The translations under genes and the position numbers were made by a program. A DNA stretch of 64,000 nt from a bacterium (lineage in GTDB: Bacteria > Vulcanimicrobiota > Xenobia > Xenobiales > JADMJV01): assembly GCA_030149525.1 (NCBI GenBank), contig JASBRJ010000054.1:599-64598 (forward strand). Direction: 5' to 3'. The notes beneath the pieces were generated by a model. The model searched no databases. It had not been told where the DNA came from and saw nothing but the letters and a program-made list of their open reading frames with translations. Below are positions 1 through 64,000 of the stretch, one piece after another (position 1 is the stretch's first letter; the number at the start of each line of letters is the position of its first letter).

Positions 1-322
1 CGCTTGTCTTGAAACGCTCACGCCTCACATCCCAATGAGGCTCATGCTCTATGGGGATCAGGCACGCGTCGTGGGTCCAATCTTCAAAAAGGGCCCGGTC
101 CTTCTCGAAGTGACTCTTGAGGTGGTGGCGTCGGTATCCGTCCCAGCGAGCTCCCAAAGTGAGATGATGGGCCCGCTCCAAGACATTGATAGAATCCAGT
201 TGAACATAGCCGAGTCGACGAACCAACTCACCCGTGTCTTGTCTTCCGGCCGGAGAGCGCAAAAGGTCCTGCCCTTTCAAGATTAGTTTTCTCGCCTGAG
301 CCGGGCTCAGCGTCTCCATCAT
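1..322 (-). CDS. YcaQ-family winged-helix DNA glycosylase-like protein. Only the N-terminal 107 aa are present because the gene runs off the window start.
   Basis: My translation of the minus strand from ATG at 320-322: MMETLSPAQARKLILKGQDLLRSPAGRQDTGELVRRLGYVQLDSINVLERAHHLTLGARWDGYRRHHL... This matches the conserved N-terminus of YcaQ (DUF1006) proteins. An AGGAG Shine-Dalgarno lies upstream on the minus strand. Confidence 0.55.
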   Translation of the reverse strand, partial: MMETLSPAQARKLILKGQDLLRSPAGRQDTGELVRRLGYVQLDSINVLERAHHLTLGARWDGYRRHHLKSHFEKDRALFEDWTHDACLIPIEHEPHWDVRRERFKTS

Positions 323-531
323 TTTCTCCTTCTGTCAACTTCTGTCATACACCGCCGGTAGCTTCGGGTTATGTTTCAGAATGTTCCAAAGGCTCCTAGC
401 TCGTGCTCGGTCAAAATTAAGAATCCGGCCCGAGCGGTAGTACCCCAAGTATCTTTTCCAACTCCCCCATTAAGAAATCCATCAAACCGCCGAAGCTTTC
501 TCCTGGGGGAAACTCGTCAGGAAAAAGTGAC

Positions 532-1308
532 TTGAGACAACGTACAGTTCTTATACTCTCCTCTCAAAGGGTTCTCGTGGATCTTATCGTCCGCCAATTG
601 GGTGGAGAATTCGACGATTTGAAAATCCTCTGCTCCAGTAGCGTTTCGCACACTTTGCATCTTTTGGAGAAACACAGCTTTGATATAGCAATTTGCTGCA
701 ACCGCCTGATCAGCCAGCGGCTTTTTCATATCTTCAACAAGGAAGATACCGCAATTATCGTTTTGAAGCGAAATCGCTTTGAGGCCATTTACGCTCCGCT
801 GAGGGAACACAATGTGGGACAAATCTATCTCAACGAGAGCTGGAGCCATCGGCTGTTCACTCTTTTTAGGTCTCGATGCAACCCTAAACTTTTCCGCCAA
901 GAAGCCCGTTTCCATATCCCCTCCCTGACGGCGGAACTGGCTGTAGCTCACTTTAGGGCCAAGGCGGAAGTGTTGAACGTCAACTCCCACGCCTTTCTGA
1001 TCGACTTCGACTATCGGCCGGAGTATGCCGGACTTTTGAACGGACTGTCCGCTACGCTGAACTTCCCCGTTCACTACCCGCACAAGACATTGGGTCCGGT
1101 GGAGGGGGCGGTTTTGAGAATCCATATTCTTGAGACTTGCAAGAACGGGATTCCAAGACGCATTCGTATGGTTGTTCTGATGAGGCAAATGACCGACGAA
1201 CAACAGAAACATCTCCACAGCAATCTCGATCAAGCCGCTCGGGAGACAGCCAACTACGAGGAACAGGTTGAACCGGACGATCAGGTCTACATCGCTTCAG
1301 GGGAGTGA
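532..1308 (+). CDS. Hypothetical protein with an N-terminal receiver (REC)-like fold
   Basis: 258-aa ORF. Its N-terminus (VLILSSQRVLVDLIVRQL...FDIAICCNRL) resembles a response-regulator receiver domain. The overlapping minus-strand ORF at 517-1233 looks less protein-like. Confidence 0.35.
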   Translation: MRQRTVLILSSQRVLVDLIVRQLGGEFDDLKILCSSSVSHTLHLLEKHSFDIAICCNRLISQRLFHIFNKEDTAIIVLKRNRFEAIYAPLREHNVGQIYLNESWSHRLFTLFRSRCNPKLFRQEARFHIPSLTAELAVAHFRAKAEVLNVNSHAFLIDFDYRPEYAGLLNGLSATLNFPVHYPHKTLGPVEGAVLRIHILETCKNGIPRRIRMVVLMRQMTDEQQKHLHSNLDQAARETANYEEQVEPDDQVYIASGE

Positions 1309-1716
1309 CTTGAGTCTGAACTCCCAAGTGACACTTTTCTGACCTTCACCCGAAATTGTTGCCTGCAAACGATCGCCTACTCGGCGATAGTCGAGCCGCT
1401 GGGGGAAGTCGTGTTGAAGGTTCTGAAAAACAGCCCGGTGTTGTTCGGATTCCACGAGCTCAAAAGAGGTCCAAACCTTTCCCAGAGGGCAGGCCCGATA
1501 GACGACTCGACCGTCTGAGAGTTCGATACGAAGATGTTCGAAGAACACGACGGAACCATCCTTGAACTGGCGATTGAAGCCCATAAGGTTGCCGCCACGA
1601 ACCTCGCTCCAAACCTCTTCGTTACGATCGTTAACCCAATGTCCTGTGAGCCAGGACAGGTCTTGCGCCATAACGCCGGAGGAGAGCAAAAGCACCAGAA
1701 ATAATGTTCGTACCAT
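1297..1716 (-). CDS. Secreted DUF6265-like hypothetical protein
   Basis: Start placed at an internal Met giving a signal peptide, MVRTLFLVLLLSSGVMAQ. The mature part (LSWLTGHWVNDRNEEVWSEV...) resembles the DUF6265 family. Confidence 0.5.
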   Translation of the reverse strand: MVRTLFLVLLLSSGVMAQDLSWLTGHWVNDRNEEVWSEVRGGNLMGFNRQFKDGSVVFFEHLRIELSDGRVVYRACPLGKVWTSFELVESEQHRAVFQNLQHDFPQRLDYRRVGDRLQATISGEGQKSVTWEFRLKSLP

Positions 1717-1777
1717 CTTGGAATGATACACCCGAAGACCCGATAGGGAAACCACCGGACAATAAGAAGCCTTCCGA

Positions 1778-3643
1778 GTGGACCGATTTCTCAACAATCT
1801 CAGTAAATTAGGACGCCGGGACTCCGGGGGAACTTTCACCATCGACATGAGTCGCGCTCGCTTCAAATTGGCAGAATTCCAACTGGCCAAATACGAGCAC
1901 TATCCGAGATTTCTCCTCTCGGCAGCTGAAGCGGCCGGTTGCTCCTCACTGGACGTGACCCTTGTCCGGAGTAAAAAGCATGTGGCAGGTTTCATCACCA
2001 CCGTCTTTTTTCGGGGCTGGGCATTCGAGGATGAACAGCTTCACTACCTCGATCCTCTGCGGCAAAACGAAAATCTGGCTCCCTCCGTCCGCTATTTGGG
2101 AATCGCCCTATCCGCTCTTTGCTCTCGGGTTCCGGTCACCCTGAGAAGCCGTCGCGGCAACAAGTTTCTGAAGGTGAAATTTTCTCGCGACGGAGTGGAC
2201 GCCTCTAACGAAACGCTGGCCAATTTCCCGGACAACACCACCACCCTGCGAATCGGCATCAACCAGGGTCCGGTGCTTGATGAGAGCTTTCGAGAGACGG
2301 CTTTTTGGGCAGGCACCCCGATCACGTTCAATGGTCAGACCTACGTGAGTGAGGAGAACTGGCAACAGCTCTTCCAGGATTCTCTGGCGGCCCTGGTCGG
2401 TCGCCATCATGATCCGAACATCGTGGATCCTGGGCTCCTCAATCCGCGCCTGAAGATAGACGACCCGGAGGAAGACTTTTCCGCAGGTCTCATAATGTTG
2501 ACCAGTCCGGAGAAAGCACGCCGAATCGGGCTCAAATTCCTGGTTCACGGATTAGCCTATCCGGCCCACCCGGACTTGGAAAAACTGGACACCGGTGTTT
2601 GCGGATATCTGCGGGCCGATCACCTCAAACGTGACCTCTCCTACCAGGCTCTCCGACTCGAACCAGATCTCACCCTGGCCCGCAACGCCCTTGCCGGAAA
2701 GGTGAAGCGTCTTGCCAACAAGGTGCTAGAAACCAGAATCGCCTCCGAATTTCGTCAGCAGGCTCGCCTGGAGCGACTGTCTTACTTTCTCGACGGTGTA
2801 GCCTCCTCGCCTGTCGATGAGGAAATCCAGGAGGTTGAAAACCCACACCTGGAGGCCCTTAAAGAATCCGGTAAATATTTAGAGAAAATCCGAACGAACC
2901 GCTCTATCCCAAGATTTGCTCTGCGCAACGTCCGGGAGTACCTGGAGTGGATGAGACGTCAGGACAGGACCTCGGAGAACGCCCTTCTCTTAGAGTTTCT
3001 CTTCTCCACTCTGGCAGGCCATGAGCCGGCCGTCCCTGCTGTGAACTCTCTAGTGAAGCGATACATCCAAAAGGTTCAGGAGTGGAGATGGGATGAAATG
3101 GCCCCTTTGGGGACGGCCATAGACTCTTCCTGGCTTCTCCCGGGCCGTTTTCAAGACGAGAGTCACACCCCTACCTCCCCCCTTCCGGACTGGGCCGAAT
3201 TGGTCGTTTTGCTTCAAAACGCTGGGGTGAAAGAAGCCCTGGAAACCCTGGAGAACAAACCCAAATTCGGACTGAAAGAACATGCCGACATCTGGTTCGC
3301 TCTCTTCTGGCACGGCTTCAAAGGCCAACTGGCCTGGGAATTGGAGACCCACATTCGTGCCCGGCTGTCCGTCTTGGCACCGGATGGCGACAGACGTGGT
3401 TGGCCGCTGGAGTATCTCTATTCAAACCATTACACGGAGGAGGATTTTTGGCCGCGATTTTTCTACACGATCGTCTTCCTCAAGGACAAGGAACGACTCA
3501 AGCAGTTTTGGCAAAACTTGATTTTTCAGTCTCTGGTCGACGCTGTGCTAAAGAGCGACGACTCACTTCAAGCCCTTCAAACACCGTTTTTGGAGCGAGC
3601 TTTGGAAGAAGACGAAACCATCTCTCCTCGACGATTTTTCTAA
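1778..3643 (+). CDS. Hypothetical protein, 621 aa
   Basis: Long uninterrupted ORF with protein-like composition. I recognise no family. Confidence 0.5.
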   Translation: MDRFLNNLSKLGRRDSGGTFTIDMSRARFKLAEFQLAKYEHYPRFLLSAAEAAGCSSLDVTLVRSKKHVAGFITTVFFRGWAFEDEQLHYLDPLRQNENLAPSVRYLGIALSALCSRVPVTLRSRRGNKFLKVKFSRDGVDASNETLANFPDNTTTLRIGINQGPVLDESFRETAFWAGTPITFNGQTYVSEENWQQLFQDSLAALVGRHHDPNIVDPGLLNPRLKIDDPEEDFSAGLIMLTSPEKARRIGLKFLVHGLAYPAHPDLEKLDTGVCGYLRADHLKRDLSYQALRLEPDLTLARNALAGKVKRLANKVLETRIASEFRQQARLERLSYFLDGVASSPVDEEIQEVENPHLEALKESGKYLEKIRTNRSIPRFALRNVREYLEWMRRQDRTSENALLLEFLFSTLAGHEPAVPAVNSLVKRYIQKVQEWRWDEMAPLGTAIDSSWLLPGRFQDESHTPTSPLPDWAELVVLLQNAGVKEALETLENKPKFGLKEHADIWFALFWHGFKGQLAWELETHIRARLSVLAPDGDRRGWPLEYLYSNHYTEEDFWPRFFYTIVFLKDKERLKQFWQNLIFQSLVDAVLKSDDSLQALQTPFLERALEEDETISPRRFF

Positions 3644-4632
3644 GGAAGAACTTCCACAAGCACCTTACCAAAACGAGCGAAGTCCTGGATGTGGGGAAGA
3701 TGGCCGAGGCCTTCCAACTCGATCAATTTCCCGTCGGGGATATCGGCCACGACCTTCTTGCCCAGGGCCGGGTAGTCGCCCATGGTAGCTGCAACTTCAG
3801 CTGAAACAAGGTTCTTCCCTAACGCTGTACGATCTCGCTGCCCCAGGATCAGCACGGTGGGAACATCCAGTTGGGAGAACTCGTACACTACCGGCTGGGT
3901 GAAAATCATGTCGTAGGTGAGCGCCGCATTCCAAGCCAGACGAGGATAGTCCGGGCTTTCCAGAGGAGCGGCCAAAAGATAGACCCAAGGGTCGTATTTC
4001 TTGTCCCACTCTCCGAAGTAGTAGCTCTCCAATTGATAATTCTTAATTCCGGCCGCTGTCTTCTTCAACTCCTGTTCATACCACTGATCCACGCCAACAT
4101 ACGGCACTTTGAGTTTCCAGTCTTCCAGACCAATAGGATTGACAAGAATGAGCCTTTCCGTGTTTTGGGGATACATCAGCGCGTAACGAGTGGCAAGCAT
4201 TCCGCCCATGGAGTGCCCTAGAACCACGCACCTTTGAATCCCCTCCTTCTCAAGAAGATTCCGCGTATTCTCGGCCAACTGCTGGAACGTGTATTGGTAA
4301 GAATCCGGTTTGGTCGACTTTCCAAAGCCTATCTGGTCGGGCACGATGACGTTGTAGCCTTCGGCCAGAAGCATCTTCATGGTCTCCCCCCAGTAGGCTC
4401 CGTTGAAGTTTTTCCCGTGCAAAAGCAGTACGGTGGTGCCGTTGGGCCGGGGACTCTTCTCATACTGATAAGCCATAGAAAGCTTCTGCTGTTGAGATCG
4501 GAAGGTGTATCTCTTCACTTGATACGGATAGTCGTAACCTTCAAGATTGATGCCGAGGGTCTCTCGGGCCAGAGCGGGCGAAAGCAGAAGGCTAAAACAA
4601 ACTAAAAATGCGAGAAGGTTGTGTTGACTCAT
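3640..4632 (-). CDS. Secreted alpha/beta-hydrolase fold enzyme
   Basis: N-terminal signal peptide and the GHSMGG nucleophile-elbow motif. There is also an HGKNFNGAYW-type oxyanion-hole region. Confidence 0.8.
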   Translation of the reverse strand: MSQHNLLAFLVCFSLLLSPALARETLGINLEGYDYPYQVKRYTFRSQQQKLSMAYQYEKSPRPNGTTVLLLHGKNFNGAYWGETMKMLLAEGYNVIVPDQIGFGKSTKPDSYQYTFQQLAENTRNLLEKEGIQRCVVLGHSMGGMLATRYALMYPQNTERLILVNPIGLEDWKLKVPYVGVDQWYEQELKKTAAGIKNYQLESYYFGEWDKKYDPWVYLLAAPLESPDYPRLAWNAALTYDMIFTQPVVYEFSQLDVPTVLILGQRDRTALGKNLVSAEVAATMGDYPALGKKVVADIPDGKLIELEGLGHLPHIQDFARFGKVLVEVLP

Positions 4633-4715
4633 ATTTCCGCACTTTAACGGGTTGACACCCGTGGCCTACACCCCCTGGGAGAACTTGAGGGACATCTGAG
4701 GGGATATATCCCTTC

Positions 4716-5591
4716 TCAGTAAGTCTGCTCCAAAGCGTGATAAATCCGTTGAATGTTATCGTACTGCTCTTCTGTGTAGTGAGTATCCAGAGGCTTCTGA
4801 GCAGCCGCCTGCTTGTATCCGCTGATAGCTCTGGCCAGGAGCCGAGGATCGCTTTTGTGGAGCGCGCGAATTCGCTCCTCAGAGAGGCTGCTCACCTCAA
4901 GTGCGGCCTGCCGATTCTTTCTATCGATCCGGTCAAACTCACCTTGATGGTGTGACGTCATGGTGCGAACCATCATTTCGTCGGCTCCACTGACCTTCAT
5001 ACAGTAATCGGTGGCAAGACCCGCCTTGCCGGCGACCCCTACGGGACCGGGCACCAGACTCATCCCGGTCAGAAAACCGTTACTCGCACTCTCCCAGGCA
5101 TCCACCCCACGGCCTTTGTAGGCAAAATATCCCACATGAGCAACGTCGTTGAAAATGGAGACACCGTTGGCGACATGGCCAAGAACTTTAGTCTTCTCGT
5201 TTTCACCGGCAAGACCGGCAGCGGAGGAGACCGACGACAAAAGCTCTGCTCCTCCTTGAGCATAGTTGCCCTGCTTAAAGTTGTGATAGGCGGAGCGAGC
5301 GTAGGTGACAGCCGAAGCGGTCGAGTTGGCAGCACCCACCCGCCCTTTAAGGCCTAAATCTGAGAGGGCGACGGTTCCACTTGGTTGAGGTTTCGTGAGA
5401 AGCTGGGCGCGGCGCTTGTGCTCCAGAGCCCAACGATTTCGTCTTACCCGGCGCTTCACCACTCGGGTCTCCTTACGCCACTTTTTCTCTCTTGGCAGTT
5501 CCTTCTTGAGGATGGCCATGCGTCGCTCCAACCGTCGTTGACTGAGTGTCTTGGGGGCGCTCTCACCATTGGAAATTGTGCTCATGTTCAT
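4716..5591 (-). CDS. Hypothetical protein with a strongly basic (K/R-rich) N-terminus
   Basis: 291-aa ORF. The N-terminal ~70 aa are Lys/Arg-rich (RRLERRMAILKKELPREKKWRK...). No recognisable domain. Confidence 0.45.
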   Translation of the reverse strand: MNMSTISNGESAPKTLSQRRLERRMAILKKELPREKKWRKETRVVKRRVRRNRWALEHKRRAQLLTKPQPSGTVALSDLGLKGRVGAANSTASAVTYARSAYHNFKQGNYAQGGAELLSSVSSAAGLAGENEKTKVLGHVANGVSIFNDVAHVGYFAYKGRGVDAWESASNGFLTGMSLVPGPVGVAGKAGLATDYCMKVSGADEMMVRTMTSHHQGEFDRIDRKNRQAALEVSSLSEERIRALHKSDPRLLARAISGYKQAAAQKPLDTHYTEEQYDNIQRIYHALEQTY

Positions 5592-5693
5592 CCTCCTCGC
5601 AGAATCATAAGTGCGACGCAGCCTCTCAATCAGTGACGGTCGTCAACAAATTCAAGGATCGGCGCTCATTCTTGAGAACATGAAGATTGAGTT

Positions 5694-6662
5694 ATGGATG
5701 CCGGAGCGATCATCGTTGGGTTACCGCCCTCCTACACAGCTAAAGCCAAGGCGGCTAAGGCCCCGCAAAAGACCTTCCCCCTGGAAGGTCGCAAAGGCGA
5801 TCTTTTCGAGGCGGTTTCTCATTTAGGCCGCACTAGCCCCGATGGGCCCACCTACCCCGGGATCGGCTCTATCATCTTCCCCTCGCTCGACGCCATGGAT
5901 GAAACGGTCAAAGCGCTGGGAAAGAAGCCTACCCCCGAGGAAGTCGACCGCTCTAACCTGCGAAGGCTCACTAGAGCTTTAGAACCCGTGCTTTCCGCCT
6001 ATCAGGATTGCTATCCGGAGAAAGGCTTCGACAAGGCTTCCAAAGAGTTGAAGTCGGTGGGGAAAGCTCTTGGGAGCTACAAAGATCTGGCTGTTGTGGA
6101 GAGCGAACTGAAGGCTGTTAACCACGGGGTGGTTCCCAAAGATGTCCAAAAGGCGCTGGACAAATCTCGCAAGAAGAGCGAGGAGAAGTTTAAAGACGCC
6201 TATCGACACTTTCGCAAAAAAGGGCTTCCGAAGGCCCAGGAAGTTCTCTCCAAACCCACCCTCACCGGCGTTCCCGACCCACAGAAACTGGTCAAAGATG
6301 ATCGGACTCGACTTTCGGCCCAGGTGAGCGATTGTCTCGGAAAAACAGAGAAAGTGGGTCTGCACAATCAAGATCCCCACGACTTCCACGAAGGCCGAAA
6401 AGCCTTGCGCTCCACCCTGAATGCCATCAACGCTTCTTCCCAAACCGTGCCGGTAGATAAGCCCGCGGTGGAGCGAGCGACCCAGTTGGTGGACCTTTAC
6501 GGACAAGCTCAAGACGCCAACATCTGTGCCGAGTGGTTGAAGGATAAGGGGTTCAAAGGTCTGGCTAAAAAGGCTCGAGCGCGCTTCGAAACCCTTCAAA
6601 GCCAAGCTCTCGAGCAGGCTCAAGGGTTCGACCTTCATTCCCTCAGGCCTCAGGACTCATAA
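5694..6662 (+). CDS. CHAD-domain-like protein
   Basis: Motifs resembling CHAD (conserved His/Arg helices): NLRRLTRALEPV and HDFHEGRKALRSTLNAI. Confidence 0.4.
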   Translation: MDAGAIIVGLPPSYTAKAKAAKAPQKTFPLEGRKGDLFEAVSHLGRTSPDGPTYPGIGSIIFPSLDAMDETVKALGKKPTPEEVDRSNLRRLTRALEPVLSAYQDCYPEKGFDKASKELKSVGKALGSYKDLAVVESELKAVNHGVVPKDVQKALDKSRKKSEEKFKDAYRHFRKKGLPKAQEVLSKPTLTGVPDPQKLVKDDRTRLSAQVSDCLGKTEKVGLHNQDPHDFHEGRKALRSTLNAINASSQTVPVDKPAVERATQLVDLYGQAQDANICAEWLKDKGFKGLAKKARARFETLQSQALEQAQGFDLHSLRPQDS

Positions 6663-6670
6663 ACTTCTCC

Positions 6671-7234
6671 ATGTCTCGAGAGCCGGAGCCACAAGTCGTC
6701 GGTCATGCCGTGCAAGAGTTTATCGACGGTAGTCTCAAGGACGGCGATGAGGTCCTCCTTCTTCTTCAAGAGCACAATAACCGACTTAGAGCCCAGGTGC
6801 CCACCAACCCGCAAGCGGCTCTTAGGGCCAACGTCTTTCCTCAAGCCTTTGAGCTGGTGAGACACGCCGTGCGCCTGGCCCAGGAGTTTGCCCGACGCCA
6901 AGACACCATGCGAGAAGAAAAAGCCCTCCACCTCCGAACCGGCCCGGTTTGTTGGGTGCATGGCCATCATCGCCACCTGGTAGGACCGGCCATGCTGGAT
7001 TGGGCGGAGTGTAACGAACGATTGGGAAACCAGGAGAAAGCCGCCATGATCTATGACGCGGTGGTGAAAGATTTTGTCGAAATTTTGGATTGGGACCAAA
7101 ACGATAAAGGCTATAAAATCGCTTTGGAATCGCTTAAGAAAGCGTTGGAGAAATCCCCGCAAGCGGCTCCGGCTCTCCTTGAAAAAACTAACAGAAAGCT
7201 TGCTGTGACTTTCGATAAACCATCTGAAAACTGA
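6671..7234 (+). CDS. Hypothetical protein, 187 aa
   Basis: Lies 8 bp after the preceding + strand gene, so operon-like. The plus-strand frame is more protein-like than the overlapping minus-strand ORF. Confidence 0.4.
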   Translation: MSREPEPQVVGHAVQEFIDGSLKDGDEVLLLLQEHNNRLRAQVPTNPQAALRANVFPQAFELVRHAVRLAQEFARRQDTMREEKALHLRTGPVCWVHGHHRHLVGPAMLDWAECNERLGNQEKAAMIYDAVVKDFVEILDWDQNDKGYKIALESLKKALEKSPQAAPALLEKTNRKLAVTFDKPSEN

Positions 7235-8378
7235 GCCAGGCCGCAAGACAGCTCGCGGCCACCAGAATCGGCATGGCCATGGGGGTGAGAGTTTGGAGAT
7301 ACCCGACCCCGCTTGCCGTAACCGCGGCGGCAACGCTTCCCATCAAGCCCATCAGCGCCGAAGCGCTTCCGGCACGGCCCGGTTGTTCTTCCAAGGCTCC
7401 GGTTGTGGCGCAGGGAAATGAAAAGCCGAGGCTCGCCACAAAACAAAAGATGGAGGCTTCAGCAAGAGCCAGCGGTCCCTCCCCCAACCATCCCAGCACA
7501 AAGAGTGGCAAGGTTGCCAAGAGTGTGATGGCAAGAACCCGGCTATAGACCCTTTGATGCCCGTATCTTCCCACCAATCGACTGTTGATCTGAGAGGCTA
7601 GAACAAATCCGGCCGCGTTGGCCCCGAAGACGATCCCGAACAGCCTGGGCGACATTCCAAAGAAGCTCTGATAGAGAAACGGCGACCCTGTGATGTAGGC
7701 GAAGAGTCCGATTCGGATGAAAGTTGAGGAGAGGGAGTAAGCCAAGAATCCACGATGCTTCAGTAACTCAATGAAAGTTCGAAAACTCCCCGTCAGACTG
7801 AGGGGCTTCCCTACCTCGGGATGAGTTGGTGGAACCTTCCAAAGTGTTCCAAGAAGACAGAGAAAGCCGTAAGCACCCATCATAAAGAAGAGAGGACGCC
7901 AACCTTGCCATTCCACGATGACGGCTCCAACGGAAGGAGCCAGGACAGGGGCGATCCCCATGATGAGAAGCAGGGCCGAAAAAACTCTGGCCATCTGAGC
8001 AGGCTCGAAAAGGTCCCTCACTACGGCGCGACAGATCACCATGCCCGCACAACCTCCAAGAGCTTGCACCACTCGGGCCAGAGCGAGCCATTCGATGGTA
8101 GGAGACACGGCACATAAAATGGAGCCGGCCAGATAGAGAACCAGCCCCACCAAGAGTGGCCCACGGCGGCCATAGCTGTCACTTACCGGGCCATAGATCA
8201 TTTGACCCACCGCGATACCGACAAAATAGCTTGCCATGGTATGACTGACGGCGGCGGCGTTGGTGGCGAACTCCTCTTCCAAAAGAGGGAAAGCCGGTAA
8301 GTAAAGGTCGATGGACATAGGCCCCATGGCCGCCAGGCAGCCAAGAACCAGTATCAGCGTTCGCCGGTCTCTCTCCAC
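7188..8378 (-). CDS. MFS transporter, Bcr/CflA drug-resistance subfamily
   Basis: 12-TM-like hydrophobic profile. The N-terminal signature MGPMSIDLYLPAFP...GRRGPLLVGL is typical of Bcr/CflA MFS pumps. Confidence 0.85.
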   Translation of the reverse strand: MERDRRTLILVLGCLAAMGPMSIDLYLPAFPLLEEEFATNAAAVSHTMASYFVGIAVGQMIYGPVSDSYGRRGPLLVGLVLYLAGSILCAVSPTIEWLALARVVQALGGCAGMVICRAVVRDLFEPAQMARVFSALLLIMGIAPVLAPSVGAVIVEWQGWRPLFFMMGAYGFLCLLGTLWKVPPTHPEVGKPLSLTGSFRTFIELLKHRGFLAYSLSSTFIRIGLFAYITGSPFLYQSFFGMSPRLFGIVFGANAAGFVLASQINSRLVGRYGHQRVYSRVLAITLLATLPLFVLGWLGEGPLALAEASIFCFVASLGFSFPCATTGALEEQPGRAGSASALMGLMGSVAAAVTASGVGYLQTLTPMAMPILVAASCLAAWLSFQMVYRKSQQAFC

Positions 8379-8387
8379 GGGGAGAGC

Positions 8388-8804
8388 CTACGGGATTGAT
8401 GGAGGAACTCCCCTAGCAGGCTTGGTCTTTCCTTGAACAATAGTCAGGGGACAAAGAACTCCACATTCAAGCTCTCGGAGCGTTCTCTGATGATTCTTCT
8501 GGAGCCTTGTCCCCACCAACCCGCTCCTGAGCAGCAGGGCCAGAAGAAGAGCGAAGAGTCCCAACTCGAGAAAACTACACAGCCGGCTCAGTTGCGCCGC
8601 CTCTGCCACTCCAAGCAGCGTGAACGGTCCGGTAACGGTGTCCAAGAACGCCGCCACCAGAAGGAGTAGAGTGATAAAGCCTATACACCTTATCGGCATC
8701 CGGCTCTCCTCCACGACCTCTTCATGAAACTGTTCCGAGAGCACGGCAGCGGCTCGTTCCATCAAAGCCTGGCGCGGGAAATCCTCGGGTATAACATTCT
8801 TCAT
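8388..8804 (-). CDS. Small membrane protein, hypothetical
   Basis: Start placed at MKNVIPEDF, which has a GGAGG Shine-Dalgarno. Contains two predicted TM helices. Confidence 0.45.
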   Translation of the reverse strand: MKNVIPEDFPRQALMERAAAVLSEQFHEEVVEESRMPIRCIGFITLLLLVAAFLDTVTGPFTLLGVAEAAQLSRLCSFLELGLFALLLALLLRSGLVGTRLQKNHQRTLRELECGVLCPLTIVQGKTKPARGVPPSIP

Positions 8805-8857
8805 AGCAGCCTCCGTGTGTAAAGAGGCGACGACAAGAGAAAAAGTTCGCACCGGTT

Positions 8858-8898
8858 AAAATAAAAAAGCCCGCAATCGTGGCGAAACGATTGCAGGC
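8858..8898 (-). terminator. Rho-independent terminator downstream of the S8 peptidase gene
   Basis: On the minus strand: GCCTGCAATCGTTTCGCCACGATTGCGGGC stem-loop followed by TTTTTTATTTT. Confidence 0.6.
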
Positions 8899-8917
8899 GA
8901 ATGCCTCTAGTCCATTC

Positions 8918-11152
8918 CTAGAGCATTGTGACCACGGCGATGTCGGAGTCCGGGCTTGTATTTGTCGTGTTGTAGGCCCGGATCATGAACTCGTAGCTTT
9001 TTCCAGATCTCAGTCGTTTGACGGTGAAACCTGTGACACCGGCTCCCGTAGTACCGGCTTGACTCCATTTGGAGGAGCCGGCCTGTCGGCTGTAGACTTG
9101 GAATCCACTTTCGTTGTCGGAGTTGTCTTGCCAGGAAACCCTGGCCTCTCGACCACTGACGGCCGTCGCAACGACTTGGCTCGGGGCTGCCACGGGGGCC
9201 GGTGGGGCACCGGGGACGAAGAGCACGGCGGCTTCGCTGTAGGCAGACTCTCCCTGGGCGTTTCGAACTTGCACACGATAACCGTAGGTCACGCCGTCTG
9301 CCGGCACAGTATCCTGATAGGCTTCGGTATCGGCACCAAGTACGGCGACCTGTTCGTAGGAATTAGGCTTTCCTTTCGCCTTTTCTACACGGCGAAAGAC
9401 AATGGTCTCGGTTTCGGCCACGGCGTTGTCAACCCAAGCCAGTTGGACCTGCCGGTTCAGTAGCACCGACGCCACCAGGGCTGTCGGGGTCCCCAGGGGC
9501 TCGCCCACGGGGCTTGTTTGTTCGATGGCAAAAACAGCCGAGTCGGATGTGACCCCGTCCCCCCGCTCTACGGCAAGAGTTCCAACCATGCCGGAGGCTC
9601 CCTCAGGAACCACGGCTACAAGGCCGGTCTCGGACCAGGAAGTCGTGGGAAAGGTGAGGGCTCCCGGCTGAAAGACAACCCTTCCCGCCGCTCCAAATCC
9701 GGAACCGGCGAGAGTGACTGTCTCTCCGGGTGCCGCCATAGAAGGTGCCACTGAAGAGAGCACCACGGGCGCCGGTACGGGGACGGTTGCTCTCGCAGCA
9801 GAGGTCGCCGCGGCCGCGTTGAGACGTCCTCCGGTGGCACACAACGAGCTCAGCGAAGTCTTGGCGTCCACCGAAGCCATAAGAGCCTCCCGAACGTCGG
9901 CAAAGGAGAGGTCGGGATTGATACTCGTCATCAAAGCGACCACTCCCGCCACATGGGGTGAAGCCATGGAGGTTCCCGACAAATAAGCATAGCCGTTTCC
10001 GGGAACCGTGCTTAGAATGTTTGACCCTGGGGCGAAAAGGTCTACCGTAGTCAGTCCGTAGTTGGAAAAGCTTGAAGGCTGGTCGTAATGGTCGGAGGAA
10101 CCGACCGAGATGACGTTGGGCAGATCGTAACAAGAGGGATAGTTGAAAGATTGGTCGGTGTTGGTCGCCGCGTTTCCGGCGGCAGCCACGAAGAGCTGGT
10201 TGGCCGCGCCTGCGTTGTTGATCGCGTCCCGCATAACCTGGCTGTAGCCACCACCGCCCCAACTGTTGTTGCTCAGATGAGCGCCCTTGGAGACAGCATA
10301 ATTGATACAGCGAACGGCATCGCTGACGTATCCGCCCTCAGGCCCGAGAAAGCGCAATGCCATTATCTTGACGTTGGGAGCAACGCCCACCACGCCTGCT
10401 CGATTGTCCACAGCCGCAATGGTACCGGCTACGTGGGTTCCGTGCCCTTGCTCATCCATGGGGTCTCCATCGTTGGCGAAGGCGTCGATTCCGTGGACAT
10501 CGTCCACCCAACCGTTATTGTCGTCGTCGATTCCGTTACCCGGAATCTCATCAGGGTTGATCCACATGTTCTGTTTCAGATCGGGATGGTTATAGTCTAC
10601 CCCAGTGTCGATCACCGCAACGATCACTTCAGGGCGTCCGGTCGTCTCCCCCCAAGCTGTCGTGGCACTGATATCGGCCCCGGGGGTTCCTCCGGTTTGG
10701 CCGGAGTTCTGCAGCGCCCACTGATATCCAAAGTAAGGGTCGTCGGGAGTTGACTGATCAAACTTCAGCCAGTAGTCAGGTTCGGCGTATTCAACGTCGG
10801 GAAGGTTTCTCAAGGCGTTGACAGTTTCCTCAACGCTGTGTTCCGAGCTTATCTTGAGACGGTCCACTCCGTTGGGTAAGGTGCCCTGAAAGCTCAGTCC
10901 CACATCAGCCTGGCGAGCCAGGATGCTGATATCGTTCTGGGTGGTTCGAGCCGATATCCGCTCGCTGGTTTGGCGAAATTTCACCAAAACGGCCTCGGGT
11001 GCATAACGCGCGTTTTCAGGAATCGCGAAAGACGTGTCGTTTCCCGCGGAAGCCGAGGAAACTCCGGAGCCGGAGGTTGATTCTGTCCCACAGCCGCTAC
11101 AAAGCAATAGCGTAACGGCAACCCCCAGGCAAGATTGCATAACTTTTTTCAC
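8918..11152 (-). CDS. Secreted subtilisin-like serine peptidase (S8) lipoprotein with C-terminal FN3-like repeats
   Basis: Lipobox LLLCSGC. D/H/S catalytic motifs are present: VIDTGVD, HGTHVAGT, GTSMASPHVAG. The C-terminal ~250 aa look like tandem beta-sandwich (FN3-like) repeats. Confidence 0.9.
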   Translation of the reverse strand: MKKVMQSCLGVAVTLLLCSGCGTESTSGSGVSSASAGNDTSFAIPENARYAPEAVLVKFRQTSERISARTTQNDISILARQADVGLSFQGTLPNGVDRLKISSEHSVEETVNALRNLPDVEYAEPDYWLKFDQSTPDDPYFGYQWALQNSGQTGGTPGADISATTAWGETTGRPEVIVAVIDTGVDYNHPDLKQNMWINPDEIPGNGIDDDNNGWVDDVHGIDAFANDGDPMDEQGHGTHVAGTIAAVDNRAGVVGVAPNVKIMALRFLGPEGGYVSDAVRCINYAVSKGAHLSNNSWGGGGYSQVMRDAINNAGAANQLFVAAAGNAATNTDQSFNYPSCYDLPNVISVGSSDHYDQPSSFSNYGLTTVDLFAPGSNILSTVPGNGYAYLSGTSMASPHVAGVVALMTSINPDLSFADVREALMASVDAKTSLSSLCATGGRLNAAAATSAARATVPVPAPVVLSSVAPSMAAPGETVTLAGSGFGAAGRVVFQPGALTFPTTSWSETGLVAVVPEGASGMVGTLAVERGDGVTSDSAVFAIEQTSPVGEPLGTPTALVASVLLNRQVQLAWVDNAVAETETIVFRRVEKAKGKPNSYEQVAVLGADTEAYQDTVPADGVTYGYRVQVRNAQGESAYSEAAVLFVPGAPPAPVAAPSQVVATAVSGREARVSWQDNSDNESGFQVYSRQAGSSKWSQAGTTGAGVTGFTVKRLRSGKSYEFMIRAYNTTNTSPDSDIAVVTML

Positions 11153-11407
11153 TCGTTCTCATCTCCAAGCAAGTCGATCCCCCCAAGGATGGTCATGTTT
11201 GGTCGGTTGAAATCAGATGTTTGTCGGAAAAGGAAATCTTCTTTAGGCCAAACGAGGCCTACGAAGCGACTGTAACTAAGCATCTCGACGGGACAGCGCC
11301 TGCGTTAATGGGGGAAACCCTTCCAAAAGTGTTAAAGTTTTCCCCACTTCGCTCACCTCTGATGGGCTACGTGCACCAACCACTCAAAAACTTGCTAGAC
11401 TACTTCT

Positions 11408-11827
11408 ATGAAGAAGAAAAATGTCGGAGCACTCCTAGTTGAAGTGCTTATGGGGTTTGGAATATTTACGGCAGCTTTGCTTTTCGCTTTAGGGGTCTTC
11501 CCGCACAGCCAGAGAGCTAGCGCCCAGGCCAGAACCTACACTCTGGCACGAGCGACGGCTAAGGCCAATCTGCAAGAGGAACTTGCCAAAGACCCGGCGA
11601 GTGTCGTCAGTCGGCCGCCCACTGCAATCACCAGATTTCTCTATAGCAATTCCGCGACTCCCATTAAAGTCGATCTGGAATCAGAGCTGATCGTGAGCGT
11701 TGTTACACCGTCTCCCTTCCCTCCTCAAAACGTTAAGAATGTGGAAAGTATCGTTCGCTGGAATCAGGGTGGCGGGATCGGCGTGGTCCGTCGAGAGGTG
11801 AAATATAATGCCTGGATTGCAGAATAA
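11408..11827 (+). CDS. Prepilin-type N-terminal cleavage/methylation domain protein (pseudopilin-like)
   Basis: Short basic leader MKKKNVG, then ALLVEVLMGFGIFTAALL. The G-1 and E+5 hallmarks of type IV prepilins are present. Confidence 0.5.
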   Translation: MKKKNVGALLVEVLMGFGIFTAALLFALGVFPHSQRASAQARTYTLARATAKANLQEELAKDPASVVSRPPTAITRFLYSNSATPIKVDLESELIVSVVTPSPFPPQNVKNVESIVRWNQGGGIGVVRREVKYNAWIAE

Positions 11828-12455
11828 AAGCCGCTTCCCAAACCGAACGGGTATGACCCTTATCGAAGTGGTCATCTACATTTCCGTCCTCGGGCTTTTG
11901 CTCGCCGGTGTCTACGGAACGGTCATCACAGGGTTTCGCTACCTCCGCCTGGCTCAAGCCCAGGAAACGGCGAACCAACAAGCCTTCACAGCTCTTTCTC
12001 AAATTTGTCAGGAATTGGAGAACAGCTCTCAGACCGGCTATGTCATCGGTGGCACTCCAGGTGATCAGCACGTCATCTTCCTCTCCCTCTCCGCCCCTCA
12101 ACCAGCCGATCCAGACGACCTCTCCTTTTCTACCGGCAGTCAACCGGATTGGCAAAAATGGGTTTGTTTCTATAAAAACAGTTCCAACCAACTGGTGAGA
12201 ACGGAACTCGCTACAGGCACCGGTCCGGACCCGGTTCCCTCAAACCACACTCCTCCCAACTTCACCGCAGACATACTTCCCTTGACAGGACAGCCTGTGG
12301 CCCAAAACATTTTCAAACTCGATTTTGATGACACGAACATCCCTCGCGTGGAAGTGGTCGTAGAGACTCGAGTCGAGACCAACACCGGAACCGTCACTCA
12401 AGCGAACTCATCCAACCTCCGCCTGGAAGGCGCGGCAGTTCTACTGAACCCTTAG
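11808..12455 (+). CDS. Type IV pilin / T2SS pseudopilin-like protein
   Basis: Classical prepilin N-terminus NRTG|MTLIEVVIYISVLGLLLAGV (G-1, E+5). Overlaps the upstream gene by 20 nt. Confidence 0.65.
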   Translation: MPGLQNKSRFPNRTGMTLIEVVIYISVLGLLLAGVYGTVITGFRYLRLAQAQETANQQAFTALSQICQELENSSQTGYVIGGTPGDQHVIFLSLSAPQPADPDDLSFSTGSQPDWQKWVCFYKNSSNQLVRTELATGTGPDPVPSNHTPPNFTADILPLTGQPVAQNIFKLDFDDTNIPRVEVVVETRVETNTGTVTQANSSNLRLEGAAVLLNP

Positions 12456-12463
12456 GAGCTCAC

Positions 12464-13783
12464 ATGAAACAACGCACAAAGAATACCGGACTGGCCATGA
12501 TCGTGGTGATGATGGCACTAGGCATCCTGGCCGTCACCACTTTGGGCATCTCTGTAATGGGCAATCTTAGCTCCATGCAAAACCGAAGTGCCGACGAAAG
12601 CGACGACGCCTTCTTCGCTGCCCGCTCCGGGCTCAGTATCAAACTTGCCCAGCTCCGGGCGGGCGACCGAACGGATCTGGATACCGTTATGCCGAACGGC
12701 ACAAGATTCAATGTCGATGTCTATGGCCCGGGCGACCCCGACGTGCCATGGCCAGGCTTTACCGTACCTGGAGGACCCAACACTTATTACATTCTGGCCG
12801 AGGGCTACAGCAAAGACGGAACGGGCGGAGACTTCGGAAAAGTCCGGCGTGTGGGGATGCTTGTTCGGAAGAACAACAGTGTCTTCAACGCGGCGGTGAT
12901 CGCGGGTACTAAACTCCAGATGGACAGTCTCAGCTTCACCGACGTATTCGATTCAGCAGGTCCGAGCCTGGCAGCTCTCGACCATCGGCTGGCAGCCGTG
13001 GCTCTTTACGACCCCTCGGCCACAGTCCAGATTGACTCGGGAGCAAAGATAGGCCGAAATGGAACCTCGGCGGAGGCCAATCTTCTCTTGCCTCCCGGCT
13101 TCAACATCGCAAACATCCTCTCAGGTGCCGCTCCAGGAGAATTCGCCGCTCAGGTTACGGAGCCGCTCATAGCCGATCCCGGTCCCATAGCCCCCCGTAC
13201 CGTCAATACGGCCGCGCCGACCATCGATCAGGACGGCGTAGGCAATGACATTGTCCTCACTCCGACCTTTAACGGTACAGAATATGTCTACAGCGGACCG
13301 GAGCTGAAAGCAGCCAACGGCGCCAAGATTATTTTTGATATCAGCGGCGTTCCAAACGGGGAAGTCGCTCACTTCGACGTCACGAAAGTTATTCTGGAAA
13401 CCGGTGGCGTGATCGAGATCAACGACGGCGGGGTCACCGACGCCAAGGTCGAGCTGTACTCGGAGAACGAGTTCAAAATCGAAGGCGGCTCGCTGGTGAA
13501 TCCGAGTTCTGTTCCCGACCGCTTCCACTTATTCTGTCGCACCGGAGAGGTCAAACTCGAAGTTCTCAGCGCAACCTATGTTGTAGCCCGCTCAGACGTG
13601 AAGGCGGTGATCGAATCTGGAAGCGAGATCTTTGGTGCGGTCACCGCCCCCGAGGTGATAATGAATCAAGGCATTGTCCACTACGACAAGCAACTGGCGC
13701 TGGGAGGCGGTAGCGGTGGTTCGAGCCTGACCCTTCTGGGTTATCATACTCATTCAAAAAAGCCCTCGAGGGCCTTCCCCTAA
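12464..13783 (+). CDS. PilX-like minor pilin, N-terminal domain type
   Basis: N-terminus KNTGLAMIVVMMALGILAVTTLGIS is typical of PilX_N. The large C-terminal region is Gly/Thr-rich. Confidence 0.5.
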   Translation: MKQRTKNTGLAMIVVMMALGILAVTTLGISVMGNLSSMQNRSADESDDAFFAARSGLSIKLAQLRAGDRTDLDTVMPNGTRFNVDVYGPGDPDVPWPGFTVPGGPNTYYILAEGYSKDGTGGDFGKVRRVGMLVRKNNSVFNAAVIAGTKLQMDSLSFTDVFDSAGPSLAALDHRLAAVALYDPSATVQIDSGAKIGRNGTSAEANLLLPPGFNIANILSGAAPGEFAAQVTEPLIADPGPIAPRTVNTAAPTIDQDGVGNDIVLTPTFNGTEYVYSGPELKAANGAKIIFDISGVPNGEVAHFDVTKVILETGGVIEINDGGVTDAKVELYSENEFKIEGGSLVNPSSVPDRFHLFCRTGEVKLEVLSATYVVARSDVKAVIESGSEIFGAVTAPEVIMNQGIVHYDKQLALGGGSGGSSLTLLGYHTHSKKPSRAFP

Positions 13784-13796
13784 CCGTGGCCGACGA

Positions 13797-13830
13797 AAAG
13801 ACCGGGTCTCACGACCCGGTCTTTTTTACT
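13797..13830. terminator. Bidirectional rho-independent terminator between two convergent genes
   Basis: AAAAGACCGGGTCTCACGACCCGGTCTTTTTT: a GC stem flanked by an A-run and a T-run. Confidence 0.7.
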
Positions 13831-13839
13831 GACCAACGG

Positions 13840-15930
13840 CTATTTGTTGGTGATGGGGGACTCGGGCAGACCGAGGTGCTGCGCCATAAAGCTCAAGGAA
13901 AGCGCCTCTCGACCGACCTTCTGAGAAAAGGACGCCCCCTGTCCGTGCCCTGCGTTGGTCTTGGTGACCACGAGCACCGGTTCGCCGGATGTGGTGGCGG
14001 CCTGAAGAGCGGCGCCGAACTTGCGCGTCTGCCAGGGGGCCACTCGGAGATCGTTTTCACCCGTCTCCAGAAGAACGGCGGGATAGGGAGTTCCGGGCTT
14101 CACATTCTGAAGAGGCGAGTAGCCTAGAACCGCCTTGAACTCCGACTCCACTGCGGTGGCGCCGTACTCAGGGATGTTGTAGCGACCGTTGGGAAATCTC
14201 TCATGACCTAACGAGTCGTAAACTCCTACCAAGCCGACCACAGCCTCGAAAGCCTGAGGGTGCTGAACAAGGGAGGCAGCCACCAGAAGTCCACCGTTAC
14301 TGCCACCCATAATTCCCAGCTTCTGGGGATTGGTCCAACCCGCTTCCTGCAGAGCCTGGGCACAGGCGTAGAAATCGTCGAAGACGTTCTGCTTATTGGT
14401 CTTCTGTCCGCCTCTATGCCAGGGCTCTCCAAACTCCCCACCTCCTCGGATGTTGGCCACGGCGTAGACTCCTCCGCGCTCAAGCCAGGCCAGCTTGGCT
14501 CCAAGGTACCGGGGTTGCTGAACCACTCCGAAGCCGCCGTAGGCATAGAGAATTGTTGGACGCTCGGCGTTGGGCGTGACCGATTTGTGATGCAGTACAA
14601 CCAGAGGAACTCGTGTACCGTCCTTACTCACGGCCTCCGTTCGGGTGAGAACGATGTCGTCGAAATTGCCGACGGGGGGAACCTCAAAAACAGTCCTCAG
14701 CTTTCCCGAGTCTGCGTTGTAGCTCACCCAGCGAATGGGATGAGTCCAGCTTTGATAGGTGATCAGAGCCTCGGAAGAACTCCCTGAGGAAGCCATGGAG
14801 CCCAACCCTATACCATCCACCGGCAACGGCACCACGCGCACGAATTCGCCCTTGCTATTCCAGTGCTCCACCCGTTGCTGATCGCCCCAAACGCGGGAGA
14901 CCAGAAGCCCACCCTTGATCGGACGAACTTCCATCACCGCCCACTGACTTTGGGGAATGAGGACTTTGAAAGAGCCGTCGGGCCGATACACTCTCACTTC
15001 TCCCCGAGGGGCGTTCTCATGACTGACAGCCAACAAGCCTTCCGAAACCCACTTACCTCCAGCCCGAATATCCGCTTCTTCGTCGACCACCATCTTCCAG
15101 CCGTCTTCCGTTTGGAACGCCAACTGATATGGTGCGCCATCCCCGAAATGGACGAGGGCGGCGGTCATCTTGCCACCTGGAGAGGTGGTGAGTTCCCACT
15201 CGGCGACTTCTGAAAGACCCTGCCCAAAAGCTTCCCGATCCGTCTCCGACTCCGTGCCGAGTTTATGGTGGTAGAGCGACGCGCTGAACAAGCTGTCTTT
15301 GGGCAGCCTGACGTAGGTCACTCCTTGCTCGTCGGCATCCCAGGCGAGGGCGGGCGGCGTCGTCCCACCGGCAGCGTCCACAAGAACATCCTTGAGCTTT
15401 TTGCCGGTTGCCGTCTCCACGAAGAAGATGGTGGTCAATTCGCTCCCACCCACAGCCGTTCCGTAGGCGACGTATTTGCCGCTGGGAGAAGGCCAGAATT
15501 CCGTGATAGCCGCCGGATGTTCGTCGGCGTTGGTGTTGACCAGCACTTTCTCTTTGCCGTTGGGCCAATCCGCCACCATTAGCACCGGTTGCGGCGAGGG
15601 GGGCGTCTCTTTCATAAAAAAGAGAGTTTGCTCCACAACTCGGGGAGAGAAACGGGTGGCAGGCGTAAGAGACAGTTCTGAAATCCTTTTGGCCAGCGCC
15701 TCCCGCCCGGCGAAGCCGGAAAGCTCCTTTTCCGCATAGCTGTTCTGAGCCTCAATCCAAGCTTTGACTTTCGGGTCGCTCCCTTCCTCAAGCCAGGCGT
15801 AGGGATCGGGCACCTTGATTCCGTGGTAGGTGCGTGAGGCAGTTGTGGTGGCGGTTTGTGGCGGATTGTCCGCCAGGGCGAACGCTTGTAATGTTAACGT
15901 AACGGCAGCGGTCAGAAGTAGTTTCTTCAA
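13840..15930 (-). CDS. Prolyl oligopeptidase family serine peptidase (S9A), secreted
   Basis: Signal peptide present. The catalytic serine motif GGSNGGLLV and a C-terminal D/H region are present. An N-terminal beta-propeller region is inferred from length (696 aa). Confidence 0.9.
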   Translation of the reverse strand: MKKLLLTAAVTLTLQAFALADNPPQTATTTASRTYHGIKVPDPYAWLEEGSDPKVKAWIEAQNSYAEKELSGFAGREALAKRISELSLTPATRFSPRVVEQTLFFMKETPPSPQPVLMVADWPNGKEKVLVNTNADEHPAAITEFWPSPSGKYVAYGTAVGGSELTTIFFVETATGKKLKDVLVDAAGGTTPPALAWDADEQGVTYVRLPKDSLFSASLYHHKLGTESETDREAFGQGLSEVAEWELTTSPGGKMTAALVHFGDGAPYQLAFQTEDGWKMVVDEEADIRAGGKWVSEGLLAVSHENAPRGEVRVYRPDGSFKVLIPQSQWAVMEVRPIKGGLLVSRVWGDQQRVEHWNSKGEFVRVVPLPVDGIGLGSMASSGSSSEALITYQSWTHPIRWVSYNADSGKLRTVFEVPPVGNFDDIVLTRTEAVSKDGTRVPLVVLHHKSVTPNAERPTILYAYGGFGVVQQPRYLGAKLAWLERGGVYAVANIRGGGEFGEPWHRGGQKTNKQNVFDDFYACAQALQEAGWTNPQKLGIMGGSNGGLLVAASLVQHPQAFEAVVGLVGVYDSLGHERFPNGRYNIPEYGATAVESEFKAVLGYSPLQNVKPGTPYPAVLLETGENDLRVAPWQTRKFGAALQAATTSGEPVLVVTKTNAGHGQGASFSQKVGREALSLSFMAQHLGLPESPITNK

Positions 15931-16062
15931 TGGTAAATGTCCTTAGTCTCCAAGTTCTAAACTGCGATGCATAAATAATCGTTTCCCGAAAGATGGGTCG
16001 TTTACCCCTATGTCGAAGGCTGTTCATATAGGAAAATAGAAAACATATTCGGGAGGTAAATA

Positions 16063-16716
16063 GTGAAAAATTTCGTTTTGACAATGATGGCGTCCGTGGT
16101 CTTCTTGGCCGGTTGCGGAGGCATTTACAGAGATTGGAGAGTGCAAGGTCAGGATCTCGGATTCACGGCACCCATGCCGGCGCCTCCGCAATTCAAAGAA
16201 ACCACCAAAAAGTCTCTAGCCAACATGGGGGGCTACAAAGGCCCCGATGGGAACACGCTTCCCGAGGCGTATTACACGATCACAAAACATCAGTTGATTC
16301 TCCATCGTCCTAACCCTGATGCCAAAGCCACACCCTTTCAAAGCTCTAACGGGAATGTTGAAGAGATCCGAAAACAGACCGGTTTCGCCAGTTCCATCTC
16401 ACCGGAGATTGTGGAGATGAGCCTTATCGTTTACGAATTCGATCCCAAGATTCCGGACGATAAGATCGAAAGTGTGGTGAGTCGCCGGTATCCACAAGGC
16501 ATCACCAAAGACACCAAAATAAAGGACAAAAAGGGCAACGAATGGCTCCACCGCAAGGCCGTCTACCGATTGAAAGAGTCGGGTAACGAAATCCGGATGG
16601 AAAGGGAGAGACACCTGGTCAAGGATCATAAGGCCTACATTTGTCGACTGGCCGGTCCGGCCACACCGGATATGACCAACTTCTTTATGGATAACGCCAG
16701 AATCGTGGACAAATAA
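16063..16716 (+). CDS. Lipoprotein, hypothetical
   Basis: GTG start with a GGGAGG Shine-Dalgarno. Lipobox VVFLAGCGG. Confidence 0.6.
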   Translation: MKNFVLTMMASVVFLAGCGGIYRDWRVQGQDLGFTAPMPAPPQFKETTKKSLANMGGYKGPDGNTLPEAYYTITKHQLILHRPNPDAKATPFQSSNGNVEEIRKQTGFASSISPEIVEMSLIVYEFDPKIPDDKIESVVSRRYPQGITKDTKIKDKKGNEWLHRKAVYRLKESGNEIRMERERHLVKDHKAYICRLAGPATPDMTNFFMDNARIVDK

Positions 16717-16842
16717 CCCACCGCCATAGGTTTAAACAGAGGCTCCATCGGGGCCTCATTTGTTTTTTGGGAGACGATTCAAACCAGAGGGGTAACGGCC
16801 GACCTTCAAGGAGCCGAGACCTCCGCAGTCCAAACCCGCAGA

Positions 16843-18966
16843 ATGTCAACCTACCACCAACAAGCCAGAGGCACCGACTCCGCCTATGAGCGCTATCTCA
16901 AGAGCATGGACGCTTCGATGCAGCAGAAGGTTGCTCTGACAGCCGCTCATCTCCTGGCCGAAGGATGGCTGGCCGACATGGGGATGGGGTCGGGGACGGG
17001 GAGTGAAGCCTTAGCCTCTCTGTATCCCAACATGAGAGTTACGGGGGTCGATATCAATCCCGAGATGGTAAAAAGAGCGAAGAACCGATACCAACTTGGG
17101 AATCTTGACTTTCGCACGGGCGACATCGCCGATGAATGCTTCCAACCCGGCTCCCTAGACATGATCTTCAACTCCTCCGTGCTCCATCATGTGACAAGCT
17201 TCAACAACTACGAAGTGAAAGAGGCCGCTCGGGCCGTGACCAATCAGGTGCGGCAGTTGAAAGAGGGCGGCACTCTTATCGTTCGAGATTTTCTGCGACC
17301 GGATCCGGAGACGGTCGTACTGGAGCTTCCAGATTCGACGGCAGAGCTCTTTGAGCGCTTCTCCCGGGAATTCAGGAGCTTGCTCCCTCAAGAGCGTCGG
17401 GGGTTCGCGTACGAGGAGTTGGAGCCTGCCCCCGACGGCCTTCGTCGATTTCGACTGAGCTCTCAGGCGGCTGTGGAGTTTGTCCTGAGAAAAGACTACA
17501 TCGCCGACTGGGAAACCGAGGTTCAGGAAGAATACACCTACTTCACCCAGGAGCAGTTCGAGGCACTCTTCCACTCTTTAGGGCTGCGTATCCTTGCCTC
17601 CACTCCTCTCCGCAACCCCTGGATCGTGCGCAACCGTTTCCAGGGCAAGTTTCGCCTTCTCTCGATGGACGAGCGGCTCCTTATGGTTCCTCCCACCAAC
17701 TATTTGATCGTGGGAGAAAAGGTCAGTCACAAGATGGGTGTGCGTTTTCTAGCTGGTGAGGAGCGCGATCCCCTTAACTACCTTCACTTTGTGCATTATC
17801 GTCACCGAGAACGAGGAGTGATTCGAGATCTGGTACGCCGACCCAACGCGACACTCGACGTGCTACCTTATTACCGGCAAAACGGAGAGGTCTATGTTCT
17901 GGCAAGACGCAGCTACCCTCGACCCATTCTGAGCCTTTGCGGGCTCCGGTTGGACGGCAGTCTCTCACCTCACTACGTGACCGAACCGGTGATTGTCTTA
18001 CAGAAAGACCGCCCGTTGGCCCAGACCGTGGAAGAGGCCCTGAGAGACGATCTGCAGATAAGGCCTGAGAACATCCTAAGCTTCAGTCTTGGCTCCCATT
18101 GTTTTCCATCCCCCGGCGGCCTCCAAGAGCGGGTCCAAGCGGTCTTCGTGGAAATTGAACCGGTTCTGCAAAGCGGAACAACGCAGCGAGTGCGAGCCGT
18201 ATCCGCTCGGCAACTCCTGAGGGCTGCCCAAGTCGACGGCTTGCCCGACTCTCGCCTGGAAATTCATTGCGCGGAACTCCTTGGTTATTTGGGCGAACAT
18301 CCCGGCTCCTGGATCGGAGAATCGCTCACCCTGGAAGGCTCTTCAAAGAAACCGCCAAGGTCCGTCGGTCCTGGCAAGCCAAGACGCGCTTTCCTTGAAA
18401 CAGACGTGGGCTCGAACTTTCTCCACTTAGGCTCCCGAGTCTTCCGGGAGGTTAACGCTTCCGGGTCTCTCATCAAGGAAACCCAATTGGATTATGTGAT
18501 GCCCCGAGAGCTTAGCCTCAACACTGTGGCCACCGCCCTCCTCTACCAGCATGACGGCACCACCTACATCGGGCTTCAAGACGACGACTTCCCCTCTTTC
18601 CAGTGCTTCGTGGGACACAGCAATCTCGTGGTGGCTCCCGCCTGGCGCCTCCCTCGAACGGTCAACGATCTTCTGGACCTGGAAAGCTTCACGACGGGCG
18701 TGCTGGGCAAACAGCATGGGCTGAAAGTGAAGCAATTCTTTACTCTGGGCGGGCCGTACTATCCCAGCGCCGGGGCCACACCCGAGATCGTCTATCCCTA
18801 TGCAGTGGAGGTGGAACCGGCGAACCAAACCCCACCGGAACCGCTCATCTGGATCCCCATCGAGGAGGTTGCCGAAGGATTGTCGGGGTATCAAGACGGG
18901 CATCTCAGGGTGCTGGCAAGTCGCGTCTTTCGAGCGCTACATGAGATGATGGGTGAGACGATTTGA
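16843..18966 (+). CDS. Class I SAM-dependent methyltransferase domain protein with a large C-terminal extension
   Basis: N-terminal motifs MGMGSGTGSE and VTGVDINPEMV match MTase motifs I and post-I. The remaining ~480 aa are unassigned. Confidence 0.6.
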   Translation: MSTYHQQARGTDSAYERYLKSMDASMQQKVALTAAHLLAEGWLADMGMGSGTGSEALASLYPNMRVTGVDINPEMVKRAKNRYQLGNLDFRTGDIADECFQPGSLDMIFNSSVLHHVTSFNNYEVKEAARAVTNQVRQLKEGGTLIVRDFLRPDPETVVLELPDSTAELFERFSREFRSLLPQERRGFAYEELEPAPDGLRRFRLSSQAAVEFVLRKDYIADWETEVQEEYTYFTQEQFEALFHSLGLRILASTPLRNPWIVRNRFQGKFRLLSMDERLLMVPPTNYLIVGEKVSHKMGVRFLAGEERDPLNYLHFVHYRHRERGVIRDLVRRPNATLDVLPYYRQNGEVYVLARRSYPRPILSLCGLRLDGSLSPHYVTEPVIVLQKDRPLAQTVEEALRDDLQIRPENILSFSLGSHCFPSPGGLQERVQAVFVEIEPVLQSGTTQRVRAVSARQLLRAAQVDGLPDSRLEIHCAELLGYLGEHPGSWIGESLTLEGSSKKPPRSVGPGKPRRAFLETDVGSNFLHLGSRVFREVNASGSLIKETQLDYVMPRELSLNTVATALLYQHDGTTYIGLQDDDFPSFQCFVGHSNLVVAPAWRLPRTVNDLLDLESFTTGVLGKQHGLKVKQFFTLGGPYYPSAGATPEIVYPYAVEVEPANQTPPEPLIWIPIEEVAEGLSGYQDGHLRVLASRVFRALHEMMGETI

Positions 18967-20048
18967 AATTTGAACGGATAAAGAGACTAGCGCGCGCTCT
19001 AGGCTGGGGCTCCTGGCGTTGGCTTGCGCTAGAAAAAAAGTTGGCACGCAAGGTCCGCCGGACAGCCGACGGCGCCTTAACCTTGTATGATGACCTCATC
19101 GCCGATTTCCGGGATGTCGTTGTTTCTCCGGAAGGAGAGCTCTTCTGCTCCAGTGAGTTGCTCCAAGGCATCGACTCGCTGAATCTCGTCTCACCAGCCT
19201 CCAAATACCCGCCGGAGTTGCGCCTGCCGCAGCCCTGGCTTGACCGTTGTCGACTGGAGACGACAACGAAGGCCGAGGACACGCGCGAGGGGCTCACGGT
19301 AGCGATTCCTCGTTGCGAGTGGCTCAACTACTATCACTCCATGGTCGACCTCTATAACTGCTACTTTCTCGCGCGATTTCTTGGGGAGGCGCCATCTCAA
19401 ACCCGGATTCTCTTCCTTGACAGTCATGGGAAGAGCCCGTTCGAAGAGTTATGGGCAGCACAGTTTAAAGAGGTGCTGACCACGAACTTCCTGGAGACAA
19501 ATGTCAGATTCGAACGGCTGGCCGTCGGGCCTATCAACTACGAAAGCCCTTTCGGCCCGGGTTTGGGGCCTTCCCCGCCCTACTTCGAAGACTTTTCTAG
19601 GCTCTTTCAGAATCGCGATCAGGACCCTGACCAGTTGACATTCGTCAGTCGAAGCTTGGCCAGGCAGAGAAAGCTCGCTAATGAGGAAGAGCTCCTCCAA
19701 TGCCTCCGAGAGCGACTCCCTCAAGCCAGGATCGAGTCTGTTCTCTTTGAGCACCTTTCACCGTTGCAACAGATCGCGCTCATGAGCAGAACCAAGCTCC
19801 TTGTCGGCCTCCACGGTGCGGGACTCACGCACTCGCTCTTCCTACCTCAAGAGTCCGGCGTCTTTGAGATGTTTCCCGGGGTCCTCCATGCTTTTAGGGT
19901 GAACTTCTACAACATTGCCATATGGCGGAAGTTGTCCTACCGGCGCCATATCGACTGGAGCCGTCTAACCGAACCGGCTGAAGGTGATAATCATCTGCCA
20001 GTAGAGAGGGTGGCGGACAAAATCGCCGCACACTGGAATTCTCTGTAG
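18963..20048 (+). CDS. Glycosyltransferase family 61-like (DUF563) protein
   Basis: Motif LLVGLHGAGLTHSLFLPQESGVFEM matches the GT61/DUF563 signature (HGAGLTN...E). Overlaps the upstream gene by 4 nt. Confidence 0.55.
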   Translation: MKFERIKRLARALGWGSWRWLALEKKLARKVRRTADGALTLYDDLIADFRDVVVSPEGELFCSSELLQGIDSLNLVSPASKYPPELRLPQPWLDRCRLETTTKAEDTREGLTVAIPRCEWLNYYHSMVDLYNCYFLARFLGEAPSQTRILFLDSHGKSPFEELWAAQFKEVLTTNFLETNVRFERLAVGPINYESPFGPGLGPSPPYFEDFSRLFQNRDQDPDQLTFVSRSLARQRKLANEEELLQCLRERLPQARIESVLFEHLSPLQQIALMSRTKLLVGLHGAGLTHSLFLPQESGVFEMFPGVLHAFRVNFYNIAIWRKLSYRRHIDWSRLTEPAEGDNHLPVERVADKIAAHWNSL

Positions 20049-20060
20049 GGAAAGCTGACT

Positions 20061-21029
20061 ATGCAAAGCTCGCTCAACGCCTTAAAATCCTGGACTCGAC
20101 TGAGAATCTCCATTCTAGTGCAGTATCTTCAACACGCCCAGGCTTGGCTTAGAGACAAACTGAACCCACCCAGCTATTGGGACAAACCGGCTCGGGTCGG
20201 CGTTATGACTTGCACCCTCAATGAAGCAACATGCATCGGCTTCACCGTGGGCTCCCTTCTCGATCATGTGGACTTGTACGTGGTTATCGACACCGGGTCC
20301 ACCGATAACACGACCCAACTCCTCCGCGCTCTCTATCCCGAGGCTTTGAGCGAAGGGAAGCTCATTCTGGTGGAACTCGGTCCCTTGCCGGACTTCGACA
20401 TCAGCATAGCGAGAAATAAGGCTCTGAAAATCCTCCAAGAGCACAACATCGACCTTGCGTTCAAAGTCGACGGTGACGATGTCTTTTACGACGAAGGCGC
20501 CGCCTATCTTGTGAATCGAGTCCGAAAATGGTCACCTGAATTCGCTAGTTTCTATTGCGGAAACTATGAGCTTTACCAGTGGAAAGCCGAAGAGCGTGAT
20601 GCCTGGCTTGAAGCACTGGAGAGTCAAGCCGATATCTTTTGGACCATGGGTTTTCAACCGCTTCATCCTCGAGTCTACCCGGTGAAAGGTTCCGTAGCAC
20701 GAGGTCGTTGGACGGATGAGGCTCAAGGCCAGACTCCGGAAAACTTGTATAGCCGGCAAGCCGGGTCCCTCCGAAGAGGGACACTGAAGGTTTGCGCTGC
20801 CCACTACGGCTGGGCCAAACCGGTAAATGAGAAGATTCGCAAAGTGGAAATCTGGAACCCCGGGAAGAGCCTCGACCCGAGAGTCAAGACCATGCACGAA
20901 CGTTTCGACAGTCGATGGCCTCTCTCTCAATTTGAGAAACATCCCGAGATCGTAGCCCGGAAACTCCCAGCCGTCCGAGCCTTCTTCGCACGACTTGAGA
21001 ACGTCGACTCAATCCCAACCATCGAGTAG
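20061..21029 (+). CDS. Glycosyltransferase family 2-like protein
   Basis: GT-A fold signatures: VVIDTGSTDNT and the DXD-like FKVDGDDV. Confidence 0.55.
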   Translation: MQSSLNALKSWTRLRISILVQYLQHAQAWLRDKLNPPSYWDKPARVGVMTCTLNEATCIGFTVGSLLDHVDLYVVIDTGSTDNTTQLLRALYPEALSEGKLILVELGPLPDFDISIARNKALKILQEHNIDLAFKVDGDDVFYDEGAAYLVNRVRKWSPEFASFYCGNYELYQWKAEERDAWLEALESQADIFWTMGFQPLHPRVYPVKGSVARGRWTDEAQGQTPENLYSRQAGSLRRGTLKVCAAHYGWAKPVNEKIRKVEIWNPGKSLDPRVKTMHERFDSRWPLSQFEKHPEIVARKLPAVRAFFARLENVDSIPTIE

Positions 21030-21686
21030 GGTCTTCAAGAAACTCTTATGGAAGTCGTTCCAGGACTTCATTTGATGGAGGTATTGCTGCTTCCAGATTT
21101 CTGAGATCTCGTTGTCCGCCTCCATCTTGATCTGTCGGATCTGTTCAAAGGATTTCCGGTTCTCAGCCATCATCTCTTGATAGATTTCCTGAATTCTATT
21201 CTGCGTCTGCTGACGCTCTCGAGCCTCCTCCATGAGCTTCTCGCTCTTCAGAAAAGCAGCCGCCTTATCCACCACGGAAAGAGTTTTGGAGAGTTCCGGA
21301 TCCTCCTGAGAGGCCTGACGTAGTTCGCGGCGACTGAGCCCTGGGTGAGTTTGTCGAAGCTCTTCCATCCCTCGACGATAAGAAAGAGCGGCCAGAAAAG
21401 GACGGGAATCCTTCTCACCGGCTTGCTTGTCTGCTTCCCGAGCGATTTCACCCTGATCGTTTGTGGTGAATTTTTCGGCGAAAGCCTGTCCAAACTCGGC
21501 AAAGAGTTCGTCCCTGTCCTTGACTCGCTTCGGAAAGCGTCTAGAGGGCGCTGAAATCTCCACCGAGTCTTTGCGCTGTCGGGTTTGAGAGGTCTGAATT
21601 TGAGTGTTTCGGGCGGCTTGCTGTTGGAATTCGGTCTTGAGCATTCGGTTGTTACGTATATGTGAGTGGAGTCTTTTGATATTCAT
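21009..21686 (-). CDS. Hypothetical coiled-coil protein
   Basis: 225-aa ORF rich in E/K/R/Q with heptad-like stretches. Confidence 0.4.
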   Translation of the reverse strand: MNIKRLHSHIRNNRMLKTEFQQQAARNTQIQTSQTRQRKDSVEISAPSRRFPKRVKDRDELFAEFGQAFAEKFTTNDQGEIAREADKQAGEKDSRPFLAALSYRRGMEELRQTHPGLSRRELRQASQEDPELSKTLSVVDKAAAFLKSEKLMEEARERQQTQNRIQEIYQEMMAENRKSFEQIRQIKMEADNEISEIWKQQYLHQMKSWNDFHKSFLKTLLDGWD

Positions 21687-21873
21687 ACTTCAAGGGTAGG
21701 TAGCGGTGGCTAATGCGTTGTGTCTAAATCGTTTCCGGCATGTGTGCATAATGTTACAAAGTTTTGAACGACCCAGGTTTTATGCGGTTTCTGCTAACAA
21801 GTGGAAGACAAGACAACGTCTGAGACCCAGGCGCAAGGCAGGCAGAGCGTCCGGGAAGTCGAACTTTGAAGCA

Positions 21874-23796
21874 ATGGCCGAAATATCGCCTCTCAAGACG
21901 TCTCAGGCTCCCTTTCTGCGGAAGTCCCAAACAAAGCCAGTCAAACAAGACAAGGCTCCTACGGCCTTGCCCACCTCTCAGGAGCCCAGCGAGTCGTTCG
22001 AGCCCCAGAATGCCGCTCTGCCGCTCAATTTCAAGCCACAGTCTTCGCCTCAAGCGCCCCCGGTCTCCAAGCCCGAGGCCGGGCAAACAGGGCCGCCGGC
22101 AACAGCCGCTTCTTCCTCTGCTGTCATCAGCAACGACAAGGCAGGCGGCACTCTCACCCTTTTGGAAACCCCATTAACGTCAACCGCTTCAACGGAAAAA
22201 GGCGTTTCTCTGGTCGACCTGTTCGGACTCGACGATCCCAAGACCAACAACGGTTCGGCTCAGCGCATGGCCAAAGCCGAGGCCACCTATTTGCAGCGCT
22301 ATCCGTACAAAGAGGGTGAAAAGGCGGACCAAACTCGCCGTGAACTGTCCGAGCGCTATCATCATCCCAAGAACTCCACCCAGGCCTTTAGCCAACAATT
22401 GAATGATTTCGCAGCCTCCCGAGGAGTGCAGAAGAAGGCGCCCCACGGTTTCGACAAGCCGCTTGCGGAGGTGGGCATCGAGCAGGTCAAGCGAGCCCTT
22501 GCCCCCACTGTGGACGCCCTTTTTTCCAATCGAGAGTTCAACAACAACCCGGACAAGAAGCAGGTGGTTTCCGAGCAGGTGAATCGCTTCCTCGATCTGG
22601 TGGGAGAAGCTGCTCCCAAAGACTTAACCGCTGCCGACGCCTTCAAGATCGCCCAGGACAACACCGTTCTGGTGGCCTATCAAGACCGAGCCGCCGGGGA
22701 AGTTTTCATGGGAGATCACGGTGTGCGCCACTTACTCGGGCACAATATTCGCGTCTGTGAAGAGTTGGCCGACAAGGCTGTTGCCAAAGGGGCGCAAGTT
22801 ACGGCCAAAGATCGACTCGTTATGCATCAAGCCATGGTCATGCACGACTTGGGCTACGCCATGGATACGGTCAAGAACGGGATTCAGAAAGACGGTATCG
22901 CCGGTCAGGAAAACGGTCACAACGTTCTGGCCGCTCGCGTGCTGCGCGACCAAACCTCCGATCCCGAGCATCCACTTAACAAGCTTTTTGAAAAGCGGGA
23001 TCTTGAGCATATTCATGCCTGCATGCTTCACCACGACCGGGATGCCGAAGGCAAAGCCGGTATCGATCTCAGGCTGACCTCTCATCCCACCGAAGAAGAC
23101 CGCCGGGCGAACCTGGAAACCATGGTTCGAACCGCCGACAACACCCACGCCTTCGACGACAAGCTACCCGAACTGCTTCTTCAGGAGCCTCGCTCACTCA
23201 AGAGTCTTCGTATGATTCAAACGGCCGCCGAGATCGGCGACAAAACACTTTTTCGGGAACTCCAAGACGACCTCAAGTCCATGGTAGAGCAGAGAAAAGA
23301 TCTCGCTCCCGACGATCGCAAAGCTCTGGCAAGCTCGGTTGGCACCATCGACGAAGTGGCCCACAAGTTCAACGCCCGAAGGATCGCCGGACGTAGACCC
23401 ACTTATGAGATCAGCGATTCCGGCCAGATCACCGTGGGCGTCCAAGAGTCACCCATCCACCGACCCGTCTCCGCCCTCTTCGGACTACCCGCCTACAAAC
23501 AGATGGAGAATTTTGTTGAGGACAACGCCAGTCGCGAAGTGAAGCTCCAGGGTGGCAAAGAGAGAATCGAAGGTGACGGGATCAGCGTGGAGCTGGACCT
23601 GGGCGTGGCCTCCAAAGCCTCCAACCGCTTTGAGACTCAGATCCAGGATCAGGTCTTGAAAGATCGCGATTTCACAAGATTCGCTCTCCTGGACGCCCAG
23701 CTTTCGAAACAACAAAAATTAGTCGACAATCCGGACAAAATCATCGCTAAGCGCCGCCAACTTTTGCAAGATTATCGACAAAGCCAGACAGCATGA
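21874..23796 (+). CDS. Hypothetical protein with a disordered Pro/Ser-rich N-terminus and an HD-domain-like region
   Basis: The ORF is open from 21706, but a start at 21874 (MAEISPL) avoids junk-like N-terminal residues. HD-like motifs are present: GHNIRV, VMHDLGYA, HHDRD. Confidence 0.45.
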   Translation: MAEISPLKTSQAPFLRKSQTKPVKQDKAPTALPTSQEPSESFEPQNAALPLNFKPQSSPQAPPVSKPEAGQTGPPATAASSSAVISNDKAGGTLTLLETPLTSTASTEKGVSLVDLFGLDDPKTNNGSAQRMAKAEATYLQRYPYKEGEKADQTRRELSERYHHPKNSTQAFSQQLNDFAASRGVQKKAPHGFDKPLAEVGIEQVKRALAPTVDALFSNREFNNNPDKKQVVSEQVNRFLDLVGEAAPKDLTAADAFKIAQDNTVLVAYQDRAAGEVFMGDHGVRHLLGHNIRVCEELADKAVAKGAQVTAKDRLVMHQAMVMHDLGYAMDTVKNGIQKDGIAGQENGHNVLAARVLRDQTSDPEHPLNKLFEKRDLEHIHACMLHHDRDAEGKAGIDLRLTSHPTEEDRRANLETMVRTADNTHAFDDKLPELLLQEPRSLKSLRMIQTAAEIGDKTLFRELQDDLKSMVEQRKDLAPDDRKALASSVGTIDEVAHKFNARRIAGRRPTYEISDSGQITVGVQESPIHRPVSALFGLPAYKQMENFVEDNASREVKLQGGKERIEGDGISVELDLGVASKASNRFETQIQDQVLKDRDFTRFALLDAQLSKQQKLVDNPDKIIAKRRQLLQDYRQSQTA

Positions 23797-24143
23797 CAGA
23801 AGAAGCTCTGAGGCAGCGTCTCCAAAACTGGATGAACGCCTACTCTCTTCCCACGCTCAGCGACCCTTCTCGAGAGAAAGAGCAAGCCGGCTACGAAATG
23901 CTCCAGAACTTCTTGCTCCTGCTCCTCATCTGCGACCAGGAGGCGCCGGAAACTCCCGAGCAAGCCTTGCAGAAAGTGGCCGAGGGACACTCCTGGCCCG
24001 CGAGTCAGTCTCCCGCCGAAGTAGCCCTGGCCCTGGGCCTGGGTGACCCCGACAGTGAGCTTTTTGCTCTTCAACAAAACTTGCTTGAGAAGGTGCCTGA
24101 GGAGCGGCGGAGCTGGCTTTGGCAGTATGGGTATCTGAGTTAG
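23793..24143 (+). CDS. Hypothetical small protein, translationally coupled to the upstream gene
   Basis: ATGA start/stop overlap with the upstream gene. 116 aa. Confidence 0.4.
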   Translation: MTEEALRQRLQNWMNAYSLPTLSDPSREKEQAGYEMLQNFLLLLLICDQEAPETPEQALQKVAEGHSWPASQSPAEVALALGLGDPDSELFALQQNLLEKVPEERRSWLWQYGYLS

Positions 24144-24552
24144 TTTATAGCCCTTATGTGACGCGTGAAGCGATTCTAAAGGGGCTCTGCACCGGGCAGG
24201 AAGCGACTCTTCCAGTATTGGCACGTAGTGTTTCGGAAGTGACGGATCGGCGGGAGCGGATCTAGACTGCAGCAGAGATTCTCAAACTCACAGATGAGTG
24301 CTGGGGCAAAAGCCAGGACACGGAAATCGTTCAAATTAACCCTGATGGGACGATGACTTACGATATTGAATATTGGACCGGTGGTCGCCCATAGGTTGCC
24401 ATTATCCTAAATTTGGGAACTCGGGCTAAGCCGGTACCGCGCCGCCAAGGGCTTCGAGCAGTACTGGCGCTGAATTGACTTGCATCTGGCGAAGAAAGGA
24501 GTCAAGTCCCTGAATTCAGTATCGATCAGTTAGCAAGCGTGGCAGTTTGGTT

Positions 24553-24867
24553 TCATACACCTGTAATAAGCAGATCTAATGCGGCGAGTATCTCTGTTCG
24601 AAAGTTAGAGAGATTCTCGACCTGGCTGCTCAACTCACGTACGGGTATACCAGCGAGTTGGGGGGTGACCGCCACATGGTTCTGGCCCTGAACCGGGAGA
24701 ACCGGCATAAGTTGGGAGAGGATAATCTCTTTGGACTCGGTTTCGACAGCGAGGGGTATCACCACACGAGTTCCAATTGAGTCAAGAAGCTCCGCCTGAA
24801 CGTCAAGTAGATAAGGGAATCTCTTCTTGGTGGAAGCGTTCTTGTTTTCATAAACATCGAATTGCAC
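24553..24867 (-). CDS. ccdB: CcdB-family toxin (DNA gyrase poison)
   Basis: MQFDVYENK...RFPYLLDVQAELLDSIGTRVVIPL aligns by eye with F-plasmid CcdB ([36 protein letters not shown]). Confidence 0.8.
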   Translation of the reverse strand: MQFDVYENKNASTKKRFPYLLDVQAELLDSIGTRVVIPLAVETESKEIILSQLMPVLPVQGQNHVAVTPQLAGIPVRELSSQVENLSNFRTEILAALDLLITGV

Positions 24868-25118
24868 TAGAAGCTTCTCATTCCATCGCTGAACACGCCG
24901 TACTCTTCAACGTCCTGATTGTATTTGGCGATCGCATTCTTATTTTCTTCAAGCCAACTCTGAGCCTTAAGCTCTTTCACTTTCTGGGCCAATGATTGCT
25001 CCAGGACGGCAGAAAGGTTGATTCCCAACTGCTTAGCGTGGGCGAGTAGCTCGCTATTGACGCTCAGGTTCGCGGACTTCTTTGGCGCGCTCGAATCGTA
25101 AAGGTTAGACATGCGCAT
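24867..25118 (-). CDS. ccdA: CcdA-family antitoxin
   Basis: 83 aa, overlapping ccdB by 1 nt. The C-terminal WLEENKNAIAKYNQDVEEYGVFSDGMRSF resembles CcdA (WKAENQEGMAEVARFIEMNGSFADENRDW). Confidence 0.75.
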   Translation of the reverse strand: MRMSNLYDSSAPKKSANLSVNSELLAHAKQLGINLSAVLEQSLAQKVKELKAQSWLEENKNAIAKYNQDVEEYGVFSDGMRSF

Positions 25119-25135
25119 ATCTTATGCGCGCTCCA
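25105..25135 (-). promoter_or_regulatory. Palindrome overlapping the ccdA start; candidate autoregulatory operator
   Basis: GCGCATA-TCT-TATGCGC inverted repeat at 25113-25129, spanning the first ATG of ccdA. Confidence 0.35.
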
Positions 25136-25149
25136 GTTGAGTGTCAAGA

Positions 25150-25588
25150 AAATCAGAACTATATGGCGTAGGTCGCGGTAGGACCACCGGTCACCCGGCG
25201 CCCCCCGCACAGATCAGGACGTGAGGAATTACCTCATCCGGCTCCTGCCTCAGGTAATGACGCCAAACTGCTGTGTCGGATAAGGATGGACGACTTTGGG
25301 ACGGGGGATGTATTTCTCCGCCAGGCGTGTGATTCGTTGCCAGCTACATCGGTGTTTCTGGCTTCTCCGCCGTAACGACCGACACCAGAGGCGAACCACC
25401 TGATGTCGGAACGACTCGAGGGCCCTAAAGTTCATCGGAATACCGTGATACTGAAAGTAACCTCGGACGACCTGATTCTGCCATTTCCCGACGTCTGGTA
25501 CGCGGTCATGCAGGCGGCGACGGAGCTCAAACTTGAGCTCCCGTAGTTTGTCTCGTTGGCGCTTCTTCATCGTTTTGCGGAGTACCAT
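25150..25588 (-). mobile_element. Group II intron 3' remnant: maturase C-terminal fragment plus a domain-V-like motif, with the 5' part truncated
   Basis: The ORF at 25250-25588 encodes ...RGYFQYHGIPMNFRALESFRHQVVRLWCRSLRRRSQKHRCSWQRITRLAEKY, a typical C-terminus of group II intron RT/maturases. Five nt after its stop, the minus strand reads GAGCCGGAUGAGGUAAUUCCUCACGUCCUGAUC (25244..25212). This has the AGC triad, an inner hairpin and an AC bulge as in domain V. No RT domain is found upstream. Confidence 0.55.
25250..25588 (-). pseudogene. Truncated group II intron reverse transcriptase/maturase (C-terminal X/En-less fragment only)
   Basis: Only ~110 aa corresponding to the maturase C-terminus are present. 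The region upstream on the minus strand has no RT motifs. Confidence 0.55.
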
Positions 25589-25813
25589 GAACGCTCCCTT
25601 GCGAGTCTTGCCACAGATGTGGGTAAACCCGAGGAAGTCAAAAGTTTCCGGCTGTACACGTTCCAGTCAGAATTCATATACCGAGCCGTTTTCGCAGAGC
25701 CGCTATTCGAGCTTCTTGACTCCCATTCGAGGATTTTCCGATTGGTCTATTCCGTGTGCACCCCCTTCGGCGCAAGTGCTCAGGACATAACCTACGAGGG
25801 CAATCTTAGAGAA

Positions 25814-25860
25814 CCGGCAAGTGCGACAATTACCGGCAAGTGCGACAATTACCAGCAAAT
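25814..25860. repeat. 20-bp direct tandem repeat, about 2.3 copies
   Basis: CCGGCAAGTGCGACAATTAC is repeated twice perfectly, followed by a partial third copy (CAGCAAATGC). Confidence 0.7.
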
Positions 25861-26330
25861 GCAGAACTGCTAGCGTGTCGTTGAAAGTACAGTTGACAAA
25901 TCTGCAGGTGCACTGGACGTATTCCCCGGGCGAAGATATTGCTCCAGCGCAAACTGTCGCTGAAAAAACGATCGAGTTACTTGGCGAGGCAGGTTTCTCG
26001 GTGCTTCCTCTCGGCACTCACCTTATTACTTGGGCTGGACACTTAAAGTTAAGTGACATCACGCCGTCAGAGTATCTATCTCGATTTGTCTCCGGAGTAC
26101 CCATAGAGTTAGGCGCAACCGAGCCAGTTGGCGTCGGTTTTAGCAAGGAAGCTACCGATGAAAGACTCGCTTGTGCGATTAATTTTCAACCATCTATAGC
26201 CGTGGAGGATGGCATCTACAGTCGGTTTGATTTACAATGGAGCGGACAGCTTGGCATCAGTGACGTGGTTGAAAAGACCCGTACAGAGGTCTGGAAGACC
26301 CTGAAGTCTTGTGGGTTGATAGAGAAGTAG
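25821..26330 (+). CDS. Hypothetical orphan protein
   Basis: 169-aa ORF starting inside the tandem repeat. No recognisable family. The true start is uncertain. Confidence 0.3.
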   Translation: MRQLPASATITSKCRTASVSLKVQLTNLQVHWTYSPGEDIAPAQTVAEKTIELLGEAGFSVLPLGTHLITWAGHLKLSDITPSEYLSRFVSGVPIELGATEPVGVGFSKEATDERLACAINFQPSIAVEDGIYSRFDLQWSGQLGISDVVEKTRTEVWKTLKSCGLIEK

Positions 26331-26332
26331 CA

Positions 26333-26866
26333 ATGGTTATTGAAGCACAGAATTTAAGGTTAGAATTCGAGAACGGCAGAACCCAAGACCAATTGGCTCT
26401 ATTCCGGGTGAAAGAAACTCGGCGTCACGACTTTCTGGTTGATGAATATGGTCGGGGGCAACAAGCTTGTTTGACAGAAGAATTTGGAGAGGACGCACCT
26501 GTAAAACGTCGTTTACAGCCGGTTGCAAGTTCTGGAGTGAAAGCTCTTCTCAATCAGGGAAAGATTGAAAAGGCTGCACAGCTCTCGCAATCGTTACCTC
26601 GCGGAGCGCAGCTACGAGAGATAGCGAGTGTACTTGCTCCGCCTAAATTTCGATTTTCAAAGCGCCAAGAAAAGGCTAACCCAGCTCTGGATTACAATTG
26701 GCTTCGTGAAAATTATCAAGACTTTTGCGGTCAGTGGGTGGCTCTGAAGAATGGCCAACTCCAACGGTCGGCCGATAGCCTCCGTGAGCTAGTCTCTGGC
26801 CTGAGCAAACACGAGATTAGTGATTTTACGTTGGTTTATCAAGTTGATGATGCTCACAAGGTCTGA
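26333..26866 (+). CDS. Hypothetical protein with a C-terminal DUF5678-like domain
   Basis: C-terminus LDYNWLRENYQDFCGQWVALKNGQLQRSADSLRELVSGL fits the W..N...Y.G.WVAL.nG pattern of DUF5678. ATG at 26333 lies 2 nt after the upstream stop. Confidence 0.4.
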   Translation: MVIEAQNLRLEFENGRTQDQLALFRVKETRRHDFLVDEYGRGQQACLTEEFGEDAPVKRRLQPVASSGVKALLNQGKIEKAAQLSQSLPRGAQLREIASVLAPPKFRFSKRQEKANPALDYNWLRENYQDFCGQWVALKNGQLQRSADSLRELVSGLSKHEISDFTLVYQVDDAHKV

Positions 26867-27302
26867 TGGCACGTTCTTTTCCCGCGGATGCCTGCCCTAT
26901 CTCGACCAAAGACCTGATGAGCCGGATGGAAACTCTAAGATTCATTTGCCGGTTCGTTTTCTGAACAGAGACCTCAGCATCCGAACCCTGTGCCTGATTG
27001 ATACTAGAGCCGATTGGTCTGCACTGGACTGGAGCCTCGCACAGCAGCTGGGATGTCAAGACCTGCCTAGTTGTGGCGAAGTCACGGACCTCACCAGATT
27101 TGGTAGGCTTAAAGGTCAACTTTTTCGACTCGGATTTTCGATCGAAGCCGAAGAGGGAGAGTCGATGGAGGCCGAAGGTGCCTTTTGGGTATCCGAGGAG
27201 TGGACGACAGGTATATCAATTCTGGGCTTCAATGGCTTTCTGAGCCATTTGCGGTTTGCTGTTGACCCCTTCAAGAATCGTTTCTACTTCGGTTGTGGAT
27301 GA
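26850..27302 (+). CDS. Retropepsin-like (clan AA) aspartic-protease-fold protein with DTR in place of the catalytic DTG
   Basis: IRTLCLIDTRADWSALDWSLAQQLG matches the bacterial retropepsin-like signature hh.DTGAs.s.i..la..lG, but with Gly replaced by Arg. Confidence 0.4.
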   Translation: MLTRSDGTFFSRGCLPYLDQRPDEPDGNSKIHLPVRFLNRDLSIRTLCLIDTRADWSALDWSLAQQLGCQDLPSCGEVTDLTRFGRLKGQLFRLGFSIEAEEGESMEAEGAFWVSEEWTTGISILGFNGFLSHLRFAVDPFKNRFYFGCG

Positions 27303-27601
27303 CTTGGTCCCCTATAGGTCCCCAAACTGTGGGGACCAGTCCAGTCCGTCCAAAGAAGAATCTTGGAGAAGCCAATAACCACGGCGTTCAGGCTCGACCA
27401 TTGCGCACGGTTAGCTTACTGGACTCTAACATGGCGAATGTTCAAGTCAATCTTACGGCAAATCGAGATAGGCAGTGTTCCCAGATATGAACTTGACTTG
27501 GTCATTCGACATCCCCTGCTTGTTTGCGAATGCTTGGATTTCGGATGTGATCTTTGGGCCGAGGTCATAGGTAGAATTTTCCCGCTCTAGAAGATTCAGG
27601 A

Positions 27602-28885
27602 GTGAATTCCCTAGACGAAGAGCAAGAACTGGATCGCCCTCACAACCCTCTGGGCGATTGGCTCCAATCCTTGAGCTCCGCTGGTGAGATGAAGTCGGAG
27701 GGGAGTGGTTTTAGCATTGCCCAGGAGAAGGCCTGGGAAAAGCTTGGCGCCTTTCAGCTTCCCTTCGAGAGCGCCTGGGTCCTCAAAGTCGTGCAAGCCG
27801 CGGTGGTAGGTGGGGCGTTGTCCATTGAAGTTGTGCAGACACGCTCGGAGACTCATTTTACTCTTTCGAGTCTGGCGGGAGTGACCTGGAATTCCGTGCA
27901 AAAGCTCTTATTCGAAGTGGATTCCGCTTCCGAATCTGCATCGAGCCATTTGGCGGTCGCGTTTCGAACACTTGCAAAATCTGTGGGAAATCCGTTCTTT
28001 GTGAACTTTCCCGGCGACTCTGTCGTGGTTTGGGACGGTTCAGCTTTTCAGGCGGCCGATCCAACATCGGATATCTTCGAGATCAAAATTTCCCACTTTC
28101 TCTCCACCGGAGTTTTTAAAGCGATTCGCTTCATGACCGGGATTCAAAAGGCGTTGTGTGACTACTGTCATCTTTGCCCCATACCGCTTAGCATCGATAA
28201 TCGAGCGATCAATTCTCTGGTGGACGATCCCCTCTGTAGGCCTTCTGCGGATTGCTCGCTGCTAGCTTTTCAGACAGCGAAGGTAAGCGACGATCTACCG
28301 AGACTCAAGCTTCCCTCGACCGACTGGAACGCTCTTCACCCGGACGGTGCTAGACCATCCTTAGATTTTGAGTCGGCCTTCAGAGAGAGCGACGAAGAGT
28401 GTGGTGCGGGGATGCTGCTCTGTGGCTTCCGAAAGGTTATTCACGGGGGTGAGCAATACTTTCGGTCCTACCGAAAGTCGAGTGAGTTGATTTGGCTACG
28501 CCACGGTGTGATAGTGGCCAGAGAATCTCTCAATATTGCCCAGTCGGTGGCACTCCTGCTGATAGTCAATGCCGAGTGCCTGGATACCGACCTGACCGGC
28601 TTCGATTTGAGAAAAAACGATCGCAAAATGAGCCGTCGCAACGCGGCTATTGAATCAGCTTTTTCAGCGCTGAAGGAATTGAAGAGTAGGAGCCGGGTCA
28701 AGCTTCAGGGACGCAATAGCTTTATGTCCTTACTCGGCTGGGGCGGCATCGCGTTAACGGTCTTGATTCCTCCCGCAGGCCTCGCTCTTTGGGGGCTCAG
28801 AGCTTCTGCGCTGCGCGAAGACCAGGAGCGGATTGCCAAGGAATTCGACAACGGCCTGAGCCGTGTTTTTGCGAATCTCCGATAG
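27602..28885 (+). CDS. Hypothetical protein, 427 aa, with a C-terminal transmembrane segment
   Basis: Protein-like ORF with a C-terminal hydrophobic stretch (FMSLLGWGGIALTVLIPPAGLALWGL). It immediately precedes the PilT-like pair. Confidence 0.5.
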   Translation: MNSLDEEQELDRPHNPLGDWLQSLSSAGEMKSEGSGFSIAQEKAWEKLGAFQLPFESAWVLKVVQAAVVGGALSIEVVQTRSETHFTLSSLAGVTWNSVQKLLFEVDSASESASSHLAVAFRTLAKSVGNPFFVNFPGDSVVVWDGSAFQAADPTSDIFEIKISHFLSTGVFKAIRFMTGIQKALCDYCHLCPIPLSIDNRAINSLVDDPLCRPSADCSLLAFQTAKVSDDLPRLKLPSTDWNALHPDGARPSLDFESAFRESDEECGAGMLLCGFRKVIHGGEQYFRSYRKSSELIWLRHGVIVARESLNIAQSVALLLIVNAECLDTDLTGFDLRKNDRKMSRRNAAIESAFSALKELKSRSRVKLQGRNSFMSLLGWGGIALTVLIPPAGLALWGLRASALREDQERIAKEFDNGLSRVFANLR

Positions 28886-29052
28886 AGTGCGGAGCGGGTT
28901 TGAGGCAAGAGCGGCGGGCCTTGGAGGGAGCTAGCTCTGTTGGCGAGTGAGGGGCAATTCCACAGCAGGAGAGTCGGCAATTATTGTCCGACGTGTGGGA
29001 GTAGACGTTTCCCAGAGGGTGCCCCTAACAGCCACCGCGAAGAATCTTTCCG

Positions 29053-30123
29053 ATGGCCACTCAATTTACGGAAATCCGCCTGGATTCACTGCTCCTTCAG
29101 GCTCGAGAAATGGGAGCGGAAGACATCCACCTGCAGGCGGGCTCTCCGCCTCTTTTCAGAGTTTTCGGAGACCTCAAGGCGCGCCAGAATAAGAACGTCA
29201 GCATGGAGGCGTTGTACGATCTTTTGGGTCGAATGTTGGAACCGGAACAACTCCCTCTGCTGGAGAAGCAAAGGCGGCTACGCTGGGTACATTGGGCCTC
29301 CGACGATCGGCTGGTGCGGTGCCAGGCTAGCAAATGGCCCAGCGGCTGCACTCTCACTCTGCGCCTCCTCCGAGAGGAACCGCTCCCGCTAGAAGAACTT
29401 GGGTGGGACTCGCACCTGCCCAACCTGCTTGAAGGCTCGGGCCTGATACTTCTGACAGGTCACGCTGGAAGCGGGGTGAGTACGACCCTGGCCTCACTGG
29501 TGAATCTCCTGAATATGACTTCCCGACAACACATTTTGTGCTTGGAGCATGATCTCGAGATAATGCACCCCTACAAGCTCTCTATGATCAACCAGCGCTG
29601 TTTCGATCGCGACTTCGACTGCTGGAAACAGGCGGTTGGTCAGGCCGCCCGCCAAGAGGTAGACACTCTAGTGCTTCACGACGCCCCGTTGAAGGAGGTT
29701 TGGAGCGAGCTTTGTTCTTTTTTAGACGGCGGTGGTCTAGCACTTGTGACCATGAGAGCGTCAAGTGTTTACCGGGCCCTGGAAAGCCTACCCGACTTCT
29801 ATCCGCCCGCAGAGCAACAGTGGGTCCGCCCTCATCTTAGCCGATACCTCGCCGGTGCCACCCATCAGCGCTTGGTGACGGGCAAGCAGGCTCGATACAT
29901 GGCAGGCGCGCTGCTGACCGCCACATTAGGCATCAGAAATCTGTTACTTGAGAACAAGCTTCGGCAGCTCTCTCGCGCCATGGCCTCGAATCCGACCTGC
30001 CGAACTTTGGAGCAAAGCCTTTGCCTGCTGGTGCAAGACGGCACTCTCCGGGCAGAGGAAGCCCTGGCCGTCAGCGACTACCCCGAAGAACTGAAGAGTT
30101 TACTCGCTGGAGGTGCAAGTTGA
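29053..30123 (+). CDS. PilT-like type IV pilus retraction ATPase homologue with a degenerate Walker A (Lys replaced by Val) and degenerate Asp/His boxes
   Basis: PilT N-domain signature DIHLQAGSPPLFRVFGDL is present. The Walker A region reads GHAGSGVSTTLASLVNLLN where canonical PilT has GPTGSGKSTTLAAMLDYLN. EDPIEF is replaced by EHDLEI, GEMRD by HDAPL, and the His box is absent. Confidence 0.7.
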   Translation: MATQFTEIRLDSLLLQAREMGAEDIHLQAGSPPLFRVFGDLKARQNKNVSMEALYDLLGRMLEPEQLPLLEKQRRLRWVHWASDDRLVRCQASKWPSGCTLTLRLLREEPLPLEELGWDSHLPNLLEGSGLILLTGHAGSGVSTTLASLVNLLNMTSRQHILCLEHDLEIMHPYKLSMINQRCFDRDFDCWKQAVGQAARQEVDTLVLHDAPLKEVWSELCSFLDGGGLALVTMRASSVYRALESLPDFYPPAEQQWVRPHLSRYLAGATHQRLVTGKQARYMAGALLTATLGIRNLLLENKLRQLSRAMASNPTCRTLEQSLCLLVQDGTLRAEEALAVSDYPEELKSLLAGGAS

Positions 30124-31187
30124 GGCAAAACTGGAATCTGAGAGAGCTCTTCACATTGGCTTTAGAAGCCGGAGGCACAAGCCTTCATCTCAACAGCGCA
30201 CTCCCGGCGGTGGCCAAGACCAAAGGCGGCTTGGTGCCACTGACCGAGCAATACCTGACTCCAGACGACTGTGAAGACATAGCGGCCACGCTTTCGACCC
30301 AGGCCGTACATCGTCTGAAGCAGGAGAGTTTCTATGGCCTGGAGCCGGGAATTTGTCGATATCGAGCGGAGCTGTATCGCCAACGAGACGTAATCAGCCT
30401 GATTTTTAAGCTGGCCCCCTGGCGACTGCGCCCTCTAGAAGAACTAGGGTTGCCGCCGAACGTTCCCGAGCTTCTACAGGCACGGCGAGGGCTCATACTC
30501 GTATGCGGCCCCCAGGGAGCGGGCAAGAGTTGGACTCTAGCCGCTCTGCTTGACTATATACATCGGCAGCGGTCTGTTCGGAGCCTTGTGCTGGGCGACC
30601 CGTTGGAGTTTGAGCTTGAAGCCCGACTTGGCATGACAACCACTCAGTCGGTGAAGCAGGGTCACTGGGAGGAGGCCTTAGACCAGATAGAATTCTCCGA
30701 CGTGGACGTGGTAGCGCTCGACGATTTTCCAGTTCGCAGAACCCTTGAAAGAGCACTTGAGTTGGCCGAGGCCGGCATCCTGGTTCTGGCCACTGTTCGC
30801 AACGCCCTCGACGTTAGCAGCAGTCTCTTTGAGCTGTGGACCAAACACCCGGCCTGGCTTCATCACAGCCTGAGAGAACGAGTCAGCCAAGCCCTCCAGG
30901 CAATAATTTTTCAGAAGTTAGTAGCGGGCATGACAGACCAGGAAAAATTCCCGGCAACCGAGATTATGTTGGCGAGTCCCCCGATGCGCCACCTCATCCA
31001 AGAAGAGCGATTCATTCAGTTCTACAACTCTATCCAAACTGGTCTGAACTCCGGGATGCACACTCTTGAGCAATCCCTGTTCGAGTTATTCCGTTCCGGA
31101 TGTATCGACGAGAAAACGGCCCTCTCCGAAACCCGTTACCCGGACGACGTGAGACGAAGCATCGGGACGTGGCGGAGTCGAGATTGA
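30120..31187 (+). CDS. Second PilT-like ATPase homologue, with Walker A intact and the Walker B Glu and His box degenerate
   Basis: Probable TTG start overlapping the upstream stop (TTGA). GLILVCGPQGAGKSWTLAALLDYIH is the Walker A. DVDVVALDDFPV replaces DPDVILVGEMRD, and ATVRN replaces GTLHT. Confidence 0.65.
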   Translation: MRQNWNLRELFTLALEAGGTSLHLNSALPAVAKTKGGLVPLTEQYLTPDDCEDIAATLSTQAVHRLKQESFYGLEPGICRYRAELYRQRDVISLIFKLAPWRLRPLEELGLPPNVPELLQARRGLILVCGPQGAGKSWTLAALLDYIHRQRSVRSLVLGDPLEFELEARLGMTTTQSVKQGHWEEALDQIEFSDVDVVALDDFPVRRTLERALELAEAGILVLATVRNALDVSSSLFELWTKHPAWLHHSLRERVSQALQAIIFQKLVAGMTDQEKFPATEIMLASPPMRHLIQEERFIQFYNSIQTGLNSGMHTLEQSLFELFRSGCIDEKTALSETRYPDDVRRSIGTWRSRD

Positions 31188-31200
31188 CGCTCCTAAAAGT

Positions 31201-31674
31201 CTAGCAACCCGCCTCCCTACGACGGTCTGCCGGTCTGAGCCTTGCCAACTCCCTGGCCGAGGCGGTGCTGAGATATTGCGGGTCGGGAGTTTTGCCGACC
31301 CTGTCGAGATCGAGGCGGTCCGAATCCCAGCAGGTGCCGACGGTCGGGTCTTCCGTCAGACGGCCCTTTTCATGATCTCGGCAGGCCAGGGCTAAGAGCT
31401 CTAATCGATGTGGCTCCAGCTGAAAGTAGTCTCCACAGAGCGTGCGGGCTATCAGTTCTGCACGCTCTCCGTGGAGTGGGTCGTGACCGTCGGATTCTCT
31501 CTGACTGTCGTGAAGCCAGGCAAAAAGCCGTACAATTATAATATCGGCCCCGTTGATTGGGGCCAAATACATTCCGTACCTTTCGACTCGACGCCAATGG
31601 TCTTGATCATGCGCACTGAAGTTGCCCAACTTGAAACCTGATATCAGATGACGCTGGAGTCTTTCCCAATCCAT
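31201..31674 (-). CDS. HD-domain-like phosphohydrolase family protein
   Basis: Motifs HDQDHWRRV and LFAWLHD (His...His-Asp) are typical of small HD-domain proteins. Confidence 0.5.
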   Translation of the reverse strand: MDWERLQRHLISGFKLGNFSAHDQDHWRRVERYGMYLAPINGADIIIVRLFAWLHDSQRESDGHDPLHGERAELIARTLCGDYFQLEPHRLELLALACRDHEKGRLTEDPTVGTCWDSDRLDLDRVGKTPDPQYLSTASARELARLRPADRRREAGC

Positions 31675-31932
31675 TTTTTGCGGCTTCGTCAGGAGCGGGA
31701 ACTTTCCCGGAATGGCGACTGCCGGGCCTTGAACGCTGCCGAATCAAATTTAATATTGAACCAAAGTTGCCAAAAAACTCAACACAGGCTAATGTCTGGA
31801 AGTCGTCACGGTTCCCGATACCGTTGACCACAGACAGATTAGTTCAGATCCTTCTCAGATTGGTTTTCTGCTATCTCTCTCAGTGGCCGATCTTCGCATC
31901 CCGGACGTTATAAAATTAGGAGGATCATTATT

Positions 31933-32199
31933 ATGAATCTTTATGTTGGAAATCTATCTTACGACTTGACCGAAAAAGACCTGAGCAACGCTTTTGGAGA
32001 CTACGGTATCGTTACTTCTGCCCGCATCATCACCGATCGTGAAACCGGTAAGAACCGTGGCTTCGCTTTCGTTGAAATGGAAGAAAAAAGCGCCGGCCTC
32101 AACGCTATTGAAGGCTTGAACCAAAAAGAACTCTTCGGTCGCCGACTGATCGTGAACGAAGCCAAGCCTAAAGCTAGCCGTGAGCGCGCTCGCTGGTAA
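31933..32199 (+). CDS. RRM-type RNA-binding protein
   Basis: RNP2 motif LYVGNL and RNP1 motif RGFAFVEM. An AGGAGGA Shine-Dalgarno sits 8 nt upstream. Confidence 0.9.
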   Translation: MNLYVGNLSYDLTEKDLSNAFGDYGIVTSARIITDRETGKNRGFAFVEMEEKSAGLNAIEGLNQKELFGRRLIVNEAKPKASRERARW

Positions 32200-32224
32200 G
32201 CGGTTGTAGGATTTGCTACGAAAA

Positions 32225-32253
32225 AGGCCACCTTCCGGGGTGGCCTTTTTTAT
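32225..32253. terminator. Bidirectional rho-independent terminator
   Basis: AAAAAGGCCACCTTCCGGGGTGGCCTTTTTTATTT sits between convergent genes. Confidence 0.75.
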
Positions 32254-32271
32254 TTGATTCCAGACCTTGTT

Positions 32272-32748
32272 CTAGATGACCGTGATGGTTGTTTTCAAGG
32301 GAACTTCGTCACGTCTCCACTCGCGTCCGTAGAACTGCTCCCGAGGGTCTTCTTCACGAACGAGTTCGCTGGTGTGACCGGACACCGTCTTGGTCACGCT
32401 TTCGCCGTCGAACCGGTAGGTGTGGATCAGTAAATCCCTGTCCGAGAACGTTTCTTGCTGCGCCTTCAGGACAAATCCGTCCTTGTTGGTTTGCAAGTCG
32501 ACTGAGTCGACTCCCAACTTTTCGAGCTCCGGGGGTTTGGGACGAGAGGTTGCTCCTGAGAGATAAACGGTGTTGGTACGACCGTCTCCGTCGAAAGCGG
32601 TATTGTTGTACTTTTCCGCTATCAGGACAAGGTCTTCGAACCTCTGTCGTTCAGCGGCCTTCTTCTCTTGAGCCGGAGTAGATTTAGGAAGTCGCTTCAT
32701 CTCCGACTTTGTTCGGAACATGGTGTTGAGTCTTTTGTTTGTGAGCAT
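32272..32748 (-). CDS. Hypothetical protein, 158 aa
   Basis: Protein-like ORF, convergent with the RRM gene. No family recognised. Confidence 0.4.
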   Translation of the reverse strand: MLTNKRLNTMFRTKSEMKRLPKSTPAQEKKAAERQRFEDLVLIAEKYNNTAFDGDGRTNTVYLSGATSRPKPPELEKLGVDSVDLQTNKDGFVLKAQQETFSDRDLLIHTYRFDGESVTKTVSGHTSELVREEDPREQFYGREWRRDEVPLKTTITVI

Positions 32749-32913
32749 AGTGTTTCTTTCTAGTGAGTGAGACTACACTAACAAGCTCTCCTTAAAAAAT
32801 CCGAAAAACGGGCCGTGGGGCGTTCGGCCATCGGCCAGGCTGCAAAGGACTCCCCTGGCGCCTTATGCATAGGGGAGTCCTGGCTCCGGCAGGCCGCTAA
32901 ACCGGTCGACCCG

Positions 32914-34374
32914 TTAGGCGATACTTTTCAAAGTCTCCCTACTCGAACTCAACCATCTCCTAGCTATCTCCACATCCTGCCGAGTCAGGTTGTGTCCGGT
33001 AGGAACCTGACGAACCTCTACCTCGGCTCCCCGTTCACGGAAAACCTCAGCCAGCTTCTCACCCGCTTCAGGCGAGACAATCCGGTCGTCGCGGCCGATC
33101 AGCAGCAGAATCTGCTTGCCGGAGAGGTCGGCCGGCCCCGGTTCCCATCCCAACATCGGGCGAAAAAGAATCGCCTTATCGAAGCTGTCGGCCTCCTCAA
33201 GCAGGGTAGCAGCCGCCATGTTGGCACCGTTGGAGTAGCCCACAGCCACTCGCGGACCGGGATGTCTTTCCAAGAACTTGGCCAACTCAGTGGCTCGTTG
33301 TCGGAGGTCGTCCTCATCAAACACTCCAGCTTGAAGTCGCCTGAAGAAGCGGCGGGCTCCGCGCTCTTTCACATTACCGCGCAAACTCAACACCGGTTTG
33401 CCGGGTGCAACCTCAGCCACCAGGCTGAGGAGATCATACTCGTCGCCTCCGGTTCCGTGAAGAGCCACCACTAAGTCGCCCTGACCGGAAGTCTCGGCAA
33501 ACTTGTACGGTTCTTCCAGCGGGTCCAAAACCGCCTCGATCCCTTCTCGATGGGGTTCGTACTGGGGTGGAAGCACAAGCTTTTCTCCCAACTCCTCCAC
33601 ACTTTCGTCGATCATCATACCCGGCGGATCGGTGGCGAGTTCGAACAGAACTCCCCCTGGTCCACGAAAGTAGATGGAGTGAAAGTAGTTGCGGTCCATC
33701 ACCGGGCTCACCTGATAACCGGCCTTAATGAGCTTATTGCGCCAGTGGGCCTGAGCTTCATCGTCGGCGACTCGCAGTGCGATATGATGAACGGTTCCTG
33801 CTCCTCCCCTGGTTGAAGGCTCGTCAGACTGTTCAAGATCCAGGTAATCTCCCGATCCTTTCAGGCGATAGCGCGCTCTGGCGTTCTCCCGGCCTTCTTC
33901 TTCAAAGCCCATAAGTTTCAGCAGTTCGGCTGTCGGAGCAGTGCTCTTCAGTTTGAGAGTCGCTCCTCCAATGGGGCCTAGCGTCGGTGGCGCGGACTTG
34001 CTCTCATACAGTTCCAAAGTCATGCCGTGAGGGTCTTCAAATATCACGTACTCTTGGCCGAAGCGAACTTCACTGCGATAGGGAACGCCGAGTCTCTGCT
34101 TCCACACCTCTAAGTTCTCTACCGGATAGCTGCTAGCTACAACCTGTCCTGTCCCCTTGTCGCCCGGTGCCCCACCGTAGGGGAAGAACGTCATCAAGGT
34201 GCCCGGCGAACCGGTTTCGTCCCCGTAGTAGAGATGATAGACGCCAGGGTCGTCGAAGTTTACCGTGCGCTTGACCAGGCGAAGGCCCAGGGTCTCGGTG
34301 TAAAATTTGAAATTTTCGTGAGCCGGACCGCTGATGGCGGTGACGTGGTGAATTCCCAAAATGCTTTTATTCAT
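32914..34374 (-). CDS. Fusion protein: N-terminal VOC-family ring-cleaving dioxygenase (two glyoxalase-like modules) joined to a C-terminal alpha/beta-hydrolase esterase
   Basis: Two VOC modules are visible (ILGIHHVTAISGPAHENFKFY and GTVHHIALRVADDE). The C-terminal part has the phospholipase/carboxylesterase-like motif GYSNGANMAA and ends with ...PTGHNL. Confidence 0.7.
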   Translation of the reverse strand: MNKSILGIHHVTAISGPAHENFKFYTETLGLRLVKRTVNFDDPGVYHLYYGDETGSPGTLMTFFPYGGAPGDKGTGQVVASSYPVENLEVWKQRLGVPYRSEVRFGQEYVIFEDPHGMTLELYESKSAPPTLGPIGGATLKLKSTAPTAELLKLMGFEEEGRENARARYRLKGSGDYLDLEQSDEPSTRGGAGTVHHIALRVADDEAQAHWRNKLIKAGYQVSPVMDRNYFHSIYFRGPGGVLFELATDPPGMMIDESVEELGEKLVLPPQYEPHREGIEAVLDPLEEPYKFAETSGQGDLVVALHGTGGDEYDLLSLVAEVAPGKPVLSLRGNVKERGARRFFRRLQAGVFDEDDLRQRATELAKFLERHPGPRVAVGYSNGANMAAATLLEEADSFDKAILFRPMLGWEPGPADLSGKQILLLIGRDDRIVSPEAGEKLAEVFRERGAEVEVRQVPTGHNLTRQDVEIARRWLSSSRETLKSIA

Positions 34375-34504
34375 ACGTTTGCTCCTCTCGATGCGAGCGT
34401 TTCCCGCCCACTCCTAAATCTTAACACTGTTGCCTCATTTTTAGTAGACAGCAAAATCGATACACTTTGTTTCCACTCCAACAACAAAAGCCATGAAAGG
34501 TTGA

Positions 34505-35275
34505 ATGCTCAAAGCGCGGAAATCTAACCGCATGTGGAACCCACTGGTCCTTTTGAGGCGTCACCCGTTCGAAGTGAAGGCGTTCTTCGACTACTCCCTG
34601 GTTCTCACTTACGCCCTCCCGGCAGATTTTCTCCAGGGCCTGTTGCCTTCCAGGCTGGAGGTTGATCGCTGTGGTGAGCTGGGATTTTTGGCTATCGCAC
34701 TGGTCAAGACGCGCCACCTGAGGCCTGCCCCACTACCGAAATTTCTAGGACAGAGCTTCTTCCTCTCCGGCTATCGGATCTTCTGTCGTTTTCCCGTGGA
34801 AGGAAGACGTTACCGCGGTCTCAAGATTCTGCGCTCCGACACCGACCGCTGGACCATGGTGCTGCTGGGCAACCTCATGACCCACTACTCCTATCGCAAA
34901 GTGAGCATTGAGGAGCATCGCGCCAACTCCAACCTCAAACTTCAGGTCAAGAGCCAAGACGGACAAACGGACCTCACGGTGAGGGTGGCGCTTGACCAGG
35001 CGGAACTGCCTCCCGATACTCCTTTTGCCGACTGGCGAGAGGCCAGAAAGTGGTGCGGGCCGCTGCCCTTCACCTTCAGCCCGGAAAAGGAAACTGGAAA
35101 GATGGTTGTGGTCGAGGGCGTGCGCTCGGAGTGGCAGCCTCAACCGGTGAAGGCTACCGTCGACCGGATAAGCTTTTTTGATCAAGCGGTGTTTCGCGGA
35201 ATAACGCCTGTCTTGGCCAACGCCTTTTACACCGAGCGAATCCCCTACAGTTGGAAGGCCGGTGTGTTGAAATGA
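34505..35275 (+). CDS. DUF2071-family protein
   Basis: Pattern FDYSLVLTYALPADFLQGLLPSRLEVD...YRGLKILRSDTD resembles DUF2071 (YqjF-like). Confidence 0.45.
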   Translation: MLKARKSNRMWNPLVLLRRHPFEVKAFFDYSLVLTYALPADFLQGLLPSRLEVDRCGELGFLAIALVKTRHLRPAPLPKFLGQSFFLSGYRIFCRFPVEGRRYRGLKILRSDTDRWTMVLLGNLMTHYSYRKVSIEEHRANSNLKLQVKSQDGQTDLTVRVALDQAELPPDTPFADWREARKWCGPLPFTFSPEKETGKMVVVEGVRSEWQPQPVKATVDRISFFDQAVFRGITPVLANAFYTERIPYSWKAGVLK

Positions 35276-36015
35276 GACGGAGCCGATTCCAAGGCCTCTT
35301 GAATGTGGTGAGGTTCAACTACGACATGTATCTGAAAGCCGGCCTGGTTCTGGTGCTTGCCTACCTCATCCCCTGGCCCCGGCCTCTGCTCCCTCTGGTG
35401 GGGCTTGGCTGTGTAGGCGCCACCTATTTTTTGCTCGCTTCCTTGCTGGTCTCCCACTACATCTACGACCTTTCCGATCTTTATGGGTGGGGTTGGCTTG
35501 AAAAGCGGTTTCCTCGTCCTGACAGGCTGGTCAATATTCACTCAGGTTTCGACGAAACGACGGAGCAACTGAAACAAGTCTTTCCCCATTGCGAGATCGA
35601 GACCCTGGACTTTTACGACCCGGAATTGATGACTGAGCCGTCCATTGAAAGGGCGCGGGCCACCTACCCCGCCAAGTTCGGGAGGTCTGTGAAATCGCAT
35701 GAGTTACCCCTCGCCGACGGGGCCGAGCCGCTCATCTGCTGCCTGCTGGCGGCCCACGAGTTACGCTCCCATACCGACAAGGTCGCTTTCCTTGGAGAAG
35801 TCGCACGAAGCCTCCACCCGGAGGGGCATTTCGTGATGATCGAACACATGCGGGATCCGGCCAACTTCCTGGCATTCGGGCCCGGTTTCGTGCATTTTTT
35901 CTCCCGCAGCACCTGGCTCCGAGCTCTTTCGGATGCCGGACTGTCGGTGCGAGAAGAGTTTGCCCTGACCCCGTTCTTGAGAGGATTTGTGTGCCGTGCT
36001 ACTTCTCAATCTTAA
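35251..36015 (+). CDS. Membrane-anchored SAM-methyltransferase-like protein
   Basis: Two N-terminal TM helices followed by a Rossmann-like region (LVNIHSGFDETTEQL...). The methyltransferase assignment is tentative. Confidence 0.45.
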   Translation: MEGRCVEMRRSRFQGLLNVVRFNYDMYLKAGLVLVLAYLIPWPRPLLPLVGLGCVGATYFLLASLLVSHYIYDLSDLYGWGWLEKRFPRPDRLVNIHSGFDETTEQLKQVFPHCEIETLDFYDPELMTEPSIERARATYPAKFGRSVKSHELPLADGAEPLICCLLAAHELRSHTDKVAFLGEVARSLHPEGHFVMIEHMRDPANFLAFGPGFVHFFSRSTWLRALSDAGLSVREEFALTPFLRGFVCRATSQS

Positions 36016-36403
36016 AATCGCGGGCTACCTGATGTTCTGCCTGAGTGCTCTGCATCTGGTCTTCCCCAAGCGCTTCCGATGGAAAGAAGATCTCGCCAAA
36101 CTCCAAGATCTCAACCGTCAGATCTTCTGGGTTCACTGCTTCTTTATCTGCCTCATTTTGTTGCTTATGGGTGCCTTGTGCAGCTTCTTCGGCGCAGCCC
36201 TGTTGACAGGTGGCGAGTTGAGGCCCGTGGTGGCCGGAGGGTGTGCGCTCTTCTGGTTTATGAGACTGTTAGCCCAGCTCTTTGTCTACGACTCAGCCCT
36301 GTGGCAAGGCAAGCCCCTGGAAACGTTCGTGCATATCGTCTTCACCGGGCTTTGGAGCTACTTCACTGCGGTTTTCACCTGGGTGGTCGTCACCTCTCCA
36401 TGA
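35987..36403 (+). CDS. Small integral membrane protein
   Basis: Four predicted TM helices. ATGA overlap with the following gene. The start is uncertain. Confidence 0.35.
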   Translation: MCAVLLLNLKIAGYLMFCLSALHLVFPKRFRWKEDLAKLQDLNRQIFWVHCFFICLILLLMGALCSFFGAALLTGGELRPVVAGGCALFWFMRLLAQLFVYDSALWQGKPLETFVHIVFTGLWSYFTAVFTWVVVTSP

Positions 36404-36789
36404 GACCGCTCGAACTCCTGGCAATCCGGGTCATTCTGGCCGCCGTCTGGTTCTACAACGGCCTTTATCTCAAGCTCATCCTGGTCGATCCCGAACATCT
36501 CAAAGTGGTGGAAGCCGTCGGTCAATTAGGGCCTCTGACTCCGGCCCGCTTTCTCTTTTTGATAGGGCTCGGAGAAACGCTTTTAGGGCTGTGGATACTG
36601 AGCGGATTCCTCTATCGCTATTCCTGTGGCCTGCAGTTTGTTCTCATCGTGCTCATGAACTGTATCGGCATCCTTTCCGGCGGAGTGGCAAACCCACCGG
36701 GTCTTGTCATCACCAACCTCCCCCTGTTGGCCGCTATCTGGACCTCCGCTCGCTTAGGGCCGGGAGAATGGACACGTTCCAAACCGTGA
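36400..36789 (+). CDS. DoxX-family membrane protein
   Basis: AIRVILAAVWFYNGLYLKLI... is typical of DoxX. The start is placed at an internal Met overlapping the upstream stop. Confidence 0.5.
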   Translation: MRPLELLAIRVILAAVWFYNGLYLKLILVDPEHLKVVEAVGQLGPLTPARFLFLIGLGETLLGLWILSGFLYRYSCGLQFVLIVLMNCIGILSGGVANPPGLVITNLPLLAAIWTSARLGPGEWTRSKP

Positions 36790-37817
36790 ACATGTGGACC
36801 CGCAGCGGACTTCTGTTCGGAAAAATGTGGGAGGACTCAGATGTTGAGTACAAGCTGTTGCAGCAGGTCCTCGCCCGCAAAGGCAAATGCCGCGCTCTTT
36901 GCATCGCGTCTTCCGGTGATACGGCGTTTCATCTTGCCTCCGCCTCCCAAGCCGAAATTACGGCGTTCGACATCAATCCTTCTCAGATCTCTCTGTGCCG
37001 GCTCAAGCAAGCGATCCTCTCTCAGGGCGGCGGGAAAGCTTTGGCCGACCTTCTCTATTCCGACGCTCGCCCGGCCCTGGGAGTCTATAGGCTGCCTGAA
37101 GAGTGCGGGATTTTCTGGCAGCGACACAAGCCACTACTCAAGAGCGGCTTTCATCGGGCGGGTCGAGTCGACAAGATGATGGCTTTCTGGGTCTGGTTGT
37201 TCTCAAAACTTGTGGTCTCCCGCTCGCGGATCGACCAGCTTCTCAGCTGTGCCGACCTTGACCAACAAAAGGCCCTGGTGGACGGTCAATGGCGAGGCTG
37301 GAAATGGGACCTGGGCCTCAAAGTGGCTTTTTGGCCACCCATCCTTCGGGCCATCTACGGTTCTGAACTGGTGAGCGGTTTGCCCCCCGATTTCGGAGAG
37401 CAGATAGGGCAGAGAATGGTGAGGTTTTTGACCGAGTTCGAAGCCGATAAAAATCCCTACCTCTGGCAAACCTTCGGGCCCCCACGCTTGGGTCGTTCCC
37501 TTCCTCCCTACTTGAAGAGTTGGGGCATGGTGAATTTTCAAGCCGGTACGATGGAGCAGGTGGCTGAGGGGCCGTACGACCTCTTCACCCTTTCCAATAT
37601 TCTGGAAGTCGCGTCCCCATCCCAAATTCAAGAGCTGCTAGAGTCGGTGTTAAAATCGGCCGCACCGGGCGCTCTGGTCTGCTTGCGCTTCATGGCACCG
37701 CGCCCTCGGGTATGGAAAGACCAAGAATATCTAGAGGAAGAAAGCTCTGAGGCGACCCGCTCCGATCGAGCCTTCTTCTGTAACGGTATACAGCTTTATC
37801 GGATGCCGTCAGCCTAA
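36768..37817 (+). CDS. DUF3419 / BtaA-like protein (S-adenosylmethionine:diacylglycerol 3-amino-3-carboxypropyltransferase family)
   Basis: N-terminal FGKMWEDSDVEYKLL motif and overall length (~350 aa) fit DUF3419. Confidence 0.5.
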   Translation: MDTFQTVNMWTRSGLLFGKMWEDSDVEYKLLQQVLARKGKCRALCIASSGDTAFHLASASQAEITAFDINPSQISLCRLKQAILSQGGGKALADLLYSDARPALGVYRLPEECGIFWQRHKPLLKSGFHRAGRVDKMMAFWVWLFSKLVVSRSRIDQLLSCADLDQQKALVDGQWRGWKWDLGLKVAFWPPILRAIYGSELVSGLPPDFGEQIGQRMVRFLTEFEADKNPYLWQTFGPPRLGRSLPPYLKSWGMVNFQAGTMEQVAEGPYDLFTLSNILEVASPSQIQELLESVLKSAAPGALVCLRFMAPRPRVWKDQEYLEEESSEATRSDRAFFCNGIQLYRMPSA

Positions 37818-37933
37818 GCACAGTCGACCGACCCGAGCCATTTTTTTTTGACCCTTTACAGATCTCTTCAAACGGGTTAGACTTCGAACTCTAAAGAACG
37901 AACAAAAATTCACGTAAAGGAGTTCGCGCAAAA

Positions 37934-39430
37934 ATGAGCGATACGCAAACAAAGAACGCCCCGGCCAAAGGACAACCCAAGACAGCCGTCCCCATTACCG
38001 TGGCCCACGGTGATGGAATCGGACCAGAGATCATGGGTGCAACTCTGCACATACTTCGAGAGGCGGGAGCTCTACTCGATATTGAAACTATCGATATCGG
38101 CGAGAGCGTCTACAAAGCCGGCTTCTCCTCCGGAATCAAGCCCGAAGCTTGGGATTCGCTCCGTCGGACCGGGGTATTTTTGAAAGCCCCCATCACCACT
38201 CCGCAGGGTGGCGGATACAAGAGTCTCAACGTGACCGTGAGGAAAAGCCTCGGTCTCTATGCGAATCTCAGGCCTTGTGTCGCCTATGCGCCCTACGTTC
38301 ACACCAAGCACCCCGGCATGGACGTCGTTATTGTGAGGGAGAACGAAGAAGACTTGTACGCAGGTATTGAGCACCGCCAGACCGGTGAGGTCTATCAGTG
38401 CCTCAAACTCATCTCTCGACCAGGTTGTGAGAAGGTTGTGCGATACGCTTTTGAATTCGCCCGGTCTCAGGGTCGGAAAAAAGTGACTTGCTTTACCAAA
38501 GACAACATCATGAAACTGACCGACGGTCTCTTTCATAAAGTCTTCGACGAAATTGCTCAGGAGTATTCCGACATCGAAAACGAGCATTGGATCGTGGATA
38601 TCGGAGCGGCGAAGTTGGCGGATACCCCAAGTCAGTTCGACGTTGTGGTGATGCCCAACCTTTATGGGGATATTCTCTCCGACGTGGCCGCTCAAATCGC
38701 AGGCTCCGTGGGGCTGGCAGGCTCGGCCAACATCGGCGAACACTGCGCCATGTTCGAAGCCATTCACGGCTCGGCACCTCGTCGCGCCGGTCAAAACATG
38801 GCCAATCCTTCCGGTCTGCTCCAAGGCTCGCTTTTGATGCTTGATCATATCGGACAATCCGATGTTGCGGCCAGAATCCAAGATGCCTGGCTCAAGACTC
38901 TCGAAGACGGCTATCACACCTATGACATCGCGACTCCGGAGCACACCAAGGAAACCGTCGGTACGAAAGAATTCGCAGAACATGTTGTGAAGCGTCTAGG
39001 TCAGAAGCCGGAGAAACTCCAGGGGCGAAAGATGTCGGGCTCGAGCTTTAAAGTCCCCACGGCCAAGAGACCTCTTCTCGACCGCGCGTCGCTGAAGAAA
39101 ACCACCCTGGGCGTCGACGTCTTCCTACACTGTTGCGACACCGATGCCGAGAAGCTCGGTACGAGACTTCATGCCAGCTCAACCTCCCAACTGGAACTGA
39201 AGATGATCACCAATCGAGGTCAGAAAGTTTGGCCCGACGGAATGCCGGAAACCTTCTGCACCGACCATTGGCGTTGCCGCTTCGTTCATCCGGAGGGCAA
39301 GGAGATCACCAATCGAGATGTGGTGGAACTGTTGGATAAGCTAGAGTCCAACGACTTCGACTTCATTAAGACCGAGCACCTTTGCAGTTTCGACGGAGAG
39401 CGCGGCTTTTCCATGGGACAAGGCGAGTAA
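37934..39430 (+). CDS. icd: Isocitrate dehydrogenase, homodimeric ICDH/IPMDH family, with a ~140-aa C-terminal extension
   Basis: GDGIGPEIM, LRPCVAY, NLYGDILSD and GSAPRRAG motifs are present. AAAGGAG Shine-Dalgarno upstream. Confidence 0.85.
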   Translation: MSDTQTKNAPAKGQPKTAVPITVAHGDGIGPEIMGATLHILREAGALLDIETIDIGESVYKAGFSSGIKPEAWDSLRRTGVFLKAPITTPQGGGYKSLNVTVRKSLGLYANLRPCVAYAPYVHTKHPGMDVVIVRENEEDLYAGIEHRQTGEVYQCLKLISRPGCEKVVRYAFEFARSQGRKKVTCFTKDNIMKLTDGLFHKVFDEIAQEYSDIENEHWIVDIGAAKLADTPSQFDVVVMPNLYGDILSDVAAQIAGSVGLAGSANIGEHCAMFEAIHGSAPRRAGQNMANPSGLLQGSLLMLDHIGQSDVAARIQDAWLKTLEDGYHTYDIATPEHTKETVGTKEFAEHVVKRLGQKPEKLQGRKMSGSSFKVPTAKRPLLDRASLKKTTLGVDVFLHCCDTDAEKLGTRLHASSTSQLELKMITNRGQKVWPDGMPETFCTDHWRCRFVHPEGKEITNRDVVELLDKLESNDFDFIKTEHLCSFDGERGFSMGQGE

Positions 39431-39454
39431 CATCACGTTCAAGGAGCTGAGAGA

Positions 39455-40924
39455 ATGTCTTATTTAGAAATGTCGGCAGAAGTACAGGCCCTGTTGAGGG
39501 TGAGCTATTCCCTACTCACACTTCTTATGCTCGGTCTGAGTTTCCCCAATTCCCATCGTTTTTTTTCCACGGAAAAATACCGCGGATACGCCGAATCAGG
39601 ACGAATCAAAGACATTCTTCTCAGCCCTTGGGGTCGGGTTATCTTGCTATCGGTTTGGGTCTCGGCCTCGTGCTGGCTCTTAATGGGCCGATATACCGTT
39701 GTAGCAGCTCTGATCTGCCTTGGTCTATCTCGCTACTTTTTCGTGAGCGCCCGTTGGACAAGCATCGCTCGCGGGATGGGAGCTCCAGGTTTCATGCTCT
39801 ACTGGCTTGGAGCTCTCGTCTTCCTTCTGGAGTACAGTTCAAAATTCGAGCCGACCGGTTACCTTCGCGCCCTGGTGCTCCTGGCGTTCAAGATCGATTT
39901 CGCCGTTATCTTCCTCTGCGCCGGACAGTATAAACTTTTCTCGGGCTACCCCCAGAACAACGGTATGGAGCGTGGGATGGTCAACCCAGGGTGGGGATAC
40001 TGGTGGAAACAGTATCGGCGTCTACCCCCCGGTCACCCTGTCTTTCGAACACTCAATCATCTCGCCTACCTCACGGAAATTGCCACAGCTGTTCTTATGA
40101 TGATTCCGAGATTTTCGGAACTAGGGGCTCTCACGCTTGCCGCCACATTCGTGTTCATTGGATGCAACATCCGGCTGGGATTTCTGTGCGAGACGGTTAT
40201 TGCTTGCTGCTTCTTATTCGGCGCTCCCGGCGGCGTCATAGACACTGTGGCGAAGTGGTTCTTCACATCCCCGCCATCCAGTGCCGGCATAACCGCTCTG
40301 GCCCCTCTCAACCTTTTCATCGCAGGCTTCCTATGTTTCTACATCCTCATGCTACCGGTGACGAAAGCCGGGCTGTATTACAACTTCTACGCTCGTAAGA
40401 GATTGCCCCAGAAATGGCAAGCGTGGCAAGACTACTGGGCCAACCTGATGGGAATCATCATCTGGCGAGTGTTCACAATCGATAACACGAACTTTTATGT
40501 GCAGGCTTGGTTTGAAAATAAGAAGACCGGTGAGCGAAGGCTCTACTCCAAAATCGGTAAGCTCGATCCGGAAGCCGATTTTCGCTACCTTCATGTTTGT
40601 GAATACGTTTGTTTCGCCTCGGTTTTCACGACCCTGAAGTACTTCCCGAGCAACTCCAACCTTTTCGTGACGAGGCTTTTGAGATACGCAAAAAGCATCC
40701 CGGTTCCCGATGAGCATGTCCTGGTCTTTGAGTATATCGATATCCAGAAAACAGAGGCGGAGTTCCGAGACGTGTCCAGTCGAGAATTTCTAGTGAATCC
40801 GGCCAACAACGAAGTGGTGGAGAAAAGCCTGGCAGACGGTAAAAGCACAACCGATCACCTGCGTTTTTCCGAACTTCACCAGGGCCATCGTGTGGGCTCC
40901 TACGCCCCCGCCGAGGCCGAGTAA
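39455..40924 (+). CDS. Polytopic membrane protein, possibly HTTM-domain-like
   Basis: At least 8 predicted TM helices. Sits 24 nt downstream of icd on the same strand. Confidence 0.5.
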   Translation: MSYLEMSAEVQALLRVSYSLLTLLMLGLSFPNSHRFFSTEKYRGYAESGRIKDILLSPWGRVILLSVWVSASCWLLMGRYTVVAALICLGLSRYFFVSARWTSIARGMGAPGFMLYWLGALVFLLEYSSKFEPTGYLRALVLLAFKIDFAVIFLCAGQYKLFSGYPQNNGMERGMVNPGWGYWWKQYRRLPPGHPVFRTLNHLAYLTEIATAVLMMIPRFSELGALTLAATFVFIGCNIRLGFLCETVIACCFLFGAPGGVIDTVAKWFFTSPPSSAGITALAPLNLFIAGFLCFYILMLPVTKAGLYYNFYARKRLPQKWQAWQDYWANLMGIIIWRVFTIDNTNFYVQAWFENKKTGERRLYSKIGKLDPEADFRYLHVCEYVCFASVFTTLKYFPSNSNLFVTRLLRYAKSIPVPDEHVLVFEYIDIQKTEAEFRDVSSREFLVNPANNEVVEKSLADGKSTTDHLRFSELHQGHRVGSYAPAEAE

Positions 40925-40928
40925 GAGA

Positions 40929-41588
40929 CTACGGCTTGACGGATTTGGCCTTGGGTTCGAACCGGTAGATATCGGAGATTCCGTGCTGGCTCGTGACCTT
41001 CTCGGCCACATCTTTCAAGATGCCGTTGGAGATATCGTAAACCCATCCGTGAACATAGGGGAGCTTTCGCTTTTGCCAGGACTCTTGAATGATGGAAGTG
41101 GCGCACAGGTTGTTCACCTGCTCGATGACGTTCAACTCCACCAGACGACGGAGGCGTTCGTCTTCGTCTTCAATAGCCTCAAGCTCGTCCCGGTGCAAGC
41201 GACGGACATCCTTAATGTGGTTCAACCAGTTGTCGATCATACCGTGGCTCTTGTTGGAGAGCGAGGCGGCCACGCCACCGCAGCCATAGTGACCGCAGAC
41301 GACAACAAGCTTAACCTCCAACACGTTCACGGCGTACTCCAAGACGCTGAGACAGTTCAGATCGGTGTGGACCACCACGTTAGCAATGTTGCGATGGACA
41401 AAAACCTCGCCCGGCAGAGTACCTGTGATCTGATTGGCCGGGACTCGGCTATCAGCGCAACCGATCCAAAGCGCTTTAGGCTTTTGGGTTTCAGATAGAG
41501 ACGAGAAAAACTCGGGATTGTGAAGGTTGGTCAACTCCACAAATTTGCGATTTCCGTCTTTCAGTTGCTTGTATGTATCTTCGGGCAT
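40929..41588 (-). CDS. Beta-class carbonic anhydrase
   Basis: Zinc-ligand motifs IGCADSRV and VCGHYGCGG. AAGGAG Shine-Dalgarno before the ATG at 41588. Confidence 0.8.
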   Translation of the reverse strand: MPEDTYKQLKDGNRKFVELTNLHNPEFFSSLSETQKPKALWIGCADSRVPANQITGTLPGEVFVHRNIANVVVHTDLNCLSVLEYAVNVLEVKLVVVCGHYGCGGVAASLSNKSHGMIDNWLNHIKDVRRLHRDELEAIEDEDERLRRLVELNVIEQVNNLCATSIIQESWQKRKLPYVHGWVYDISNGILKDVAEKVTSQHGISDIYRFEPKAKSVKP

Positions 41589-41682
41589 GGTAATCTCCTT
41601 GTCTGAAGATTCCGTGAATCCGAGACGAATTCCCCCGGAAAACAAGCCGTGAATTATGAGGATTTGATGAAGAAACTCCGCC

Positions 41683-42525
41683 CTAAGGATTACACACCGG
41701 ACAGTAGCAAGGGTCGGCTGATTCCCGATTGGCCATCTTCCGGCACTCGCGGTGTTGGCAAACTCGACAGACGAAGACCTCTTCTTTGATACCTTCCGTG
41801 GGATAGTCACAGAGACTGCAAGGTAGGCCTCTCACAACTTCGCGCACCCGAAAACCGGGCGATTGACAGGCGGGGCAGAAACTCCTCAGAGAGGTCACCA
41901 GGTCTCGGGTTGCTTGCTCGATGGCGGACATGCGAGTGGGATTCACCATGGCGCGCATGTCGGCTTCAATAAAGGCTCTTTGCTGCCGCCCCAAGAGAAA
42001 CTCCACAGACTCCTGGAAGATCTGGTGAGTGACGATCCCTTTCTTGAGGAACTCGAACTCTTCCGGTCCCGAACGAACGATAAGACCGTGCTTCGGGAAG
42101 CCGAGCCTTTGGGCGAACTCTTCTGCCTCCTCAAGACTCGACACCCAGCCGGAACGAAAGTTCGTCTTTGTACCGCTCCACCAGCCCTCAACGACCGTTT
42201 CGGTAGCAGCGTCCAGGAGAACGACAAGCTCGCGACCCAGAGGCACGAAAGGTATGACAGGGTGAGGCCCGTAGGCCCCCTCGCTCGCCACCGCCTTCTG
42301 CAAACCGGTCAGTTCAATCGCTTTCCTCGCTTTGGCCACAGCCGTCTCAAATTGGCTGCCCGGCCTTTCTCGCTCCCCCGAAAAGGTACCAAAGTCGTCG
42401 CTTGGGAAGTCTGGCGGCACGGTTATCAGGAGGCCGACCTGTCGCAGATGAGCTGCGATCGCCGCCTCCTTGCCATGCCTTGTGGCCAGAGCGACATCTT
42501 CAAAGGTCGCCTCCTCTTTCGACAC
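41683..42525 (-). CDS. Hypothetical protein with a C-terminal Cys-rich zinc-ribbon
   Basis: C-terminal CPACQ...CSLCDY...CRVCQHRECR...CYCPVCNP gives four or more CxxC pairs. Confidence 0.45.
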   Translation of the reverse strand: MSKEEATFEDVALATRHGKEAAIAAHLRQVGLLITVPPDFPSDDFGTFSGERERPGSQFETAVAKARKAIELTGLQKAVASEGAYGPHPVIPFVPLGRELVVLLDAATETVVEGWWSGTKTNFRSGWVSSLEEAEEFAQRLGFPKHGLIVRSGPEEFEFLKKGIVTHQIFQESVEFLLGRQQRAFIEADMRAMVNPTRMSAIEQATRDLVTSLRSFCPACQSPGFRVREVVRGLPCSLCDYPTEGIKEEVFVCRVCQHRECRKMANRESADPCYCPVCNP

Positions 42526-42529
42526 CGCT

Positions 42530-43012
42530 TTACCTTAGGGCGAGAGGAGAGACAAACTGGAGCTTTTCGGGATGAAGGACCAGGAACTGCCCCCGGTCTC
42601 CCTCCATCCAAGCATGCAGGCGAATCTTCTTCCTGACCAACTGATTCCCCAGCTGTTCAAACGTTGCAAGATGCCTGAACTGTCTCATAACGTGCAAGAA
42701 ATGAGTGTCCGCCTCCAGGAAACGGCAGCCGGAGTGAGTGAAAAAGACGATATCCTTGATCTGGTTTGGGTGGCTCACGAGACTCAGCACCTGTTGAACC
42801 GTGGGCCGCCATTTGTGACCACAGCAACCTCCGGGGTTCTGAATCACCCCGATCGGCTTGGAAGAGCCCAGATAACGGTCCAGTCCAAATCCCGTTTCAC
42901 TGCAGCTAAGACCAAGAATCCCTTCTGCGCGCCCCATTTTGATGTTATTAAAGAGATTCCAGAACGAACCGAGAGAGTCTATCAGTTGCTCCTCAGCTAA
43001 CAGAACACTCAT
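42530..43012 (-). CDS. Divergent beta-carbonic-anhydrase-like protein (Cys-His-Cys ligands retained, Asp/Arg dyad replaced)
   Basis: LSCSETGF and FTHSGCRF align positionally with CADSRV and GHYGCGG of the neighbouring beta-CA. Start placed at MSVLLAEEQ, 2 nt after the IDH2 stop. Confidence 0.35.
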   Translation of the reverse strand: MSVLLAEEQLIDSLGSFWNLFNNIKMGRAEGILGLSCSETGFGLDRYLGSSKPIGVIQNPGGCCGHKWRPTVQQVLSLVSHPNQIKDIVFFTHSGCRFLEADTHFLHVMRQFRHLATFEQLGNQLVRKKIRLHAWMEGDRGQFLVLHPEKLQFVSPLALR

Positions 43013-43013
43013 A

Positions 43014-44519
43014 TCATTCTCCCTGTCCGAGCGAGTAGCCACGCTCTCCGGCAAAAGAGCAAAGATTCTCAGTTTTGATGAAATCGTAGCCCCGTTCCGA
43101 GAGTCGGGTGAGCAATTGAAGGATGTGGGCGTGGTTCACCGCCGAACCCTCGGGATGAACGAATCGGCATCTCCAGTGATCGGTGCAGAACGTCTCCGGA
43201 AGGGGATTGGGCCAAACCTTCTGGCCCCGATTGGTGATCATCTTGATCTTCAATTGCTCCGTGGAAGCCTCTGTGAGACCCAGTCCAAGCCTCTCGGGAT
43301 CAAGATCGGTGTGATGGAGGAAGACGTCAACGCCCATCGTTTCCTTGCGAAGTGCCTTCAGATCGAGAGTGGTTCGCTGAATCTTGGGCTTGGCAACCGA
43401 AGAGTTTTCCGATTTGAGATCGCGAACCGTCAACTGCTTTGGCGCCGAGCCCAGTCTCTCGACAACAGCATCAGCAAACTCGTCTGTACCGACCAATCTG
43501 CGGGTGTGCTCTTGGGTGGAAATGTCGAAGGTGTGAACACCGTCTTCCAGAGTTCGGAGCCAGGCTTTCTGAATTCTTGTTGCCACCTCGGGCTGGCCGA
43601 GATGAACCAACATTTGATTGGCAGCCTGGAGCAGCCCCGACGGATTGGCTTGATTCTTTCCGGCAATCTGGGGAGCCGAACCGTGAATCGCCTCGAACAT
43701 AGCACAGCTCTCCCCGATGTTGGCAGAACCGGCAAGCCCCACCGAACCGGCGATCTGTGCGGCCACGTCGGAGACGATGTCGCCATACAGATTGGGGGTC
43801 ACGATCAGATCAAAATCTTCCGGAGTGTCGGCCAGGCGAGCAACTCCGATGTCAATAATCATGTGGTCCTTCTCCAGCTCGCCGTACTCCGAACCGATCT
43901 CATCAAAAACGCGATGAAAAAGACCGTCGGTAAGCTTCATAATGTTGTCCTTGGTGAAGCAAGTGACTTTTTTTCGACCGTTGGCGCGAGCGTACTCAAA
44001 GGCAAACCTGACGATTTTCTCACAACCCGGTCTGGTGATGAGCTTCAAGCATTGATAGACTTCACCGGTCTGGCGATGCTCAATACCGGCATAGAGGTCC
44101 TCTTCATTCTCCCTGACGATGACCACATCCATACCCGGGTGACGAGTTCTTACGAAAGGTGCGTAAGCGACGCATGGCCTGAGATTGGCGTAGAGCCCAA
44201 GGCTTTTTCGGATGGTGACATTCAGACTTTTGTAGCCTCCACCTTGGGGAGTTGTAATAGGACCCTTCAGGAGAACCCCGCTCTCTCGAATCGCCTCCCA
44301 CGCCTCAGGCCGAATGCCGGAGGTGAATCCCTGCTTGTAGACTTTCTCTCCGATATCGATAGCGGTAATATCGAGCGATGCACCGGCTTCTTTGAGAATT
44401 CGCAGAGTGGCGGACATTATTTCCGGCCCGATTCCGTCACCGTAAGCCACCGCAAGGGCCGGCTTCGTGAGCGTGCCGATCTCCTGACGTTCTGTCCTGT
44501 TTTCTAGAGCAATATTCAT
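43014..44519 (-). CDS. icd: Isocitrate dehydrogenase paralogue (~80% aa identity to the copy at 37934-39430)
   Basis: Same motifs and the same C-terminal extension as the first copy. DNA identity to copy 1 is roughly 75%, which is not recent. Confidence 0.85.
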   Translation of the reverse strand: MNIALENRTERQEIGTLTKPALAVAYGDGIGPEIMSATLRILKEAGASLDITAIDIGEKVYKQGFTSGIRPEAWEAIRESGVLLKGPITTPQGGGYKSLNVTIRKSLGLYANLRPCVAYAPFVRTRHPGMDVVIVRENEEDLYAGIEHRQTGEVYQCLKLITRPGCEKIVRFAFEYARANGRKKVTCFTKDNIMKLTDGLFHRVFDEIGSEYGELEKDHMIIDIGVARLADTPEDFDLIVTPNLYGDIVSDVAAQIAGSVGLAGSANIGESCAMFEAIHGSAPQIAGKNQANPSGLLQAANQMLVHLGQPEVATRIQKAWLRTLEDGVHTFDISTQEHTRRLVGTDEFADAVVERLGSAPKQLTVRDLKSENSSVAKPKIQRTTLDLKALRKETMGVDVFLHHTDLDPERLGLGLTEASTEQLKIKMITNRGQKVWPNPLPETFCTDHWRCRFVHPEGSAVNHAHILQLLTRLSERGYDFIKTENLCSFAGERGYSLGQGE

Positions 44520-44547
44520 CCCAAACCCTCTCCCTTTAACCTTAACT

Positions 44548-44600
44548 TGAACGAAATTTCTTGCACGAATTTCTTTTCGTGTATCATATTTCGCACATTA
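44548..44600. promoter_or_regulatory. Divergent promoter region with short direct repeats between IDH2 and an HTH regulator
   Basis: ACGAAATTTCTT and ACGAATTTCTTTT direct repeats, followed by a TATCAT -10-like element. Confidence 0.3.
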
Positions 44601-44664
44601 ACCCGGTTGGGAGTATCTGTCAACCGCCGCAGGACGGAAATGTTCTCGGGAGAACCTGGGGGCA

Positions 44665-45012
44665 ATGTCTTCAAACTCTTGGACGTTCCTAACCAATCAC
44701 GGGCACCTTCTGCTGTGCCTGGCTGCGGAGCCTGATTTGCGAGTCCGGGAACTTGCTCTAAAGATCGGTATCACCGAGAGAGCTGTTCAGAAAATCATCG
44801 CCGAGATGGTGGAAGACGGCTATCTGGAAAAGCAAAAAGAGGGTCGACGAAACAGCTATCGCGTTGTTATGGGCCGGCACCTCAGGCATCCGGTTGAAGG
44901 TCATCGTCAGGTGGAAGACCTGATTGAAATGGTTCTTGGAGCCGAGGCGGTGGAGGCGGCTCGCCAGGTTTTTTTCGATGAAGAGACCGAAGACGAGTCG
45001 AACTCCCTTTAA
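44665..45012 (+). CDS. Winged helix-turn-helix transcriptional regulator (MarR/ArsR-like)
   Basis: LRVRELALKIGITERAVQKIIAEMVEDGYLEKQKEGRRNSYR is an HTH plus wing pattern. Confidence 0.55.
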   Translation: MSSNSWTFLTNHGHLLLCLAAEPDLRVRELALKIGITERAVQKIIAEMVEDGYLEKQKEGRRNSYRVVMGRHLRHPVEGHRQVEDLIEMVLGAEAVEAARQVFFDEETEDESNSL

Positions 45013-45380
45013 CTTAAAGATCTCTTTAGGTTTTGTTCAGGATCGAAGTCACTGCTAGAGTTAAGATCCTGACACCAAGACAACTCGGGAGATCTTTCTT
45101 TGCTCAGCTCTTCTTTCACTCCATCGACATTGCTCGGTTCCTCTTTGGGGACGTTTCATTCCCAACATCGCCGAAAGCGCAGGAGAAAGCGTCGCCGCCC
45201 ACCCCTGACAGTCGTTTTTTTATTGGGGGGTATCGTGGGTTACGCGTTAGCGCAAAAAGGCCTCAACAAGGGCGAAAGTGACTCAGAGAACTCGGAAGAA
45301 TCGGTTCCAACCTCCCCCGACCAGGAATAGTTCTTACCACGCAAAAGCCGAGAGGACCCATTCTCAGGAGTTCTCCTCAC

Positions 45381-45581
45381 ATGCCTCCCAAACGTTGCGA
45401 TCTCAAACCGGGCAGTCGCGTCCGCATCGTATTGAAGAAAGATCAGAAAACCGGTGCCTTGACCGAGGGAATCGTTCAAGAGATCCTGACCAAGTCGGCC
45501 CAGCATCCACACGGAATCAAGGTGAGACTCAAGAGCGGTGAAGTGGGCCGAGTGAAAGCCGTTTGGCATGCCGACGGTTGA
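45381..45581 (+). CDS. YwbE-family small protein (DUF2196)
   Basis: Matches the YwbE family pattern ...GALTEGIVQEILTKSAQHPHGIKVRLKSGEVGRVK. Confidence 0.6.
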   Translation: MPPKRCDLKPGSRVRIVLKKDQKTGALTEGIVQEILTKSAQHPHGIKVRLKSGEVGRVKAVWHADG

Positions 45582-46353
45582 GGAGAACTACGCCTTCTGG
45601 AACGATCGCTTCGACTGGTCGAACCATCGCGGTGATGTTTGGTCCAGGGAATGGGGAGGCCCCACCAATCAGTGGTACTGGTGTGTCTATCCAAGAATCC
45701 GCCGGCAACTCCCCACCGGGACGATCCTGGAAATCGGTCCGGGCCAGGGTCGATGGACTCACTTTCTTCTCCCCTACTGTGAGCGGCTGGTTCTTGTGGA
45801 CATCTCTCACCGCTGCATCGAGGTCTGCCGGGACCGGTTCGGCAAGGCCGCGGTCGAGTGTCATGTGGGCGACGGCCGAACCCTCTCTTTTCAGGAAGAT
45901 GAGAGCGTGGATTTCGTGTTCAGTTTCGAGTCGCTCGTCCATACGGAAATCCTTGATCTCACCTCTTATCTCAAGGAGGTTGCTCGAGTTCTCAAACCCA
46001 AAGGCCGGGCCTTTCTCCACCACTCAAACCTCGGCCACTATCCTCGGTACTACGGGTTGGTAAACGGGATTCCCGGAAGTTTACGGACCACTCTCCAGGG
46101 GCGAGGCGTGCTGGATTTCGATGGTTGGCGAGCCCTTTCCGTCAGCGCCGAAAAAGTGAGACGGGGCGCCGAGCAAGAGCAGTTGACCGTGCATTCTCAG
46201 GAGCTGGTTCCCTGGGGCGGGAAACGCCTTATCGACTGCTTTACAAGCCTTGGGAAAGGCACCGCCGCAGAGACCAAAGTTTATGAAAATCACGAATTTG
46301 CAGAGCGGGCTCGCGAAGTGAAAACCATTTCAGACGCCTATGAGATTCGCTGA
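45568..46353 (+). CDS. Class I SAM-dependent methyltransferase
   Basis: Motif I ILEIGPGQGRW and post-I LVLVDIS. Confidence 0.65.
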   Translation: MPTVEENYAFWNDRFDWSNHRGDVWSREWGGPTNQWYWCVYPRIRRQLPTGTILEIGPGQGRWTHFLLPYCERLVLVDISHRCIEVCRDRFGKAAVECHVGDGRTLSFQEDESVDFVFSFESLVHTEILDLTSYLKEVARVLKPKGRAFLHHSNLGHYPRYYGLVNGIPGSLRTTLQGRGVLDFDGWRALSVSAEKVRRGAEQEQLTVHSQELVPWGGKRLIDCFTSLGKGTAAETKVYENHEFAERAREVKTISDAYEIR

Positions 46354-47891
46354 AACTTCACTACGAGATCGTCACCGGCCACTCCGTCTTTGTTGCCGTC
46401 CAAGGGTCGGCCGAAAGGGTCTTTGAGATGTTTGGCCGAGCCTACGAGAGTGTAAGAGCCTTTGGGCAAGCGGGCCACGTTGAAGTCTATCTGATTGGTC
46501 ATAAGCCGCACCTCTTTGGGCGGCCCACTCTGCACAACCTCCCCTTCTTCGTTGAGAATGCGCCAGGCTTCCCCACTGTTGGCCGACTCAGGATCCAGAA
46601 CTTTGTCGAAACGGATCACCACATTCATGGTCTGTCCGTTGGGGAAAGTGTTGAGCTTGGTGGTGACTGTGGGAGGCGACAACTCCTCGGTGAGCGCTCT
46701 TCCGGCGTTGAGGCGACCGTAGCCTAGTTGGCCTTCGTCGTCGGTGTTGAGGGCATCGATAGAGTCGGCGGTTCCGGCGATTTGAGCCCAGCGCTGAGCC
46801 CTGTTCCAGTCGGGGTGGGCACTCTGGAGCAGAAGATCCACGCCCATAGCCACAGGGCTTGCCATGCTTGTGCCGCTCAGAGCACCTGTCCGACCGCCGG
46901 GCAAGGTGGAAAGGATATCGCTTCCAGGCGCCGAGATGTCGATACCCCAGCCGTAGTTGGAAAACTCACTCCGTTGATCCACATGCTCGGGATCGGTTTG
47001 AGTGGAAGCCACCAGCACGACATCGTCGAGAACGCTTCTTTTGGGGTTGCGTCGACCGCTGTTACCCGCAGAGTTAAAAAGGAGCACATCGTTGTCGGCC
47101 AGTTCCCGGTAAGTGGTCTCGATCGCCCGGTCACCGACAAAGCCGTCGATATTAAAACTCGTGTTGATGCTTTTGACACCCTCTTGGAGAGCGTAGAGAT
47201 AGGACTCTACCATCATAGAGGAGCTGAATCTTCTCTTTCCTCCACCGATGCGAAGAGACATACCTCGCGCTTGGGGTGCGACTCCCACAACCCCGGACTC
47301 GCCCTCCTGGGCGTGCAGAATGCCGAAAACATGGGTGTGATGGGTGCCGTCGGGCTCTGCCGGGTCGGCATCGTCGTCGGAGAAGTCCCAGCCCACCACA
47401 TCGTCGATCTTGCCGTTGTGATCGTCGTCGGTTCCGTTGCCATCGACCTCTTCGGCGTTCTTCCAAACGGCGGATTGAATCTGCGGATGGTCGAGATCAA
47501 GGCCGGAGTCTGTCACGGCCGAGAGAATAGAGGAATCGCCCCGAGTGACCTCCCAGGCCTTCTTGATATCGATAATATCGAGATGACGGGGAAGCCCCTG
47601 ACCCTCCTCGGCAATCGAGCCCGGCACCGGCGCATCGACCAAGTCGCCTTCGTACTGGTAGTTGGGAAAGACTTGAACGCCGGTGTCTGCAAGACTTTTG
47701 AGAGTCTCTACCGAGTCGGTGAGAAAGAAGGCCGTCTCTTTGGTGGTACCGAGCATCTTATCCTGATCGCTACCGGCAAGGCTCGATAACGAAGCGACCG
47801 AGTTCCGAGGGGCCGCAACGATGTAACTCTTGGGAATAAGATGTCTGGTGATATTCATCCAAGCATGATTTTGCCATCCGCTCCCGTGCAA
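46338..47891 (-). CDS. S8-family subtilisin-like peptidase with no obvious signal peptide
   Basis: VTDSGLDLDHP, HHTHVFG and GTSMASPVAMG give the D/H/S triad. Confidence 0.8.
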   Translation of the reverse strand: MHGSGWQNHAWMNITRHLIPKSYIVAAPRNSVASLSSLAGSDQDKMLGTTKETAFFLTDSVETLKSLADTGVQVFPNYQYEGDLVDAPVPGSIAEEGQGLPRHLDIIDIKKAWEVTRGDSSILSAVTDSGLDLDHPQIQSAVWKNAEEVDGNGTDDDHNGKIDDVVGWDFSDDDADPAEPDGTHHTHVFGILHAQEGESGVVGVAPQARGMSLRIGGGKRRFSSSMMVESYLYALQEGVKSINTSFNIDGFVGDRAIETTYRELADNDVLLFNSAGNSGRRNPKRSVLDDVVLVASTQTDPEHVDQRSEFSNYGWGIDISAPGSDILSTLPGGRTGALSGTSMASPVAMGVDLLLQSAHPDWNRAQRWAQIAGTADSIDALNTDDEGQLGYGRLNAGRALTEELSPPTVTTKLNTFPNGQTMNVVIRFDKVLDPESANSGEAWRILNEEGEVVQSGPPKEVRLMTNQIDFNVARLPKGSYTLVGSAKHLKDPFGRPLDGNKDGVAGDDLVVKFQRIS

Positions 47892-47925
47892 GATGAAGCG
47901 AACATGTTAAAGCCTGGTCGAATCG

Positions 47926-48630
47926 TTACTCCGAGAGCGGAAACTGAACCGCAATCTCAAACACCGTGGGATTGACCTCCTGAAGCACGGAGTTAGAACT
48001 TTCGATCTCCTTATCGCCCATAATCTCAGCGAAAGCCTCCTCTCCCACATTGGAATCGGCACCGGCCTGAACCCGAGCGTGGAGGCCGTCGAGAGCCCCA
48101 CCGCTCCAGTTGGTGACCGAACCACCGTAGTCCCAACCGAGTCCGAGGAGCTTGAACGGCTTTTCGTTTAGCCTCTCCAAATCTTTCACGGTGGTGCCGA
48201 GGGTGACTCCCTGAGGAGTGTGCCACTTGGAATTTTCCCCCTGAATCCTGATCATCTGAACCACCGACGGGTCTTCGTCCCACCAAAAAATCTCCACCAT
48301 GGTCGTCTTGTCGTCGGGGAAGACGGTGACTCCCTCCTTCTCCATCCCCTCGCCTACGTACAGCTTGGTCTTGAGGACATTCCTTTCCCCGTAGGTCTTC
48401 ACCAGCGACTCATAGGTGCTGCTTCGACCGATCTCTCCCACGCTTTTGCCCGGAATTATAAGAAAATCGCTCGACTGCGGTGTGGGATCAGGTGTGGCCC
48501 AGGACTGGGGAGACGATGTTGCCGCCACAGGCGCCGGGGGGGTCGACGTGGCAACCGGGGGTGGCTCTTGTTTGACCGAACAGCCCGAAACCAAAGAGAG
48601 AAGCAGAAAGGCAGCAAAAGTTCTTTTCAT
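47926..48630 (-). CDS. Lipoprotein, hypothetical
   Basis: Lipobox LLLSLVSGCS. Confidence 0.55.
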   Translation of the reverse strand: MKRTFAAFLLLSLVSGCSVKQEPPPVATSTPPAPVAATSSPQSWATPDPTPQSSDFLIIPGKSVGEIGRSSTYESLVKTYGERNVLKTKLYVGEGMEKEGVTVFPDDKTTMVEIFWWDEDPSVVQMIRIQGENSKWHTPQGVTLGTTVKDLERLNEKPFKLLGLGWDYGGSVTNWSGGALDGLHARVQAGADSNVGEEAFAEIMGDKEIESSNSVLQEVNPTVFEIAVQFPLSE

Positions 48631-48664
48631 CCCTCACGGTTCGAGCGCCCCTCATGCGCTCCTT

Positions 48665-49600
48665 TTAGTCCAGGAGAGACCCATGAGGCAACCTAGCCCC
48701 ACGACGAGGAGGCCGAATACCGGAGAACGCAATCCAGTATAAGATGCGAAAGCGTTGCCCTCGATAGGGCTCAAGCAGCCTCAGCATGTCGTCGTCGTTA
48801 CCGTCTCGACGCCCCTCGAAAAAATAGCCCACAATCTTAGGAAGATCGTAGTCTCCTAAAGGCACGGCGTCGGGGTCCCCCAGGAAGTGACCCCTGACAT
48901 ACTGCTCCGTCCAACCCCCGATGCCACGACAAGCAAGCATCTTCTCACCGGCTTCTTCCCACGGGATATGCGTTGGAAGCAATGCCGGAAGACGAGCTGC
49001 AGCCTCTCTGATCGGTATTTCTCTTTTCCTCTCAATTCCACAGGAGGCAAAATCTGCCGAGCTGAGAGACAACAGTGTTCTTGCCGAGGGGCAGCTCACG
49101 AGACCGTCCCATGACTCCCCGAAGCGGCGACAGAGACGGCTCCAAGAACGGGCCGCCTCCGTACCGGACACCCTTTGGTGGAGGATGGTTTGAATCACAA
49201 CTTCTTGGAACCAAAAGCTGCGCCCCAGGCGAATCTGGCGAGCGCGAGCCGGCACTCGATGCAACACCGAGCCGCTGGATATATCCAGGTTGTAACGGTC
49301 CTCAAGAGCAATCAATCGCTCGATATCGGACTGCTGAAGCGAAACGGCTTGAACCGGTTCCTCTCGAGTCTCAAGCTCCACCACGATGCAATGATCGTTG
49401 CAGCCTGCCGTGATCCTGGCCAGATTCTCGCCCAACCAGAACAGCTTGCGCCGACCTCCTCTAGGAAGCCTCAGTTGAGTGGGGTCGTTTGCAGGGAGTC
49501 CGAAACATCGCAAGGCCGAGGACAATCGGTATCCTTCAGGTTTAGGAAATGACCATCTCAACTTCGCCATGGAAGAGAGTTTGAACCTTCGAGGTGGCAA
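48665..49600 (-). CDS. HhH-GPD superfamily DNA glycosylase, AlkA-like
   Basis: Motif GIGGWTEQYVRGHFLGDPDAVPLGDYDL, with a helix-hairpin-helix followed by the catalytic Asp. Confidence 0.65.
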   Translation of the reverse strand: MPPRRFKLSSMAKLRWSFPKPEGYRLSSALRCFGLPANDPTQLRLPRGGRRKLFWLGENLARITAGCNDHCIVVELETREEPVQAVSLQQSDIERLIALEDRYNLDISSGSVLHRVPARARQIRLGRSFWFQEVVIQTILHQRVSGTEAARSWSRLCRRFGESWDGLVSCPSARTLLSLSSADFASCGIERKREIPIREAAARLPALLPTHIPWEEAGEKMLACRGIGGWTEQYVRGHFLGDPDAVPLGDYDLPKIVGYFFEGRRDGNDDDMLRLLEPYRGQRFRILYWIAFSGIRPPRRGARLPHGSLLD

Positions 49601-49611
49601 ACTCCTTTAGA

Positions 49612-51018
49612 CTAGAGAAGCGGATGAAGCATTTTGGCAACGGACCGTTTCAGCCGCTGAGGTGCCGACTCTTTCTCAAAAAACTCTCGACTCAGCTTCT
49701 CCGCCTTCTCAAAGTCCGAACCCAACAACTCGTCCATCGACTTCACAATGTCGTTGTCCTCAATCCAAGCCACCAGTTCCAGATTCAAGCGAAAAGACCG
49801 ATAGTCGAAGTTGGCACTCCCTACCAGAACCCCCTTGTCGTCCACCAGGAGGGCTTTCTGGTGGAGCGCTCCTTGGCACTTACGATAGATCTCGATTTTG
49901 GAGTGGGTGATAAGACGCTCCGCATTGGTCAGGTTGGCACAATCGGCAAGCTTGACTTCACTCTCTTCGGGAATGATTATCTTGACCTCGACTCCACGGA
50001 GGGCTGCTGCCTCAAGAGCCGCCAGCCCCTTCTCGTCTGGAATTAAGTAAGGGCTCGACAGCCAGATCTTCTCCTGAGCACTATTGAGCGCCGACAGGTA
50101 AGACAAACCGGCAGGGTCCCAAAAATCGCGGGGTTCACTGGGAACGATCGTCATCCGAACCGAACCGTGACGGGAGGCCTTCCATCGAGCCGGCGGTACA
50201 TCGCCTGTGACATGAAAATAGTCTCGAATGAAACTCTGCTGAGCGACTAACACCGCAGGGCCTTTCACCCGAAAGTGAGTGTCTCGCCAATGGCCCACTT
50301 CCGGATCTCTGGAGAGATAGGCGTCTCCAACATTGTGCCCTCCGATGAAAGCCGTCTCACCATCCACAATACAATTCTTGCGGTGGTTGCGAAAATTGCC
50401 TTCATAGGGGTCGGTGTAGCCTACGGAGGGGTCGTGGGCTGCAACCTCGGCTCCCACGTCTCGCAGGGGTTGAAGCCACTCATCGTCTAAGCCGGATTCA
50501 AACGGGTCGTAAAAAAGATAAACTCTGACACCCCGGCGGCCCGCTCTCTCCAGATGGTCGCGAAACTCCTTACCGGTCCGGTCGTCCCGGATCTCGTAGA
50601 ACTGAGCGAAAATGTACTCTTGCGCCTGATCCATGGCCGAATATATGGCCTCGAACGTGGCCGGTCCGTCCTTAAAAATCTCCACCGAATTGCCGTCTGT
50701 GGTGGGGAAGCGATCGATCTCCGACATGGCCACGGCCACCGGCGAGTCTGAACGGACCACGAACGGCTGAAGCTCCTGCAGAATGCGCTCTTCGTGCTCC
50801 TGGAGTTCAGCCAACTTCTCACTCCGATTCTTGGCAAACCCTCCCGAAAAGCTTCGCCCCACGAGCCAGTACCACGGTACAAAGAGCTGAGGGAGTATCG
50901 ACAGGCTGGCACTCCAGGCAAACTTGGAAAAATTGTCCCGGGGTTGCACCAAAGCGTGGGCGGCACTGGCCAGTCCCGCGAGGTAGAATAGAAGATTGAT
51001 GAGTAGAAAAGTTTTCAT
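49612..51018 (-). CDS. cls: Cardiolipin synthase (PLD superfamily)
   Basis: Two N-terminal TM helices and two HKD motifs (HxKxxxxD). Confidence 0.85.
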   Translation of the reverse strand: MKTFLLINLLFYLAGLASAAHALVQPRDNFSKFAWSASLSILPQLFVPWYWLVGRSFSGGFAKNRSEKLAELQEHEERILQELQPFVVRSDSPVAVAMSEIDRFPTTDGNSVEIFKDGPATFEAIYSAMDQAQEYIFAQFYEIRDDRTGKEFRDHLERAGRRGVRVYLFYDPFESGLDDEWLQPLRDVGAEVAAHDPSVGYTDPYEGNFRNHRKNCIVDGETAFIGGHNVGDAYLSRDPEVGHWRDTHFRVKGPAVLVAQQSFIRDYFHVTGDVPPARWKASRHGSVRMTIVPSEPRDFWDPAGLSYLSALNSAQEKIWLSSPYLIPDEKGLAALEAAALRGVEVKIIIPEESEVKLADCANLTNAERLITHSKIEIYRKCQGALHQKALLVDDKGVLVGSANFDYRSFRLNLELVAWIEDNDIVKSMDELLGSDFEKAEKLSREFFEKESAPQRLKRSVAKMLHPLL

Positions 51019-51038
51019 GGCTGTCCCTCCCCAACCCG

Positions 51039-51080
51039 AAAAAAAAAGGAGCCCGTAGGGCGATCTGAGCCCGGGCTCCT
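51039..51080 (-). terminator. Rho-independent terminator on the minus strand
   Basis: On the minus strand: GGAGCCCGGGCTCAGATCGCCCTACGGGCTCC followed by TTTTTTTTT. Confidence 0.55.
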
Positions 51081-51239
51081 TCTGAGTAGTCGGCGGGTCG
51101 CCGTTCTCATTGATAGGTTAGTACGTTGTTCTATAGATAGAATAGCGAGGTCGGTAGCAAAACCCACCCTCCAGGCGTCTACAATCGGGGTATTCTATGG
51201 GGTACTATACCTTTGATTCGGATGATACCGTTGAGCGGT

Positions 51240-52016
51240 CTAGCGAAGAAGGCGCTGCGGCGGCCAGCCCTTGAAATGTCCGGCCACCGCCTGGCTCAGC
51301 CATCCTAGAGCTTCAGGGATCATGCCTTTGAGTTCATACAGATAGGCCAGTCGCATCTGGTCTTTCACACCTTCGGGCTGACCGAACTCCTTGATGGCCT
51401 CCCAGGTGACCTGAGGGACACCGTCAAGCGCCCCGCGCAATTCCTTAGAATTCAGGAGGGCCAATTTGTAGGAAGTGACGGCCTCTGCCAAACTCCCCTT
51501 TCGCATATGAAGGTCTCCCAGCAGAAGATGGACCTCGTGACTTTTCGGAAACACCTTGGCATAGCTTCGGGCATGCATTAGAGCCTGATCGATATCGCCT
51601 CGCTCTGCGTCCAGACGGGCCAGCCACCAATGGGCGTTGGGCTGAGTTGGGTCTCCCTCGACCGCTTCTCTTAAAGCTCGTTCACCGTCGGCGATTCGCC
51701 CTTCCCCAAGAGCTGCTATTCCTCGTTGAAGATAGGTCGAAGTGAGCGGCTTAAGAACGGCGTGTCTTTTGAGCGCCGCGCTCCCCTCGACTTCAATGGT
51801 TTCGGTAAAAGGGTGAAAGGACTCTCCGTTAGCGACTCGCACCTTGTGCGGGCCTGGTGAAAGCTTCTCCAGTTTGAGGGGAGTCCGACCGACGATCTTG
51901 TGGTCGATAGCCACCAAACAGTTGGAGGGCTCCGAAGTGATCTCGAGAGACTGAGCCACGCTCGATTGGGTCAAAGACAGAGATAAGAAAGCCAATGCAA
52001 GAATTCTTTTCATCAC
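51240..52016 (-). CDS. Secreted PEGA-domain / TPR-repeat protein
   Basis: Signal peptide, then a PEGA-like segment (VAIDHKIVGRTPLKLEKLSPGPHKVRV), then TPR-like helical repeats. Confidence 0.6.
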   Translation of the reverse strand: MMKRILALAFLSLSLTQSSVAQSLEITSEPSNCLVAIDHKIVGRTPLKLEKLSPGPHKVRVANGESFHPFTETIEVEGSAALKRHAVLKPLTSTYLQRGIAALGEGRIADGERALREAVEGDPTQPNAHWWLARLDAERGDIDQALMHARSYAKVFPKSHEVHLLLGDLHMRKGSLAEAVTSYKLALLNSKELRGALDGVPQVTWEAIKEFGQPEGVKDQMRLAYLYELKGMIPEALGWLSQAVAGHFKGWPPQRLLR

Positions 52017-52031
52017 AGCATTGATTTTCCC

Positions 52032-53471
52032 TCAAGACACTCGCCTCCCTGGGGGAAGAGGAAAGAATGTGGGTTGAGCGAGTCGTCTCATCCAGCCGCC
52101 CACCGAACCGGCCCCTAAGCCGACGACGAGATCACCCGGTCGACAAACGGTCCGGACCTGAGACTTGAGTTCCGGGAATCCGGGGACAAAAAGAATCGTC
52201 TTGCCGGGATAGGCCGCCACTAGGGAGCGATAGAGACTGTGCCCGTCGACGCCCGTAATCGGCTCCTCACCGGCCCCGAAAATCTCCGTCACCATAATCA
52301 CGTCGGCGTTGTCGAAAGCGAAGGGATATTGATCTTGTAGCAACTTGGAGCGAGTGTATCGATGGGGCTGAAAGACGGCCACGACGCGCTCGCGACAGAC
52401 CGACCGAGCCCCCGCCAGAGCAGCTTCAATCTTCTGGGGATTGTGAGCGTAATCGTCTACGTAAATCACTCCGTTGCTTTCGCCCACAATTTCAAATCGA
52501 CGGCGAATTCCTTGGAAACGCTCGATGGCTCCGGCAATATCTTCGAATCGAAGACCGGCGTTCAGCGCTATGCCCACAGCGGCGAGAGCGTTTCGAAGAT
52601 TATGCGAACCGGGAAGCGGAACTCGAAGAACACCCAGCGGGCGGCCCTCAAGAACAATCCGGGCTTGGGTGCAATGGCCGTCCTGTTGAACATCAACGGC
52701 ACGAAGCTTCGCTTCCTCATCCAAGCCGTAAGTCAACCACTGGGGGCTGGCTATCAGTCGCAGCATGCGCTTTATGTTGGGATGATCGCAACAAACCAAA
52801 AGTCTTTGTTCAACACCCAGGCAAAATTTGAGAAAGACCTGAGTGACCTCTTCCAGCGCCTGATCGAGGTTGTAGGAACAGCCGGAATATCTCTCAGAAG
52901 TGACATTGATATCGGGATCGATGCTAGTCAGAACGGCGTACTGAGGCTGGAATTTCTCCAGGGTACCGTCCGACTCGTCTGCCTCGGCTATGAGGATATC
53001 GGATGTCCCAACAACACAGTTCGTCTTTTCTTTGGCCAACTCTCCGCCGAGGAGCGCTGTGGGCGATAGACCGTTGGAGGACAAGACATGATAAATCAGA
53101 GATGAGGTCGTCGTCTTTCCGTGGGTTCCGGCCACAACCACGCTTTGGAGGTCGGAGATAAACTCCGCCAGCAAATCGGAACGATGGAGAATGGGGATAT
53201 TCATGGCCTGATAGACCTGGAGTTCTCGATGATCCGGAGGGATGGCCGATGAAACTATCACACGATTGGCATCTCTTCTTGCTTGCGCCTCCGGCCCGGT
53301 CTCAATTTCCGCACCAAGCTCTCGCAGTTCACGAGTTCGACGACCGGCCTGAAGATCGGTTCCGGAGACCCGTTTCCCGCGCTTGAGGCAGAGTTTCGCT
53401 AGAGCCGACATGCCGACGCCACCCGCCCCCAGAAAATGGGTTGTTCCTATGTCCTCTTTGATGTAGTTCAC
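52032..53471 (-). CDS. murC: UDP-N-acetylmuramate--L-alanine ligase (Mur ligase family; Mpl not excluded)
   Basis: N-terminal HFLGAGGVGMSALAKLCLKRGKRVSGTDL and the Walker-like GTHGKTTTSSL. Confidence 0.7.
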   Translation of the reverse strand: MNYIKEDIGTTHFLGAGGVGMSALAKLCLKRGKRVSGTDLQAGRRTRELRELGAEIETGPEAQARRDANRVIVSSAIPPDHRELQVYQAMNIPILHRSDLLAEFISDLQSVVVAGTHGKTTTSSLIYHVLSSNGLSPTALLGGELAKEKTNCVVGTSDILIAEADESDGTLEKFQPQYAVLTSIDPDINVTSERYSGCSYNLDQALEEVTQVFLKFCLGVEQRLLVCCDHPNIKRMLRLIASPQWLTYGLDEEAKLRAVDVQQDGHCTQARIVLEGRPLGVLRVPLPGSHNLRNALAAVGIALNAGLRFEDIAGAIERFQGIRRRFEIVGESNGVIYVDDYAHNPQKIEAALAGARSVCRERVVAVFQPHRYTRSKLLQDQYPFAFDNADVIMVTEIFGAGEEPITGVDGHSLYRSLVAAYPGKTILFVPGFPELKSQVRTVCRPGDLVVGLGAGSVGGWMRRLAQPTFFPLPPGRRVS

Positions 53472-53592
53472 TGACTCTAGAATGGAAGAAATCAGCCTGG
53501 CTCAAAAGGCCCTATAGAGGATTGAAACGGTATCTCTTTGGATAATGGCCGGATATGGGAAGTGCACCGGACCGCGCATCGGAAGGAAGGCT

Positions 53593-54579
53593 TCAGCGAC
53601 CCGGCGCCTGCCCCGACAGCAGACGAGAGACTGTTTCACCTACCCTGCGGCTATCCACAATGTGAGTCGCCGCTCCCAGCATAATCGCTGATTCGGGCAT
53701 CCCCGCCACGGCAGCGGTGGAAGGATCTTCCACCACAGTGACAGCACCGGCCAGGCGCAACTCCAGCAGCCCTCTGGCTCCGTCGGCGCCCATCCCGGAA
53801 AGGACAATCCCCAAACTCTCGTTACCGCGAGAGCGGGCAAACGACTCAAAAAGCCTATCGGCGGAAGGGGCAAAGTGATCTTGAGGAGAGGCCTTCCCCA
53901 AATAGAGTTCTCGATCATTGAAAAGCAGATGACGACCGGGAAGCCCGACGTAGAGAGTGCCCGGCTCCGGAACAATATTGGCGGTGACCAATTCACATCG
54001 CCAATCCGTCACTTCCCTCAGCCAGGTCAAGAAGCCTGAGGTCCCTTCCTGAGTCAGATGTTGAACGAGTATGGCACTGACGCCTGTGTCGGGTCGAACT
54101 TGCCGCAAAAGTTGTTCGACCGTGCGGGGGCCACCAGAGGAAGAGGCGATGAGCATAAAATGCCTCTTCTTGAAGAGATGACTTCGGTAGTTCCGTCGAC
54201 GAATGACTCGCAAACCTCTCATGAGCCGGACAGTCTTGACTAACTCCCGGTAGCTTGCTTGAAAGTCCTCGCTCTTGCTGACCACGGCCACAGCGCCCGA
54301 GCGTTCGGCACTACTTTTGAACTCTGCCGGGCTTGCCGTGAAGAGGACGATAGGCACAGGATAAAGCTCCAGAAGCTTCTCCGTGACTTGAGGGCCGCTC
54401 AGCCCAGGCAGTTGACCGTCCACCACCACAACGTTTGGCTTTAGGATGGGAACCAGGCGCAAACACTCTCGGCCGTCTCCCACTGCGGCCACAACCTGAA
54501 TATCGTCCTCTTCGGAGAATTGCTTCAGAAGAGCTTCTCGCTGAAAATCACTGTCTTCTAGAAGAACGATTCGTATCAC
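53593..54579 (-). CDS. cheB: Chemotaxis response regulator protein-glutamate methylesterase CheB
   Basis: N-terminal REC domain, then an esterase domain with the SSSGGP, PSAD and GMGADGA motifs. Confidence 0.85.
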   Translation of the reverse strand: MIRIVLLEDSDFQREALLKQFSEEDDIQVVAAVGDGRECLRLVPILKPNVVVVDGQLPGLSGPQVTEKLLELYPVPIVLFTASPAEFKSSAERSGAVAVVSKSEDFQASYRELVKTVRLMRGLRVIRRRNYRSHLFKKRHFMLIASSSGGPRTVEQLLRQVRPDTGVSAILVQHLTQEGTSGFLTWLREVTDWRCELVTANIVPEPGTLYVGLPGRHLLFNDRELYLGKASPQDHFAPSADRLFESFARSRGNESLGIVLSGMGADGARGLLELRLAGAVTVVEDPSTAAVAGMPESAIMLGAATHIVDSRRVGETVSRLLSGQAPGR

Positions 54580-56399
54580 AGTAGTCGACTCACAATTTGA
54601 AGAAATTTGGCTTCCTGGAAATCTCCCTTACCCAGGCAACGGTCGGCCCCGAGCAAACGAGCTTTCTGAAAGGAATCATAATCGTCGCGTGAGGTAAAAA
54701 GCACAAAAGGCAGACTGGGGTAGGGACTCTGCTCAGATCTGAGCCACTCCAAGAACTCCAGCCCGTTAAGATTCGGCATCTCCAGGTCACAAACTATCAG
54801 GTCAAAGGACTGTTCCGCAAGCTTGGCCTGCGCATCCAGGCCGTCCACCGCTTGCTCAACAGAATATCCGTTGCGTTTCAAGACGTCCAGGAGAATCGTT
54901 CTGGTCGTGACCGAATCATCCACAACCAGAACTCGCTTTCCGTCCTCCTCCACCCGGGGCACGTATTTCTGAGTCACCCGTCTTGCTGGGTTCGTCTCCA
55001 TTCTCAGATCCTCGAGATCGACGAGGAAAATCGTCTCCGCGTTCCAGGACGCGACGCCGAAGGCGGAGGGGCTAAGATGACTGACGGATGGAAGAGCATA
55101 GCCCAGGATCTCTGAAATCCCCTGGCAATCGGAGATAAGAAACCCTTTGCGGACCGACTTCTTAGCGGAAACCTCATCTTGGCACCAGACGATATAATGA
55201 GGTCTCTCCGCTTCCTGACTTTCATACCCGAAAGCTAAGCCGAGTATCGGGAGTGTGGGCTCCTCGCTTTCCAGCACTTCCACTTTTTCAATGGAGGAGG
55301 TTGCCAGCCCGAACACCTTCCCACAACTGCGCGCAATCAGGCATCGGCTCAAGAAGAACGGCGAGGGCACCTCGATCCGAAGGCATGTGCCCTGGTCCAC
55401 CGGCTTAAAGAAGACGCGCCCGTTCAATCGATGCACACTTTCTCGAACAGCCGCAAGTCCCACTCCGCGACCGGCGTGATGATCGGCGGTGTCACGAAGC
55501 GAACGACCGGTTTCAAAGAGCAGATTGACCTTCTCTTCAAGCTCCAGGGCCTCCCATGATTGCGGTCGATTCTCTTTCTCATAGGATCGACGAAGTTTGT
55601 CGAGATTGACCCCGCCTCCGTCGTCATGAACTTCCAAGCAGATGAAACGTTCATCTTGAAAAAGCTCGACGGTGAGAAGTCCCTGGGGGTCTTTACCTCT
55701 CTCGATCCGGGCCTGCGGAGTTTCGATACCGTGCACGACACTATTGCTCACCAGGTGAACGAGAGCGCCCCTGAGTTCTGTCAAATAGTCCCGCAAGATC
55801 TGATCGGTGGATGCTCGACAGTGGAGACTCACCTTCTTCGAGTGAGACGCGCTCACACTCTGAACGACCGAGTCGAGCCCCAGAAAGAGCTGGTGAACTG
55901 GAGCGAAGACGGTCTGAAAAGTGAGTTCTCTGAGCCTTCGAACCTCCGACTCAACAACCGGCTCTTTCTTCTTTTCGGCTGTCGCTTTGACCAGAGTCTC
56001 AAGCTTTGCTACCGTGCTCAAGAGTCTTTGCAAAATCGAGATGGAGCCGGCGCTCTCCACAGCCGGCATAGGAGCGGGCGCAGACTCCCTCGGTCCAGCA
56101 ACCGTTTCCCCGATCAGTTCCTGAAGTTCTCCCAGGAGTCTCTCCAGCCGAGCAAACTCCGGGGAGTGGGGAGTGAGAGGAGAGCCCAATATCTCCTCAG
56201 CCTCGTGAGCCTTTCGAGCCGCCTCCTCCAGACCCATCATGTTGGCCGAACCCTTGAGGGTATGGAGAGTCGTCTTCACCGGAGTTAAGTCGGAGTTACC
56301 CTTCTTGAACTCTTCCACGGTGTTAAACACCAACTCCAACCGCTTCCGAGTTTCGCTGGCAAACAGCTGCTGAAGAGAGGCTTCATTTGAACGACTCAA
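54576..56399 (-). CDS. cheA: CheA-type histidine kinase fused to a C-terminal receiver (WspE/FrzE-like)
   Basis: Hpt domain (HTLKGSANMMG), HATPase_c domain (HDDGGGVN), CheW-like domain, and a C-terminal REC domain (VLVVDDS...DLIVCDLEMP). Confidence 0.85.
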   Translation of the reverse strand: MSRSNEASLQQLFASETRKRLELVFNTVEEFKKGNSDLTPVKTTLHTLKGSANMMGLEEAARKAHEAEEILGSPLTPHSPEFARLERLLGELQELIGETVAGPRESAPAPMPAVESAGSISILQRLLSTVAKLETLVKATAEKKKEPVVESEVRRLRELTFQTVFAPVHQLFLGLDSVVQSVSASHSKKVSLHCRASTDQILRDYLTELRGALVHLVSNSVVHGIETPQARIERGKDPQGLLTVELFQDERFICLEVHDDGGGVNLDKLRRSYEKENRPQSWEALELEEKVNLLFETGRSLRDTADHHAGRGVGLAAVRESVHRLNGRVFFKPVDQGTCLRIEVPSPFFLSRCLIARSCGKVFGLATSSIEKVEVLESEEPTLPILGLAFGYESQEAERPHYIVWCQDEVSAKKSVRKGFLISDCQGISEILGYALPSVSHLSPSAFGVASWNAETIFLVDLEDLRMETNPARRVTQKYVPRVEEDGKRVLVVDDSVTTRTILLDVLKRNGYSVEQAVDGLDAQAKLAEQSFDLIVCDLEMPNLNGLEFLEWLRSEQSPYPSLPFVLFTSRDDYDSFQKARLLGADRCLGKGDFQEAKFLQIVSRLL

Positions 56400-56839
56400 C
56401 GCAGGGCCTCCATGTCGAGAACGAGGATATCTCCGATTTTCCCCTTTGCTCCGCTCTGCTGCACAGGTGACATGTCCTCATGAAAAAGCTCGGCCAAGGA
56501 AGTTTTCCTGGGGAGTCTCAGGGCCAATGATTTGTCTCTCAGGAGCGCAAAAAGGTAGTCTGAATGGTGAACCGGACGCTCACCGATAAGCTCTACGATA
56601 TCCACCACCGGATAGGCGGAAAGCTCCCAGCAAAGTAGACCCAAACATCGATATCCGCGCCAGGAGACCCCTCTGGGACACTCCAGCGGGGTGGTCTCAA
56701 CCACTGTTGAGAAATAGCGACTGGGCAGAGCCCATCGCTGATCTTCCATGTCCACCACTAGAAAACTCGAGGTGGGCCGGCTTTCTCGGGTCTCGCGGTT
56801 GGCAAGCTCAAGAGCACGAGCATCGAAAATCTCCTTCAC
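56396..56839 (-). CDS. cheW: CheW-like coupling protein
   Basis: 147-aa single CheW domain. Overlaps both neighbouring genes by 4 nt. Confidence 0.8.
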   Translation of the reverse strand: MKEIFDARALELANRETRESRPTSSFLVVDMEDQRWALPSRYFSTVVETTPLECPRGVSWRGYRCLGLLCWELSAYPVVDIVELIGERPVHHSDYLFALLRDKSLALRLPRKTSLAELFHEDMSPVQQSGAKGKIGDILVLDMEALR

Positions 56840-57795
56840 CGGCCGGCCTCGATACGCTCCCGAATCAGTTGGGTGGAACGAAAGAATTGCTCTCCGCTCA
56901 CCCCTCTCTCGGAGAGATAGTTTTGAGTGTCGTCGTCTAGAAGATTGCGGTTCTCAAGGATGAATCCCACCCGACTTCGAGCTTCCTGGACCTGCTCTTC
57001 TTCAAGATCCACCAGGGCCAGAAAATAATGACCTGCAAGAAAGCCCTTTTTGTCCGACAGAATCGTATTGAGCTTGCTCCTGACTGCTCTGAGATCGCCA
57101 TGGGCGAAGTCTTTCAAGGCGCTCCCCAGAGTCACCGAACGCCTGCCCTCTTCCACGACCGGCTCAGGCTCGGACATCTTAGCAAGGCTCTTTGGCGGCC
57201 GCCTTGGAGGGAGAGCCGTCCGGGCTTGAAAAATGCCGTGCTGATCGAGCCTGGTCAGACCGGAATGCTCAATCAAACTCGATTCGGCGTAACCCAGAAC
57301 CAGAAGTCCGTTGGGCAAGAGCGCGTCCACAAGCTTATTCAGAACCTCTAGCTGGGTCCCCTTATCAAAGTAGATGAGAACGTTTCGGCAAACCACCACA
57401 TGGTAGGCTGCTTGCGGTGGGCGAGTCTTGAGAAGATCCGATCTTTCAAAATCCACCGAGCGCCTGACTTCGGGGGCAACGGTGTAGCGGGAGTCTCCCA
57501 CTGCTTCTATTTCGTAGGCTCGAGGAAGAAGTCGAAAAGTCTCCTCCCGATAGATCGCGAGAACGGCCTGCGCCAGGGACTCTTCGTCTTTGTCGGTGGC
57601 CCGAATGTGATGAGGCCGGCCCAGTCGATGGAGAAGATAGGAAAGAGAGTAGGCCTCTTCCCCCCGGGAGCATCCGGCACACCAAACCCGCAAAGTCTCC
57701 TTAACCGGCAAACGAGAAAGGTGACCCGTTAACGCCTCCATCTGGGCGGGATGGCGCCAAAAATAGGAATGATTGGGCAGCTTACCCTCACTCAC
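56836..57795 (-). CDS. cheR: CheR-type MCP methyltransferase with a C-terminal TPR-like extension
   Basis: FWRHPAQMEALTGHL...LRVWCAGCSRGEEAYS is the CheR SAM-binding core. The ORF is open to 57957, but the first ~55 codons overlap the CheW2 tail and look non-protein-like, so the start is placed at GTG 57795. This start is uncertain. Confidence 0.7.
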   Translation of the reverse strand: MSEGKLPNHSYFWRHPAQMEALTGHLSRLPVKETLRVWCAGCSRGEEAYSLSYLLHRLGRPHHIRATDKDEESLAQAVLAIYREETFRLLPRAYEIEAVGDSRYTVAPEVRRSVDFERSDLLKTRPPQAAYHVVVCRNVLIYFDKGTQLEVLNKLVDALLPNGLLVLGYAESSLIEHSGLTRLDQHGIFQARTALPPRRPPKSLAKMSEPEPVVEEGRRSVTLGSALKDFAHGDLRAVRSKLNTILSDKKGFLAGHYFLALVDLEEEQVQEARSRVGFILENRNLLDDDTQNYLSERGVSGEQFFRSTQLIRERIEAGR

Positions 57796-58297
57796 CGTGT
57801 GCCTCGTCCAAAAGGGCAAGCTCAGCCTCAGCCTTCTGTTTTCGCTCTTCGATAAGTTGTGTTTGCCTTTCCATGGCAAGCCTCTCCGACTCCAGAAGGA
57901 GTTGTGGCAGGACCAACACGGGGATCTGACCGTTTTCGTCGTCGATATGGGCGGCAAGACCGGGATAGGTGTTCTGACTCCCTGGTACCGGCTTGAGATC
58001 TTCCCAGCTGCAGCGCTGGAACCCCACCACTCTACCCACCCTCAGAGCCCAGGGGTTCTGTTCTTGAGCCACTAGTAGCGCATCGTAGAGGGCGATCTCC
58101 CGAGGTGGGCTTTGCAGAAGTTTGTAGAGCGGGATGACCGGAACCCATCTCTCTCCCAGCCGGAAGTACCCCTCCACCAAGGCTTGTTCGCTCCGTTCCG
58201 AGGGTTGCAAGGTTGGGCAGAGGGTCACTTCCCGGACGTCGTGAGTGTAAAATGCATAGCTTGAATCGCCTTCTTGAACCTTCAAGAGGGAAAACAT
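57788..58297 (-). CDS. cheW: Second CheW-like coupling protein
   Basis: 169-aa CheW domain with a coiled-coil tail. Confidence 0.7.
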   Translation of the reverse strand: MFSLLKVQEGDSSYAFYTHDVREVTLCPTLQPSERSEQALVEGYFRLGERWVPVIPLYKLLQSPPREIALYDALLVAQEQNPWALRVGRVVGFQRCSWEDLKPVPGSQNTYPGLAAHIDDENGQIPVLVLPQLLLESERLAMERQTQLIEERKQKAEAELALLDEAHGE

Positions 58298-58300
58298 ATC

Positions 58301-59911
58301 CTAACGCACCGCCTTGAGAAGTTCACTATTCTCCAACGACTCATTCAGTTGAGCAAGACGAGCTGCGTCGGAACGAAGCTGACGGCTTTCATCCTCCACC
58401 AGCTCCGCACTCTCGCGCATGGCTTGCAACGCTTGTTCCACTTGAGTCAGGGCCGTGCTCTGTTGGCGAACGGCGGCCACAACTTGAAGGAAGGTATTGT
58501 TCCCGTGATCCACGGCATTCTTAAGCACTTTGATCGATTCTGAGGCTTGACTTGCAGCATCGTTTCCGTACTTCACTTGCTTGGAGGTCTCTTCCGTTGC
58601 AAGAACCACCCGTTGAATCTGGCTTCGCACGTCTTGCAGAGTTTCGTGAATCTCAAGCGTTGCCGTCTTGGAACGTGAGGTGAGCTTCTGCATTTCCTCG
58701 GCCAAAACGGAGAAGGAATCGCGGTTTCCGTCGTTGGCCGAGGCGAGAAGCGCTGCGTTAATACTCAAAATATTCGATCTCTCGGTCAACTCGTTCACAA
58801 AAAATACAATGCGTTCGATGCGAGCAGCCTTCTGATTGAGCTCAAGGGTGATCTCACCAACCTGGTTCACCTGGCGAGTGACAGTCTGGGCAGCTTCCAG
58901 GCTGCGGTCCACGGCACTGAGGCCCTGGGTTCCTGCAGCCTCGCGAGCGCGTGCCTCCTCTACCGACTCCGAGGCCTTCTCCGACATCTGAGAGGCGGAA
59001 ACATTCATGTCTTTGATGGTAGCAGCGATCTCCTGAATGGCTGCTGAAAGCTGAGAGATGGCGGCCGTTTGCTCCACCGCTCGCTTAGACAGAGCGGATG
59101 CGAGACCGGCGACTTTGACTCTGGCCGCGTCGACTTCGCCTGCCCCTCGACCGAGTGCCTGGGTCATCTCATTGATGGAGCGAGTCAGAGTCCCGATCTC
59201 ATCCTCCTGCTGTACCACCAGGAGGTCGTTGGGGAACTGATTATGGGCGATAGCTTCCGCCCGATTGATACAGGCCGACAGTGGCTCAAGCCGCTTCTTG
59301 ACACCTTCGAACCAGAAGTAATTGAAGAGACCGATGATGAGGACTCCTCCGACGGCGATAATCTTAAGAGCCGTGATGGCCGAATTCACCTTACTCCAGG
59401 CCTGTTTGACATACTCCGTCTCCAGATCGGTCACCGAGCGTGTGAGTTCGGCGATGTCTGTCATGAGCTGTTTGCCCTGATCGGACAAAACGATTGTCCT
59501 CGCTTGCTCCGAACTATTCTGACGGGCGAGTCTTATGGTCTCACTCAGCTCGGCCAGCTTCTCGGTCGCGGTGGTACTGAGAAGCGAGAGACGGGCCTTC
59601 TGGTCCGATTTCTCAGAAAGTTCTTGCGCCTCGGTTAGGGCCTGATTGATCTGACGTGTTTTCTTCGGAACATCCACCAGATAGTCGGAACGACCGGTGT
59701 AGAGATAGCCGCGCTGGCTACTCTCGATCTCTCTTATGAGATTCTCCGCTGTCAGCACATTCTTCACAATCTTCGAAGAGAGTTCGGCTTGAGTGGAGGC
59801 CTGATCGAAGGAAAAGACACTGATCAAGGAGAGCAATCCCATTCCCCAGGCCAGAAAAAGCGAAATGATGATGCTCCATTTGGCGCTCTGTAATAGTCCT
59901 AGTTTACTCAT
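58301..59911 (-). CDS. Methyl-accepting chemotaxis protein with a periplasmic CHASE3-like sensor
   Basis: Predicted TM1, then a CHASE3-like region ([13 protein letters not shown]), TM2, a HAMP domain, and the MCP signalling domain ([38 protein letters not shown]). Confidence 0.85.
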
Positions 59912-61769
59912 GTGTTGTTTGCTCCGTCAGCACTTCGATTTTTGCGATCAATTCGTTGGTTGGGACCGGTTTGATCAGGTAGTCCGTCATTAAACCGTCC
60001 AGTCTCTCACGAAGATCGTCGGACTGGGTTCGGGCCGTGAGGGCGACCACCGGCTTTCGAGGAAGTGAGTTATCCGCCTCATGGCGCCGGATCAATTCGC
60101 AAGCTTCGATCCCGTTGAGTCCGGGCATCTGCAGGTCCATGAGAACAAGATCGAAGGAGGACTCTTTGAAGCACGCCACCGCGTCGTCGCCGTTTCTCAC
60201 CCAGTGGATGTCGAAGCCGTGTCGACCCAAGGACATACTGATTATCTGACCGTTGATGGGGTTATCCTCGGCCAAAAGGATCCTCAGTTTTTTGCCACAA
60301 GGCTTGGCGGCCTGCGGTAACTCCCCGGACTCCATCTGTTCCAGGGCGTGATGAAACTTCCAACTGACGAACGTTCCTTGAAAATCCCGCTCCGTCTCTC
60401 CATCGGAAAGCTTTGCGGTGTCGCCTTCGAGGGTCAAGATGCGAGGGGAATCCGAGTTCAGGTAGTCTTCGTCCAGGAGTTTGCCGAAGAGAGGTACCAG
60501 AGAGGTCGACTCGCCTTCTCGAAGCTGCAAAGACATCCACTCCCCAGACTCCTCGCCTGACTCCTTTTCGGCCGGAATGAACAACTCAAAAATACTTCCG
60601 GTACTATCGCTTCGCGTTAACTTCAGCCAACCCTTAAGGATGGAAGCTAATTGAGCCGAAATTGTGAGCCCCAACCCTGTTCCCTCCACCGGCTTAGCAA
60701 AGGATTGTTCCACCTGACTGAATTCTTCGAAAATTCGAGTTTGCGCCTCTTGAGGTATTCCGCTTCCGGTGTCCTCCACCAGAAATTTGAGACCGTTGCC
60801 CCATTCTTGCACCTGAACCAGGACGTAACCGCTGCGAGTGAACTTTAGAGCGTTTCCGATAAGGTTAATCAAAATTTGCCGAACAAAGGCGGGATCGGTG
60901 TCGTTCCAATGATCATGAAGGCTGTTGGGAACATGAATTCCCACCGGAATCTTTTTCTGAATAGCAAGACCCTTGATCGGCGCCAGCGTGCGTTCCAACA
61001 TAGGCCTCAGCCGAAACGCCTTCAGGTTGGGCTCCATTTTGGAGGACGCAATTTTGGAATAATCAAGAACCTTGTTAATAATGTCCAAGAGGTCCATGGA
61101 ACTCTGGTGTATGACCCTGATGGATTCGTGGGTGGACACTGAAAGTTGTGGATCGTCGAGAAGCAGCTTCGACATTCCGATAATGCCGACCATAGGAGTT
61201 CGAATCTCATGAGAGATGTTGGCTAAGAACGTGTCTTTGGCTTTTGTAGCGCGCTCTGCTCTCGCCCGAGCCTCGTCGACTTCCTGATTCTTTTTCTTCA
61301 ACTCATCGTTGGCTTGCTCGGCTTTATTTAGCTCTTCTTGAAGCCGCGATTCCAGCCTGAGAATCCGCTGGGGAACCCGTAAAATGAGGGACAATTCGGA
61401 GTTGTCGTAGGCCTTGGTCATAAAAGCATCGGCGCCGGCTTTCAAAGCCTCGATGTGCTGCTCGGCAGCCTGGCTGGTCATCACCACCAGGTAGAGATCT
61501 CGAAACTGCTGAGAGGCTCTCACCCAACGGCACAAATCCAAGCCTGTCATGCCTGCCATCATCCAGTCGGTAATGATAGCATGGAAGCTCTCGTTTCTAT
61601 TGAGCAGAGCCAGGGCTTCCGGGCCGGAAGCCGCCTCGGTGACGCAATGCCCCCATTCCTCGAGCACCTTCCTCAGGGTACGACGAGTAACCACATCGTC
61701 GTCGACGAGCAGGAGATTGAGTGAAGGCAGAGGCCCGGTACCGGAGCATGAAGACGCACTGCTATTCAT
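59904..61769 (-). CDS. Hybrid sensor histidine kinase / response regulator (REC-HisKA-HATPase-REC)
   Basis: N-terminal REC (LLLVDDD), HisKA H-box (ISHEIRTPM), G-boxes (DTGSGI, GTGLGL), and a C-terminal REC (ILLAEDN...[10 protein letters not shown]). Confidence 0.85.
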
Positions 61770-61924
61770 TCTGAACGCACCAAGCCGATTTAAGCTAATT
61801 CTTCCGTTGATGAAGCCATCAACCGATTCTGCACTATATGGACAGACGAAACGTTGTGCGCCGGGTTAGTCTACCCCTATACCAGAGGATAGGTTCATGC
61901 CGCTTTGGCCGTGAGGTCGGTATC

Positions 61925-62215
61925 CTAAGCAGCCAGCAGAGGCCCCTGGCCGAGAACTCGTCGCACGGATTCGGAAGTGCCTACCAGGCGCAAGGAGCCG
62001 CCGTGTCGGGCGAGATAGTCGGAGATGGAGTTCAGAAGCTCTACCCCAGTAACATCCAGGCTCGTGACTCCCGAAAGATCCAGGGCGATCTTAATATGCC
62101 CTTCACTGACAACTCGGTCGAGGCTTTGCAGTAGCTCTCGGTAATGCTCCATGTCGACTTCTCCATCCACCACGATGATGGGGATTCCGAACAGATCGTT
62201 TCTTAAAATGCTCAT
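61925..62215 (-). CDS. STAS-domain anti-sigma-factor antagonist-like protein
   Basis: 96 aa. LDLSGVTSLDVTGVELL is a SpoIIAA-like pattern. Confidence 0.65.
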   Translation of the reverse strand: MSILRNDLFGIPIIVVDGEVDMEHYRELLQSLDRVVSEGHIKIALDLSGVTSLDVTGVELLNSISDYLARHGGSLRLVGTSESVRRVLGQGPLLAA

Positions 62216-62376
62216 CTTCTTTAGTCCTCCCAGACCTTAATAACCAAATTCTATCGCCTTCGTTCGCTCGGGTCATCGGACATTTGTCGGACAGCAGGGT
62301 GGGGGAATCCCTACTTTTTTCGGCGAGCATTTCTTCCAACGGAAGGACCGTGAACATACCCTTCAAACTCCTTCAA

Positions 62377-64000
62377 ATGCGTATGGACAGGCTTTTGGAA
62401 CTGCTCGGAGAGACCGAAGTCTTCTCCTCACTTGAAAACGCCGAACTTGTCCAGCTCGCCCGTTCCATGGAGTTCCGAGAGTTTGCTCCCGGCAAGGTCT
62501 TAGTGCAGCAGCACGAGATGGGAGAAGAGTTTTTCATCCTGGTCGAGGGCTCGGCCCAGGTGGTGATGCAGAGCGAGCTCTTGAGAACCGAACGTCATGT
62601 TTTAACGCTTCAGGCGGGCCAGTCTTTCGGCGAAACCTCACTTCTCACGCGAGAACCCCGAACCGCTACGGTGAAGGCCCTGGAGAAAACCGTGTGCGCT
62701 GTGCTGAACCGCGAGAATTTTCAGAACTTGTTTGAACAGGTTCCTTCGGTCAGCCGCACCATGGCGCGCTACCTAGCTCAACGTCTAACCGCTCAGTGCC
62801 GCCTAGACGGCCCCGCTTTCGTGAGCCTCAATCAGTTTCCTTATCAACCGGAACTCTTCAGAATGGTCCCGTTGGAGCTTCTGAAGCGTTGTCGGGGTGT
62901 TCCGGTTCAACTCAACGGCCGCCTCCTGACTATCGCGATGGTCCAACCCGACAACTTCAGTTTGATCCGGCTACTTCAAGAAGAACTGGTCGGTTTCCGA
63001 CTCCAGTGCGCCGCTTGTTCGGCCGACGACTATCTCTCTTACATGGCCCAACACGAGACGGCTTCCGGCCGAACGGTCAGCTTCGTGGAGAGCCACGACC
63101 CTCTACCCAGCGTGGTCAGGCTGCTCACCAACCTGCCGTCGGGGACATTGGTTCTCGATCCGGGAGCCGAAACTCAAAAAGTCTACCTCCAAAAAGGGGG
63201 GCGTCTCAGCCCACTCCTCCCCTCCCCTTCGGACCAATTTCTTCGTCAACTGGAGTCGACTTTAACCTCCTTTTTCCTAACTCATCAGGCGGTGGAGAAC
63301 GTTGTCCGCTCAATCAGGGTCGACGGACAATCCTACCTCCTTCAGGTGAGCCGCTTCGAGCACCGATCAGGTTTTCGATACTCTCTTCGACTCTCTGAGA
63401 CCAGGATACAGCCGCTCAAGCACTTCTTCCCTGCCGGGGAAATGAGAGCTGCCGTGAGGGAGGTGCTCGCTTCACCTCACTCCTTCTTGCTCATCGACGG
63501 CAGTCAAAGAAACGTGGCGGAAGCGGTTCACAAGTCCATCTTAGGAGAGCTTGTGGAAGACCTGGGAGCCCAAGGGGTTCTCTATCTTGGCGACCTCTTA
63601 GAGAGTCAGCAGGTGCCCTGCACATTGGCAGTTCACGATCCGAAGCTCGCTCCTTATCTCGAGACGGCCTTCCATCAGGGCATCACCGTGGCCGCGCATC
63701 AGGGCATCGGCCGAAAGCAGTGGAAGGAGCTGATCAGATTCCAGGGCCAACTCCCCTCCGTCCTGGCGGTTTGGAAAGAGGGACCTCTCATTCCCGCCCT
63801 GGATTACCTGATCAAAGAAGTGGCTGCAGGAGACAGCCTGCTTTACGGCTTCCATCTGTTGACCCATAAGATGGTGAGGCAGGCTTGCCCTTATTGCCGT
63901 CAACCCTACAAGCCTTCTGAGAAAGTCGGTGCAGAACTGGGATGCCGCGGTCTAGACAATGAAGACGCCTTGTATTTTCGGTCCGGGGGCTGTGAACATT
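62377..64000 (+). CDS. cNMP-binding-domain + GspE N-terminal domain + degenerate GspE/PilB-like ATPase with a C-terminal CxxC zinc finger. The 3' end is truncated by the window edge.
   Basis: I translated this myself from the ATG at 62377 and found no stop through 64000 (541 codons). It contains a CAP-like cNMP-binding region (FGETSLLTREPRTATVKAL) and a T2SSE_N-like region (LELLKRCRGVPVQLNGRLLTIAMVQPDNFSLIRLL). The Walker A position reads LLIDGSQRNVAEAV where GspE has GPTGSGKT. The tail carries CPYCRQ...GCEH. The ORF is absent from the supplied track. Confidence 0.6.
   Translation, partial: MRMDRLLELLGETEVFSSLENAELVQLARSMEFREFAPGKVLVQQHEMGEEFFILVEGSAQVVMQSELLRTERHVLTLQAGQSFGETSLLTREPRTATVKALEKTVCAVLNRENFQNLFEQVPSVSRTMARYLAQRLTAQCRLDGPAFVSLNQFPYQPELFRMVPLELLKRCRGVPVQLNGRLLTIAMVQPDNFSLIRLLQEELVGFRLQCAACSADDYLSYMAQHETASGRTVSFVESHDPLPSVVRLLTNLPSGTLVLDPGAETQKVYLQKGGRLSPLLPSPSDQFLRQLESTLTSFFLTHQAVENVVRSIRVDGQSYLLQVSRFEHRSGFRYSLRLSETRIQPLKHFFPAGEMRAAVREVLASPHSFLLIDGSQRNVAEAVHKSILGELVEDLGAQGVLYLGDLLESQQVPCTLAVHDPKLAPYLETAFHQGITVAAHQGIGRKQWKELIRFQGQLPSVLAVWKEGPLIPALDYLIKEVAAGDSLLYGFHLLTHKMVRQACPYCRQPYKPSEKVGAELGCRGLDNEDALYFRSGGCEH

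Follow-up and report, generated by a model that had tools for sequence, protein, structure and literature searches.

A marine, Phycisphaerales-like planctomycete carries a genuine seven-gene, non-flagellar chemotaxis-like operon. Together, its products probably constitute a self-contained pathway of the ACF/Wsp-like kind, with a second kinase, and not a cyclase, as its output. In particular, the signal is most likely passed to a histidine kinase that is built into the operon, and not to a c-di-GMP cyclase. The operon is located in a 64-kb stretch of DNA, which was analysed as a whole and is referred to here as the window; an earlier reading of this stretch (the original prediction) had described a Wsp-ordered chemosensory operon without a GGDEF output.

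Gene order and conservation of the operon

The genes that had been named in the original prediction are present at the coordinates given there, all of them on the minus strand and, the 147-amino-acid protein excepted, with strong domain scores (Table 1). The block runs from 61769 to 53593 and encodes, in the 5′ to 3′ direction, a hybrid kinase, an MCP, CheW, CheR, a 147-amino-acid protein, CheA-REC, and CheB, with genes that overlap or nearly abut one another. The hybrid kinase and MCP genes overlap by 8 nt, as do those of CheW and CheR, while MCP and CheW are separated by a gap of 3 nt; overlaps of 4 nt are found at the CheR/147-aa, 147-aa/CheA, and CheA/CheB junctions. Such tight junctions, with seven genes overlapping by 4-8 nt or lying 3 nt apart, bear out the proposal of a single operon. 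The flanking gaps are 155 nt between the STAS gene and the hybrid kinase and 121 nt between CheB and murC. When matched against the wsp operon of P. fragi (L092), the order MCP, CheW, CheR, CheW, CheA-REC, CheB proved to be that of wspA-F, as had been claimed.

Table 1. Genes of the operon and its flanks, listed in the 5′ to 3′ direction of the minus strand
Feature	Coordinates	Strand	Size and evidence
cNMP-binding/MshEN protein, upstream of STAS	62377 to beyond 64000	+	degenerate ATPase domain
STAS gene, 5′ of hybrid kinase	61925..62215	-	E 3e-15
Hybrid histidine kinase REC1-HisKA-HATPase-REC2	59904..61769	-	621 aa; Pfam
CHASE3-HAMP MCP	58301..59911	-	536 aa; Pfam
CheW, WspB position	57788..58297	-	169 aa; Pfam CheW E 9e-15
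CheR, WspC position	56836..57795	-	319 aa from GTG 57795 (most likely start); Pfam CheR E 4e-39
Cryptic, predicted CheW-like protein, WspD position	56396..56839	-	147 aa; AlphaFold/Foldseek and profile search
CheA-REC	54576..56399	-	607 aa; Pfam Hpt, HATPase_c, Response_reg
CheB with receiver, WspF position	53593..54579	-	328 aa; Pfam REC and CheB_methylest (1e-42)
murC, 3′ of CheB	52032..53471	-	TIGR01082, 417 bits, exceeds cutoff

The seven-gene block, including the hybrid kinase, is kept in five related but independent marine metagenome loci (L001, L002, L084, L086, and L087), the CheA proteins of which are 38-84% identical to that of the window (84% in L084). Both flanks differ among these loci, and neither STAS nor murC is conserved with the operon. 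The hybrid kinase, which was predicted to be attached to the 5′ end by its 8-nt overlap with the MCP gene, is indeed part of the system, as it is kept in the 5′ position in five of five related loci. In L001, the kinase gene is present as two ORFs, a split that could reflect an assembly error or relaxed constraint.

Components of the signalling pathway

The MCP contains CHASE3 (1.7e-21), HAMP, and MCPsignal (6.5e-21) domains according to Pfam, and the CHASE3-like periplasmic sensor ascribed to it earlier is thereby confirmed. Hydropathy analysis suggests a layout in which a first transmembrane segment (about residues 12-33) is followed by the periplasmic CHASE3 domain, a second transmembrane segment (about 181-200), HAMP, and, lastly, a signalling hairpin some 40 heptads long. 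The tip of the hairpin is non-canonical and degenerate; nevertheless, the tip motif and a C-terminal ELLKAVR are invariant across the family. Pseudomonas WspA is of near-equal length (540 versus 536 aa) and has a hairpin of the same length, about 40 heptads, but its tip is canonical (NAAIEAEKAGEYGRGF in P. fragi), and the sensor of the Pseudomonas receptor is a 4HB domain rather than CHASE3.

Two proteins may couple the receptor to the kinase. The first CheW has WspB as its best match among the P. fragi wsp proteins and is similar to it in size (169 aa versus 171 aa for the CheW of Pseudomonas Wsp). The second CheW of the original prediction, which at 147 aa and invisible to Pfam differs from its Pseudomonas counterpart at the WspD position, is CheW-like by structure and profile search but has no Pfam or NCBIfam match, even at E=5. 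Its AF2 model has a pLDDT of 82.9, and the best 18 Foldseek matches in the PDB are all CheW or CheA-P5 structures (TM about 0.66, E down to 7e-8). Alignment to the CheW1 family by hhalign gives an E of 8e-5, and when a profile of the 147-aa family was used for searching, CheWs recognised by Pfam were matched with E values of 1e-4 to 1e-3. As modelled, the protein is thus a CheW-fold coupling protein with two predicted SH3-like β-barrels. Since the model matches only CheW/CheA-P5 structures, the wspA-F order is real.

The Pfam match of CheR (Table 1) corresponds to the SAM domain. Judged from the sequence and its orthologs, translation most likely starts at GTG 57795 (319 aa) rather than at the TTG of a 373-aa ORF. 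CheR has no N-terminal helical domain, and its last 100 or so residues form a conserved helical tail. Its similarity to WspC (hhalign, 99.6%) covers the methyltransferase core only: an N-terminal region of roughly 68 aa in Pseudomonas WspC is absent from the window protein, and although both proteins have a C-terminal extension, the tails do not align.

CheA-REC comprises Hpt (P1), P3, P4, a divergent P5, and REC, without P2; the P5/CheW-like domain falls under the Pfam threshold (E 0.012). The protein aligns with E. coli CheA across P3 and P4 and into the start of P5. In Pseudomonas Wsp, the CheA-type protein is likewise a CheA-REC without P2, but it has 769 aa, compared with a compact 607 aa in the window. 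CheB retains D53, Ser147, His174, and Asp266 and is related to WspF (28% identity, E 1e-31), the Pseudomonas CheB-type protein being 336 aa long and that of the window 328 aa.

The hybrid kinase matches two Response_reg domains (E 1e-46), HisKA (5e-17), and HATPase_c (4e-21). Pfam and hydropathy analysis revealed no transmembrane or other hydrophobic segment and no sensor domain in it; therefore, REC1 is its sole input. Conservation within the kinase is highest in REC1 and in the linker to the DHp domain: between the window and L086, REC1 shares 67% identity, compared with 41% for CheA. An ortholog alignment showed D68, H187, N306, the G1/G2 boxes, D545, and the REC1-DHp linker of the kinase to be invariant, as are H46, the N, G1, and G2 boxes, and D538 of CheA across the family. 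The phosphorylation sites and ATP-binding boxes of CheA, the hybrid kinase, and CheB are all invariant or intact. Distinct sequences of the family number only about six to nine.

Output of the pathway and competing explanations

A WspR-type cyclase is absent, as originally stated: murC lies downstream of CheB, and neither a GGDEF gene beyond murC nor flagellar genes adjacent to the operon were found in the 64 kb. Searches of the window likewise yielded no cyclase, CheY, or flagellar gene, no additional receiver or kinase, and no stand-alone Hpt, single-domain receiver, or terminal response regulator; moreover, REC-GGDEF proteins are missing from all five related loci. Since overlap and synteny assign the hybrid kinase to the system, it is the proposed output module, and a phosphorelay is the best reading of the output; of the two outputs that had been put forward, phosphorelay and partner switching, only the former is supported.

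In the proposed mechanism, the CHASE3 domain of the transmembrane MCP would sense a periplasmic or envelope cue, and the receptor would be coupled to the compact CheA-REC via CheW and the cryptic CheW-like protein. CheA would autophosphorylate on Hpt residue H46 and from there supply phosphate to three receivers. One is the REC at its own C-terminus, which would serve as a sink or autoregulator; another is CheB, which would act with CheR in methylation-based adaptation; and the third is REC1 of the cytoplasmic REC-HisKA-HATPase-REC kinase, the product of the first gene of the operon. Phosphorylated REC1 may turn the hybrid kinase on or off and so set the phosphorylation state of REC2, which would then act by direct protein contact or by way of an Hpt protein and a response regulator whose genes lie elsewhere. 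The direction from CheA to REC1 is suggested by analogy and architecture, and we infer all phosphotransfer steps, the sign of the effect, the stimulus, and the controlled process. In L086, a REC-class III cyclase is encoded 3′ of CheB; of all receivers compared, the one that the receiver of this cyclase resembles most is REC1 of the hybrid kinase, with 34% identity and about 80-85 bits, a resemblance that fits shared targeting by one CheA.

It is unlikely that the operon serves ordinary flagellar or type IV pilus chemotaxis, with a CheY/PilG-type regulator encoded elsewhere and the hybrid kinase either a neighbour without ties to it or an accessory sink for phosphate. The genome is incomplete and the contig is 65 kb long, so that flagellar genes or CheY could be elsewhere; the window contains a pilin-like gene at 11808-12455 as well as PilT/GspE-like ATPases at 29053-31187 and from 62377, and in a tree of CheA cores the distances do not set the family apart from CheAs of the F or Tfp type. 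However, CheY, CheZ, CheC/D, CheV, and flagellar genes are all absent from the 64 kb, and the combination of a P2-less CheA-REC, two CheW-type proteins, and an MCP-W-R-W-A-B order is that of Wsp, not of Tfp clusters. The latter contain PilG/PilH-type receivers and a giant multi-Hpt ChpA, whereas the window has a CheA of 607 aa with one Hpt and no single-domain receivers. Moreover, the overlap of 8 nt with the MCP gene and the retention of the kinase with the cluster in all relatives argue against an unrelated neighbour.

Less probable still is a reversed wiring, in which the hybrid kinase would act upstream and REC2 would use CheA P1 as its Hpt, thereby feeding CheB and CheA-REC. A HisKA-HATPase-REC kinase normally requires an Hpt partner, and CheA P1 is the sole Hpt domain in the operon and the window; however, the only sensor of the kinase is REC1, which must itself be phosphorylated, and CheA, whose ATP-binding domain is complete and conserved, is the sole other kinase present. 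In addition, a separate Hpt gene and a REC-GerE regulator are found 3-10 kb away in L002 and L087.

Partner switching, in which the Che system would control phosphorylation of the anti-sigma-antagonist-like STAS protein and thus a sigma factor or other target, is the least probable explanation and very doubtful: the STAS gene lies 155 nt upstream of the hybrid kinase on the same strand, has a phosphorylatable Thr at the DxTG position, and is preceded by a weak promoter-like site (62276-62248, minus strand), but none of the related loci has STAS, not even L084 with its 84% identical CheA, in which the upstream position is occupied by a HAMP kinase and an OmpR-type regulator, it accompanies a divergent cNMP/MshEN gene in L089, and the 64-kb window contains no RsbW-type/HATPase_c_2 kinase, PP2C phosphatase, or sigma factor. 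An action on the pseudo-ATPases of the window, also suggested earlier, is not supported, as these are located 23 kb away or divergently transcribed and are not conserved beside the operon.

Relation to known systems and lineage

The architecture of the pathway, with its proposed kinase output, is consistent with the ACF class, given the CheA-REC fusion and the lack of CheY and flagellar genes nearby (PMC3868531, PMC7184735). The six core genes match those of Pseudomonas Wsp in order and size, but the Pseudomonas system ends in WspR (REC-GGDEF), which the window lacks. Identity to WspA, WspC, WspE, and WspF is 24-31%. In an NJ tree of the CheA core, the family forms a long, isolated branch that lies at about the same distance from F-type, Tfp-like, and Wsp CheAs; the outgroup nearest to it is WspE, though the margin is negligible (0.733 versus 0.73-0.80 for all other types).

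In Burkholderia cenocepacia, wspHRR (Bcen2424_3785), which has no GGDEF, lies 5′ of wspA-F and is required for Wsp output, with c-di-GMP unchanged; WspH is presumed to signal by phosphorelay to a response regulator whose gene is located elsewhere (PMC8552884, PMC4324302). The likeness to the window is one of layout as published, with a receiver-kinase gene at the 5′ end followed by MCP, CheW, CheR, CheW, CheA-REC, and CheB. However, wspH has been described as apparently an independent transcription unit, whereas in the window the kinase and MCP genes share 8 nt, and the kinase, unlike WspH, has a second, C-terminal receiver; the CHASE3 sensor and the Phycisphaerales-like planctomycete host are further differences. 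H-type Wsp systems have been reported in Burkholderia only, and the Wsp clade from beta- and gammaproteobacteria only (PMC8552884). Given the long, isolated branch that the CheA clade forms, an origin independent of Burkholderia WspH is likely.

The cyst-controlling Che3 cascade of Rhodospirillum centenum also combines, in one che cluster, a CheA-REC with a kinase bearing an N-terminal receiver. In this ACF-class system, biochemical work showed that CheA3 phosphorylates receiver REC1 of CheS3 and thereby controls its kinase (PMC3868531). CheS3 phosphorylates the stand-alone CheY3, whereas in the window the second receiver (REC2) is fused to the kinase; gene order and host phylum differ as well. 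REC-HK-REC kinases with 30-34% identity to the window kinase are encoded directly 3′ of CheB in two MAGs, one alphaproteobacterial (L010) and one from Bacteroidota (L019), in clusters with a different gene order, whereas the window kinase is 5′. Other CheA-REC clusters have REC-GGDEF outputs (L006, L007, and L035; Actinomycetes and Chloroflexota MAGs), and those of myxobacterial (Polyangiaceae) MAGs have REC-REC-cyclase outputs. Thus, the varied receiver-coupled outputs of CheA-REC clusters look modular.

We tentatively suggest, as a possibility short of an even chance, that the clade might be a distinct, deep-branching class confined to marine Phycisphaerae-like bacteria, which reached the H-type 5′ kinase design independently; the receptor tip, both CheW types, and CheA P5 might then have diverged together, giving an interface that is orthogonal to those of canonical arrays, and CheR, with its new helical tail and without an N-terminal domain, might dock on ELLKAVR at the conserved C-terminus of the receptor. 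The unusual parts of the system are its degenerate receptor tip, cryptic CheW, compact CheA, and CheR without an N-terminal domain. What is new here is the lineage, Phycisphaerales-like and very divergent, in which an already known design is found.

Gene content and extent of the operon

On the minus strand, seven closely packed genes extend from 61769 to 53593. From the hybrid kinase through CheB, their junctions are -8, +3, -8, -4, -4 and -4 nt, values that fit translational coupling and a single operon. CheR most plausibly begins at a GTG overlapping the CheW stop codon, because the 54 codons preceding it in the ORF resemble out-of-frame CheW and orthologs are 307-319 aa long. The murC gene (417 bits against TIGR01082, over cutoff) lies 121 nt downstream of CheB, and a gene for a 96-aa STAS protein lies 155 nt ahead of the hybrid kinase. 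In a consensus scan, promoter and terminator sites were no more numerous than in shuffled sequence; no terminator was found in the CheB-murC gap and no clear promoter upstream of the hybrid kinase.

Positions in the window of the operon genes and of other genes discussed
Feature	Coordinates	Strand	Basis
Hybrid kinase, REC-HisKA-HATPase-REC, 621 aa	61769..59904	-	Pfam
MCP, CHASE3-HAMP-MCPsignal, 536 aa	59911..58301	-	Pfam
CheW, 169 aa	58297..57788	-	Pfam
CheR	57795 (GTG, most plausible start)..56836	-	Pfam
147-aa ORF without family match	56839..56396	-	Pfam and NCBIfam searched
CheA, Hpt-HATPase-REC, 607 aa	56399..54576	-	Pfam
CheB, REC-methylesterase, 328 aa	54579..53593	-	Pfam
cNMP_binding-MshEN gene	62377, past window end at 64000	+	
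PilT/GspE-like (T2SSE) gene, first of tandem	29053-30123	+	
PilT/GspE-like (T2SSE) gene, second of tandem	30021-31187	+	
Isocitrate dehydrogenase (Iso_dh and bacterial IDH C-terminal domain)	37934-39430	+	
Isocitrate dehydrogenase paralogue (same domains)	43014-44519	-	
Pilin-like protein	11808-12455	+	

The window CheA stands sharply apart. Nine relatives match it most closely, at 380-1344 bits; matches beyond them, Pseudomonas WspE among them, are ordinary CheA-REC proteins at about 200 bits and 28% identity. A contig scan using the CheA family profile turned up distant CheA-REC loci only, none above 30% identity. In a neighbour-joining tree of CheA cores, in which distances are saturated, the family occupies a long isolated branch about equidistant from all types.

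A domain scan recovered the block of hybrid kinase, CHASE3-MCP, CheW, CheR, 147-aa protein, CheA-REC and CheB at all five independent related loci. Among these, murC follows CheB only in the closest relative (L084, 84% CheA identity), and STAS is found at none; in L084 a HAMP kinase and an OmpR-type regulator take its place in the upstream flank. Since the block is constant and the flanks vary, the unit is the seven genes, and STAS and murC are mere neighbours. In the 54% relative (L001, 4624-6460), the hybrid kinase is divided between two ORFs, REC-HisKA... and ...HATPase-REC, reflecting either a frameshift or a genuine split. Phycisphaerales is the name given to partial members of the same 90% clusters, and marine assemblies, Tara among them, are the source of the relatives; the host lineage is probably marine Phycisphaerales.

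The STAS gene is transcribed divergently from a gene that is missing from the ORF list because it overruns the window end, leaving 62.2-64 kb seemingly ORF-free. Its product carries cNMP_binding and MshEN domains and a GspE/PilB-like C-terminus without a Walker A motif. The divergent pair is retained in another locus, L089, where the homologue is full length (26-1855, 609 aa). Elsewhere in the window, genes for a carbonic anhydrase and a DUF6671 protein lie, together with unknown ORFs, between two isocitrate dehydrogenase paralogues (71% protein identity, inverted orientation); the paralogue pair has no DNA-level similarity, and the duplication is therefore old. The pilin-like protein has a prokaryotic N-terminal methylation motif and is followed by ORFs without a family match. 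Rfam and tRNA scans gave no hits anywhere in the window.

Coupling proteins, receptor and enzymes

The 147-aa protein has no match in Pfam or NCBIfam, even at E=5, and a profile search of the PDB gave only weak CheW matches (E about 0.4). An AlphaFold model built from an alignment of nine family members reached a pLDDT of 82.9; its best 18 PDB structure matches are all CheW or CheA P5 (TM about 0.66, E down to 7e-8), and those that follow are noise. In profile-profile comparison the family matches that of the first CheW with an E of 8e-5. Moreover, an exhaustive search of 1.84 billion representatives with its profile yielded only 24 relatives, the weakest of which are Pfam-positive CheWs. Predicted structure, profile-profile comparison and deep profile search thus all indicate that the protein is CheW-like. 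In the Pseudomonas fragi wsp operon (L092), its best match is WspD, and that of the first CheW is WspB. Pfam domains, gene junctions and this structure model confirm the gene content, order and location given in the original prediction, including the sequence MCP, CheW, CheR, CheW, CheA-REC, CheB, in which the second CheW required structural evidence.

In the MCP, the CHASE3 domain is flanked by two transmembrane segments. The hairpin arms span about 140 residues (about 40 heptads), equal in length to those of P. fragi WspA, and include plausible methylation motifs (22 residues). The tip, at MCP residues about 366-415, is a 22-residue sequence where the canonical motif is NAAIEA.KAGE.GRGFAVVA. 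In particular, EAxRAGExGRGFAVVA gives way to a 16-residue sequence that has lost most of the near-universal residues, yet across the family this unusual tip does not vary. The conserved C-terminus ELLKAVR(S), residues 529-536, could be a docking site for the atypical CheR.

CheR retains its SAM motifs. A WspC-type TPR was considered for its tail and rejected, as the region aligned with WspC by hhalign is limited to the methyltransferase core; the tail is predicted to be all-helical, and a single-sequence AF2 model (pLDDT 44) was too poor for use. In CheB, D53 and the Ser-His-Asp triad are both present. Across the nine clusters of the CheA family set (38-100% identity), H46, the N, G1 and G2 boxes and receiver Asp538 are invariant. 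Against E. coli CheA, the alignment of the family profile begins at P3, spans P4 and ends early in P5. The window CheA has no P2, and its P5 has diverged beyond Pfam recognition (E 0.012). Orthologs of the hybrid kinase share invariant D68, T98 and K119 in the N-terminal receiver (REC1), H187, N306 and G1/G2 in the kinase core, and D545, T578 and K600 in the C-terminal receiver (REC2), as well as a 13-residue linker from REC1 to the DHp.

Signalling route and its alternatives

The favoured pathway runs from the MCP through the CheW pair to CheA, REC1, the kinase and REC2, and four features argue for it. REC1 is the only possible input of the hybrid kinase; CheA is the sole other kinase in the conserved block; and no other part of the hybrid kinase is as well conserved as REC1 and its linker, the window and the related locus L086 sharing 67% identity in REC1 and 41% over the full CheA. 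Finally, in L086 a REC-class III nucleotidyl cyclase (Guanylate_cyc; 8474-9691) immediately follows CheB, and among all receivers compared, the nearest to its receiver is REC1, as expected if both read out one CheA. This arrangement suggests a second, cyclic-nucleotide output in the L086 lineage.

We infer the phosphotransfer steps as follows. The CHASE3 receptor would act through CheW and the CheW-like protein on CheA, whose phosphorylated P1 would donate to REC1, and REC1 would control the HisKA-HATPase activity of the hybrid kinase. Phosphorylated REC2 would in turn pass the signal to an Hpt and a regulator; the receiver of CheA would serve as a phosphate sink, and CheB and CheR would provide adaptation. 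Candidate downstream partners are the stand-alone Hpt and REC-GerE (LuxR-type) regulator encoded 3-10 kb from the operon in two related loci, L002 (15034-15372 and 1-404) and L087 (14845-15207 and 15296-15976); searches with these proteins found no stand-alone Hpt or further receiver in the window. L084 instead points to an OmpR-type pair as a possible partner. A kinase or phosphorelay output, as originally predicted, is supported by REC1 as sole input and by the presence of the hybrid kinase at every related locus.

A reversed wiring via CheA P1 is a rival, which has to be weighed against a hybrid kinase with neither a hydrophobic segment nor a sensor domain (Pfam, hydropathy). Another is a motility system whose CheY is encoded elsewhere. 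Annotation of the remaining window ORFs gave no flagellar, CheY, GGDEF, cyclase, PP2C or RsbW-type gene, and a targeted phmmer scan covering every stop-to-stop ORF from 50 aa upward located no receiver or kinase domain outside the operon; the predicted absence of a GGDEF output and of flagellar genes therefore holds across the 64-kb window. A 916-aa coiled-coil GGDEF-EAL protein is encoded just upstream of the L001 operon (1776-4526), and a GGDEF link through it was rejected, as it lacks both a receiver domain and the GG[DE]EF motif. STAS-mediated partner switching, also proposed originally, is unsupported, given the absence of STAS from the related loci and of PP2C and RsbW-type genes from the window.

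The tandem T2SSE genes, of which the first has a Walker A degenerated by loss of its Lys (GHAGSGVST) and the second an intact motif (GPQGAGKS), are probably the 'pseudo-ATPases' on which the system had been suggested to act. They lie 23 kb from the operon, no connection to it was found, and the suggested link is unsupported.

Relation to known systems

Chemotaxis-like systems controlling non-motility functions are common in genomes, and their outputs are mostly unknown. The gene layout of the window operon is identical to that of Burkholderia WspH: in B. cenocepacia, the hybrid kinase/response regulator gene wspHRR (wspH; protein ABK10522.1) lies 5' of wspA-F and WspR is absent (PMC8552884, PMC4324302). 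Mutations in this wsp operon alter colony form and biofilm but leave c-di-GMP unchanged, and suppressor genetics implicates an OmpR-type regulator encoded elsewhere (PMC8552884, PMC4324302). Rhodospirillum centenum Che3, in which CheA3-REC controls the kinase CheS3 by phosphorylating its N-terminal receiver (PMC3868531), is a biochemical precedent for the proposed CheA-to-REC1 step. The P. fragi wsp operon has the same gene order and very similar gene sizes, with 24-31% identity for the MCP, CheR, CheA and CheB pairs; unlike the window operon, it has a canonical receptor tip, two Pfam-visible CheWs and a WspE larger than the window CheA.

Outputs among 80 distant CheA-REC loci are modular, including REC-GGDEF and REC-REC-cyclase. 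In two MAGs, one alphaproteobacterial (L010:13579-15843) and one of Bacteroidota (L019:13621-15858), a REC-HisKA-HATPase-REC kinase 30-34% identical to that of the window directly follows CheB. Kinase outputs of CheA-REC systems may thus be more widely spread than the literature suggests.

The principle of a Wsp core with a kinase output is already known, and practical significance is modest, given an established mechanism and an uncultured organism. What is new is the deeply divergent planctomycete lineage, the double-receiver kinase, the CHASE3 sensor and the unusually degenerate interface of receptor tip, CheW and P5. The published study reported H-systems from Burkholderia alone and no Wsp systems outside the beta- and gammaproteobacteria (PMC8552884); the design of a Wsp core plus receiver-kinase now extends past that limit to marine Planctomycetota, where it probably arose by independent assembly. 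Related cores with extra or other receiver-coupled outputs, such as the L086 cyclase, support the view of modular sensor-adaptation cassettes plugged into varied effectors. The degenerate interface could represent a natural insulated array, of use for studies of signalling specificity.

Follow-up and report, generated by a model that had tools for sequence, protein, structure and literature searches.

A cyclic nucleotide-binding domain fused to a catalytically degenerate GspE/PilB-like body in a putative bacterial pseudo-ATPase

The last part of the window, a term by which we refer to the entire stretch of 64,000 nucleotides of bacterial DNA under analysis, contains the 5' portion of a real and selectively maintained gene, whose product combines a cyclic nucleotide-binding (CNB) domain with the body of a secretion ATPase that has lost its catalytic motifs. 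Judged by its sequence, this protein, in the following termed the target, is the most degenerate member of a family of CNB-fused GspE/PilB-like proteins, which ranges from canonical ATPases to representatives devoid of a P-loop and which apparently is undescribed. We consider it rather probable that the target is a cytoplasmic pseudo-ATPase of about 600 residues, which descended from a hexameric ATPase of the GspE/PilB type regulated by cyclic nucleotides (cNMPs) and which would act as cNMP-gated adaptor or scaffold.

The target is encoded by an uninterrupted frame of 541 codons on the forward strand (62377-64000), which runs past the end of the window and whose freedom from stop codons would be expected by chance with a probability of about 5e-12 at uniform codon usage. 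The initial annotation had proposed that a gene had been missed at this place, and the translation indeed contains no stop; moreover, the DNA matches a public copy and also the independent short assembly L001 at each of the 1651 window bases. The gene is absent from the accompanying list of open reading frames only because this list omits frames that run off the source, and the listed frame at 62796-63398 is, as had been recognized, a shadow on the same strand in a different frame (offset 2). The complete protein (P0001, 609 amino acids as called) is 100% identical to the window translation and provides the fuller C-terminus that had been sought, with the gene ending at ~64179, outside the window. 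Candidate start codons are ATG 62377 and ATG 62383, whereas the public gene call begins at GTG 62350. Since both ATGs are conserved and GTG 62350 is replaced by GAG in the 79% identical orthologue, a start at ATG 62377 is plausible. In public sources the gene is either unannotated or nameless, and an intact frame of ~600 codons recurs across numerous independent assemblies, with clusters of 24 and 3 members and contigs as long as 123 kb.

The protein starts with a CNB domain, whose Pfam core (62476-62739, forward strand; cNMP_binding, PF00027, residues 34-121) was detected with an E-value of 4e-19 and a score of 68.8 bits, compared to a cut-off of 27.5, and which together with its N- and C-helices defines a structural domain of approximately 62377-62808. 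Its sequence matches CNB structures of PKA and PKG, and in a fold search with the predicted model the β-barrel superimposes on CNB-B of PKA RIα (5kjy) with a TM-score of 0.83 and an rmsd of 2.3 Å. The phosphate-binding cassette FGETSLLTREPRTATV (62626-62673, forward strand), in which Gly-Glu and Arg-Thr-Ala are intact, aligns to the PKG pattern FGERALLYDEPR[ST]A[ST] and also to the PKA cassette. Across the alignment of the CNB-fused family, G94 and E95 never vary, and R104 and A106 hardly ever. The target is thus predicted from its sequence to bind cAMP or cGMP. The Arg-Thr-Ala motif is found in both cGMP- and cAMP-selective CNB domains, and the choice between the two ligands is for that reason not settled by sequence.

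The C-helix of the CNB domain runs on into an α/β domain resembling MshEN_C and GspE-N1 (62818-63057, forward strand; Pfam MshEN, PF05157, residues 148-227, E 1e-9, 38.6 bits versus a cut-off of 23.1), which is included in the Foldseek alignment of the model to the GspE-GspL complex 4pht (473 columns). This domain is followed by a module that resembles the N2 domain of GspE/PilB (63097-63399, forward strand), which was recognized by hhalign, the family alignment and the secondary structure of the model and in which the arginine motif QDGR is not conserved, and by a RecA-like C-terminal domain of the GspE/PilB type (63427-64000, forward strand, continuing past the window), which was identified with hhalign and Foldseek and is catalytically degenerate. 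The order of a CNB domain, a T2SSE_N/MshEN domain and a GspE/PilB-like core, which had been read from the sequence in the initial annotation, was in this way confirmed by Pfam for the first two domains and by hhalign and fold search for the core. In the search with Pfam models that had been suggested as a check, cNMP_binding and MshEN exceed their cut-offs while T2SSE (PF00437) does not, with a score of 16.6 compared to 24.9 bits and a match that is limited to the region of the cysteine motif.

The homology of the body to GspE/PilB is nevertheless solid, as judged from sequence and model. An hhalign comparison extends over 416 columns (99.5%, E 1.2e-22), the model matches PilF, GspE and PilB structures in Foldseek with E-values between 7e-18 and 1e-15 (PilF 5oiu, 7e-18; GspE 4pht, 8e-18), and a phmmer search against the PDB (E 2.8e-4) returns a collinear alignment of the Walker A region. 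The AlphaFold model has a pLDDT of 89.1 when based on an alignment of 97 sequences, compared to 37 for an alignment of two. The larger alignment is dominated by canonical ATPases, and the model therefore cannot be taken as evidence for an empty degenerate site. On the NCBIfam models the target stays below both cut-offs, with 12.3 compared to 630 bits for GspE and 21.5 compared to 676 bits for PilB. Because the ATPase models of Pfam and NCBIfam all score it under threshold, automatic pipelines label it only 'cNMP-binding / MshEN' and miss its identity.

The degeneration of the core concerns all of its catalytic motifs. The remnant of the Walker A motif, DGSQRNVAE (63496-63522, forward strand), aligns to GPTGSGKTT, with A390 located on the column of the P-loop lysine and E391 on the Thr/Ser column of the family alignment. 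The replacement of Walker A by DGSQRNVA noted in the initial annotation is hence borne out by both the family alignment and hhalign, and no canonical P-loop is found elsewhere, since a search for G-x4-GK[ST] through the entire protein gave no match. In the Asp-box remnant GVLYLGDLLES (63574-63606, forward strand) the conserved glutamate is replaced by glycine, as it is in the Walker B remnant GITVAAHQGIGRK (63679-63717, forward strand), which contains no acidic residue, and the His-box remnant LPSVLAVWKEGPL (63751-63789, forward strand) has lost both histidines. At these sites, the target reads GDLLES, AAHQGIGR and LAVWKEG where canonical proteins contain EDPVEY, MVGETRD and TSLHTND. With Walker A, the Asp-box and Walker B glutamates and the His box all gone, the target is predicted not to act as a motor. 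The C-terminal tetracysteine (zinc) motif CPYC...CEHC (63886-64000, forward strand) is kept, as had been stated: three of its cysteines are encoded within the window (CPYC at 63886-63897 and a further cysteine at 63991-63993), and the codon of the fourth, which was confirmed in P0001, begins at base 64000. All four residues (C513, C516, C548 and C551) are retained without exception across the family and correspond in alignments to the cysteines of GspE and PilF.

The family became apparent in exhaustive HMMER searches, while word-indexed homologue searches gave almost only hits to the CNB domain. Its CNB-fused members comprise 16 proteins with canonical motifs, 4 that are partial and 16 without Walker A, with scores on the NCBIfam GspE model declining along the family (479, 51 and 12 bits). 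In a neighbour-joining tree, which is rough, carries no support values and places the target on a long branch, the degenerate clade is nested inside the CNB-fused clade. The intermediate member P0175, which lacks the P-loop lysine, is recorded at JGI as 'cyclic nucleotide-binding protein/type II secretion system protein E', and the gene contexts of the canonical members P0037 and P0051 were uninformative. Three degenerate groups of CNB-fused paralogues, A, B and C (L006-L010, L018-L021), have a CHASE2 cyclase, TerB and a WD40-caspase protein encoded alongside them. A cassette of cyclase, TerB and a CRP-like gene is seen repeatedly, in L006-L010 and in L017-L021, and its cyclase is a class III membrane enzyme with a CHASE2 domain. 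Two scans of GTDB genomes yielded no confirmed relative. A scan of metagenomes, in which one pattern was the CNB cassette, retrieved mostly generic CNB proteins; its informative loci were L019-L024, of which L022-L024 encode relatives of ~40% that break off ahead of the core and lack neighbouring genes for STAS, TerB or a cyclase.

Upstream of the target, a gene for a STAS-domain protein of 96 amino acids is encoded divergently (61925-62215, reverse strand; PF01740, E 3e-15), the one neighbour that is kept throughout the orthologous loci (L001-L005). In canonical STAS proteins such as SpoIIAA, the phosphorylatable serine is located in a DS[ST]G motif, at which this protein reads LDVTG, with valine in place of serine and followed by threonine, and a non-systematic inspection brought no partner-switching kinase or phosphatase to light. 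The two genes are separated by a conserved non-coding block without assigned strand (62266-62349), which is 88% identical to its counterpart in L002 whereas third codon positions of the flanking genes are only 52-59% identical, and which contains the direct repeat TCGGACA-N4-TCGGACA at 62276-62293. A structured 5' leader or riboswitch in this block was considered and rejected, given no Rfam match and a folding z-score of -1.5 that is not significant. A 460-residue protein encoded downstream in L002 matches neither Pfam nor NCBIfam models, and other strains carry an insertion between its gene and the target. Within 10 kb on either side in the window or in L002-L005, and around the relatives, we find no genes for GspF/PilC, GspL/PilM or pilins, nor do the orthologues of the target have a cyclase within 10 kb. 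The initial annotation had counted the target as the third secretion-ATPase-like protein of the window with a broken nucleotide-binding site. With respect to the two PilT-like proteins encoded elsewhere in the window, this holds for the first (29053-30123), in which the P-loop lysine is missing (GHAGSGVST), but not for the second (30150-31187), which keeps GPQGAGKS; both are substituted at other catalytic positions.

Several alternatives to a maintained cNMP-responsive pseudo-ATPase have to be weighed against these observations. A decaying pseudogene or a mis-assembled frame might be suspected from the missing catalytic motifs and the Pfam T2SSE score under threshold. In a comparison with the L002 orthologue, the overall dN/dS amounts to 0.068, and the values for the core (0.056), the CNB domain (0.027) and MshEN_C (0.023), the latter being with 92% amino acid identity the most conserved domain between the orthologues, reveal purifying selection in every domain, including the dead core. 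The dS of the two orthologues is close to saturation and these ratios are thus approximate, yet the contrast between a pN of 0.115 and a pS of 0.684 is still clear. Such strong purifying selection (dN/dS ~0.07) defines a pseudo-enzyme rather than a pseudogene, and together with the ~600 codons that are intact across many independent assemblies and the invariance of both the cysteine motif and the cNMP cassette, it leaves decay or mis-assembly barely conceivable and effectively refuted. The same constraint on the core, combined with its retained RecA-like fold and with relatives that keep partial P-loops (with lysine changed to arginine, or with an intact GK[T]), could be taken to argue for a protein that still binds or hydrolyses nucleotides by means of non-canonical residues. 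We regard this as quite unlikely in light of the exchange of the lysine to alanine and of the Mg-coordinating threonine to glutamate, the disappearance of the glycine-rich loop, the concomitant replacement of the Asp-box and Walker B glutamates and both His-box histidines, and the lack of an alternative P-loop in the protein.

A different messenger was implied in the initial annotation by its description of the T2SSE_N domain as belonging to the class that binds c-di-GMP, and a role as c-di-GMP receptor similar to MshE or PilB would be in line with the MshEN match above the Pfam cut-off and the c-di-GMP binding of MshEN in MshE-type ATPases (PMC5013675). Binding domains of this kind are defined by two copies of a 24-residue motif, RLGxx(L/V/I)(L/V/I)xxG(L/V/I)(L/V/I)xxxxLxxxLxxQ, arranged in tandem with a spacer of five residues (PMC5013675). 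Neither strict nor relaxed regular expressions for this motif match the target or any of 22 other CNB-fused relatives, whereas the same expressions match 33 of 128 conventional hits as positive control. The Pfam match spans only the C-terminal α/β half, past the binding bundle, with the helical half missing, and the CNB domain occupies the N-terminal place where this bundle would be located, which makes a c-di-GMP receptor exceedingly unlikely and did not sustain the assignment to the c-di-GMP-binding class. The target could also provide the output or adaptor of the adjacent Che/Wsp-like pathway and link chemoreceptors to a machine of pilus or secretion type. In the window and in L001, the target is divergent to STAS, which is followed by genes for a hybrid HK-RR, MCP, CheW, CheR, CheA-RR and CheB. 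In L002-L005, an RND efflux operon resides beyond STAS instead, in relatives with an identical CheB (L011) another HK/RR pair and PMT border the Che operon, with STAS and target both absent, and more distant family members never adjoin Che genes. A part in the Che pathway thus appears unlikely. From the earlier description of the locus, the divergent STAS gene remains as conserved feature, while the Che adjacency is confined to this genome, and the proposed co-occurrence with Wsp-like operons finds no linkage in L002-L005 or L011. Finally, the target might serve as effector or sensor in a cNMP-based phage defence like Pycsar or in a related conflict system, considering that its CNB domain is similar to the one in TIR effectors of Pycsar (PADLOC, E 1e-18) and that the cassettes of its paralogues hold TerB, a WD40-caspase protein and a cyclase whose catalytic domain is similar to PycC. 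These PADLOC matches are confined to the level of domains, the cyclases are of the CHASE2 membrane-sensor type typical of signal transduction, no TIR, pore or transmembrane effector is present and the target's own loci are without cyclase, all of which renders a function in phage defence highly unlikely.

We thus return to the target as a cNMP-gated pseudo-ATPase. It would bind cAMP or cGMP, would not hydrolyse ATP and probably would not bind it either. Binding of the cNMP would reposition the C-helix of the CNB domain and thereby move the highly conserved N1-like domain. In GspE, the N1 domain is a partner-docking surface that binds GspL, and by virtue of this docking role the target would serve as an adaptor or scaffold gated by cNMPs. 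As candidate partners, we propose the conserved STAS protein encoded on the opposite strand, paralogues with full or partial activity, and the two degenerate PilT-like proteins (29053-31187). The proposal of the initial annotation, an adaptor rather than a motor, fits the loss of the four catalytic motifs and the strong purifying selection, from which we infer this role. By analogy, the family context supports the link to cNMPs, as the neighbourhoods of the nearest degenerate paralogues repeatedly contain a CHASE2 cyclase, TerB and CRP-like regulators but no structural genes of pili or T2SS, with the link to a cyclase being borrowed from paralogues of 26-30% identity, given that the target's orthologues have none within 10 kb.

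The known direct control of the GspE/PilB family by a second messenger is exerted by c-di-GMP via MshEN. With a CNB domain at the position of the c-di-GMP sensor, this family of motors would gain a second messenger that acts on it directly. According to a review of PilB regulation (PMC11656802), cAMP acts only transcriptionally. The P-loop-less branch would exemplify a secretion ATPase that has turned into a pseudo-enzyme, and the gradient from canonical to dead paralogues, which includes sets of three beside a sensor cyclase, would offer a series to learn which functions of a hexameric scaffold outlast catalysis. Pseudo-enzymes are well studied for kinases and much less so for bacterial traffic ATPases. 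A literature search for CNB-fused PilB/GspE proteins or pilus pseudo-ATPases, which was limited in extent and does not prove their absence, found nothing relevant. Extending this proposal from the target to the family as a whole is more speculative, and we offer only as a tentative idea that dead CNB-fused GspE/PilB-like proteins might constitute an unrecognised class of cAMP/cGMP receptors, in which the former motor serves as ligand-gated, ring-shaped scaffold independent of pilus and secretion machines. In such a class, the c-di-GMP sensor of MshE would have been swapped for a cNMP sensor, and sets of paralogues (A, B, C and the target) would assemble with CHASE2 cyclases, TerB or STAS into a new second-messenger pathway of marine Planctomycetota-like bacteria, an assignment that relies on the NCBI label 'Phycisphaerales bacterium' of cluster mates with at least 90% identity.

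With GspE/EpsE of type II secretion systems and PilB/PilF of type IV pili (4pht, 4ksr, 1p9w, 5tsh, 5it5, 5oiu), the target shares the order and fold of N1-like, N2 and RecA-like domains and the C-terminal tetracysteine motif, but it differs by its additional N-terminal CNB domain, the loss of Walker A, the Asp-box and Walker B glutamates and the His box, its scores below Pfam and NCBIfam cut-offs and its location away from GspF/PilC, GspL/PilM or pilin genes. MshE and related MshEN ATPases (Wang et al., 2016, PMC5013675) similarly carry an N-terminal second-messenger sensor on a GspE-family protein and have the MshEN_C half in common with the target, in which a CNB domain is found instead of the four-helix bundle with its two 24-residue motifs. 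As the CNB domain replaces the c-di-GMP bundle, the predicted messenger would be cAMP or cGMP and not c-di-GMP. The regulatory CNB domains of PKA and PKG and the sensors of the CRP family match the target in CNB fold and cassette residues, whereas their output is a kinase-inhibitory or DNA-binding domain and that of the target the body of a dead secretion ATPase.

The canonical CNB-fused ATPases from metagenomes (P0037, P0038, P0047, P0051 and others) share the three-part architecture of the target and the conserved linker helix between CNB and N1 and fall into the same clade of the rough tree. These proteins keep GPTGSGKTT, EDPVEY, GE(T/I)RD and the His box and score 460-479 bits on GspE/PilB models, while the target, at an identity of 21-24%, has none of their catalytic motifs. 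The closest non-orthologous full-length relatives in the neighbour-joining tree are the degenerate groups A, B and C (L006-L010, L018-L021), which are equally fused to a CNB domain, with intact cNMP cassette and zinc motif and compromised catalytic motifs. In contrast to the fully degenerate target, which is located on a separate long branch at 26-30% identity, these groups retain SG(K/R/L/V)(S/T)T remnants of the P-loop, and they are encoded next to a cyclase, as many as three together, whereas the target is paired with STAS.

The frame extending from position 62377 on the forward strand to the window end at 64000 comprises 541 sense codons and, upon translation, not a single stop or break, a length that would be expected by chance with a probability of about 5e-12 if uniform codon usage is assumed. 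The proposal of the initial annotation that a gene had been missed at this place is borne out by the open frame and by a publicly deposited full-length copy of the protein (P0001, 609 residues as called), which matches it identically along the whole stretch. At the DNA level, the corresponding locus (L001) agrees with the window at each of the 1651 shared bases, thus placing the end of the gene about 179 bases past the window edge. Its absence from the ORF list has a sole cause, namely that this list omits frames running off the source, and the listed ORF at 62796-63398 is, as proposed, a shadow on the same strand in another frame (offset 2). The public call starts with a GTG at 62350, a codon that is GAG in an orthologue of 79% identity (L002), whereas the ATG codons at 62377 and 62383 are both conserved in this relative. 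The start at 62377 chosen originally is thus reasonable, and the comparison suggests that the deposited protein probably has 9-11 surplus residues at its N-terminus. Residue numbers refer to P0001 and exceed those of the initial annotation by 9.

The domain order that had been read from the sequence, a cyclic-nucleotide-binding (CNB) domain followed by an MshEN domain and a GspE/PilB-like core, is upheld by Pfam, profile-profile comparison and Foldseek. The Pfam model cNMP_binding matches with an E-value of 4e-19 (68.8 bits vs a cut-off of 27.5), and the phosphate-binding cassette FGETSLLTREPRTATV, encoded at 62626-62673 (+), aligns position by position to those of cGMP- and cAMP-dependent kinase domains. 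MshEN is matched with an E-value of 1e-9 (38.6 bits vs 23.1) in its α/β half only, the part after the helical bundle, and the C-terminal ~370 residues stay below the cut-off for T2SSE (16.6 bits vs 24.9). With this C-terminal part, a search of solved structures retrieved GspE and PilF only near the cysteine motif (E 2.8e-4), and a weak collinear alignment to solved structures places PHSFLLIDGSQ onto PHGIILVTGPT. Homology to GspE/PilB is settled by a profile-profile comparison in which the protein plus orthologue were set against twelve canonical PilB/GspE-type proteins carrying no CNB domain. The match (probability 99.5%, E 1.2e-22) covers 416 columns, beginning in the MshEN part and ending at the C-terminus. 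For structural comparison we used an AlphaFold model based on a 97-sequence alignment (pLDDT 89.1, pTM 0.68) instead of one obtained from two sequences, which was of no use (pLDDT 37). In Foldseek searches against the PDB, its C-terminal ~400-470 residues resemble PilF (5oiu, 7e-18), with matches to the GspE-GspL complex (4pht, 8e-18, 473 columns), PilB (5tsh, 5zfr), GspE (4ksr) and EpsE (1p9w), and its N-terminus resembles the CNB domains of PKA and PKG (TM 0.83 and rmsd 2.3 Å to 5kjy).

When placed by family alignments and an hhalign alignment, all catalytic motifs of the protein are found to be replaced. The Walker A motif, canonically GPTGSGKTT, reads DGSQRNVAE, with the lysine changed to Ala390 and the threonine to Glu391. 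In the Asp box, EDPVEY has become GDLLES with a glycine in place of the glutamate, the Walker B motif VGETRD has become AHQGIGR with Gly452 in place of the glutamate and no acidic residue, and in the His box, where GHLVLTSLHTN has given way to LPSVLAVWKEG, both histidines are gone. A canonical P-loop elsewhere in the protein, which the initial annotation had raised as a counter-observation, is absent in a scan for G-x4-GK[ST]. The tetracysteine motif is retained, as had also been noticed, with four cysteines that are invariant across the family alignment, three of them encoded within the window and the last by a codon starting at base 64000. Nei-Gojobori estimates from the comparison with the 79% orthologue yield a pN of 0.115, a pS of 0.684 and a dN/dS of 0.068 for the whole gene, and a dN/dS of 0.056 for the degenerate core, 0.027 for the CNB domain and 0.023 for the MshEN part, ratios that are approximate since dS is near saturation, the contrast itself being unambiguous. 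Judged from its sequence, the gene is that of a maintained pseudo-enzyme and not a pseudogene, and we regard its identity and pseudo-enzyme status as highly probable.

MshEN domains that bind c-di-GMP are defined by a tandem pair of 24-residue motifs, located in a four-helix bundle at the N-terminus (Wang et al., PMC5013675). Strict and relaxed expressions for these motifs detect none in the protein, nor in the 22 further CNB-fused relatives that were scanned, and among 128 conventional GspE/PilB/MshE-type matches they recover one in 33. With these motifs missing and the MshEN match confined to the α/β half, a function as c-di-GMP receptor is very unlikely. In the CNB-fused family, the CNB domain with its long C-helix stands in place of the c-di-GMP sensor, and conservation within the sub-family is highest in the linker RYLAxRLxxQCxLTGFRF.

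When the part of the protein after the CNB domain was searched exhaustively with HMMER against 1.84 billion representatives, 174 matches were obtained at E ≤ 1e-3, with only the orthologue below 1e-30. The next-ranked matches, of ~630-665 residues, share the architecture of a CNB domain, the C-terminal α/β half of MshEN and a GspE-like part. Among 127 full-length matches, 36 carry the CNB cassette, with Walker A and B being canonical in 16, Walker A only in 4 and Walker A absent in 16. The P-loops of these CNB-fused members form a series leading from GPTGSGKTT via SGRSTT and SG(L/V)(S/T)T to unrecognisable sequences in the protein under study and its relative P0034, and NCBIfam GspE scores amount to 479 bits in the canonical member P0037, 51 bits in P0174 and 12 bits in our protein. 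In a neighbour-joining tree that is rough and carries no support values, canonical CNB-fused proteins are basal and degenerate ones form a nested clade, with the protein and its orthologue constituting a long branch that is sister to two degenerate groups. We also observed 17 full-length GspE/PilB-like matches that contain neither a CNB domain nor Walker A (including P0043, P0084, P0090 and P0098); in this hit list, biased by a degenerate query, P-loop loss may extend beyond the CNB-fused clade. No confirmed relative emerged from two scans of GTDB species representatives. Most contigs originate from marine (Tara-type) metagenomes, and cluster mates of window proteins at an identity of at least 90% are labelled 'MAG TPA ... 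[Phycisphaerales bacterium]'.

The degenerate paralogues (groups A, B and C) reside on marine metagenomic contigs in a recurrent cassette containing a divergent TerB gene, one to three CNB-pseudoGspE genes and a CHASE2 class III cyclase (loci L006-L010 and L017-L021; for example L007 465-11920). A WD40-caspase protein (~1000-1060 residues) and a CRP-like regulator are often added, and in one locus (L017) a PilZ protein is found directly downstream. In loci of this kind, members of group A retain GK[T] with VDD as Walker B, and the P-loop lysine is replaced by leucine or valine in groups B and C. No genes for GspF/PilC, GspL/PilM or pilins adjoin these loci, the gene in the window, its orthologues or the two canonical examples examined. 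Assignment as a defence system was rejected, PADLOC giving only domain-level matches to Pycsar components.

A gene for a 96-residue STAS protein (61925-62215, minus strand) is the divergent neighbour in the window and is followed by genes for a hybrid HK-RR, a CHASE3-MCP, CheW, CheR, a CheA-RR and CheB. The position beside a Che operon, to which the initial annotation had attached significance, stands as an adjacency, being also found in L001, a short independent assembly, but not as a conserved arrangement. All of the orthologous loci L002-L005 contain the STAS gene, with an RND efflux operon beyond it, and relatives whose CheB is identical have unrelated HK, RR and PMT genes on the flanks of their Che operon. 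The adjacency is therefore a feature of this genome and weak functional evidence. At 61770-61924, the hybrid HK-RR gene meets the STAS gene in a junction specific to this genome; the loci compared imply a recent rearrangement at this place. The conserved unit consists of the STAS gene, an 84-bp non-coding block and the target gene. Identity to L002 is 88% in this block (62266-62349) and only 52-59% at the third positions of codons in the two genes beside it. The block matches no Rfam family, shows no significant RNA structure, and contains a direct repeat TCGGACA-N4-TCGGACA (62276-62293) that looks like an operator. The STAS protein displays LDVTG at the site that in SpoIIAA/RsbV-type proteins holds the phosphorylatable serine in DS[ST]G, and may be free of the usual phosphorylation switch.

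Two further T2SSE-like genes of the window encode divergent PilT-family proteins scoring 187 and 195 bits, below the pilT_fam cut-off of 319. In the product of 29053-30123 (+), Walker A reads GHAGSGVST (Lys to Val), with Asp to His in the Asp box, Glu to Asp in Walker B and His to Arg in the His box. That of about 30150-31187 (+) keeps GPQGAGKS as Walker A, with Glu to Gly in the Asp box and the same Walker B and His box replacements. The claim of a third broken nucleotide-binding site within 64 kb is fair in that there are three degenerate traffic-ATPase homologues, but strictly only two of the sites are broken. The tandem PilT pair is preceded by a 427-residue protein without Pfam match (27602-28885, +). 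Elsewhere, two full-length NADP-dependent isocitrate dehydrogenase paralogues, both with the bacterial C-terminal domain, are found less than 7 kb apart (37934-39430, +; 43014-44519, −), and the translations of 24553-25118 (−) and 25250-25588 (−) resemble, by eye, a CcdB/CcdA-type toxin-antitoxin pair and, after it, a fragment similar to the C-terminal end of a group II intron maturase.

The protein combines an intact-looking cNMP sensor with an N1-like docking domain that is conserved and a GspE/PilB body that is catalytically dead but under selection, and in GspE an N1-type domain binds GspL (PDB 4pht). We propose that binding of cAMP or cGMP would shift the C-helix of the CNB domain together with the N1-like domain attached to it and thereby gate an interaction via the latter, with the dead core possibly serving as a platform for oligomerisation or scaffolding that the zinc motif would hold together. 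As candidate partners we consider the STAS protein, paralogues and the degenerate PilT-like pair at 29-31 kb. The link to cyclic nucleotides is reinforced by the cyclase in paralogue cassettes, although there is none near the gene itself. As a whole, this explanation, including the adaptor role, appears moderately likely.

The picture at the level of sequence is clear and unusual, with function being inferred for an uncultured organism. No description of CNB-fused PilB/GspE proteins or pilus-ATPase pseudo-enzymes was found in the searchable literature, and a 2024 review of PilB regulation describes an effect of cAMP via transcription only (PMC11656802). Since the JGI record of the relative P0175 names its two domains, the CNB-GspE architecture can be seen in databases and is apparently unstudied. 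By descent, as its sequence indicates, the protein is a member of the GspE/PilB superfamily. It fails the defining catalytic features of this family and its curated thresholds, and is thus not to be filed as a secretion ATPase. While differing from MshE-type proteins in the kind of sensor and the absence of c-di-GMP motifs, it shares with them a second-messenger sensor at the N-terminus.
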